The notes beneath the pieces are model-generated. The model was not told the origin of the DNA and did no database searches. It saw only the letters and a list, made by a program, of their open reading frames with translations. From IMG/VR virus record IMGVR_UViG_2740892440_000004, positions 1 to 40,921 of that record: a stretch of DNA of 40,921 bases; one strand, 5' to 3'. Each line of letters opens with the position of its first letter. The stretch's first letter is position 1. The translations under genes were made by a program, and so were the position numbers. Source of the stretch: a virus. Lineage: Duplodnaviria; Heunggongvirae; Uroviricota; Caudoviricetes. Below, one piece after another: positions 1-40,921 of this stretch.

Positions 1-1374
1 ATGTTAGTTAGTAAAAGCAACGGATTTAACGCTAGCGCAGTTTTGGGTAGTGGAAGTTATAATGAAAATAAATCTTCTAAACACATGGAGCTACTAGCTC
101 ATAGTATTTTAAAATTAATTTGTAAGGAAGCTGCATCAGAGACGTATCGCGGTGCTCTTGAAACTTTACAAAAAATGATGTCTGAATGTATATATCAAGA
201 AGGCAACGCCTTTGTCATTATGGGAGCTGGAGAGCAATTAAAACGTATTAAATATGAAGTTGGTGAAAATAACTTAAAGGTATTCAACGTACACTTTAAT
301 AATAATCACGAGTTAGTTAGTTCTGGTGAGCCTGACGTAATATGTTTAAGCAAGCAGGTCTGGGAAAATCTTCTCATTAAACTAAAGCTGGAAAACAATG
401 AAAATGTGTTTTCTGAAACTAAAAAATTATCGAATAAAAATAATGCCGATCAGTTTTTTGAATGCGCTAAAAGAAATGAACAGAACCTTTTCGATAATAT
501 AAGAAAAAGTGATTTTCATGTTGGTTTACTTAAGCCAAGTAGTACGCGTAGTGTTATTTTAGAAACGCCGCCAAATGTCTGTATGGAATCACGTAATTCA
601 TATGAAAACAAAATAGATGAGATTTCATCTTTGTCAGAGTCAAAGGAACACCCCATAGATATTCAAGAAAAAAAAGATGCGTTTGTGAATGAGTTCAAGG
701 GGATATTATTTGATAAAAATGGAAGGTCTTCAGAGTTTCTACTTAATTTTTATGAATGTTGCTATGAGTTTTTACCAAGAGCGCAGCCTCAGGATAAAAT
801 CGAAAGCTATAATTCAGCACTGCAAGCTTTCTCCATCTTTTGTTCATCTACGTTGATACATAATAATATAGGCTTTGATTTCAAATTATTTCCAGAAGTC
901 AAACTGTGTGGGGAAAATCTTGAAACGGTATTCAAATATAAAAATGGCGATGATGTCCGGGAGATAGCCAAAATTAACATTACTCTCCAAAAAGAAGAGG
1001 ATGGTTTATATAATTTAGGTGGATTGGATTTTAAGGGATGCTTCTTTTCTGGACAGAACTTCAGTAACTATGATATTCAATATGTGAACTGGGGAACGTC
1101 ATTGTTTGATCTTGATACTCCGTGTATTTTTAATGCGCCTGCTTACAACAAGAGTAATGAAAAATCATTAAAACCTGTGAGCGAAAACGGTTTAAGTGGA
1201 GTCTTGACTGATCGTAATAATAAAATAAAACTCATCACGGGCGTGGCACCATTCGATGATATTTTATTTATGGATGATGACTTTGATGATAGTTCCTCTG
1301 AGGATGATCCCGTTGAGAATAGTCCTGTTGTGACTAGTCCCGTTGTATCAAGTTCTAAAAGCAGTTTTCAATGA
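1..1374 (+). CDS. hypothetical protein, low-GC, acidic Ser/Asp-rich C-terminal tail; ORF begins at the window edge so the 5' end may be incomplete
   Basis: 457-codon open frame from base 1; AT-rich composition unlike the phage backbone; no catalytic motif recognised. Confidence 0.5.
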   Translation: MLVSKSNGFNASAVLGSGSYNENKSSKHMELLAHSILKLICKEAASETYRGALETLQKMMSECIYQEGNAFVIMGAGEQLKRIKYEVGENNLKVFNVHFNNNHELVSSGEPDVICLSKQVWENLLIKLKLENNENVFSETKKLSNKNNADQFFECAKRNEQNLFDNIRKSDFHVGLLKPSSTRSVILETPPNVCMESRNSYENKIDEISSLSESKEHPIDIQEKKDAFVNEFKGILFDKNGRSSEFLLNFYECCYEFLPRAQPQDKIESYNSALQAFSIFCSSTLIHNNIGFDFKLFPEVKLCGENLETVFKYKNGDDVREIAKINITLQKEEDGLYNLGGLDFKGCFFSGQNFSNYDIQYVNWGTSLFDLDTPCIFNAPAYNKSNEKSLKPVSENGLSGVLTDRNNKIKLITGVAPFDDILFMDDDFDDSSSEDDPVENSPVVTSPVVSSSKSSFQ

Positions 1375-1536
1375 TTAATAAATGGCTATTTTTACAAAGA
1401 GATAATAACGTAGATTGAAACAATATGTATTATTGATTGATTAAACGGGATTATTTTTTACACTACAACCATTTTGCTGCCACTACCAAAGAAAAAGGGG
1501 CTACGCTTTCACGTAACCCCTTGATTTATTTGTTGA

Positions 1537-1554
1537 GCTGGCGGTGTCTGAATT
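1537..1554. repeat. degenerate att-like repeat (gctggcggtgtctgaatt) related to the tmRNA 3' end; copy 1
   Basis: 18-mer differs by 1 nt from the copy at 5703-5720 and resembles the gctggcgggagttgaa segment of the ssrA 3' end at 18123-18167. Confidence 0.3.
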
Positions 1555-1647
1555 GGTGCTGTAATTGGTTGAAATATTTATTCTAATGTCTGGTTCAACT
1601 TTCCTTAGCTGCCTGAAAGTTTTTTTGATCTTACCCATCAATAATAG

Positions 1648-1708
1648 GGTTACGGTACACCACGCCTGACTGATGAACTGCGTGCTCAGGGTTACCTCTT
1701 CAACGTAA
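1648..1708 (+). pseudogene. possible IS3-family transposase remnant (very short)
   Basis: frame-1 translation ...GYGTPRLTDELRAQGYLFNVK resembles a conserved stretch of IS3-family OrfB from memory; truncated where the recombinase fragment begins. Confidence 0.25.
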
Positions 1709-1870
1709 AACCGTGGCAGGAGGTCCGGACTGAAAAAACTGCTCAGGACATTATCGGCGGTGGACGCACGGGTAGTCTGTAAACCGAACCGACTGGGGCG
1801 CAGTATGTGGCATCTTGTCGTGCTGTTGGAGGAGCTGTGCAAACGTGGTATTAACTTTCGTGCTCTGGCC
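1709..1870 (+). pseudogene. serine recombinase (Pin/Hin/Gin invertase family) internal fragment
   Basis: translation GLKKLLRTLSAVDARVVCKPNRLGRSMWHLVVLLEELCKRGINFRAL matches the central conserved region of DNA invertases (..GDTLVVWKLDRLGRS..LxxELxxRGIxFRSL); N-terminal catalytic Ser region and C-terminal HTH absent. Confidence 0.55.
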
Positions 1871-2276
1871 CAATCTATATTTGCCCAACAATGGGGGGAC
1901 GAATGCTGTAAAAGTAAAAGAATCTGCGATCTCAAAGTTATTGTGTGATTTTTATGTGAGCAGAAGATATTCATCAGAAACGATTATGTAAATCATTTTA
2001 TTTTGCCGACGACCTGATTGTCGAAAGAAAAGAATACCCCCGTATTCCCTGAATAGATTGACTTTTTTATCCAACCATACTTCAGCGCACTGCGTTTAAA
2101 AAATGCTTCTTTCTTATGTGGAATATCATCATTTCATCATGATGTCTTTGATGAGCGGTGAACACAATACACTTGCGCTGTCTCTTCAGGATGAATCCCC
2201 TGGTCTGGTGCCTGTGGCTGATGTTGCAGCAGAGCTAAGGTCGCTTAAACGCTACTCAGTATTCACTTTTCAGAGG

Positions 2277-5200
2277 ATGAAATTTATGAACAGGACCAGT
2301 CCCCATTATTGTCGCCGCTCAGTACTTTCCTTATTGATATCTGCCTTGATATATGCCCCGCCCGGTATGGCGGCCTTCACTCCTGATGTTATTGGTGTGG
2401 TAAACGATGAGACTGTAGATGGCAACCAAAAAGTGGATGAACGAGGTACAACAAATAACACTCATATTATCAACCATGGCCAGCAGAATGTTCATGGCGG
2501 GGTATCTAATGGAAGTCTTATTGAATCTGGTGGATATCAAGATATAGGAAGTCATAACAATTTTGTGGGGCAGGCTAATAATACAACCATTAACGGTGGC
2601 AGACAGTCAATTCATGACGGGGGTATTTCCACAGGTACGACAATCGAGAGTGGCAATCAGGACGTTTATAAAGGGGGTATCAGCAATGGAACGACAATTA
2701 AGGGCGGTGCTTCACGCGTAGAGGGAGGGAGTGCGAATGGAATACTCATTGATGGTGGTAGCCAGATAGTAAAAGTTCAAGGGCATGCTGATGGTACAAC
2801 GATAAATAAGTCTGGCTCTCAGGACGTAGTACAAGGAAGTCTGGCAACGAACACAACCATAAATGGTGGTCGACAGTATGTTGAACAGAGCACAGTAGAA
2901 ACAACAACCATTAAAAATGGCGGTGAGCAAAGAGTATATGAGAGCCGTGCGCTGGACACGACGATTGAAGGCGGAACTCAGTCTCTGAATAGTAAGTCAA
3001 CGGCAAAAATTACGCAGATCTATTCTGGTGGCACGCAAATTGTTGATAACACCAGCACCTCGGATGTTATTGAAGTTTATTCCGGTGGCGTGCTTGATGT
3101 TAGTGGTGGTACGGCAACAAATGTTACCCAGCACGATGGTGCAATTTTAAAAACAAACACTAACGGTACGACGGTGAGCGGTACGAATAGTGAAGGTGCA
3201 TTCTCCATCCACAATAAAGTGGAAGACAATGTGTTGCTGGAAAATGGAGGCCATTTAGAAGTATCTCATTCCGCAAACAAGACGATTATTAAAGATAAAG
3301 GAACAATGTCAGTTTTAACGAATGCTAAAGCTGATGCGACCCGAATAGATAATGGCGGGGTTATGGATGTTGCAGGAAACGCGACAAATACCATAATTAA
3401 TGGTGGCACACAGAATCTTAATAATTATGGCATAGCCACAGGCACCAATATCAACAGCGGAACGCAAAATATCAAAAGCGGTGGGAAAGCTGACACAACA
3501 ATTATATCCTCCGGGAGCCAGCAAGTTGTTGAGAAAGATGGTACGGCAATTGGCAGCAATATTAGCGCCGGAGGCTCGCTGATTGTCTATACCGGCGGTA
3601 TTGCACATGGGGTTAACCAGGAGACGGGCAGTGCTTTAGTTGCCAACACGGGCGCAGGGACTGATATTGAAGGATACAACAAGCTCTCTCACTTCACTAT
3701 TACCGGAGGGGAGGCTAATTATGTTGTGCTGGAAAATACCGGCGAACTGACGGTAGTGGCTAAAACCTCGGCGAAAAATACTACCGTTGATGCTGGCGGT
3801 AAGCTGATTGTCCAGAAGGAGGCTAAAACAGATACCACCAGACTTAATAATGGTGGCGTTCTGGAGGTTCAGGACGGTGGTGAGGCTAAGCATGTTGAGC
3901 AACAATCCGGCGGCGCATTAATTGCTTCCACAACTTCCGGAACCCTTATCGAAGGAACCAACAGTTATGGTGATGCTTTCTACATCAGGAATTCAGAAGC
4001 TAAAAATGTAGTGCTGGAAAACGCTGGCTCATTAACAGTCGTCACTGGTTCCCGGGCAGTTGATACGATTATTAATGCCAACGGCAAAATGGATGTTTAT
4101 GGAAAAGATGTTGGCACTGTACTTAATAGTGCTGGCACCCAAACAATATATGCCAGTGCCACTTCTGATAAAGCAAATATCAAAGGTGGCAAGCAAACGG
4201 TATATGGTTTAGCCACTGAGGCAAATATTGAAAGTGGTGAACAAATTGTTGATGGTGGGTCAACTGACAAAACGCACATCAATGGCGGCACACAAACCGT
4301 TCAGAATTATGGTAAGGCGATCAATACCGATATCGTCTCTGGCCTACAACAAATTATGGCAAACGGGATAGCGGAAGGTTCCATTATTAATGGGTGTTCA
4401 CAGGTAGTTAATGAGGGCGGTCTGGCTGAAAACTCGGTGCTTAATGACGGCGGCACACTCGATGTGCGGGAGAAAGGCAGCGCAACGGGGATACAGCAGA
4501 GTAGCCAGGGCGCTTTGGTTGCAACCACCAGGGCGACGCGGGTCACAGGAACACGCGCGGATGGCGTCGCGTTCAGCATCGAGCAGGGTGCGGCGAACAA
4601 TATCCTGCTGGCAAATGGCGGCGTGTTAACCGTGGAGTCAGACACCTCTTCTGACAAAACACAGGTCAATACGGGCGGACGGGAGATCGTCAAAACAAAA
4701 GCCACTGCGACAGGCACGACGCTCACCGGCGGCGAACAAATCGTCGAGGGGGTGGCGAATGAGACAACGATTAACGACGGCGGAATACAAACAGTTTCAG
4801 CTAACGGAGAGGCAATAAAAACAAAGATCAATGAAGGCGGTACGCTGACAGTTAACGATAATGGCAAAGCGACAGATATCGTCCAGAACAGCGGTGCCGC
4901 TCTCCAGACGAGCACGGCTAACGGTATTGAAATCAGCGGTACTCACCAGTACGGCACTTTTTCCATTTCCGGCAATTTAGCGACCAATATGTTGCTGGAA
5001 AATGGCGGTAATTTATTGGTATTAGCAGGTACCGAAGCTCGCGACTCCACGGTTGGCAGCGGTGGAGCCGCCAACGGCAGTTATCGCAGCTACGGGCTGG
5101 GCGGTCACATTGAAACCGGGATGCGATTTACCGATGGTAACTGGAACCTGACGCCGTATGCATCGTTAACGGGGGTTCACCGCTGATAACCCTGAATATC

Positions 5201-5541
5201 ATTTATCCAATGGCATGGAATCGAAATCAGTCGATACCCGCAGTTTATATCGTGAACTGGGTGCAACGCTGAGTTACAACATGCGTCTGGGGAACGGTAT
5301 GGAAGTTGAGCCGTGGCTGAAGGCGGCTGTGCGCAAAGAATTTGTCGATGATAACCGGGTGAAAGTGAATAGTGACGGTAATTTCGTCAATGATTTGTCG
5401 GGCAGACGTGGAATATACCAGGCAGGTATTAAAGCCTCATTCAGCAGTACGTTAAGCGGGCATCTTGGGGTGGGGTATAGCCATGGTGCCGGTGTGGAAT
5501 CCCCGTGGAACGGGGTAGCTGGTGTGAACTGGTCGTTCTGA
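2277..5541 (+). pseudogene. AIDA-I-type autotransporter adhesin, interrupted by a frameshift near 5170-5183
   Basis: RBS plus ATG at 2277; signal-peptide-like N-terminus; approx. 900 aa of degenerate GG-x-Q-x-V-x-GG / T-T-I-x-GG beta-helical repeats; C-terminal ...GVNWSF ending in aromatic residue typical of OM beta-barrels; passenger frame stops at 5186 and continues in +1 frame (ORF 5215-5541). Confidence 0.7.
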
Positions 5542-5702
5542 CCATCAACGAAAAAGCCACATCTGTGGGCTTTCATGTCACCAGGAGCCGCGGCTCCTTT
5601 GCGTATCCTTTTATGTCTCTTCACCGTCTGGTCGGTGTCCTGCTGAGACTGCTAACTTCCTGTTTTTATTGGTGTTGTCCTTATACCGTCCAATCATGAT
5701 TG

Positions 5703-5720
5703 GCTGGCGGAGTCTGAATT
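5703..5720. repeat. degenerate att-like repeat (gctggcggagtctgaatt); copy 2, probable distal boundary of the P4-like element
   Basis: near-identical to 1537-1554 and related to the tmRNA 3' end fragment at 18123-18167. Confidence 0.3.
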
Positions 5721-5878
5721 TGTATGTTATATCTATGTTTTAATTGGTTATTTATTTAAGTTGTTTTTGTTTGTATACCTAAGCGTATACCAATAGCGGG
5801 GTGCAATACTTATTGAACTTTAAAAAAATCACGCTAAATAGGTCTTCTATATTCAAAAAAACTCTTTTTTCAATAAAT

Positions 5879-5957
5879 TGTTCACACTGTTCACTTTGGA
5901 TTTTTACCATTCAAAATCAAGGAAATAGAAGTTAACTGTACGGTGAAGAGTGAACAG
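5879..5957. repeat. iteron-like octamer cluster (TGTTCACA, TGTTCACT, GGTGAAGA, GTGAACAG), possible P4 crr/ori-like alpha-binding region
   Basis: four copies of a TGTTCAC-type octamer in both orientations within 80 bp immediately beyond the 3' end of the alpha gene; recalled P4 ori/crr iteron is TGTTCACC. Confidence 0.35.
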
Positions 5958-5980
5958 ATAACTCTACATTCTTGTGCCAG

Positions 5981-6010
5981 CAAAAATAAAACCCGGCATC
6001 AGCCGGGTTA
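5981..6010 (-). terminator. rho-independent terminator downstream of the alpha operon
   Basis: perfect hairpin acccggc-atca-gccgggt followed on the minus strand by a T-run (plus-strand A-run 5982-5990). Confidence 0.5.
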
Positions 6011-6017
6011 GTTGTAA

Positions 6018-8351
6018 TTATTTGATTGTTGGCTCATCGCACTTGGGTAGCCAGTCTGCATTACTTTCCTCTTTTAAAGTGAGGTTAGTCTGCATTCCCT
6101 GATTAGTTCGCCGTTTCTCATAATGTAGCCCGTACTCCTTCAGCATGACTGGCAACCCTTTGCCAAACATCGTAAGACTCAGGGTGTTTTTATATCCATT
6201 AGCCTCCATGTATACGAGGTAGGCATGGTAAAGGTAGGTACGTGGCTGGCGTGGGACAATATTGGCGTTCCCCATAAACATGCCGTTGGTGTCAGGTAAT
6301 GCCTCAAGATAGCCACAAAAATCAAATGCTGGATCAGCATCACGCTTGATGGTGAGAGCCTCATCAGAATTCTGCTGCGACTGAAGCAATGTTCTGGCGC
6401 TCATCGGATCGCTGAAACGCTGCATGAGCTGGCGAACAATCACAGCCAGTTCTCGTGCAATTTTATCTTTCAGCTGCGGATCGCGTTCTTCCGGTGCTAT
6501 CTGCTCAGGAAAATGCAGAATAACTCTCCTGCGGGACACACCACCACTGCGATCAGTGAAGCGCATAGGATTATTATTTACGGCCAGGATAACCGCCGGA
6601 ATATGTGTTGAATAAGCATTCTGATATTTGGGGTCCACCGATACCGCATCGCCACCAGTTATAGCCTTAAGCCCGGCGCCGTCGCCGCTCCACTTCTCCT
6701 GATCAGGCAGGCGAATAAGAGAAAAACCTATCAGAGCCGCACGTTCTCGCGGGGACTCCAGCGTTTCAATGGTCGCAGAGGTGGCGTTATCCTCTCCAGC
6801 AAGCATGGTCGCAATTTCAGCCAGAATACTTTTGCCACTTCCACCAGGGCCAGTCACTTCCAGAAAGAGCTGCCAGTCATAGCGATTCGCCAGCACCATA
6901 AATAACGCCGCAAGAATAATGTCGCGTTTTTCTGGCTTGTGTCCGGCAGCCCGGTCCAGCCAGCGCCAGAATGCCGGGGCATGAGTTTCAAGCGTTTCCC
7001 CCTCTACCGGTGGCGTGAAATCGACTTCACACAGGGTACGCAGCCAGTTCTCTTTACAGTGCGGACTAAACAGCCCTGTTCGCGTATCGAGGACGCCATT
7101 ACGAAAACCGATCAGATGACGTGCCGGATTTTGCTGCTGCGGAACAATTAACTTTAATGTTTCCACCAGTGAAGCAATTTTTCCTGAGGAAAACGGTGCA
7201 CCGAGGCGCTGGAAAAGGGCTGCGACATCTCGGGCAAAATCTGACTGAGAAATCACTTTCCACGCTCCAGACTCGTAGCGGGATAAAAGCTGCCCGTTCG
7301 GATCAACCGCCAGTGCATCCCTGTAATGCTCCCGAACCCTCTGAGCTTTTTCGCTGACACTCATCGCTGTGAATTCTGCTTCACTCATTGTGTCGAAAGG
7401 ACTGGCGTTATGTGGCTTCAAAGCCTCAAGAATTGCCTTCCGGGTGGATTCCTCTCCGTATTGGGTAAGCGCATCATTCCAGTCACCAAAAACCGGTGGC
7501 AGCACAATGTCACACTGACACGCTTTTGCAGCAGTTTCAGCCCTGTTCTGGCCTGAACCATTCAGATCGCGGTCCGCTGCAATAATTAACTGATATCCCG
7601 GATACTTGTTATGGGCAACGCTGGCCAGAGAAAGAAAGTTGACCGACGAAAATGCCACCATGACGGCTTCTCCTGTCAGATGACGAATGGTAAGCGCCGT
7701 GGCGTAACCTTCCGCAATCCACATCCTTCTTACAGAACTCCCGCCCCCTTCTATCAGATGATAGGCCTCCTTAACCTGACCTCCTTTAAGAAAACACTTG
7801 CTACCATTGCCACTGATAAGCTGAATATTCACCAGTTCCCCGTCAGCGTTATAGAGCGGGACGATCAAATCACCGGGGTGGAACATCACCCCACCGGTTT
7901 TATGACCTGAAGTCAGCTCATGGCAAATATGCTCCGGGAAACCTTTATGTGTAAGATAAGTATTTCCGGCAGATTCACGCGAGACTTGCAGTAGTCGCGC
8001 GGCAAGTGCTGCTGCCGCCTGTTTCCCGCCATCTGTATCTGCGGTTGACGTCCAGACTCCAGAAGAGGCTGAAGACAGACTATGTGTCAGTCCATGTATC
8101 CTGTCTGCTGCTTCACTGATATCCACATTCAGTACCTTGCTGACAAGCGCTAAACCGTCCCCAGCCCCGCACTGGTTGCAGAACCATGTTCCACGTCCTT
8201 CCAGATCGTCGAAGCGAAAACGATCTTTACCGGCGCAGACCGGACAAGGCTGATGGCGATTTTTCAGTATGTTCATACCCAGCGCTGGCAAAATCCGCGC
8301 CCAGTGACCGCGGGCAGCCTTCACGGCCTGACTGACTTTCATTCCTGACAT
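6018..8351 (-). CDS. P4 alpha-type primase/helicase (replication protein)
   Basis: Zn-finger primase motif CPVCAGKDRFRFDDLEGRGTWFCNQCGAGDG, Walker A GPGGSGKS; approx. 777 aa; start set at the ATG preceded by GAGGGAG rather than the upstream alternative start in the ORF track. Confidence 0.9.
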   Translation of the reverse strand: MSGMKVSQAVKAARGHWARILPALGMNILKNRHQPCPVCAGKDRFRFDDLEGRGTWFCNQCGAGDGLALVSKVLNVDISEAADRIHGLTHSLSSASSGVWTSTADTDGGKQAAAALAARLLQVSRESAGNTYLTHKGFPEHICHELTSGHKTGGVMFHPGDLIVPLYNADGELVNIQLISGNGSKCFLKGGQVKEAYHLIEGGGSSVRRMWIAEGYATALTIRHLTGEAVMVAFSSVNFLSLASVAHNKYPGYQLIIAADRDLNGSGQNRAETAAKACQCDIVLPPVFGDWNDALTQYGEESTRKAILEALKPHNASPFDTMSEAEFTAMSVSEKAQRVREHYRDALAVDPNGQLLSRYESGAWKVISQSDFARDVAALFQRLGAPFSSGKIASLVETLKLIVPQQQNPARHLIGFRNGVLDTRTGLFSPHCKENWLRTLCEVDFTPPVEGETLETHAPAFWRWLDRAAGHKPEKRDIILAALFMVLANRYDWQLFLEVTGPGGSGKSILAEIATMLAGEDNATSATIETLESPRERAALIGFSLIRLPDQEKWSGDGAGLKAITGGDAVSVDPKYQNAYSTHIPAVILAVNNNPMRFTDRSGGVSRRRVILHFPEQIAPEERDPQLKDKIARELAVIVRQLMQRFSDPMSARTLLQSQQNSDEALTIKRDADPAFDFCGYLEALPDTNGMFMGNANIVPRQPRTYLYHAYLVYMEANGYKNTLSLTMFGKGLPVMLKEYGLHYEKRRTNQGMQTNLTLKEESNADWLPKCDEPTIK

Positions 8352-8365
8352 GATGCAGTTCTCCC

Positions 8366-8689
8366 TCAGTGTAAAACCGGCTTTATAATGTGACGGACGC
8401 ATAACTCATCCATTACGGCTATTCCGAGCTGGGAGAGTGCGGGGCAGGACATTAGAGGACCGGATTCCATCAGGTCTGAAAGCAGGGCGCAGGCGATTTC
8501 CATGCCTTTTGTTTGCCCGTGCTGTCGCAGATAAAAACCTTCAAGCTCACGGGCAATGGCGGTTTCAATTTCATCCAGAGTGAGCTGCAGGTGGCGGTTG
8601 TGCTGATGGCAGATACTCAGCCAGGCGCAGGCAACCGCGCGGCGATATAACGCCAGCCGAAGTGAGAGGGGAAGAGTGCGTGATTTCAT
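8366..8689 (-). CDS. hypothetical protein (107 aa) of the satellite early operon
   Basis: ORF whose start overlaps the upstream stop (ATGA) and whose end overlaps the alpha start. Confidence 0.5.
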
Positions 8690-8913
8690 TGCACCACCTC
8701 CTTGTTCATCAGGTCATCCTGGCAACGCTGTACCACGCCATCAAGCTGTTCTGTCATCAGATAAATCAGGGAAACCAGTTGCTCACATTGAGCACCTGCA
8801 GGTTTTTCATAGCAGTCCTGAAGAACAGCCATTCCGGTGACAAATTCCCCCACGTTACGAAGATGCTTGAGGCGGACAATATCGTCATAAGAAATTGCGG
8901 CGTGATTCATCAC
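8686..8913 (-). CDS. hypothetical protein (75 aa) of the satellite early operon
   Basis: ORF coupled by ATGA overlaps on both sides. Confidence 0.45.
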
Positions 8914-9101
8914 ATCACCTCCCCGGCAGGCAGCCGTGCAGAAAGGGAGAGCACATAATCACGGACCAGCGAAAGGCGTGCAAAGCGCTCATCGCAGGCC
9001 ACGGTGCGAAGCATACAGATGCGGGGTTGAGTGTCAGCACGGCGGATTGCGGCAAGCACAAAGACATATTGCGGGTAAAACGGGGTGAGGGTTGTAGCCA
9101 T
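8910..9101 (-). CDS. hypothetical small protein (approx. 63 aa); the longer 183-aa ORF in the track is probably not real
   Basis: GGAGG upstream of an internal ATG; the long version would span a terminator-like hairpin at 9308-9333. Confidence 0.3.
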
Positions 9102-9307
9102 GATGGCAGCCTCCATTGAGTAGCGGTTATTGCTACCACCGGAAACGCCAATTTCACTGGTGGCAGCCCGAACGGGGTTGGCGTAACCGGCCTCAATGGA
9201 TACCGGCCAGCCCGAAGGCTGCCCCGCCCGGACTGCCATTATCTCGAAAGAACCACGGTGTACGCATAAACACCACAGCCTGGAAAATGGGTGTGCCAGA
9301 GCTTCGA

Positions 9308-9333
9308 CGAAAAAAAAGACGCTTGGCGCGTCT
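9308..9333 (-). terminator. rho-independent terminator downstream of the alpA-like gene
   Basis: hairpin agacgc-ttggc-gcgtct followed on the minus strand by an 8-T run. Confidence 0.4.
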
Positions 9334-9460
9334 GGTGTCGCCATTGAGTTTCGCGGAACGCCAATTCCGGCTGCCGATTTTGCGGCAGCGGAAAAACTAT
9401 ACCTGGAAATGACTGCAGGATGCAAGCCAGAAAAATGGGGATTAATGCGTTCAGGCATCA

Positions 9461-9721
9461 TTATGCATCACATCCCCGTCCGCGGGCACTTATACGATCC
9501 GCCATCCATGCGCTTACCTCTGACTGTGCCCAGGCAACATTTTTACCACCAAGTGGGATCTGCTTCGGGAAAGCATCGCGGCTTATCAGGTCGTATATAG
9601 TTGAGCGGGACAAGCCGCATAAATGCATCACCTCGGGAAGACGTAAAAATCGCTCATGCTGGTTCAGCACAGGAAATAATGGCGCAGCCGGAGCTGGCGC
9701 AGAAACAGAAATATCATGCAT
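9461..9721 (-). CDS. alpA: AlpA-family prophage transcriptional regulator / excisionase-like DNA-binding protein
   Basis: 86 aa with HTH segment [39 protein letters not shown] characteristic of AlpA/Vis-type regulators of P4-like elements. Confidence 0.75.
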
Positions 9722-10283
9722 TTATCTACCCTCTTTAATTCCTTCATCAGTCCGGATAAATCCCCCCGGATTCAGGTAGTTCCTTATTATGTATATATTT
9801 CTCGCTTACGCACCCATTATTTATTTAGCGTCACATATTGATTTAATGGAATTTAAAACTATATCAAACCACATAAAATGGCATGATAGATATTATGTCT
9901 GCGAACTATAAATACAGGGACATTAATAGGAACTAACTTTCATCCAGGGGTTACTACCCCATAAGTCATAGAACTTAATGGTACTGAAACCGCAACCCAT
10001 TCAGCAGGGATGCACAATTTCTACATATGGCTTTACATTGCAAACCTAACTTCAGGATATACTCATGAATTGCATCAAGCTCAGAAGAATTAGAACCGCA
10101 TAAAATCAATAACCACGCATTCTTAACCTAAAAATATATCCAAATAAATTCATAAAAGACCGAGCAGTTCTAGTTTTATAAAAATCAGATTGAAATGCAA
10201 CACCAGGGAAAGGGGGGAATCATGTTATTTCCCGGCAAAGAAAAATCGTCTATTTCATCATCTGTTGAATACTACTGAAGAGT

Positions 10284-10480
10284 GGTGAATAGTTGTGAGG
10301 AACAATAATGAAATAATCATTCGGAATAAAAATTTCACTTTTGATGAAAAAAAATCATAAATCACGCTACCTTCCGATGAACACTCATGAACAGTCACTG
10401 AATACTGCCTTGTCAACCCTTCACCTCTTAACTAGCTGTATTATCAATTTTTTTATCAAAGTGAACAGTAGTGAATAGTA
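10284..10480. repeat. second iteron-like cluster (GGTGAATA, ATGAACAG, GGTGAAGG, GTGAACAG, GTGAATAG) in an AT-rich non-coding region; possible ori-like site
   Basis: at least five TGAAC/TA-type octamers in a 200-bp ORF-free segment about 4.4 kb from the cluster at 5879-5957. Confidence 0.3.
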
Positions 10481-10544
10481 TTTATTAAAGGAAAGTTGAA
10501 GATCAGACATGACACATTTCTCTGGCTAGCCAGAACAAGGTCAT

Positions 10545-10562
10545 TGTTCTGTCACTGACACA
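10545..10562 (+). promoter_or_regulatory. TGT-N12-ACA element (Ogr/Delta-dependent late promoter motif) upstream of the sid-like operon
   Basis: TGTTCTGTCACTGACACA about 75-90 bp upstream of the sid-like start, matching the P2/P4 late-activator site consensus. Confidence 0.5.
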
Positions 10563-10702
10563 ATCCCCCTCGGTAGTGCGCTTGTATGGGCATCGGCACA
10601 ATTGACACGACAACAAAACACTACCGGAGCATTCATGACTACTGTTAACCAGATCTCTGATGCAAACATTACATCCTCCCTCCCGCCGAAAATTCGCGAA
10701 GC

Positions 10703-11386
10703 GTGGAAAACGTTAAGGCAGCAAAAGCTGTCTGGCAGGAAGAACGGCGAAAACAAACTGAAGCTGCTGCAATGATTGAAACTATCCGTAAACGTCAGGA
10801 AGATACAAAAACGGAAACGCAGGCGCTTAATGATGAATGGCGAAACCTGTTTCGTGAGAATCAGGGAAATATGACACCACGCATGAAAAAACTGCGGGCA
10901 GAAATCGCCCTCGGACGCGAAACACTGGATGAGTTCGAAGATTTGCTGGCAGCTCAGGTGGCAGAAAATGAATTCCTGCCCTGGAAAACTGCGGATGCTG
11001 CAAACCACTACATCAGCGAACATAATCGCCTGATTGAAACTCATGCAGTGTGGCTCTGGAATGAGTTTATGAAGGAACACGGCCAGAAACTTATTCAGAT
11101 CCTTGGACTGTTGAAAATGACTCTGGGCCGAAGCGCTTCTGCTGTTATCGGTGTAGTTCATACCGTAAACGACCCCGAAAGTGTGCTGAAGCAATTTATC
11201 AGCGAGCAACTCACCACTCCGGCACTGTCCTGTAACGTATCTTCAACGGATGATATTACCCTGCCGGGGATCAGCATTTATGCGGACGATAAAGCCATCC
11301 AGGATGCCAGACAATCCCCCAGCCCTGCAGCGCGTTCACGGATGCTTAAACAGCGTGACATGGTTAAAGGGGGCGAGAAGAAATGA
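10703..11386 (+). CDS. putative Sid-like capsid size-determination (external scaffold) protein; probably starts at ATG 10635 with a frameshift near 10705
   Basis: first gene of a +strand operon followed by psu and delta; coiled-coil-like Glu/Arg/Ala-rich sequence; ATG 10635 has a GGAG RBS and reads into this frame if one base is restored. Confidence 0.45.
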   Translation: MENVKAAKAVWQEERRKQTEAAAMIETIRKRQEDTKTETQALNDEWRNLFRENQGNMTPRMKKLRAEIALGRETLDEFEDLLAAQVAENEFLPWKTADAANHYISEHNRLIETHAVWLWNEFMKEHGQKLIQILGLLKMTLGRSASAVIGVVHTVNDPESVLKQFISEQLTTPALSCNVSSTDDITLPGISIYADDKAIQDARQSPSPAARSRMLKQRDMVKGGEKK

Positions 11387-11937
11387 ATGCCGGAACCATT
11401 ACTCAGGAAGCTCTCAACGATTACCGCTCGGCGATAAAAAGCTGGCTGACACTACGTAATACGCAAAGTACCTACCAGCTTCGTCTGGCGGCTCTGCTGA
11501 ATACTGAAGAAAAACCGGCAGCATATGCCAGCCAGCTTGAGGAGCTTCGTGAGCGTCTTGCTGTCCTCGAATGGCAGATTAACTGTGCTGCACGGGATGG
11601 TCTTTATGCTCACCAGATTGTGCTGGAGAGTTGTGTTACAAGCGCAACGGAAAACTTCATGAGCGAGCATGGTGATGCACTCACTGACGCACTGGCTCCT
11701 TTTCTTTGCGCTCCATACGGGCTTGAGGCGGCAATGAAAATATTACGAACCGCTGTAGCCCGACAAACGGAAGTGCGTACTCCGGTAATTTCAGCAGCAT
11801 ACAAGAGCATTATCGACGAAACCGGATTAACGGTGGATGCATCAATGTACGCTGATGCTTCAACCAGTTTCACCCCGGCACAACATAAAGTTTTCCTGGC
11901 CCGCCTTAACCGACTTAATGAAAAAGGAGGGTACTGA
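11383..11937 (+). CDS. psu: Psu-like polarity suppression (capsid decoration) protein
   Basis: 184 aa; ATGA overlap with upstream gene; segments ...MSEHGDALTDALAPF... and ...FTPAQHKVF... resemble P4 Psu as recalled. Confidence 0.7.
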   Translation: MNAGTITQEALNDYRSAIKSWLTLRNTQSTYQLRLAALLNTEEKPAAYASQLEELRERLAVLEWQINCAARDGLYAHQIVLESCVTSATENFMSEHGDALTDALAPFLCAPYGLEAAMKILRTAVARQTEVRTPVISAAYKSIIDETGLTVDASMYADASTSFTPAQHKVFLARLNRLNEKGGY

Positions 11938-11938
11938 T

Positions 11939-12211
11939 ATGGCCCTGAAGTGTCCTGAATGTGGGACGGTCGCTCACGCCAGAACCAGCGCCTATGAAGC
12001 TCCATCGGTTAAACGCTCATGGTATCAGTGCCAGAATCTGGAATGTTCCTGCACATTTACCGCTCTGGAAAGCGTGGATACGATAATTATGAAGCCTTGG
12101 CGCAATGAACAGGAATCAGACAAAGAACAAATGCCAGAAAAACAACAGCAAACTCTCAACCGCTATGGCTCCGCGTCAAAGCTGTCAAGCCGTCAGCTAA
12201 TTCCTGTCTGA
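11939..12211 (+). CDS. Delta/Ogr-family zinc-finger late-gene activator
   Basis: MALKCPECGTVAHARTSAYEAPSVKRSWYQCQNLECSCTF matches the Ogr/Delta C-x2-C...C-x4-C pattern (CPxCxxxAHARTS...YxQCxN). Confidence 0.8.
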   Translation: MALKCPECGTVAHARTSAYEAPSVKRSWYQCQNLECSCTFTALESVDTIIMKPWRNEQESDKEQMPEKQQQTLNRYGSASKLSSRQLIPV

Positions 12212-12234
12212 TTAGCAAAATACGCCCACGTAGT

Positions 12235-12259
12235 CCCGGTCCAGTACCGGGATTTTTTA
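12235..12259 (+). terminator. rho-independent terminator after delta
   Basis: hairpin cccggt-ccagt-accggg followed by ATTTTTT. Confidence 0.55.
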
Positions 12260-12289
12260 CGCCTTTTCCCTGGCTGGCCTGAAGGCGTA

Positions 12290-12445
12290 TGAGTGCATAT
12301 CTATAGCGCATGAAAACGCATGAGTCTCATGCGCCATTTTTGACGCGAAAGCCCTTGTGTGGTGGCTTCTGAGACGATTTACGGGGTGCATGAAAACCAG
12401 TCTGTTAAGCGAAGCGGGCAGGCGGGCGGGGCAGCGCACGCTGTG
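12290..12445. other. cos-like packaging site of the P4-like satellite (candidate)
   Basis: approx. 150-bp non-coding block homologous to 26830-26990 (shared ggtgcatgaaaacca and aagcgggcaggcg); core GGCGGGCGGGGCAGCGCAC at 12421-12439 resembles the recalled P2/P4 cohesive end GGCGAGGCGGGGAAAGCAC. Confidence 0.4.
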
Positions 12446-12636
12446 TATGGTCAAAGTAACTTTTAACTTTCAATGAGTACCTGATTGAAAGAATCGTTTA
12501 TCACGTTAAAGCGATAACAATGATTTTAAGCAGCGAGTGTGGTGTAAGTATCATTGTCGAGTAAAAATGTTGCAAGCTATTGAAATAAGTATATATTGCA
12601 AATGATGAGGAAAATAAAATATGCAAGGACCTACTC

Positions 12637-13578
12637 ATGGATGCACTGCATGTCGCGCTTGAAAATCTGATTAGAGATGATGGTCAAACACTAAATAGTT
12701 ATTTTAGTGAAGTTAAAGTTAATTCATTGATTGAAAATACAAATGCAACTTGTCATTTTCATTGCCTTAATCTTGATGGCAATGGACGTCCTCGGGTAGA
12801 CGCGTTAATCCAATTCTTGAACGATAAAGTAGTTGATTATGCTATTCCAAGGAAAAAAATCAATGAGGCAGTGCAATATTTTAATGAAACACAATCAACA
12901 GCGAAAATAACAAAATTAGCAAATCAAGCAAAAAAATTATTTACTAGGCTTGCAAATAGTGGCGAAGGCGGTGAATTTATTCTTTTTTTATTTGCAGAGC
13001 AATTCCTTAGATTTCCACAAATTATTTGCAAAATGAGCCTGAAAACGAGTTCTCAAATGCATTACCATGGTGCAGATGGAATACATATAGGCGTAGATAA
13101 AGATAATAAAAAATTATGTTTATACTGGGGCGAGTCTAAACTCTATTCCAATCTGAGCAAAGGTATTTCTGAGTGTATGGATAGTATAGCTCCATTACTT
13201 CAAAGTTCTATGGGAATAGAAGGCGCTGAGACACGTGATATGCAGTTGCTGGAGTCGCACTTAAATGTTGATGATATAGAACTAGAACAAGCGTTGAAAA
13301 GATTCTTAGATCCTGATAGCCCGGATTTTAATAAATTGGAATACAGAGGAATATGCTTAGTTGGGTTTGATCTTAAAGATTATCCACAAGGGCCCAGTTC
13401 AATTGATATCAGTGAACTAGTTGCTTTGATTAATACTAAAGTCGGGAAATGGTCAACTAGTGTGCAAGGTGGTATAGTTAATAAAAAACTTGATCGCTTT
13501 GCTATGCATGTTTTTATTCTTCCTTTTCCTTCAGTAAAAGCATTTAGGGCTAGTTTAATTAAAGCATTGGAGAGTTGA
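12637..13578 (+). CDS. cargo protein 1 (313 aa) with a PD-(D/E)xK-like nuclease motif; candidate defence effector
   Basis: low-GC ORF; segment HGADGIHIGVDKDNKKLCLYWGESK has D...D...ExK spacing typical of PD-(D/E)xK nucleases. Confidence 0.6.
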   Translation: MDALHVALENLIRDDGQTLNSYFSEVKVNSLIENTNATCHFHCLNLDGNGRPRVDALIQFLNDKVVDYAIPRKKINEAVQYFNETQSTAKITKLANQAKKLFTRLANSGEGGEFILFLFAEQFLRFPQIICKMSLKTSSQMHYHGADGIHIGVDKDNKKLCLYWGESKLYSNLSKGISECMDSIAPLLQSSMGIEGAETRDMQLLESHLNVDDIELEQALKRFLDPDSPDFNKLEYRGICLVGFDLKDYPQGPSSIDISELVALINTKVGKWSTSVQGGIVNKKLDRFAMHVFILPFPSVKAFRASLIKALES

Positions 13579-13579
13579 A

Positions 13580-15514
13580 ATGTCGTTGCGAGATTTATCT
13601 GGGTGGTTGATTAAGAATCAAGGATTCTTAAGAAAATATCAGGCATTAGTCGCTAACTCGATAAAAGATCAATTTCCAGAGTTAAAATCAGATGTAATCC
13701 CACAGATTAGTTCTGAGGATGTCGGCTATCTTTTAACATGTGCTAGTTCTTTGGCTTTCTCAAGTGATGAGAAATGCCAAGATGCAGCCTTAAGGATTGC
13801 ACAGTATTGCTTATTGAATGAAAAAAGTGAAGCAAGAAAAGATAGTGCTGCATTAATTCTTGATTCATTATCTAATAATCCAGCAATACAACTTGCTGAA
13901 AATAGGGGGTATCTTAACCCTGATTTCGAAGAAAGATTACCCTTAAAGGCTCAGTTAGAACTAACTAAAAGAAAAATTCTATATACAATTGAAATAGATG
14001 CTGATAAGCATATTTATGCTAATAGGTTTCAATCAGAGTTTTGGGATGCGGTACAAGAAAACTCATGGGTTAGTGTCTCTGCTCCTACCTCTGTAGGAAA
14101 ATCATTTATCCTGGAATCTTGGGTGGAGCAGTTTGTAAAAAGAAATAAGAATTGCTTAGTTATTTATATCGTACCAACAAGGGCATTGATTTCAGAAGTA
14201 TATTCTGAGTTGCAAAAACGTTTGGATCCTAATTTAACAAATATAGTTAATATTCAGACACTACCATTGAGTAATGTATACCAGAGCGAAAAATCTAATG
14301 TCTTCATATTTACACAGGAAAGATTAAATTTATTCTACAATCATTTCTCACAAATTCCAAAGATAGACGTCTTAGTTGTTGATGAAGCACACAAGATCGG
14401 TGATGGTGGAAGAGGTGTTATTCTTCAACATGTAATTGAACTGACTTGTCTAAATAACCCTGATTCAAAAGTTATCTTTGCAAGTCCTTTCACCTTAAAT
14501 CCTGAAATATTGCTCAGTGATGCTCCAATATTAAAAAACAAAAGAACTATAAAAAGTGACTATGTTACAGTTAATCAAAATTTAATATGGGTAGAACAAA
14601 AACCACGCAAGACCAAAGATTGGTTGATGTATTATTTTGCAAACGGTGAAAAACGCGAGTTAGGAAACTTTTCTTTAGAAAATGCACCATCTCCTGAAAG
14701 TAAAAGATTGCCTTTTGTAGCTCTTTGTTTAGGTAAGGGGGCTTCTGGTAACGTAGTTTACGTAAATGGAGCCGCTGAAGCAGAATCTACTTCCAAGCTA
14801 ATATCTGCAAGTATAGAAAATGAGACTGAGGATGAAGAAATTTTAGCTCTCGTTGAGCTTAGTGAGACAATTATACATAAAAATTTCGCATTAAATCGCA
14901 CTCTAAAAAAGAGAGTCGCTTTTCATTATGGCAACATGCCTTTAATAATAAAGGGCGAGATTGAACGATTGTTTAGTAAAGGTAAGATTGATTTTTTAAT
15001 TTGTACCTCAACTTTAGTTGAGGGCGTAAACATGGCTTGTAAAAATATTTTTATAAGAGGCCCTAAAAAGGGTAATTCAACCCCGATGCGAGAAGAGGAT
15101 TTTTGGAATCTTGCTGGCAGAGCTGGTCGTTGGGGAAAAGAATTCCAAGGTAATGTCATCTGCATCGATAGCGACAATGAAAAAATTTGGAATGGAGAGC
15201 CTCCAAAAACCAAAAAAAATATATTTATAACTCGCGCCACGGATGCTATTTCCCATGACATGGATAAGTTGGTTTCCTATATTTTTTCAGAGCATCATTT
15301 TGGTATGTCTGAGCGGAATCCTAATCTCCAGAGTCTATTTAGTTATTTATGTTCATCATTTTATTTTTATAATGGCTTGGATAATAATCCTTACATGGAA
15401 AAGTACAATATAAAAAATATCGATGTTTTAAATGAAGCAATATTTGATGTTTTTGATTCTTTAACTTTTCCACACGAATTGGTTGTGCGGCATCCTGGTA
15501 TAAGCCGCTTTTAA
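13580..15514 (+). CDS. cargo protein 2: superfamily-2 DEAH-box helicase (644 aa)
   Basis: motif I APTSVGKS, motif II VVDEAHKI, motif V TSTLVEGVN, motif VI NLAGRAGRWG; starts 2 bp after gene 1. Confidence 0.8.
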   Translation: MSLRDLSGWLIKNQGFLRKYQALVANSIKDQFPELKSDVIPQISSEDVGYLLTCASSLAFSSDEKCQDAALRIAQYCLLNEKSEARKDSAALILDSLSNNPAIQLAENRGYLNPDFEERLPLKAQLELTKRKILYTIEIDADKHIYANRFQSEFWDAVQENSWVSVSAPTSVGKSFILESWVEQFVKRNKNCLVIYIVPTRALISEVYSELQKRLDPNLTNIVNIQTLPLSNVYQSEKSNVFIFTQERLNLFYNHFSQIPKIDVLVVDEAHKIGDGGRGVILQHVIELTCLNNPDSKVIFASPFTLNPEILLSDAPILKNKRTIKSDYVTVNQNLIWVEQKPRKTKDWLMYYFANGEKRELGNFSLENAPSPESKRLPFVALCLGKGASGNVVYVNGAAEAESTSKLISASIENETEDEEILALVELSETIIHKNFALNRTLKKRVAFHYGNMPLIIKGEIERLFSKGKIDFLICTSTLVEGVNMACKNIFIRGPKKGNSTPMREEDFWNLAGRAGRWGKEFQGNVICIDSDNEKIWNGEPPKTKKNIFITRATDAISHDMDKLVSYIFSEHHFGMSERNPNLQSLFSYLCSSFYFYNGLDNNPYMEKYNIKNIDVLNEAIFDVFDSLTFPHELVVRHPGISRF

Positions 15515-16161
15515 TGCAAAACCTTTGGGATAGATTTTCGCGGGATACAAACAAACCTGTAGAGAGATTACTGCTTTCTGAACCTGGTAGTAATGATGCG
15601 TTAGATTCATATGTATCCGCATTCTCTAGAATTAGTGATACTCTGAGTAAGAAGCTAGGTTATAATTCAAAAGGAGCTTACGTACAGGCCTTGTTAGTTT
15701 CCAAGTGGATGAAAGGTTATCCCCTAGCAAGATTGATCTCGGATAGAATAAGATATAACAAAAAGAAAAATATTGTTTTCAAAGAAGCGACTTTAATACG
15801 AGGGGTTATGAAGGATGTTGAAGAGATCGCTCGCTATCAAGCTCCAAGGCTTTTAGGATGTTATAATGATTTATTAAAAAGCTTTTATCTTTCGATAGAT
15901 CGCACAGACTTAGCAAAAGATGTTGAAGATATCGGTGTTTATTTAGAACTGGGTGTAAGTTTAAAAACTCAGATTTCACTAATAGGGCTTGGCTTTTCAA
16001 GAACTGCTGCTGTAATGATTTCAGAGCTTATTCCTAATGATAGTTTAGATGAGGAAGAATGCATTAATTGGATTAAGGACAATAAAGTTGACATGGAAGA
16101 ACTGCCACAATTAGTTCAAAACGAAATACATAATATATTTCGTAACTTTTGGGTACAATAG
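15514..16161 (+). CDS. cargo protein 3 (215 aa), unknown function; coupled to the helicase by TAATG overlap
   Basis: low-GC ORF immediately following the helicase in a different frame. Confidence 0.6.
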   Translation: MQNLWDRFSRDTNKPVERLLLSEPGSNDALDSYVSAFSRISDTLSKKLGYNSKGAYVQALLVSKWMKGYPLARLISDRIRYNKKKNIVFKEATLIRGVMKDVEEIARYQAPRLLGCYNDLLKSFYLSIDRTDLAKDVEDIGVYLELGVSLKTQISLIGLGFSRTAAVMISELIPNDSLDEEECINWIKDNKVDMEELPQLVQNEIHNIFRNFWVQ

Positions 16162-16192
16162 TCTTATTTAGACGATTTTTTAAACAATCAAT

Positions 16193-16240
16193 AGAGAAGT
16201 TTTTGAATTTTATCATTCTTCCAGTAACAAAAACTTCTCT
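16193..16240. terminator. long-loop hairpin between convergent cargo genes (possible bidirectional terminator)
   Basis: 12-bp inverted repeat agagaagttttt / aaaaacttctct separated by 24 nt, flanked by T-runs. Confidence 0.3.
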
Positions 16241-16253
16241 TTTATAACACCGC

Positions 16254-16711
16254 TCAGGCTATTCCAGAATAGGCTTTGCTTACTTCACTATGCCTTGTGC
16301 CGCAATGCCTCAAAATAACAAGGCCATGTTGCAGTAACGCCTCACTACGTTCAGGTTCAAACCATTTCCCGTTAAATTTTCCTCCGTGAAAAAGATTGTT
16401 TCTTACACGGCGGATTAACAAAAAAAGAAATTTTGCTAAATCTTTTTCTTGTGGTAAAGAATCATCCAAACTAAAGAGTCATCTTCTATGATTTGTTTTT
16501 TGGGTGGGTGTTCTTTAAAGTAGGTGATAGCAGCAATTAGCTCTGGATCAGTTGTGTTATTTATGATTTCAGAAACTTGCTTTGCATACTCATCCCAGTT
16601 CGCTTTAGCATCTTTTATTTTATGATGAAGTCCACATGCCTTAAGGCAATATTCATAACGTGAAAACTCTCTAAAGAATTCATAACATAAATTATCTAGA
16701 TTATTCTCCAT
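16254..16711 (-). pseudogene. HEPN-like small protein (Rx4H motif), split into two ORFs by an apparent 1-bp G-run contraction
   Basis: ORFs 16436-16711 and 16254-16469 overlap; restoring one G in tttgg-atg fuses them into approx. 160 aa; C-terminal part contains IRRVRNNLFHGG, i.e. R-x4-H as in HEPN RNase motifs. Confidence 0.45.
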
Positions 16712-16740
16712 GAACTATATCTCCATGTATAACAAGTTAA

Positions 16741-17940
16741 CTAATATTGATTGCGCTCGTACACTTTTTGGCCCCACCAATTCATAAGTCCTATTCGTTG
16801 CTCAAGGTAAGTTGAACGATTATATGCTCTGCGCACTTCATTTTTATCACTATGTGCAAGAGCAGCCTCAATTACATCTGCATTAAAACCCGCTTCATTT
16901 AATGCGGTGCTGGCAATTGAACGCAATCCATGAGCAACCAATCTACCACCAAATCCAATCCTTTTTAAAGCAGCATTTGCCGTCTGGCTATTCATTGGTT
17001 GCTTTGGGTCATTCCGACTCGGGAAAACATGTTCACGATGGGCACTGATTAGCTTCATCACATCAAGAATCTCTAATGCCTGAGGAGATAGAGGGACTAT
17101 GTGTTCCCGCTTAGCCTTCATTCGTTCAGCTGGGATAGTCCAGAGCTTTGCATCGAGATCGAGCTCAGCCCACCTAGCACCGGAAGCCTCAGAAGGACGA
17201 ACTAGAGTCAGGAGTTGCCACTCAATGAGGCAGCGAGTCGGAACAGACAAATTTGACATGACGAGAGAACGCATCAGCATAGGCAATTCTTCTGGGCGCA
17301 ACGTAGGCATATTTTGTTTTTTTGGCTTCTCAAAGGCCATTCCAATGCCTGATGCTGGATTGGCATCAATAAGACCAGTATTTACGGCATAAATCATTAT
17401 CTCGTTAACACGCTGCACCAACCGGCGCACCGTCTCCAGCGCCCCACGAGCTTTGATCGGTTCAAGGGCTTCAACCAGTGTTCGGGCTTTGATTTGCTGG
17501 ACAGGGATCTCCCCGATGGTGGGGAATACGTCTTTTTCCAGTGAACGCCATATATCTTTAGCGTAATCATGGGTAACGCTTTTGCTTTTGAGCTGGAACC
17601 AGTTAGCGGCGACCGTCGAAAAAATACTGTCCAGAGCGATTTGCTGCTGTTCCTCTGCAACTTCAGCTTGAATTTGCGGGTCGATTCCGTTGGCTAATAG
17701 GGCAAGGTAATCTGCTCTTAACCCTCGGGCATCAGCAAGAGAAAGGGCAGGAAAAGCACCAAGTCCCATCATAGTCCGCTGTTTTGTTGCTGGGCGTTGA
17801 TAGCGAAAGCGCCAGAGTTTCTTGCCGCTAGTTTTCACTATCAGGAAAAGCCCATCGCCATCATGCAGCGTTAGATCCTTCTCTAACGCTTTCGCGCGCA
17901 GAACTTCGGTGTTGGTCAGGGGGCGTGTTGTCCGTGCCAC
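16741..17940 (-). CDS. int: P4-type tyrosine integrase
   Basis: 399 aa; catalytic segments AHGLRSIASTAL (HxxR) and RAYNRSTY (Tyr); positioned next to the tmRNA-derived att fragment. Confidence 0.9.
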   Translation of the reverse strand: MARTTRPLTNTEVLRAKALEKDLTLHDGDGLFLIVKTSGKKLWRFRYQRPATKQRTMMGLGAFPALSLADARGLRADYLALLANGIDPQIQAEVAEEQQQIALDSIFSTVAANWFQLKSKSVTHDYAKDIWRSLEKDVFPTIGEIPVQQIKARTLVEALEPIKARGALETVRRLVQRVNEIMIYAVNTGLIDANPASGIGMAFEKPKKQNMPTLRPEELPMLMRSLVMSNLSVPTRCLIEWQLLTLVRPSEASGARWAELDLDAKLWTIPAERMKAKREHIVPLSPQALEILDVMKLISAHREHVFPSRNDPKQPMNSQTANAALKRIGFGGRLVAHGLRSIASTALNEAGFNADVIEAALAHSDKNEVRRAYNRSTYLEQRIGLMNWWGQKVYERNQY

Positions 17941-18050
17941 TGTGGCCGCTCCTTCATGAATTGGTATACGCTTTTAGGTATACATCCTACCGTATACCGA
18001 AACGTATACCAATAATCATCGGATTTAGCCGGATGTTCTCGGACAACGAC

Positions 18051-18088
18051 AAACACAAAAAAGCCCGCAGCTTGTGCCATGCGGGCTT
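18051..18088 (-). terminator. rho-independent terminator between the att fragment and the satellite integrase
   Basis: 9-bp stem aagcccgca / tgcgggctt with 10-nt loop, followed on the minus strand by TTTTGTGTTT. Confidence 0.4.
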
Positions 18089-18122
18089 TCTGTACTTCAC
18101 CGGACGTATCCGGATCATTATT

Positions 18123-18167
18123 TGGTGGAGCTGGCGGGAGTTGAACCCGCGTCCGAAATTCCTACAT
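18123..18167 (-). other. 45-nt copy of the tmRNA (ssrA) 3' end: attachment-site junction between the P4-like element and the 186-like prophage, not a complete tmRNA gene
   Basis: reverse complement reads ATGTAGGAATTTCGGACGCGGGTTCAACTCCCGCCAGCTCCACCA, the T-arm/acceptor/CCA end of enterobacterial tmRNA; match stops after 45 nt and upstream sequence is unrelated AT-rich DNA. Confidence 0.8.
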
Positions 18168-18252
18168 ACCATTTTTACTATAATAAAAACATGTATTTAT
18201 CTTTAAAATTAGTGTGTTAGTATTATTGTGTATTTGCTTGTTTTACCTATTT

Positions 18253-19314
18253 TTAATCCTCTGCCGCCAAAGTGCCGCCATCATCAACTGTCACCGGTTT
18301 CTCCATTACGTATGCTGACCATTCAGGAGAATAGAATGGTTGCAAAAATTTAGAAAATTGTTCTGTATCAAATTTAATTTCACCAATGTACAAGTAGTTA
18401 TATATATTACTGTAGTTTTGAAGCTGAAATCCGTAAGCTAGTTTTAATATCTTTTTAGATAGATAAAATGCAGCCTCAAGTGATTCGGCTAACATTGATT
18501 CTGTAGGGGTGAACGTTCTTATTTTAGTGCCGTTGATTTTTAACTCTATATAGGCTATCGAGATACAATCTACGCATAAAGTATCTAATAATTTAGCTAT
18601 GTTATATGAAATTGTATTTAATCTGGTAAGGTAATCTTCTGCATTTGAATGGGGTGTAACCTTATCTTTTGATAAGTTATTATTAATGGTATCTAGGATT
18701 GACAATATGCTTTTTTTAAAGTTCTCGTCTGGTGAATAATTGGATGTGATATCCATTGACGATTCTGTATATATATTGGAATATAATAAGTATGGGTTTG
18801 AGATTTTAATTTCATGAGTTGTTAGTATTTTAATTTTGTTGCTATCATTGTAATTATAATATTTTGATGCGTCATCTACAAAGCTTTGCATCGTAAAGCT
18901 TGATATTTCTTTAATTTTATCTACGAAATTTTTCTCATGAGCAAAATGTCTATCGATTGCATTTTTGATTTCAGATGAATTAATTTGTGCTTCGGTTTGT
19001 ATCGTTCTGTGAATGTTATTTACTATGGAAGCTAATGGTACAGAACTTGCGAGTATCAATAATGGGAATTTGCTTATCTCATAGAATCTGGCATATCCGT
19101 GAGCAGAAAGAACAGGTATTTTACCAAACCATGCAAATGCTCCAAAATAAATGAATGACAGCAGTGGTACTGCAATTGAAATCCAAAATAATTTCTGTTG
19201 AAATAAATTTCTTTTATCGAGAATGTACCACTTTTTATATATTGATACAAACGCAAAAAGAATAATTGCCAAAATATACACAATAATTCCAGTAAAGCTA
19301 GTATTAATGTTCAT
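18253..19314 (-). CDS. low-GC membrane protein (353 aa, three N-terminal TM helices plus approx. 250-aa soluble domain); moron co-transcribed with the phage integrase
   Basis: start ATG overlaps the integrase stop (ATGA); hydrophobic segments FTGIIVYILAIILFAFVSIY, LFWISIAVPLLSFIYFGAFAWF, FPLLILASSVPLASIV; AT-rich relative to neighbours. Confidence 0.7.
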   Translation of the reverse strand: MNINTSFTGIIVYILAIILFAFVSIYKKWYILDKRNLFQQKLFWISIAVPLLSFIYFGAFAWFGKIPVLSAHGYARFYEISKFPLLILASSVPLASIVNNIHRTIQTEAQINSSEIKNAIDRHFAHEKNFVDKIKEISSFTMQSFVDDASKYYNYNDSNKIKILTTHEIKISNPYLLYSNIYTESSMDITSNYSPDENFKKSILSILDTINNNLSKDKVTPHSNAEDYLTRLNTISYNIAKLLDTLCVDCISIAYIELKINGTKIRTFTPTESMLAESLEAAFYLSKKILKLAYGFQLQNYSNIYNYLYIGEIKFDTEQFSKFLQPFYSPEWSAYVMEKPVTVDDGGTLAAED

Positions 19315-20332
19315 ATAATATTTAAATTAAATAGTGGGTTTTTAGTTACTGCATCTTCAAGATGCTCTGGTGAAAAATGGGCATAAACCATAGTCATCTT
19401 AATATCTGAATGCCCTAAAATATCCCTCAAAACGAGTATGTTTCCGCCATTCATCATGAAGTGACTGGCGAATGTGTGGCGCAGTACATGGGTGCATTGG
19501 CCTTCTGGCAGCTCAATACCCGCGCGTTTAACCGCCCGCTCAAAGGCTTTTCTACATGGAGTGAATAGCTTCCCTCTGTTTTTGGGGAGTTCATCATACA
19601 GATCCTGAGATATCGGCACAGTACGGTTTTTCTTGCCTTTTGTTTTTGTATAAGTAATTCGGTATTTCGATATTTGATGGCCCTGCAGATTTTCGGCTTC
19701 ACTCCACCGTGCGCCAGTAGCTAGGCATATTTTTGCAATCATTAGTAAGCTAGGGCTTTGAGATTCAGCACATGCCGCCAACAGGCGCTTGATTTCGTCC
19801 GTGGAAAGAAAAGCCAGCTCACCTTCGGCAATTTTGAAGGTCGGAAGTCCTGCCAGCGGGTTTGGTGCTGACCAGTGTCCTAGTTTTTTTAATGTACCGA
19901 ACACAGATGATAGATTGCGCTGTTCAAGGTTTACCGTGCGGGGCTTAACGGGCGACATAAGCGTGCCATCTTCATTTCGTATTTCACCTTTTAACCGTGC
20001 TTCGCGGTATTTTGTAAAGTCACCAGCTGTCAGTTCTGAGGCGATGGGATCGCCTAGACCATTACAGATAATTCTAAGTTTCGCCATGAGGCGCTTGGGG
20101 TCTGCGAGTGTTTGACCATATAGGGAATACCAAAGCTCAATTAATTCTGATAGCGTCGCCGATCATCCTTTTCACCCAACCACGGTTTTTTATTCACTTC
20201 TTCCATTGTGAAGCTTTCAAACGCAATGGCTTCGCCTTTCGTGGCAAATTGCTTACGCACGCGCTTGCCATTGCGTCCATTGGGATAGCACTCACACAAC
20301 CATTTTCCGTTCGGCTGTTTTCTGATGGTCAT
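19311..20332 (-). pseudogene. int: P2/186-type tyrosine integrase, frameshifted near 20130-20140
   Basis: N-terminal ORF (20141-20332) MTIRKQPNGKWLCECYPNGRNGKRVRKQF... and C-terminal ORF (19311-20087) with HVLRHTFASHFMMNGGNILVLRDILGHSDIKMTMVYAHF; combined length approx. 337 aa. Confidence 0.8.
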
Positions 20333-20333
20333 A

Positions 20334-20966
20334 TCAAAGGCTCTTAATGATTTTCAGTGCGCGGCCTACTACCTCAATGTCATCCAGACCGCACTCAAAC
20401 GATGAATCATCCTGATGCACTACTAATTTGTTTCCCGGGAGTCGAGTCAATTTAACGATGCTTTTTATCCCGTCGATATCGACTAACCACATACCATTTA
20501 CTGGTGGTGTTTGGTTGCGATCTATTAAATAAGAATCACCAGAAGTAGTCACCAGCAGTAGGTTGCTTGAGTCTGAGGGGAGTATGCTGCTATCAATGAT
20601 TGCTTTTCCAGCATCGACCAATAAACCACCGTTGAGAGTCGCCTTGTCAATTTCAGGAGATACTAGTTCAGAAAGAGGTACAACCTTGCTGGAGTTCACG
20701 GAATTGATATTTTTTTTAGGTTCAATGTTTGGACCTGGCTCTCCCTGTCCGGTGGTTAGCCACAGTAAAGAAACTCCTGTTTCCAAGGCGCACTGAATCA
20801 CCCACTCTGCAGGAAAACTATCTCTTAAGTATCTGTTTGCCATGGTGCTTTTTGATGCGCCTAAGTGATCGCAAAGTTGCTGTCTGGACTTGAAATCATA
20901 GGCTGCCATTAGTCTATGGATAGCCTCTCTTCCCCCTGTATTCTCTCCAACCTTTACCTGTATCAT
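20334..20966 (-). CDS. CI-type immunity repressor with N-terminal HTH and LexA-like (S24) C-terminal domain
   Basis: 210 aa; HTH LCDHLGASKSTMANRYL; C-terminal LLLVTTSGDSYLIDRN...GIKSIVKLTRLPGNKLVV aligns with the LexA Ser/Lys region (VSGMSM ... TVKRL..GNKV); divergent from the lytic operon. Confidence 0.75.
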   Translation of the reverse strand: MIQVKVGENTGGREAIHRLMAAYDFKSRQQLCDHLGASKSTMANRYLRDSFPAEWVIQCALETGVSLLWLTTGQGEPGPNIEPKKNINSVNSSKVVPLSELVSPEIDKATLNGGLLVDAGKAIIDSSILPSDSSNLLLVTTSGDSYLIDRNQTPPVNGMWLVDIDGIKSIVKLTRLPGNKLVVHQDDSSFECGLDDIEVVGRALKIIKSL

Positions 20967-20978
20967 TTTTTAATCCTG

Positions 20979-21030
20979 TTGACGTATCAAATATTGGATC
21001 GTAGTATCTCGATGTATCAAATATTGAATC
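20979..21030 (+). promoter_or_regulatory. putative rightward early promoter (TTGACG-17-TAGTAT) overlapping two 20-bp direct-repeat operators
   Basis: -35 TTGACG 20979-20984, 17-nt spacer, -10 TAGTAT 21002-21007; repeats gacgtatcaaatattggatc (20981-21000) and gatgtatcaaatattgaatc (21011-21030). Confidence 0.45.
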
Positions 21031-21085
21031 AGGTAAAACGAGATAAAACGACGTAAACCAAACCTTAATCGGGAGATACTGCACT

Positions 21086-21328
21086 ATGAGCACTGATATT
21101 TCAATTCGTGTACCAAAAGAGATGGCTACGCCTGCAGAGTTCGCGGAATGGGAAGGTATCTCCCGCGGCTCCGTGTATCAAAAAATTCACCATGGTCAGC
21201 TTGCTAAATACATGGTCAAGAAAGAAAAAAACAAAGGCCGCGTAAGCCTGCGTTATTTAATGTACAAAACCGATCAGGTCCGTGAATCCCTCGGTCATTC
21301 CAACTTCCGCGTCATTGTTGGTAAGTAA
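21086..21328 (+). CDS. Apl/Cox-like small DNA-binding regulator/excisionase (first gene of lytic operon)
   Basis: 80 aa, HTH-like segment ATPAEFAEWEGISRGSVYQKIHHGQL, position divergent from CI. Confidence 0.55.
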   Translation: MSTDISIRVPKEMATPAEFAEWEGISRGSVYQKIHHGQLAKYMVKKEKNKGRVSLRYLMYKTDQVRESLGHSNFRVIVGK

Positions 21329-21360
21329 GTTCAATTATGAGAACTTTCTAAGGGGGTAGC

Positions 21361-21870
21361 ATGTTTGATTATAAGATTTCCAAACACCCGCATTTTGATG
21401 AAGCCTGTAGAGCTTTTGCACTTCGTCACAATATGGCGAAGCTGGCAGAACGTGCAGGTATGAATGTCCAGACTCTGCGAAACAAACTCAACCCAGATCA
21501 ACCGCATCAGCTCAATGCGTCAGATATCTGGCTACTTACCGATCTGACGGAAGATTCAACGCTGGTAGACGGTTTTCTGGCACAGATTCACTGCCTGCCA
21601 TGTGTACCGATTAATGAGGTGGCAAAAGAGAAACTGCCACATTACGTCATGAGTGCAACCGCAGAGATCGGGCGTGTTGCTGCAGGTGCGGTATCTGGCG
21701 ATGTAAAAACCAGTGCAGGTCGTCGTGATGCTATCAGCAGCATTAACTCTGTTACACGACTGATGGCGTTAGCTGCTGTTTCATTGCAGGCCCGTTTACA
21801 GGTTAATCCTGCGATGGCAAGTGCAGTTGATACTGTAACTGGCCTCGGTGCTTCATTCGGTTTGCTGTGA
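21361..21870 (+). CDS. cII: CII-like lysogeny establishment regulator (186 CII family)
   Basis: 169 aa beginning MFDYKISKHPHFDEACRAFALRHNMAKLAERAGMNVQTLRNKLNP, closely resembling coliphage 186 CII as recalled. Confidence 0.75.
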   Translation: MFDYKISKHPHFDEACRAFALRHNMAKLAERAGMNVQTLRNKLNPDQPHQLNASDIWLLTDLTEDSTLVDGFLAQIHCLPCVPINEVAKEKLPHYVMSATAEIGRVAAGAVSGDVKTSAGRRDAISSINSVTRLMALAAVSLQARLQVNPAMASAVDTVTGLGASFGLL

Positions 21871-21877
21871 GGTGCTT

Positions 21878-22078
21878 ATGCTGACGAAAGAACCATCATT
21901 TGCATCGCTGCTGGTAAAACAAAGTCCGGCAATGCACTACGGTCACGGCTGGATCATGGGTGAGGATGGTAAACGCTGGCATCCGTGCCGTTCGCAAGAT
22001 GAATTGTTGGCAGAACTATCAACGAAAAAACGGGGGAACAAATGGCTATTGAAGGCGCTGCGGCGACTGTTCCATTAA
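21878..22078 (+). CDS. hypothetical early protein (66 aa)
   Basis: ATG with GAGG RBS; may be fused with the next ORF if a G is missing from the GGGGG run at about 22030. Confidence 0.4.
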   Translation: MLTKEPSFASLLVKQSPAMHYGHGWIMGEDGKRWHPCRSQDELLAELSTKKRGNKWLLKALRRLFH

Positions 22079-22383
22079 GCCCAGGTGAACGCCTGAATGG
22101 ACTTAATCATATTGCGGAATTAAGGGCGAAAGTATTTGGCCTGAATATTGAGTCAGAGCTTGAGCGGTTTATTAAAGATATACGTGATCCACGGGATGTT
22201 AATTATGAACGAAATAAACGAGCACTGGCTGCTATATTCTTTATAGCAAAAATTCCAGCTGAACGTCATAGCATCAGCATTAATGAGCTGACCACTGACG
22301 AAAAGCGGGAGTTGATTAAAGTAATGAATCATCTTCGTGCAGTGGTGAGCTTATTTCCCAGACGGCTAGCCATGCCGAATTAA
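22042..22383 (+). CDS. hypothetical early protein (113 aa)
   Basis: ORF with G-rich RBS. Confidence 0.45.
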   Translation: MAIEGAAATVPLSPGERLNGLNHIAELRAKVFGLNIESELERFIKDIRDPRDVNYERNKRALAAIFFIAKIPAERHSISINELTTDEKRELIKVMNHLRAVVSLFPRRLAMPN

Positions 22384-22450
22384 CCAATTAATGAAATTCA
22401 TGGCGTAAACCCGCCGGGTATTCCTTTATCTAAATTCAGGAGAATTGATT

Positions 22451-22684
22451 ATGCGTAATATTGAAACCCTCTCGACTAAAACCGGACCGGATGACGCAGG
22501 ACTTAATATTTTACTGACAGAGGCTCGTCTGGAAGAACGTCGGGCAAGAGCTGAAGCAATGGCAGCTCGCCTTGATAGCCTTGCGTGCCATATCACATCC
22601 CGCCAGCTAAACCACGTTGAAGCGGCTGAACTGCTGCGTGTGGCAGCTGAAGCAATCCAGAACGAAGCGCAGGAGATCCACTAA
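22451..22684 (+). CDS. hypothetical early protein (approx. 77 aa)
   Basis: AGGAG RBS 6 nt upstream of ATG 22451. Confidence 0.45.
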   Translation: MRNIETLSTKTGPDDAGLNILLTEARLEERRARAEAMAARLDSLACHITSRQLNHVEAAELLRVAAEAIQNEAQEIH

Positions 22685-22911
22685 TGGCTGATGCAATGGA
22701 TCTCGTACAGCAGCGCGTTGAAGAAGAACGCCAGCGTCATATCCGTGCTGCCCGTGCCAAAACGCCGGGCGTGTCCCGCGTGCTTTGCATTGAGTGTGAA
22801 GCGCCAATTCCGCCAGCACGCCGCCGTGCCATTCCGGGTGTGCAGCTTTGCATTACCTGTCAGGAAATCGCAGAGCTGAAAGGCAAACATTACAACGGAG
22901 GTGCTGTATGA
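22684..22911 (+). CDS. TraR/DksA-family C4 zinc-finger protein
   Basis: CIECEAPIPPARRRAIPGVQLCITCQE, a C-x2-C...C-x2-C motif typical of phage TraR/DksA-like proteins. Confidence 0.7.
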   Translation: MADAMDLVQQRVEEERQRHIRAARAKTPGVSRVLCIECEAPIPPARRRAIPGVQLCITCQEIAELKGKHYNGGAV

Positions 22912-23765
22912 GCACCATCCTGAAATGGGCGGGAAATAAAACCGCCATTATGTCCGAACTGAAAAAGCATCTTCCTGCTGGCCCGCGACTGGTTGAACCT
23001 TTCGCGGGTTCCTGTGCAGTGATGATGGAGACGGAGTACCCCAGCTATCTTGTTGCGGATATTAATCCTGATTTAATCAACCTCTATAAAAAGGTTGCTG
23101 CTGATTGTGAATCGTTTATATCTCGCGCCAGAGTTTTATTTGAGATCGCAAACAGGGAGGTGGCTTATTACAACATAAGGCAGGAGTTTAATTACTCAAC
23201 TGAAATTACTGATTTCATGAAAGCGGTATATTTCCTGTATCTCAATCGTCACGGTTACCGTGGTTTATGTCGCTATAACAAGAGCGGGCATTTCAACATT
23301 CCCTACGGTAATTATAAAAATCCGTATTTCCCTGAAAAAGAAATTCGCGCATTTGCAGAAAAAGCCCAGCGAGCAACGTTTATCTGCGCCAGCTTTGATG
23401 AAACGCTGGCGATGTTGAAGGCGGGGGATGTGGTGTATTGCGATCCGCCGTATGACGGTACGTTTTCCGGCTATCACACTGATGGTTTCACTGAAGATGA
23501 CCAGTATCACCTGGCATCCGTTCTTGAACATCGGTCATCAGAAGGACATCCGGTCATTGTTTCTAACAGTGACACATCCCTGATCCGTTCGCTGTATCGC
23601 AATTTTACTCACCACTATATCAAGGTAAAACGCAGCATCGGTGTGGCAGCTGGCGAGGGTAAATCAGCAACAGAAATCATTGCTGTTTCCGGGCCGCGCT
23701 GCTGGGTGGGATTTGATTATTCGCGTGGCGTGGATAGTTCTGCCGTGTACGGAGTACGTGCATGA
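22908..23765 (+). CDS. dam: DNA adenine methyltransferase (Dam-like, N6-adenine)
   Basis: N-terminal LKWAGNK...EPFAGSCAV (SAM-binding) and catalytic DPPY ([13 protein letters not shown]). Confidence 0.85.
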
Positions 23766-26175
23766 GCCATGCCGATATGAACAACTGCTGCGGCTTTAAC
23801 GAGGCTGCCGCAGCGTTCTCATGGAACAGCCCGAAAAAGGCCATTAACCCTTATCTGGACCCGGCGGAAGTTGCGCCGGTTTCTGCGCTTTCAAACCTGA
23901 TCGCTCTGTACGCTGCCGATAACGAGCAGGAACACCTGCGCCGCGAGGCACTGAGTGATCAGGTCTGGGAGCGTTATTTCTTTAATGAATCCCGTGATCC
24001 TGTCCAGCGCGAAATGGAGCAGGATAAGCTCATTAGTCGGGCAAAGCTGGCGCATGAGCAGCAGCGTTTTAATCCAGATATGGTCATTCTGGCGGACGTC
24101 AATGCCCAGCCTTCCCATATCAGCAAGCCGCTGATGCAACGTATTGAATACTTCAGCAGCCTGGGCAGGCCAAAGGCTTATTCCCGCTATTTGCGTGAGA
24201 CGATTAAGCCATGTCTGGAGCGACTGGAGCATGTACGCGACAGCCAGCTATCTGCATCTTTTCGTTTTATGGCAAGCCATGTAGGGCTGGACGGCCTGCT
24301 GATTCTGCCTGAAATGAGTCAGGATCAGGTGAAACGCCTGTCTACTCTTGTCGCTGCGCATATGAGCATGTGTCTTGATGCCGCTTGTGGTGATTTGTAC
24401 GCCACCGATGACGTTAAGCCAGAAGAAATCCGCAAAACATGGGAAAAGGTGGCAGCGGAAACCCTGCGTCTGGATGTTATTCCGCCTGCGTTTGAGCAAC
24501 TCCGTCGGAAAAGAAACCGCCGTCAACCCGTGCCCTATGAACTCATTCCGGGTTCGCTGGCGCGTATGTTGTGTGCCGACTGGTGGTACCGGAAATTATG
24601 GAAAATGCGTTGCGAATGGCGGGAAGAGCAGTTGCGTGCTGTCTGCCTGGTCAGCAAAAAAGCATCTCCCTATGTCAGCTATGAAGCCGTGATTCATAAA
24701 CGTGAGCAGCGCCGCAAGTCACTGGAGTTTTTCCGTTCTCATGAACTGGTGAACGAAGAGGGCGACACGCTGGATATGGAAGACGTGGTAAACGCCAGCA
24801 GCAGCAACCCGGCGCACCGCCGCAATGAGATGATGGCCTGTGTTAAAGGTCTGGAGCTTATCGCGGAAATGCGCGGTGACTGCGCCGTTTTCTACACCAT
24901 TACCTGTCCGTCACGTTTCCATTCCACGCTCAATAACGGCAGACCAAACCCAACCTGGACAAATGCGACGGTAAGACAAAGCAGCGATTATCTGGTCGGC
25001 ATGTTTGCTGCATTTCGTAAGGCGATGCACAAAGCCGGGTTGCGCTGGTATGGCGTGCGGGTGGCTGAGCCGCATCATGACGGTACAGTTCACTGGCACC
25101 TGTTGTGTTTCATGCGCAAAAAAGACCGCCGCGCCATTACTGCATTGTTGCGTAAGTTTGCCATCCGTGAAGACCGCGAGGAACTGGGTAATAACACTGG
25201 TCCACGCTTTAAATCTGAGCTGATAAACCCGCGCAAAGGAACGCCGACAAGCTACATCGCGAAATACATCAGTAAGAACATTGACGGGCGTGGTCTGGCT
25301 GGCGAGATCAGCAAGGAAACGGGTAAATCCCTGCGTGATAACGCTGAATACGTTAATGCCTGGCGTCTCTGCATCGTGTACAGCAATTCCGCTTCTTTGG
25401 TATTCCGGGACGTCAGGCTTACCGTGAACTTCGCTTGCTGGCTGGTCAGGCGGCAAGGCAACAGGGTGACAAAAAAGCAGGTGCGCCGGTACTGGATAAC
25501 CCGCGTCTTGATGCCATTCTGGCTGCTGCTGATGCTGGTTGTTTTGCCACCTACATCATGAAGCAGGGCGGCGTACTGGTTCCCCGCAAATATCACCTCA
25601 TCAGAACCGCTTATGAAATCAACGAAGAGCCGACCGCCTATGGCGATCACGGCATTCGTATTTATGGCATCTGGTCACCCATTGCAGAGGGCAAGATCTG
25701 CACTCATGCAGTGAAGTGGAAAATGGTTCGTAAGGCCGTTGACGTTCAGGAGGCGGCAGCCGACCAGGGCGCTTGCGCCCCTTGGACTCGTGGCAATAAC
25801 TGTCCCCTTGCTGAAAATTTGAACCAACAGGAGAAAGATAAATCAGCTGATGGGGACCCCAGAACGGACATTACCAGCATGGATGACAAGGAGTTGCACG
25901 ATTACCTGCACAGTATGAGCAAAAAAGAGCGCCGGGAACTGGCAGCAAGGTTATGCCTGGTGAAACCGAAACGGCGTAAAGACTACAAACAGCGAATTAC
26001 AGACCATCAGCGACTGCAGCTCGTGTATGAGCTGAAGTCCAGAGGATTTGATGGCAGCGAGAAAGAGGTCGATTTACTCCTTCGCGGAGGCAGTATTCCG
26101 TCAGGAGCAGGCCTGCGTATCTTCTATCGGAGCCAGCGTTTGCAGGAAGATGATCAGTGGCGGAACCTGTATTAA
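23762..26175 (+). pseudogene. P2 gpA-family replication initiation endonuclease, frameshifted at about 25363
   Basis: HUH-like [11 protein letters not shown] and catalytic tyrosines YIAKYISKN; frame a ends in junk after ...EYVNAW while frame b continues [29 protein letters not shown]...; restoring one G in tgg-cg fuses approx. 805 aa. Confidence 0.8.
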
Positions 26176-26267
26176 TTACGCGGGTTAACAATTCGTGCTC
26201 TTAATAATACCAGGCATATCAGGCTGATGAATGTAAAAAAACGTTTTACATCAGTAAGATTATTATA

Positions 26268-26287
26268 TACTGTAAATATAAACAGTG
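26268..26287. promoter_or_regulatory. LexA (SOS) box
   Basis: TACTGTAAATATAAACAGTG fits CTG-N10-CAG SOS-box consensus; lies 40 bp upstream of the small ORF / DinI-like operon. Confidence 0.6.
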
Positions 26288-26328
26288 GTTATACATACAG
26301 TATTGCGTGTGGTGTCATAGGAGGAAAG

Positions 26329-26517
26329 ATGCAGGACTATTTTTTGGAGTCTTTGAAGCTCCAGCGCATTGATTTTTTTCTTAAGCTTGTAGCGGCTAGT
26401 GAGTGTAGTGATGAAGAGAAGGGGCTGGCTCTGCAGTGGGTTTCTGAATTGACTGATGAACTCATGGCAAAAATCAGAACCCACGAATACAACCGCTCAA
26501 TGGATGTCATCAGCTGA
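26329..26517 (+). CDS. hypothetical small protein (62 aa) in SOS-controlled operon
   Basis: GGAGG RBS then ATG 26329. Confidence 0.45.
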   Translation: MQDYFLESLKLQRIDFFLKLVAASECSDEEKGLALQWVSELTDELMAKIRTHEYNRSMDVIS

Positions 26518-26527
26518 GGTGACTTTT

Positions 26528-26761
26528 ATGCGCATTGAAATAATGATCGATAAAGAGCAGAAGATTAGCCAGTCTACCCTGGACGCCCTTGAATCCGAGC
26601 TTTACCGCAATCTGCGCCCCCTGTATCCCAAAACGGTAATTCGCATTCGCAAAGGTAGCTCTAACGGTGTGGAACTAACCGGACTGCAACTGGACGAAGA
26701 AAGAAAACAAGTGATGAAAATTATGCAGAAGGTGTGGGAAGACGACAGCTGGCTGCATTAA
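26528..26761 (+). CDS. DinI-like protein (Tum/antirepressor C-terminal-domain-like)
   Basis: 77 aa MRIEIMIDKEQ...LYRNLRPLYPK...VWEDDSWLH resembles the DinI family (MRIEV...E.W....W). Confidence 0.7.
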   Translation: MRIEIMIDKEQKISQSTLDALESELYRNLRPLYPKTVIRIRKGSSNGVELTGLQLDEERKQVMKIMQKVWEDDSWLH

Positions 26762-26799
26762 GAAACGTTGCTGGCGTCTGAACTTGCTTCTGGCGTCAG

Positions 26800-26995
26800 C
26801 AAGGTTGAACAACGAGCCCTTGCGAGGCGTTAGCTCTGTAGTGCATGTCTATGCCGCATGAGATCGCATGATCGTTTGAGGATCGTTTTTGCTAAGGCCC
26901 GCCAGAACTGGCGGGCTTTTGCGTAGCTCATGCAGGTGCATGAAAACCACTACATAAAGCGGGCAGGCGTGGCGGGGATACGAGCGCGCGAAATC
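26800..26995. other. cos-like packaging site of the 186/P2-like prophage (candidate)
   Basis: non-coding; core GGCGTGGCGGGGATACGAGC at 26966-26985 shares its first 13 nt with the recalled 186 cohesive end GGCGTGGCGGGGAAAGCAT; homologous to the satellite block at 12290-12445. Confidence 0.4.
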
Positions 26996-27131
26996 CCTTA
27001 CTATGAAGAAAAGTGTGACTTAATTACCAACCAGGGTTAAGCTTTGATTCATATTGAGAGTAAGTTGAACTAGAATATTTTAACAGAGAGGAACCACTGA
27101 GCGGTGGTGTTTTTTTGAACAAGGAGCAATT

Positions 27132-27827
27132 ATGAAATTGATTGAACAGACGCATCAGATTAATTTTTTCACAAATAATAATGATATAGTTCCAAATACA
27201 CTAACTATTGGATCTATGCTTGATAAGATTGGAAAATTTGGATTTGTACCTACTTTTGGTCAGGAGATTAATGCCATCACTGGTGAGAAAAAGCAAATTC
27301 TTATCATGGTAGATACCAATCAAACAGTAAGAGTCGAGTTTCCTAGCCATGGAATCATTTTTAATGGTTTGGGGGGGGAACCTCAAGCGTTTTCAGAAAT
27401 GGTTCTATCTATATCTAGGGAACTACAAAACGTATTTCCGATGAAAAAAGGAAATAGGATAGCTGTTCTGAATTCACGTATCTATCAAGGGGATGAATCT
27501 GTTTACTCTTCGCTTTACAATGCTTTGTTTACCTATAAAGGTGTTAATCCATTTGAGTGGGACAATCGTATAGCTGTAAGGAAAAATATTGAAGAGTATC
27601 AGGAAGAAATTAATAGTATTAGTACAATTAGACGCGCTGAAATTTCAGCTCCATTTTTGAATAATGGTATGCCAAGTGATTGCGTATTATTTGAAACTGA
27701 TACTAATACTCTTCCTCAAAATGGATATATGCGGTTTGGTTGGGATGAATATATCCGCGTGCTAGAGTTATTGTGTCAGGACAATCTTAAAACTATTGAT
27801 AATTTACAACGCTACACTTCTCTGTAA
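27132..27827 (+). CDS. cargo protein X1 (231 aa), unknown function
   Basis: low-GC ORF, first of three tightly spaced genes between the cos-like site and the portal gene; no recognisable motif. Confidence 0.75.
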   Translation: MKLIEQTHQINFFTNNNDIVPNTLTIGSMLDKIGKFGFVPTFGQEINAITGEKKQILIMVDTNQTVRVEFPSHGIIFNGLGGEPQAFSEMVLSISRELQNVFPMKKGNRIAVLNSRIYQGDESVYSSLYNALFTYKGVNPFEWDNRIAVRKNIEEYQEEINSISTIRRAEISAPFLNNGMPSDCVLFETDTNTLPQNGYMRFGWDEYIRVLELLCQDNLKTIDNLQRYTSL

Positions 27828-27836
27828 GGTGATGCT

Positions 27837-28484
27837 ATGGTAAAGAATAGTTTTATAATAAGTGATGAAAAGCCTTTTGGCTTACCTAAGTTTAAAAATG
27901 GGGTAAGTTCAATAGGTGCATTTTCTGATTATTATGATGGTAACAATATCATTTACGCTGATATTAAAAGAAATGAGCTGTCACATAGCAAAACAAATGG
28001 TGGCTTTCAATTAGAGACTGAGTCAATAAATCAAGGTTCGTCAACTAAGCAGAACTTTGAAATTCAGGTTTCAAAATGTACCTCTAGACTAATTGAGTTA
28101 ACATGTTCAGAAGATTACATTGAAGGCGAGATAAGCAAGACACAGATTTACATGGAGTTCTTGTATGATAAAAATCAGGATTTATTCCAAGAGTCCTTTC
28201 AAAGGACATGGGTACAATTGTACAGAATGAATGATCAACATGTAAAGAACTTCATTAATTTTGCATCGACTATTGAATATGAATGGTTAGGTAATAAAGC
28301 TGACGCTATGATTATGGGAGTTTGTTCTCTTGAGAATGAACTTATATTTGAGGCAGCGATCCGTGCAGTTGAGTCTTGGGGGGAAAAATCATTTATTCCA
28401 GTCCTTGAAAGAATGAGGAAATTTGATGCTGATTGGGTGGAAGAATATAAAGAAGCAGTTATAGGATATTTGAGAAGTCTATAA
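27837..28484 (+). CDS. cargo protein X2 (215 aa), unknown function
   Basis: AGGTGA RBS; 9 bp after X1; no recognisable motif. Confidence 0.75.
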   Translation: MVKNSFIISDEKPFGLPKFKNGVSSIGAFSDYYDGNNIIYADIKRNELSHSKTNGGFQLETESINQGSSTKQNFEIQVSKCTSRLIELTCSEDYIEGEISKTQIYMEFLYDKNQDLFQESFQRTWVQLYRMNDQHVKNFINFASTIEYEWLGNKADAMIMGVCSLENELIFEAAIRAVESWGEKSFIPVLERMRKFDADWVEEYKEAVIGYLRSL

Positions 28485-29005
28485 TGACATATTTATTGCG
28501 TAAAATATCCCATAGTAAATGGGAATGTAATAAAGGTAGAGCACCTGACAATATATCCGCAGACGCGATAACAGGTTGCACAAGGACCTCTAATAACACC
28601 TTGTCAGTTTGGGTTTCTGACTCTATCGATTTTCAAGATGAATCGGTAGAGAAAATTATTGTTGCCCTTGCCACCACGATGTCAGAGCCAGCTACGATAG
28701 ATTTGGTTTGGCTTGATTCACAATGGTTTGAAGATAAAGGTATTGATATTTCTCGTACTGAAGGAAATACTTTGTATAAATCAGTTAACCATTTGCATCG
28801 AGATCTGTCAGAATTAAATCATAGAAAGCTTGCTGAGGTTGGTGAACATATACTTGAGCAATTAAAATCTAAGGATTATTATAAAAGAATCCTCAAGAGT
28901 GAACTTATAGCCTTAGTTTTTAAATGGCAGCAGCGAGATGGTGATTTTGATATTGATGATTTGGGACAGAAGTGGTCTAAGTCATTAAATAAACTGATTA
29001 ACTGA
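28484..29005 (+). CDS. cargo protein X3 (173 aa), unknown function
   Basis: start overlaps X2 stop (TAATG); no recognisable motif. Confidence 0.75.
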   Translation: MTYLLRKISHSKWECNKGRAPDNISADAITGCTRTSNNTLSVWVSDSIDFQDESVEKIIVALATTMSEPATIDLVWLDSQWFEDKGIDISRTEGNTLYKSVNHLHRDLSELNHRKLAEVGEHILEQLKSKDYYKRILKSELIALVFKWQQRDGDFDIDDLGQKWSKSLNKLIN

Positions 29006-29010
29006 TTTTC

Positions 29011-29040
29011 AAAAGCCCTCGATTGAGGGCTTGCTTTAAA
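29011..29040. terminator. bidirectional rho-independent terminator between cargo operon and portal gene
   Basis: hairpin agccctc-gatt-gagggct flanked by AAAA upstream and TTTAAAAATT downstream. Confidence 0.55.
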
Positions 29041-30063
29041 AATTGTATGTGTTAAATGTTATTATTTTATCGTCTAACCAATTATTTAACTCATCCAATC
29101 TTTTTTGCAATGGTATTAGTTCGTTACGAACAAACACACGGCTTGCCTTCTCCACATCCCCAAACCCCCCAACATTATTCGGCATAATCCCCATCATTTG
29201 CGGCGGCACACGATGCGCTGCCATCATGTCATCGCGGCTGACATTTTTGATACTCAGAAACTCATCCTTCGCCGCGACTTCTGACAACGGGATGATCTGA
29301 AGCCCGTCCTTTTTGCCGTTAGGCGAGTACATAAACAGGTTGCGGAAGTTGCCAGGGCCTTTGGCGCTTTTCATCGCATTGCGGAGGTTGTTCACATCCT
29401 CCTGGTTCTGCGCGGCATCGGTCATGTACATGATGAAGCTGCATGACTGCCGTTAATGTAATACTTGCGGCGGAACAGCGTGGCGGACTCGTTGAGCAGG
29501 GCTGATGGAATGGCAGAAAGATAACCTGGCAGGCCGTAGATCTCCTGGTTGATGTCCGGTTCCATCAGATGAAAAATGCTGCCTTTCGTGAACTGATACG
29601 GCTGGGTTGTCATACCGTATTGCACAAACCAGTAGGTATCCAGGTCTAACCCGCGTCGGGTGTATTTTGCCAGAGCAGGCTCAAGGGCGATAACTTCACC
29701 GAAGCGGTTCGTGCGTTTCTCCAGGTAGGCGTTACCAAATACCAGATAGTCCTGCACAAAACGTGAAAAAGCCTGCTGGCTGAGCAGCGGGTGAGGGATG
29801 TAGGTACTGGTCAGAATGTTGCATTTCACCGCAATTGGTGAGCTGTGATGCACGGCGGCGCGGAAGGTTCGTGCCAGTCCGTCAAAGCTGACGGGCGGCT
29901 CATACCAGCGGTCCATCTGTACGCATTCCACATAGTCCAGCAGTTCACGGCGGTCCAGAACAGGAACGGGATCGCCAAAGCTGAATGCTTCGGCTGAAGT
30001 TTGGCTTTTATGCTTGAGCTGATTCGTCGCCGCAGCGCGGTTTTTCTTACTCTTTCCCATCAA
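29036..30063 (-). pseudogene. Q: portal protein (P2 gpQ family), frameshifted near 29430
   Basis: two contiguous same-strand ORFs (213 + 131 aa = 344 aa, the gpQ length); restoring one G in gcagc fuses ...YINGSHA to ...MYMTDAAQ. Confidence 0.8.
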
Positions 30064-31826
30064 AAAATCTCCACAATATTGCTGGTATTGGCGGACTCGC
30101 CCTGCAGCGGTTCGTTAAACAGTGCGTGCATTGTTGCCCAGGCCAGATCGGCGTGGCTGGCTTCTTCGCTGCGGCTGGCCTCATAGGTCGGGCGGTTGCC
30201 GCTGGCAGTGGTGGCGCGACGGATTGCCATAAAGGACTGCGCTATGTCGGTGTGCCCGGCGTCAAACTCCAGGCGGCGGTGGCTAATAATGTCGTAGGCC
30301 TTGAGTACCAGGGCGTTTTTAACGTTGGGGTTGTAGACAAACTCCCGGACGGCAGGAAAAAACGCTTTCACGTTCTCGTAAACCCCGTGACCGACGCCGG
30401 TTGAGTCGATACCGATGTATGTCACGTTGTACTGTTCAGTCAGTTTTTTGATGGCGTTAGCCTGGGCGCGGAAGTCCATCCCGCGCCACTGGTGACGCTC
30501 AAGAATGCGGAACTTACCGCCCGGCACGGCTGGCGGTGCCACCACCACGCACCCGGCGCTGTCGCCGTTTTGCGTACCTTTTGCCGGGTCATAACCGATC
30601 CACACTTCGCGCCAGCCAAACGGGCGCAGGGCCAGTGCATGAAAGTCGGTCCAGACTTCCCAACTGTCCACCATGCACGCCTGCAGCTCGCTGAGCGGGA
30701 ACACGGACGCGAGATCGTCCACAAACTCGCACATCAGCAGGTTCTGGTATTCGTCCGGGCTGTACTCCATGCGCAACTGATCGAGGTCGAAAAGGTTACA
30801 TCCGCCGCGCACTGCATCTTCCACGGTGACTATCTGGCGGTATTGCCCGTCTGCGCACAGCAGGCCGGGGGCCAGATTGCTGTGGGACAGGTCGATGTCC
30901 ACCTTATCGGCTTTATTGCGCCCACGGTTGAACAGCGCACCGGACCAGAACGGATAAGCACTGTGTGTCAGGCTGGATGGCGTGGAAAAATAGGTTTGTC
31001 GCCATTTTTTGTGAATAGCCATACCAGAAGCCACTTTGCGCAGCTCCTGGAATTTCGGTATCCAGAAATATTCATCCAGATACAGGTTGCCGTGGTAACT
31101 CTGGGCCGTGCGGGCATTGGTGCCGAGGAAGTAAAGCGTGGCTCCGTTAGGAAGCACCATCGGATCGCCTTTCAGCTCCACCTCGACTTCTTTGGCGAAG
31201 TCTATGATGTACTGCTTAAAGACGTGAGCCTGTGCCTTGCTGGCGGAAAGAAAAATCTGGTTACGTCCGGTAAGCAGAGCGTCAATCAGGGCTTCACGGG
31301 CAAAGTAAAAGGTCGCGCCGATCTGGCGTGACTTCAGCAGGTTGCGGATGCGGTTGGTTTTTCCGGCTTCCCACCAGTGGCGCTGGTAGTTGAACATGGA
31401 GGAATGGAAGATTTCTTCCAGCTTCTCAATCTGCTCATCGGTGAAAACATTCTTTTCCGGCTGACGGCGCGGGCCTTTGTTGCGGTTGGCGACGTTAGGG
31501 TTTAAGTCGGATTCGTTGCCGCCATTGTTAAACTTGCCGATCCGCGCGTGGCGCTCCGACTGGCGCGCCAGCAGGTCAATCTCTTTGAAATCTTTCCCTT
31601 CTTTGTGCTCCTTCATAATGAGCTGGCAGTAGCGTGCGGCGGTGGTGAGCTGCATCTGATCCAGCGGCCCATAGTCACCCCACTTGTCGCGTTTTTTCCA
31701 GCTGTGAACGGTTGCAACTTTCTCGCCCAGCATTTCAGCAATGCGGGCTACGCGGTATCCCTGAAAGTACAGCAGCATGGCCTGCCGACGGGGATCGAGA
31801 TCTGCGGGTGTCAGTGTGGTGTTCAT
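30060..31826 (-). CDS. P: terminase large (ATPase) subunit (P2 gpP family)
   Basis: 588 aa; position divergent from capsid operon; resembles P2 gpP as recalled. Confidence 0.85.
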   Translation of the reverse strand: MNTTLTPADLDPRRQAMLLYFQGYRVARIAEMLGEKVATVHSWKKRDKWGDYGPLDQMQLTTAARYCQLIMKEHKEGKDFKEIDLLARQSERHARIGKFNNGGNESDLNPNVANRNKGPRRQPEKNVFTDEQIEKLEEIFHSSMFNYQRHWWEAGKTNRIRNLLKSRQIGATFYFAREALIDALLTGRNQIFLSASKAQAHVFKQYIIDFAKEVEVELKGDPMVLPNGATLYFLGTNARTAQSYHGNLYLDEYFWIPKFQELRKVASGMAIHKKWRQTYFSTPSSLTHSAYPFWSGALFNRGRNKADKVDIDLSHSNLAPGLLCADGQYRQIVTVEDAVRGGCNLFDLDQLRMEYSPDEYQNLLMCEFVDDLASVFPLSELQACMVDSWEVWTDFHALALRPFGWREVWIGYDPAKGTQNGDSAGCVVVAPPAVPGGKFRILERHQWRGMDFRAQANAIKKLTEQYNVTYIGIDSTGVGHGVYENVKAFFPAVREFVYNPNVKNALVLKAYDIISHRRLEFDAGHTDIAQSFMAIRRATTASGNRPTYEASRSEEASHADLAWATMHALFNEPLQGESANTSNIVEIF

Positions 31827-31872
31827 GGCACAAACCTACAGCCTTGAATGAAGGCTTTCCCCGCCTGCGGTT

Positions 31873-31890
31873 TGTGTGGTTGTCGGTACA
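31873..31890. promoter_or_regulatory. TGT-N12-ACA late-promoter activator site in the divergent P/O intergenic region
   Basis: TGTGTGGTTGTCGGTACA. Confidence 0.45.
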
Positions 31891-31968
31891 AATACCGCGC
31901 ATTGTTTCACTGCCCCCATCACCGCAACCATAAGGCTCCAGTAAGTTTTTTCTAACGGAGCACGGCTC

Positions 31969-32802
31969 ATGACAGTGAAAGCAAAGCGTTTTCGCATCGG
32001 GGTGGAAGGTGCCACCACCGACGGACGCGAAATCCAGCGTGAATGGCTGGAACAGATGGCAGCCAGCTACAACCCGGCGGTGTATACCGCGCTGATTAAC
32101 CTTGAGCACATCAAGTCTTATCTGCCGGACAGCACCTTTAACCGCTACGGCAAGGTGACGGCGCTGTTTGCTGAAGAAATCACGGAAGGTCCGCTGGCAG
32201 GCAAGATGGCGCTGTATGCCGACGTTGAGCCAACGGAGTCCCTGGTGGAGCTGGTGAAAAAAGGCCAGAAATTATTCACCTCTATGGAAGTCAGCCCGAA
32301 GTTTGCTGATACGGGCAAAGCCTACCTGGTCGGCCTGGCTGCCACTGATGATCCAGCCAGTCTGGGTACGGAAATGCTGACATTCAGCGCCAGTGCAGCC
32401 CATAACCCGCTGGCAAGCCGCAAGCAGAATCCTGCCAATCTCTTTACCGCTGCAGAGGAAACGGTGATCGAACTGGAAGAAATCCAGGATGACAAACCGT
32501 CCCTGTTTGCCCGTGTCACGGCGCTGTTCACCAAAAAAGAGCAGTCCGATGATGCCCGGTTCTCTGATGTGCATAAGGCCGTGGAGCTGGTCGCCACTGA
32601 GCAGCAGAACCTGAGCGCACGCACCGAAAAATCCCTGTCTGAGCAGGAAGAACGCCTGTCTGAACTGGAGACTGCTCTGCAGGAGCAGCAAACCGCTTTT
32701 AACGAACTGGTGAATAAGCTGAGTCATGAAGACAGCCGCCAGGACTACCGCCAGCGTGCAACAGGCGGTAACGCCCCCGCTGACACTCTGACCAATTGCT
32801 GA
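31969..32802 (+). CDS. O: capsid scaffolding protein (P2 gpO family)
   Basis: 277 aa, first gene of capsid operon. Confidence 0.8.
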   Translation: MTVKAKRFRIGVEGATTDGREIQREWLEQMAASYNPAVYTALINLEHIKSYLPDSTFNRYGKVTALFAEEITEGPLAGKMALYADVEPTESLVELVKKGQKLFTSMEVSPKFADTGKAYLVGLAATDDPASLGTEMLTFSASAAHNPLASRKQNPANLFTAAEETVIELEEIQDDKPSLFARVTALFTKKEQSDDARFSDVHKAVELVATEQQNLSARTEKSLSEQEERLSELETALQEQQTAFNELVNKLSHEDSRQDYRQRATGGNAPADTLTNC

Positions 32803-32818
32803 TGGAGCACAAAACCTG

Positions 32819-33877
32819 ATGAAGAAGAATACCCGCTTTGCTTTTAACGCTTACCTGCAGCAGCTGGCGCGTCTGAACGGTGTGGCAGTTGAAGAACTGT
32901 CCAGCAAGTTCACCGTGGAGCCGTCTGTACAGCAGACGCTGGAAGACCAGATCCAGCAGTCCGCCGCTTTCCTGACGCTGATTAACGTCACGCCAGTGAC
33001 TGAGCAGTCCGGTCAGCTGCTGGGGTTGGGTGTTGGCAGCACCATTGCCGGAACCACTGATACCACCGCGAAAGAGCGTGAACCTGTCGATCCGACGCTG
33101 ATGGTCGATGTGGAATACAAATGCGAGCAGACCAACTTTGACACGGTGCTGACCTACGCGAAGCTGGACCTGTGGGCGAAATTTCAGGATTTCCAGGTGC
33201 GTATCCGTGACGCCATCGTGAAACGTCAGGCACTGGACCGCATCATGATCGGCTTTAACGGCGTGAAGCGTGCGAAAACCTCCAACCGTAGTGAAAACCC
33301 GCTGCTGCAGGATGTGAACAAAGGCTGGCTGCAGAAAATCCGTGAGGATGCACCGGATCACGTCATGGGCAGCACCACCACAGGCGGTGAAACCACACCG
33401 GGCGCGGTGAAAGTCGGTAAAGGTGGCGAATATGCCAACCTGGACGCCGTGGTGATGGATGCCGTCAATGAGCTTATCGACGTGGTCTACCAGGACGATG
33501 ACGATCTGGTGGTGATTTGCGGTCGTGAACTGTTGTCTGACAAGTATTTCCCACTGGTCAACAAAGAGCAGGAAAACAGTGAAAAACTCGCTGCCGATAT
33601 GATCATCAGTCAGAAACGCATGGGTGGCCTGCAGGCCGTGCGTGCGCCGTTCTTCCCGCCGAATGCACTGCTGATCACCCGTCTGGATAACTTGTCCATC
33701 TACTGGCAGGAAGACACCCGCCGCCGTTCAGTTATCGACAACCCGAAACGTGACCGGATTGAAAACTTTGAATCCGTTAATGAAGCCTATGTGGTTGAGG
33801 ACTACCGCTGCGCCGCACTGGTGGAAAACATCCAGATTGGTGATTTCAGCGCCGCCGCAGCAGAAGCCGGAGCGTAA
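32819..33877 (+). CDS. N: major capsid protein (P2 gpN family)
   Basis: 352 aa following scaffold gene. Confidence 0.85.
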   Translation: MKKNTRFAFNAYLQQLARLNGVAVEELSSKFTVEPSVQQTLEDQIQQSAAFLTLINVTPVTEQSGQLLGLGVGSTIAGTTDTTAKEREPVDPTLMVDVEYKCEQTNFDTVLTYAKLDLWAKFQDFQVRIRDAIVKRQALDRIMIGFNGVKRAKTSNRSENPLLQDVNKGWLQKIREDAPDHVMGSTTTGGETTPGAVKVGKGGEYANLDAVVMDAVNELIDVVYQDDDDLVVICGRELLSDKYFPLVNKEQENSEKLAADMIISQKRMGGLQAVRAPFFPPNALLITRLDNLSIYWQEDTRRRSVIDNPKRDRIENFESVNEAYVVEDYRCAALVENIQIGDFSAAAAEAGA

Positions 33878-33880
33878 ACC

Positions 33881-34531
33881 ATGAGCCTGAGTCCCGCACG
33901 GCAGCATCGCCTGCGCGTTCAGGCTGAACAGGCCGCCCGTGAGGGCGGCAGTGTTCGCCACGCGTCGGGCTATGACCTGATGCTGCTGCAGCTGTCGGAA
34001 GACCGCCGCCGTCTCAAGGGCGTTCAGTCCACGGTGAAAAAAGCGGAAATAAAGGTGGAGCTGCTGCCGAAATATGCCGCCTGGGCGGAGGGCGTCCTGG
34101 CTGCCGGAGGCGCTCAACAGGATGACGTGCTGATGTACGTGATGCTGTGGCGCATTGATGCCGGAGATTATGCCGGGGCGCTGGAGATCGGGCGTCATGC
34201 CCTGCGTCATGGCTGGGTGATGCCTCTGGGTAACCGCAACGTGCAGACCGTGCTGGCAGAGGAAATGGCAGATGCAGCGCAGAGCGCAATGCTTGCCGCT
34301 ACCGGCTTTGATGCCGATCTGTTGCTGCAGACGCTGGAGCTGACAGACGGTCTGGATATGCCGGACCAGTCACGGGCGCGTCTGCATAAAGCGATTGGCG
34401 CTGTCCTGAGTGAAAGCAATCCGGCTTCCGCCCTTAATCATCTCAACCATGCGTTACAGCTCGATCCCCGCTGTGGCGTGAAAAAAGACAAACAGCAGCT
34501 GGAGCGCAGACTGCGCAATGACAGCCGCTGA
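33881..34531 (+). CDS. M: terminase small/endonuclease subunit (P2 gpM family)
   Basis: 216 aa following capsid gene. Confidence 0.75.
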   Translation: MSLSPARQHRLRVQAEQAAREGGSVRHASGYDLMLLQLSEDRRRLKGVQSTVKKAEIKVELLPKYAAWAEGVLAAGGAQQDDVLMYVMLWRIDAGDYAGALEIGRHALRHGWVMPLGNRNVQTVLAEEMADAAQSAMLAATGFDADLLLQTLELTDGLDMPDQSRARLHKAIGAVLSESNPASALNHLNHALQLDPRCGVKKDKQQLERRLRNDSR

Positions 34532-34626
34532 CAGAACGTGCCCCCGCGCACGGGCGGCACGGGGTGGCGAAAGGCATAGCCACATCAAAATCCCGTCCAC
34601 CGCCCTCTATTTCAGGAGAAAGCAGC

Positions 34627-35091
34627 ATGAAGTTTGTTGCGCCAGAACAGGCACCGGAACAGGCGGAAATCATCAGAAATACGCCGTTCTGGCCTGATGT
34701 GGACCTGTCGGAGTTTCGCAGCGTGATGCGCACTGACGGCACGGTGACGCAGCCGCGTTTAAAGCAGGTTGCCCTGTCGGCAATTTCGGAGGTCAACGCA
34801 GAGCTGTATGAGTTTCGCAGACGTCAGCAGATGCTGGGATATGTGTCGCTGGCTGAGGTTCCGGCGGAACAGCTGGACGGCAAAAGTGAGCGCATTCAGC
34901 ACTATTTCAACGCGGTTTACTGCTGGGCACGCGCCATGCTCAACGAACGATACCAGGACTATGACGCCACGGCGTCCGGTGTGAAGCGGGGCGAGGAACT
35001 GGCGGAAGCCAGCGGTGATTTGTGGCGTGACGCCCGCTGGGCCATCAGCCGGGTGCAGGACGCGCCGCACTGCACAGTGGAGCTTATCTGA
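34627..35091 (+). CDS. L: head completion/stabilisation protein (P2 gpL family)
   Basis: AGGAG RBS then ATG 34627; 154 aa. Confidence 0.75.
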   Translation: MKFVAPEQAPEQAEIIRNTPFWPDVDLSEFRSVMRTDGTVTQPRLKQVALSAISEVNAELYEFRRRQQMLGYVSLAEVPAEQLDGKSERIQHYFNAVYCWARAMLNERYQDYDATASGVKRGEELAEASGDLWRDARWAISRVQDAPHCTVELI

Positions 35092-35294
35092 TGAAAGTGC
35101 GTGCGCATCAGTATGACACGGTGGACGCGCTTTGCTGGCGTCATTACGGGCGCACGCAGGGTGTCACGGAGCAGGTACTGAAGGCAAATCCGGGGCTTGC
35201 CGAATACGGCCCCTTTTTACCTCACGGGCTGCAGGTGGAGCTGCCGGACATTCCGACCACCACCACCGTGCAGACCGTCCAGCTATGGGACTGA
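35091..35294 (+). CDS. X: tail protein X (P2 gpX family)
   Basis: 67 aa, ATGA overlap with L. Confidence 0.75.
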   Translation: MKVRAHQYDTVDALCWRHYGRTQGVTEQVLKANPGLAEYGPFLPHGLQVELPDIPTTTTVQTVQLWD

Positions 35295-35297
35295 ATT

Positions 35298-35513
35298 ATG
35301 ACGCTTGAGCGAATCAGCGCCTTTATCACGTATTGCATCGCCGTCGTGCTGGCCTGGCTGGGCGATTTGTCCATCAAGGATGCCTCAACGCTGGGCGGCC
35401 TGATGATTGGTGTGCTGATGCTGGCTATCAACTGGTACTACAAACATAAAGCCTACCAGCTTCTGCGCGACGGGCAGATCTCGCGGGAGGACTATGAATC
35501 CATCAATCGTTAA
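35298..35513 (+). CDS. holin-like small membrane protein
   Basis: 71 aa with two hydrophobic helices and charged C-terminus, immediately upstream of the lysozyme gene. Confidence 0.6.
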   Translation: MTLERISAFITYCIAVVLAWLGDLSIKDASTLGGLMIGVLMLAINWYYKHKAYQLLRDGQISREDYESINR

Positions 35514-36005
35514 ACGCTGCCTTGTCGGGGCCGTGCTGGCTATTACTGCCACGCTGCCGGGTTTTCAGCAGCTTCACACCTCCGTGGAGGGGCTGAAACT
35601 GATTGCTGATTACGAAGCTGTCGTCTGCAGCCGTATCAGTGCAGCGCGGGTGTCTGGACCGACGGCATTGGTAATACGTCGGGCGTCATTCCCGGCAAAA
35701 CCATTACGGAGCGACAGGCAGCAGAAGGGCTGATCTCCAACGTGCTGCGTGTGGAGCGGGCGCTGGAAAGGTGTGTGAAGCAACAGCCGCCGCAGAAGGT
35801 GTATGACGCTGCGGTGTCGTTTGCCTTCAACGTGGGAACGGGCAATGCCTGCAGTTCCACACTGGTGAAATTACTCAATCAGCGGCGCTGGGCGGATGCG
35901 TGCCGACAGTTGCCGCGCTGGGTTTATGTGAAAGGTGTTTTTAATCAGGGGCTGGATAACCGCCGTGCGCGGGAGATGGCCTGGTGCTTACAGGGAGCAA
36001 ACTGA
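35494..36005 (+). pseudogene. endolysin (T4-lysozyme-like, GH24), frameshifted at about 35620
   Basis: third frame restores the lysozyme catalytic region YEG-CRLQPYQCSAGVWTDGIGNT; frame as sequenced stops at 35733; one G missing in gaa-g-ctgt. Confidence 0.8.
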
Positions 36006-36006
36006 A

Positions 36007-36384
36007 ATGAAAAAGAAAGTAATCAGCGGGCTGTTTCTGATGTTATGGATGGCGCTGTTGATCGCAGCAATGGTGTATCCGCAGGGGATTTTTCCGGTAC
36101 TGGCAGCGTCCGGTGTCTGGGTAGCCTGTCTGCTGACATGGGCGGTAATTCCGGTAGCACTGGCTGCGTCAATTAAGAACGGCCCGCTCTGGCAGGAGTT
36201 GAGGGCATCTTTGCTAAAGACCATTACCCGAAAAGAAAACGTATTTATCAGCTGGGTGATGCGATTGCTGATTGTCGTAAGTTTCGCCTGGACGGGGTGG
36301 GCTATTACCCTGGTCTTTTATCTGCTGACCGTTATTGCCTTCTGGATGATCCGTAATCAGATTGCGCAACAGGTAGCAGCATGA
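36007..36384 (+). CDS. LysA-like membrane protein (lysis timing)
   Basis: 125 aa with four hydrophobic segments, position after lysozyme. Confidence 0.6.
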   Translation: MKKKVISGLFLMLWMALLIAAMVYPQGIFPVLAASGVWVACLLTWAVIPVALAASIKNGPLWQELRASLLKTITRKENVFISWVMRLLIVVSFAWTGWAITLVFYLLTVIAFWMIRNQIAQQVAA

Positions 36385-36809
36385 ACCGGTTGCTGCTGGT
36401 TGTGCTGGCGTTATTACTGGCGGCGCTGGGCTGGCAGACGTGGCGGCTGGCTGATGCCAGCCAGACCATCAGCACGCAGGCAGACGAGCTTCGGAGCAAA
36501 AGCCAGGCACTGGCAAAGAGCAACAGCCAGCTTATCAGCCTGTCCATTCTGACTGAAACCAACAACCGGGAGCAGGCGCGGCTCTACGCCGAAGCAGAAC
36601 AGACCAGCGCACTGCTGAGACAACGACAACGCCGGATGGAGGAACTGAAACGTGAGAACGAGGATTTACGCCGCTGGGCTGATACTCCTTTGCCTGCTGA
36701 CATTATCCGGCTGCGGGAACGTCCGGCACTCACCGGAGGTGCAGCTTACCGTCAGTGGTTGTCCGCGAGTGACGCCGTGTCGGCTGGAGCAGGCAGCGCC
36801 GCGCACTAA
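36381..36809 (+). CDS. LysB / Rz-like inner-membrane spanin
   Basis: 142 aa; N-terminal TM helix then coiled-coil-like region. Confidence 0.7.
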   Translation: MNRLLLVVLALLLAALGWQTWRLADASQTISTQADELRSKSQALAKSNSQLISLSILTETNNREQARLYAEAEQTSALLRQRQRRMEELKRENEDLRRWADTPLPADIIRLRERPALTGGAAYRQWLSASDAVSAGAGSAAH

Positions 36810-36942
36810 CGGTGATCTGAACGCATTGCTGGATGAAACGGAGGTCGCCTGGGCGGTCTGTGCAGACAAAGTGGACATGATTATTGCGTGTCAGGAGCGA
36901 AACAGTGAACAAACCACAATCCCTGCGCCACGCCCTCAATAA
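36652..36942 (+). CDS. LysC / Rz1-like outer-membrane lipoprotein spanin, embedded in and extending beyond lysB
   Basis: GGAGG RBS then GTG; lipobox LTLSGC; alternative frame overlapping lysB. Confidence 0.55.
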   Translation: MRTRIYAAGLILLCLLTLSGCGNVRHSPEVQLTVSGCPRVTPCRLEQAAPRTNGDLNALLDETEVAWAVCADKVDMIIACQERNSEQTTIPAPRPQ

Positions 36943-37336
36943 AGCGGTACCTTATGTCCGCAATAACCCGGACAAACTGCATCTGTTTGTGGATAACGGT
37001 TCGCTGGTTGCCACGGGGGCCAGCTCCATGTCATGGGAGTACCGCTATACCCTGAACGTGGTGATAGAGGATTTCAGCGGCGACCAGAATCTGCTGATGG
37101 CCCCGGTTTTGCTGTGGCTTCGGGATAACCAGCCCGATGCCATCAATAACCCGGCGTTACGGGAAAAGCTATTCACCTTTGAGGTGGATATTTTGCGCAA
37201 CGATGTCTGTGATATCAGCCTTAACCTGCAATTGACGGAACGTGTGCTGGTCAGTACTGACGGCAGTGTGTCGAGTGTTGAAGCTGTAGCAGAACCCGAT
37301 GAACCTGAAGAAATGTGGACGGTGAAACGTGGCTGA
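36905..37336 (+). CDS. R: tail completion protein (P2 gpR family)
   Basis: AGGAG RBS then GTG 36905; approx. 143 aa. Confidence 0.7.
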   Translation: MNKPQSLRHALNKAVPYVRNNPDKLHLFVDNGSLVATGASSMSWEYRYTLNVVIEDFSGDQNLLMAPVLLWLRDNQPDAINNPALREKLFTFEVDILRNDVCDISLNLQLTERVLVSTDGSVSSVEAVAEPDEPEEMWTVKRG

Positions 37337-37775
37337 ACTGCAGAAGGTGGACGACTGGCTGAGTGCCTTGCTGGCGAATCTGGAGCCAGCCGCAAGAAGC
37401 CGCATGATGCGCCAGCTGGCGCAGGAACTGCGCCGGACACAGCAGCAGAATATCAGGATGCAGCGCAATCCAGATGGCAGCAGTTATGAACCGCGCAGGG
37501 TAACAGCACGTAGCAAGAAGGGGCGCATCAAACGTCAGATGTTTGCAAAGCTGCGCACCACAAAATACCTGAAAACTGCCGCCAGCGCCGACTCTGCCAG
37601 CGTACAGTTTGAAGGCAAGGTGCAGCGTATTGCCCGTGTTCACCATTACGGCCTGCGTGATCGCGTCAGTCGCAAAGGACCGGAAGTCCGTTACGCAGAG
37701 CGCCGCCTGCTGGGTGTAAATGATGATGTTGAGGCAATGACCCGCGACATGATTCTGCAATGGCTGGCGGGGTGA
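37329..37775 (+). CDS. S: tail completion protein (P2 gpS family)
   Basis: 148 aa overlapping R stop. Confidence 0.75.
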   Translation: MAELQKVDDWLSALLANLEPAARSRMMRQLAQELRRTQQQNIRMQRNPDGSSYEPRRVTARSKKGRIKRQMFAKLRTTKYLKTAASADSASVQFEGKVQRIARVHHYGLRDRVSRKGPEVRYAERRLLGVNDDVEAMTRDMILQWLAG

Positions 37776-37779
37776 TCTT

Positions 37780-37797
37780 TGTATCAGCACTGATACA
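37780..37797 (+). promoter_or_regulatory. TGT-N12-ACA late-promoter activator site upstream of gene V
   Basis: TGTATCAGCACTGATACA, a perfect dyad, 47 bp upstream of the V start. Confidence 0.55.
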
Positions 37798-37843
37798 AGT
37801 TGCAGCACTGCCGCCTTTCTTCCCCTGATGGCAACCTTTCCCT

Positions 37844-38422
37844 ATGAACGCACAATTAACCGAAATCATGCGCCTTATCACCAACCTGATCCGCACAGGT
37901 ATAGTCACCGAAGTGGATCGGGAGAACTGGCTTTGCCGGGTGAAAACGGGCGACCTCGAAACCAACTGGATCAGCTGGCTGACACTGCGTGCCGGGAATG
38001 CCCGGACATGGTGGCGACCATCGGAAGGTGAGCAGGTGGTGCTGCTGAGTCTGGGCGGAAATCTGGAAACAGCCTTTGCGCTGCCCGCTGTCTATTCGAA
38101 TCAGTTTGCACCGCCGTCGACGTCGGCGGACGCCTGCGTGACAGAACATCCTGACGGTGGCTGGTTTGAATATGAACCCGCCACCGGGCGCTGGTATGTC
38201 AGGGGCATCAAATCAATGGTCATTGAGGCCGCTGATAACATCACCATGAAAACCAGTGAGTTTGTACTGGAGGCTGACCGCACGCGCATTAACAGCGAAG
38301 TGGTGATCAATGGTGGCGTTACCCAGGGCGGCGGAGCGATGAGTTCTAACGGGATTGTGGTTGATGCACATCAGCATACTGGCGTCCTGAAAGGCGGCGA
38401 CACAACCGGAGGCCCGGTATGA
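37844..38422 (+). CDS. V: baseplate spike protein (P2 gpV family)
   Basis: 192 aa; conserved ...TWWRPSEGEQVVLLSLGGNLETAFALPAVYS... and C-terminal HQHTG. Confidence 0.8.
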   Translation: MNAQLTEIMRLITNLIRTGIVTEVDRENWLCRVKTGDLETNWISWLTLRAGNARTWWRPSEGEQVVLLSLGGNLETAFALPAVYSNQFAPPSTSADACVTEHPDGGWFEYEPATGRWYVRGIKSMVIEAADNITMKTSEFVLEADRTRINSEVVINGGVTQGGGAMSSNGIVVDAHQHTGVLKGGDTTGGPV

Positions 38423-38778
38423 CGCTTTATAGCGGGATGAACAATACCAGCGGTAAAGCCATTACTGATATTGACCATCTGCGCCAGTCGGTGCGGGACA
38501 TTTTGCTGACGCCGCAGGGTAGCCGCATTGCCCGTCGGGAATATGGTTCCCTGCTGTCGGCACTGATAGACCAGCCACAAAATCCGGCATTACGCCTGCA
38601 GGTCATGTCGGCAGTGTATGTGGCGCTGAGTCGCTGGGAGCCACGGCTGACGCTGGATTCCATCACCATTAACAGCAATTTTGACGGTTCAATGGTGGTG
38701 GAGCTGACCGGGCGGCGTAATAACGGTGTGCCTGTTTCCCTTTCCGTATCAACAGGAGCAGAGAATGGCAGTGATTGA
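38419..38778 (+). CDS. W: baseplate wedge protein (P2 gpW / gp25-like)
   Basis: 119 aa overlapping V stop. Confidence 0.8.
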   Translation: MTLYSGMNNTSGKAITDIDHLRQSVRDILLTPQGSRIARREYGSLLSALIDQPQNPALRLQVMSAVYVALSRWEPRLTLDSITINSNFDGSMVVELTGRRNNGVPVSLSVSTGAENGSD

Positions 38779-39673
38779 CCTTTCGCAGTTGCCTGCGCCG
38801 CAGATTGTCGATGTGCCGGACTTTGAGACGCTGCTTGCCGAACGCAAGGCCGAATTTGTTGCGCTTCATCCGAAAGATGAGCAGGAAGCAGTGATCCGCA
38901 CGCTGGAACTGGAATCTGAACCCGTCACCAAATTGCTGCAAGAGAACGCTTATCGTGAGCTGCTTCTGCGCCAGCGCATTAACGAAGCCGCGCAGGCGGT
39001 GATGGTGGCTTATGCGATGGGCGGCGATCTGGACCAGCTCGCCGCCAATTACAACGTGAAACGCCTGACGGTGATACCTGCTGATGATGACGCTGTGCCG
39101 CCCGTTGCGGCTGTGATGGAAAGCGATGAAGCGTTACGCCTGCGTGTGCCTGCAGCCTTTGAGGGGCTTTCAGTTGCGGGGCCAACTGCAGCTTATGAAT
39201 TTCATGCCCGAAGCGCCGACGGTCGGGTGGCGGATGCCAGTGCAACCAGTCCGGCCCCTGCAGAGGTGGTGCTGACTGTCCTGAGTCGCGAAGGCGACGG
39301 AACAGCAGAAAAAGACCTGCTGGATGTGGTGGAGAACGCCCTGAACAGTGAGAACGTCCGCCCGGTGGCTGACCGTCTGACGGTTCGCAGCGCAGAAATC
39401 ATCCCGTACCGCGTGGAAGCCACCATTTTTCTCTATCCGGGACCGGAAGCAGAGCCGGTAATGGCAGCGGCAAAAGCCAGTCTGCAGAAGTACATCGCCA
39501 GTCAGACGCGTCTTGGCCGGGATATTCGCCGTAGCGCCATCTTTGCCGCCCTGCATGTTGAGGGTGTGCAGCGTGTGGAGCTGGCTTCGCCGCTGGCGGA
39601 TGTGGTCCTGAACAAAACACAGGCGGCATCATGTACGCAGTGGAGCGTAACCAACGGAGGAACGGATGAATAG
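38765..39673 (+). CDS. J: baseplate protein J (P2 gpJ family)
   Basis: ATG 38765; approx. 302 aa. Confidence 0.8.
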   Translation: MAVIDLSQLPAPQIVDVPDFETLLAERKAEFVALHPKDEQEAVIRTLELESEPVTKLLQENAYRELLLRQRINEAAQAVMVAYAMGGDLDQLAANYNVKRLTVIPADDDAVPPVAAVMESDEALRLRVPAAFEGLSVAGPTAAYEFHARSADGRVADASATSPAPAEVVLTVLSREGDGTAEKDLLDVVENALNSENVRPVADRLTVRSAEIIPYRVEATIFLYPGPEAEPVMAAAKASLQKYIASQTRLGRDIRRSAIFAALHVEGVQRVELASPLADVVLNKTQAASCTQWSVTNGGTDE

Positions 39674-40271
39674 TCTGCTGCCACCGGGTTCAACTTCACT
39701 GGAGCGCCGACTGGCGCAAACCTGCAGCGGGATTTCTGATTTGCAGGTGCCGCTGCGTGACTTGTGGAATCCAACGACCTGTCCGGTCAGTTTCCTGCCT
39801 TATCTCGCCTGGGCGTTCTCTGTGGATCGCTGGGACGAGGACTGGACGGAAAGTGTCAAACGCCAGGTGGTGAAGGATGCTTTTTATATTCATCAGCATA
39901 AAGGAACCACCAGTGCCGTGCGGCGGGTAGTGGAACCGTTCGGCTTCCTGATCCGCATTATTGAGTGGTGGCAGACCGGAGAAACACCAGGCACGTTTCG
40001 CCTGGATATCGGCGTGCAGGATCAGGGCATCACTGAAGATACCTATCTGGAACTTGAGCGACTGATAAGCGATGCCAAACCCTGCAGCCGTCACATGATC
40101 GGCATGTCCATCAATCTGCAGACCAGCGGCCCGCATTGGGTGGGAGCCGCCAGTTATCTTGGCGAAGAAATCACGATCTATCCGTATATCAACGAAACAA
40201 TTATTTCCGGCGGCACCGCGCATGAAGGCGGGGCGGTCCATGTTATTGACACAATGAGAGTGAATCCATGA
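39666..40271 (+). CDS. I: baseplate/tail protein I (P2 gpI family)
   Basis: 201 aa overlapping J stop. Confidence 0.75.
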   Translation: MNSLLPPGSTSLERRLAQTCSGISDLQVPLRDLWNPTTCPVSFLPYLAWAFSVDRWDEDWTESVKRQVVKDAFYIHQHKGTTSAVRRVVEPFGFLIRIIEWWQTGETPGTFRLDIGVQDQGITEDTYLELERLISDAKPCSRHMIGMSINLQTSGPHWVGAASYLGEEITIYPYINETIISGGTAHEGGAVHVIDTMRVNP

Positions 40272-40921
40272 GCACAAAATTTTATACCCTGCTGACGGAT
40301 ATTGGCGCGGCGAAACTTGCCAGCGCCGCCGCGCTCGGTGTGCCTTTAAAAATTACCCATATGGCGGTCGGCGATGGCGGCGGAACATTACCAACGCCGG
40401 GCGCAAAGCAGACAGCACTGGTAAATGAGAAACGCCGGGCTGCGCTGAATATGCTCTATATCGACCCGCAGAACAGCAGCCAGATTATTGCTGAACAGGT
40501 GATCCCTGAAAACGAGGGCGGTTGGTGGATACGTGAAGTGGGCTTGTTTGATGAGTCCGGGGCATTGATTGCCGTGGGTAACTGCCCGGAAAGCTATAAG
40601 CCGCAACTGGCTGAAGGCAGTGGGCGTACCCAGACCGTGCGCATGGTGCTGATTACCAGTAGTACGGACAATATCATCCTGAAAATCGACCCTGCTGTAG
40701 TGCTGGCAACCCGCAAGTATGTGGATGACAAAATATCAGAGCACGAACAGTCACGACGTCACCCGGACGCCTCGCTGACTGCAAAAGGTTTTACTCAGTT
40801 AAGCAGTGCGACCAACAGTGAATCCGAAATACTGGCCGCAACACCGAAGGCTGTGAAGGTGCATATGATCTTGCAGCAGGTAAAGCATCCGCCAGTCACA
40901 CACACCCGTGGAATCAGATAA
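40268..40921 (+). pseudogene. H: tail fibre protein (P2 gpH family) N-terminal part; frameshifted at about 40850 and cut by the window end
   Basis: N-terminus MSTKFYTLLTDIGAAKLASAA...MAVGDGGG...EHEQSRRHPDASLTAKGFTQLSSATNS typical of P2-like fibres; after ...AATPKAVK the frame runs to a stop, while the +2 frame continues GAYDLAAGKASASHTHPW. Confidence 0.75.

Follow-up and report, generated by a model that had tools for sequence, protein, structure and literature searches.

The three genes at positions 27132-29005 of the window, by which we mean the whole 40,921-nt stretch of Caudoviricetes DNA that was analysed (IMG/VR record IMGVR_UViG_2740892440_000004), form a strictly co-inherited and highly mobile cassette, intact here, which moves among prophages (P2-like and other), small plasmids, and islets with an integrase. 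There is good support for regarding the trio as a candidate uncharacterised defence (or toxin-antitoxin-like) system. A first-pass annotation, made from the sequence alone, had singled out this operon as a possible defence or exclusion system; we found the trio to be more widespread than that annotation could know, and its third gene provides a testable effector hypothesis.

The genes, which we call A (27132-27827, 231 aa), B (27837-28484, 215 aa), and C (28484-29005, 173 aa; coordinates from the ORF list), all lie on the plus strand and are packed exactly as first described: a 9-nt gap (ggtgatgct) separates the TAA stop of A from the ATG of B, and the stop of B overlaps the start of C in the sequence TAATG. 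B is translationally coupled to C. The GC content is 0.33-0.37 across the operon (0.346 as a whole) against 0.52-0.59 in the flanking phage genes, in agreement with the AT-richness reported earlier. All three proteins are acidic, and none has a 19-residue window hydrophobic enough for a membrane helix.

Upstream, the cos-like block of the first-pass annotation proved to contain a P2-type cos core (GGCGTGGCGGGGATACGAG, plus strand, 26966-26984; one match in a pattern search, 0.01 expected), which bounds the cargo slot on its left and lies outside the operon; the P2-hotspot clone from E. coli E1114 carries an identical cos stretch (Rousset et al. Table S2A). Two overlapping sigma-70-like matches on the plus strand at 27048-27081 (TTCATA-17-TAGAAT and TTGAGA-16-TATTTT, each 9/12 in a consensus scan) are the candidate operon promoter. 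A terminator scan found a terminator-like hairpin, ACCACTGAGCGGTGGT, followed by a run of seven T (plus strand, 27093-27116), which ends a few bases 5' of the ribosome-binding site of A (AAGGAG, plus strand, 27121-27126, by direct reading of the sequence) and may serve as a leader attenuator or as the end of an upstream transcript. The hairpin and T-run are not kept in 16 other loci, and we thus rejected a conserved leader or attenuator 5' of A. At the other end, between the convergent stops of C (29005) and the portal gene (29036), lies an 8-bp hairpin rich in G+C (29013-29033; RNA fold −14.2 kcal/mol, z = −3.4), which is probably a transcription stop common to both; the bidirectional terminator proposed earlier is plausible, although the hairpin failed the terminator scan because its T-runs are short on both sides.

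The window matches the P2-like prophage of E. coli CV839-06, in which the annotated order runs from integrase and CI, through further genes, to Dam, gpA, a 62-aa ORF, DinI, three hypothetical proteins, portal, terminase, and capsid. The operon thus occupies the cos-portal interval at the P2 gpA-portal hotspot, as defined by Rousset et al. 2022 (PMC9122126). The earlier comparison with the position of old/tin is right as to the hotspot but not as to the side, because the cargo here lies on the portal side of cos, whereas P2 old/tin lies between cos and gpA and the Rst_3HP cargo of E. coli E1114 is likewise on the gpA side (cloned sequences, Rousset et al. Table S2A). The operon DNA is rare, being found in 4 of 5,426 complete E. 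coli genomes and absent from deposited phage genomes. It is intact and identical in three of these genomes; in the fourth, ETEC1747, a 1-nt deletion splits A and leaves B and C intact. The exact A, B, and C proteins were found on roughly 420-560 contigs of public assemblies, always under the name "hypothetical protein".

Beyond these near-identical copies, the three genes stay together. We fetched about 45 loci (several of them redundant), which were reached via A or C and whose ORFs were then matched against separate HMMs for A, B, and C; all of them carry A-B-C in the same order. The matches fell on three adjacent co-directional ORFs in 20 of the 20 loci of the first set, a colinear A-B-C was found in 18/18 IMG/VR viral contigs (scanned with a narrower C alignment), and every locus fetched later, including Larkinella-like and metagenome loci, was likewise colinear. 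Wherever the spacing of B and C was compared, the two genes touch or overlap (0 to −13 nt). The recurrence and co-occurrence of the triplet, which the first-pass annotation had put forward as a check, is thus found in every locus examined, the P2-like slot among them. The hosts include several Gammaproteobacteria and a Larkinella relative, and the operon keeps a GC content of 0.30-0.39 in all of them against 0.39-0.61 in the flanks, remaining at 30-39% even where the flanks reach 50-61%.

The genomic contexts are diverse. Among temperate phages, the trio occurs in P2-like prophages of E. coli, Klebsiella, Erwinia, and metagenomes; in a lambdoid-type prophage of E. coli O101, between dnaB and a DUF1367/HNH region; and in the Acinetobacter phages Ab105-1phi, AbTJ, and MD-2021a, 3' of the tail-fibre gene and a gene annotated as a "secretion activator". 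It is the main cargo of small plasmids of about 4-8 kb, including a 4,375-bp ColE1-type Klebsiella plasmid on which it is the sole sizeable cargo and a 7.5-kb MOBQ plasmid of Acinetobacter. Integrase remnants accompany it in a Shewanella islet, a resolvase gene lies 5' of it in the Larkinella-like locus, and one metagenome copy adjoins ParE/Phd and an integrase. The Vibrio alginolyticus copy adjoins another trio, composed of an integrase and proteins of 582 and 681 aa, whose likeness to a Gamma-Mobile-Trio island is confined to size and layout. Finally, in Microbulbifer and Acinetobacter the cassette appears as a bare, phage-free insertion between housekeeping genes. Because the same trio is carried on small plasmids and at phage-free chromosomal sites, it does not belong to the structural or morphogenetic genes of the phage, an alternative which the first-pass annotation had named.

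The family is also large. A word-indexed protein search returned 22 clusters for A, 6 for B, and 53 for C, and an exhaustive search with a C profile returned 1,863 representatives of 50%-identity clusters at E ≤ 0.001 (856 at E ≤ 1e-10), the best 150 of which are all small stand-alone proteins. Two of the remote representatives checked, from a Larkinella sp. and a metagenome, again belong to trios, the A and B profiles matching their first and second genes; in another remote trio (L022) the first gene is a true TIGR04255 protein and the second is B-like, and a fourth representative (P0110) sits on a 1.4-kb contig showing only a B-like gene 5' of C. Given this number of C clusters and the remote trios, the window operon is one member of a large family without a name.

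At the sequence level, the first-pass annotation's failure to recognise any defence family or signature stands. PADLOC-DB 2.0.0, which dates from 2023, covers old, PARIS, DarTG, PD-T4-9/CmdTAC, and the PDC candidates, and none of its families matched A, B, or C at E ≤ 1. The remote trios L021 and L022 were also without a PADLOC match, and ten remote C relatives gave one weak match only (PDC-M02B, E = 4.5e-4, 17 bits). Neither Pfam nor NCBIfam gave a meaningful match for A, B, or C, and a Pfam scan of every member of the three alignments found no recurring family. In PHROGs, the three proteins match three families of unknown function. Profile searches of PDB sequences with A, B, and C returned nothing save chance matches to eS25 and AcrIF14 at E > 0.2. 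It is at the level of predicted structure that the earlier statement no longer holds, since C there appears ADP-ribosyltransferase (ART)-like and A guanidino-kinase-like; neither fold assignment is supported by a profile method.

The AlphaFold2 model of C (pLDDT 88.5) is predicted to consist of an N-terminal ART-like alpha/beta domain followed by C-terminal helices. A structure search with this model placed about 20 different structures of the ADP-ribosyl clan among the top 52 matches, far more than would be expected by chance for one fold, and its weak matches include the RES, MbcT, ParT, and DarT toxins. The near-universal residues of C are R6, K7, K12, W13, D27, T30, T35, S41, W43, H105, and D107; among 147 diverse relatives, R6 is conserved in 97%, S41 and W43 in 100%, H105 in 99%, and D107 in 88%. 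In the model, R6 falls on predicted strand 1, S41 on strand 2, and H105 and D107 on strand 5. The canonical catalytic Glu of R-S-E enzymes is absent as such, with H105 and D107 found on strand 5 instead. Sequence comparison did not recover the ART likeness: the ART-family Pfam models (clan ADP-ribosyl) matched neither C nor its 45 close and 10 remote relatives, and profiles of 45 or 148 sequences found no match to C among PDB sequences. A Foldseek search of C against predicted viral structures (BFVD) returned no match at E ≤ 0.001. We consider C a candidate effector or toxin with a predicted, divergent ART fold.

A is a cytoplasmic protein predicted to fold as a two-layer alpha/beta sandwich with an internal repeat, and its best structural match is the catalytic domain of guanidino (arginine/McsB) kinases, from which a guanidino-kinase-like fold may be predicted. 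The residues P40, R109, E142, D190, N192, T193, and R201 are invariant across the family. The match to the kinases is at the level of the fold only, with 6-11% identity (a value of 8% is also given), and the predicted sheet also resembles TBP-like non-enzymes. Unlike phosphagen kinases, A has no N-terminal helical domain; unlike phosphagen and protein-arginine kinases generally (arginine kinase, McsB), it has no Pfam or NCBIfam match, and Pfam ATP-gua_Ptrans matched neither A nor any of 22 relatives at E ≤ 10. Membership of A in TIGR04255, the family of the first gene of remote trio L022 alone, was considered and rejected, as A and 10 diverse A-like proteins gave no NCBIfam match with HMMER and the hhalign probability was 1%.

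B is divided into an N-terminal part of about 95 aa that is hypervariable and polar (14-50% identity to relatives) and a conserved C-terminal part of about 120 aa (20-74% identity) bearing the motifs EDYIEGEISKTQ and NEAAIRAxESW. There are weak hints from sequence that the C-terminal part may be HEAT-like: Pfam HEAT_2 was matched weakly in the B family (E = 0.25, in 1 of 12 members), and an HHblits match to HEAT is given for B with a probability of 50.7 in Table S10 of the DefensePredictor study (PMC13092281). B has no significant Pfam match and no detected Xre/HTH domain. That B might be the inhibitor of C is a guess from the gene order and the coupling of the two genes.

Among known systems, several bear comparison with the trio. 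CmdTAC (PD-T4-9) defends by means of three components, a toxin, an antitoxin, and a chaperone, and includes an mRNA ADP-ribosyltransferase. The likeness to A-B-C lies in three small cytoplasmic proteins, a toxin of ART fold and an abortive-infection type of action (both only predicted for the trio), and carriage on E. coli mobile elements; however, the predicted fold of A is guanidino-kinase- or TBP-like rather than SecB-like, the gene order differs in that the candidate toxin comes last in A-B-C, and A, B, and C are without any PADLOC match. RES-Xre, ParST, and MbcTA are toxin-antitoxin pairs with ART-clan toxins acting on NAD+ or Prs, whereas here C has no Pfam RES match, its conserved residues are R-S-HxD rather than R-E-S, B has no detected Xre/HTH domain, and a third conserved gene, A, is present. 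DarTG differs as well, both in its partners and in that no DarT (DUF4433) or macrodomain signature was found in A, B, or C. Rst_3HP of E. coli E1114 ("hp + hp + hp") shares the P2 gpA-portal hotspot and is likewise made up of three hypothetical proteins that lack domains; it protects against P1 (Rousset et al. 2022, PMC9122126). Its proteins are of 333, 359, and 227 aa rather than 231, 215, and 173 aa, and it lies on the gpA side of cos rather than the portal side; a BLASTP comparison of A, B, and C with the three published E1114 (pFR109) sequences reached no significance (at best 26 bits over 106 aa), and identity with Rst_3HP was thus rejected. Identity with GAPS was rejected for the four validated GAPS systems, which unlike the trio have one or two genes; the comparison covered these four.

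The trio has no place in any named family, yet it has been described in part, whereas the first-pass annotation had put it forward as previously undescribed: it is already listed as a candidate in two published supplementary tables. One is Table S5B of the hotspot study (Rousset et al. 2022, PMC9122126), which gives the locus as system no. 83, with 43 occurrences and no domains, the entry showing A together with an N-terminally truncated C; system no. 83 is not among the systems cloned in that study, and no homologue was found among the tested systems of its Tables S2A and S2B. In Table S10 of DefensePredictor (PMC13092281), B (WP_000240425.1) is a "predicted novel defense gene" with a mean log-odds of 7.07, the stringent cutoff being 4, and the overall validation rate of the units tested there was 45%; a motif search of the supplements of that study gave no sign of the trio among those tested. 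A literature search found no paper text citing the three RefSeq accessions or TIGR04255.

Taken together, these observations lead us to favour, tentatively and at slightly below an even chance, the reading that the trio is an anti-phage abortive-infection (toxin-antitoxin-like) module, a single mobile functional cassette whose role in defence we infer from its context. The position in the hotspot, the neighbourhoods of the Vibrio and ParE/Phd copies, and the score of B argue for the defence candidacy first proposed, although this evidence is contextual throughout, and a plain toxin-antitoxin or addiction role fits equally well with the place of the trio as main cargo of 4-8 kb plasmids. Under such a model, one could envision C as the effector, a divergent ART-fold enzyme with the predicted constellation of R (strand 1), S (strand 2), and H-x-D (strand 5), which upon activation would either draw on NAD+ to modify a target (nucleic acid or protein) or consume NAD+, halting phage replication at the expense of the cell. 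The conserved C-terminal domain of B would keep C inactive, and the fast-evolving N-terminal tail of B might be displaced, degraded, or bound during infection. A, with a putative R/E/D/N/T/R site on its guanidino-kinase-like sheet, could be a ligand sensor or a modifying enzyme that sets the switch. The split A gene of ETEC1747, alongside intact B and C, would fit B, not A, keeping C harmless if the frameshift is real; it could be a sequencing error. A bolder form of the same model, in which a guanidino-kinase-like A controls an R-S-HxD ART through the adaptor B, and the hypervariable tail of B reads infection, would make the trio a three-component immune system with biochemistry new to defence and a new family across Proteobacteria and Bacteroidota; this we regard as conceivable and, on the whole, unlikely.

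The main rival is pure addiction, in which C is a toxin, B its antitoxin, and A an accessory, and the module keeps a plasmid or prophage in its lineage rather than acting against phages. Because the trio is the main cargo of tiny plasmids, above all the 4,375-bp Klebsiella plasmid and also the 7.5-kb MOBQ plasmid of Acinetobacter, an addiction module fits equally well on this point, and the tight coupling of B and C, the copy adjoining a ParE/Phd pair, and the weak structural matches of C to the RES, MbcT, ParT, and DarT toxins of toxin-antitoxin systems are all consistent with it. However, three conserved components exceed a minimal toxin-antitoxin pair, divergent variants are found repeatedly in known phage defence hotspots, B is scored as defensive by DefensePredictor (PMC13092281), and the bare chromosomal copies of Microbulbifer and Acinetobacter have no mobile element to stabilise. 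As a complete account of the trio, we therefore judge stabilisation to be rather improbable; the addiction and defence readings are not exclusive and overlap, because many toxin-antitoxin modules also defend against phage.

Alternatively, the trio could serve the phage that carries it, an ART-like protein modifying components of the host or of competitors or countering host defences. Phages are known to encode ARTs, and Alt, ModA, and ModB of T4 modify host or competitor components in this manner; moreover, at least three kinds of temperate phage carry the trio (P2-like, lambdoid E. coli O101, and Acinetobacter Ab105-1phi-like). Yet it is also present on small plasmids and at phage-free chromosomal sites, it appears to be its own transcription unit, bounded by putative hairpins, in a lysogen-expressed accessory slot, and C shows no similarity to the predicted viral structures in BFVD, which leaves a phage-serving role very unlikely. 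Equally remote is a function outside conflict altogether, with a kinase-like A and two partners acting, for example, in small-molecule metabolism or regulation and the ART likeness of C a coincidence of modelling, given the patchy, horizontally transferred distribution and persistent AT-richness of the trio, its ties to phage hotspots, integrases, and small plasmids, and a number of ADP-ribosyl-clan structures among the top 52 matches of C that is beyond chance for one fold. Both roles, phage-serving and metabolic, are made less likely by the occurrence of the trio outside phages together with its signature of horizontal transfer.

Should the abortive-infection module that we favour prove to protect against phage, it would be a new and broadly distributed addition to the bacterial immune repertoire, and, if the prediction for C is true, it would extend ART-type effectors to an unusual catalytic constellation working with two partner proteins. 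At only 1.9 kb, the intact E. coli copy is easily cloned, which opens the hypothesis to a direct test. Divergent versions of the cassette in the same cos-portal slot of different P2-like phages offer a clean example of cassette swapping at defence hotspots, as variants of C about 55-58% identical to that of the window again lie directly against the portal gene in P2-like prophages.

The A-B-C operon, the three AT-rich genes at 27132-29005, occupies the cos-to-portal side of the gpA-portal hotspot (cos core, 26966-26984), whereas the cargo of P2 (old/tin) and that of E. coli E1114 (the three-hypothetical-protein system Rst_3HP) both lie between cos and gpA. Cargo is thus found on either side of cos, and the hotspot comprises two sub-slots. 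In the packaged linear genome, the operon would occupy the portal-gene end of the chromosome.

E. coli CV839-06 carries a prophage nearly identical to the one in the window. From 25735 to 37038 the two are essentially identical, with one substitution and two one-base indels, whereas across 22042-25734 they differ every few tens of bases, and divergence climbs leftward to ∼14% at the integrase. A mosaic boundary is accordingly placed by the alignment at approximately 25735, and the near-identity to its right, taken with the divergence to its left, shows recent exchange of the half of the prophage bearing the A-B-C cargo. Against CV839-06, single-base deletions are present in the window at 20153, 25362, 29439, and 35617, the last within a stretch annotated as tail protein X and holin in CV839-06. 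Such deletions put the integrase out of frame, break gpA into ORFs at 23762-25561 and 25435-26175, and likewise divide the portal gene by a frameshift into ORFs at 29036-29431 and 29422-30063; the A-B-C operon is free of them. They represent either homopolymer errors in assembly or the marks of a decaying prophage.

A terminator-like hairpin followed by a run of seven T residues (27093-27116) lies a few bases 5′ of the gene A ribosome-binding site and 3′ of the only promoter-like sites (27048-27081). This hairpin, which may act as an attenuator or mark where a transcript from upstream terminates, is not conserved upstream of A in the 16 other loci compared.

Not all copies of the trio are intact. 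In E. coli ETEC1747 (NZ_CP122722.1, 1240288-1242160), a 1-nt deletion splits A into ORFs of 103 and 128 aa, although B and C are whole, and fragments of A (128 aa), B (85 aa), and C (134 aa) are common in draft assemblies of E. coli and Salmonella Agona. Together, the split gene and these fragments suggest that decay or mis-annotation of the trio is frequent. In a remote trio (locus L022/L023, 3600-5576), B-like and C-like genes are retained, and the first gene encodes, instead of an A-like protein, a bona fide member of the NCBIfam family TIGR04255 (E = 3e-35); judged by this substitution, TIGR04255 proteins may correspond to A in function or share a very distant homology with it. The trio of Vibrio alginolyticus (locus L013-L015, 6678-12543) adjoins two small genes that carry no annotation (174 and 152 aa); the genes farther out encode proteins of 681 and 582 aa and an integrase-family protein (438 aa), an arrangement that looks like a Gamma-Mobile-Trio island in size and layout alone.

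Directly adjoining the P2-like helper prophage is a P4-like satellite (6018-17940) encoding a primase-helicase, Icd-like, Psu, and ogr/Delta-like proteins, and an integrase. The psu/delta-int hotspot of this P4-like element is occupied by a Hachiman system, composed of HamA (12637-13578) and the helicase HamB, the latter in two pieces in the window (13580-15514 and 15514-16161), whereas a single 851-aa helicase is annotated at this position in the aligned E. coli D3 record.
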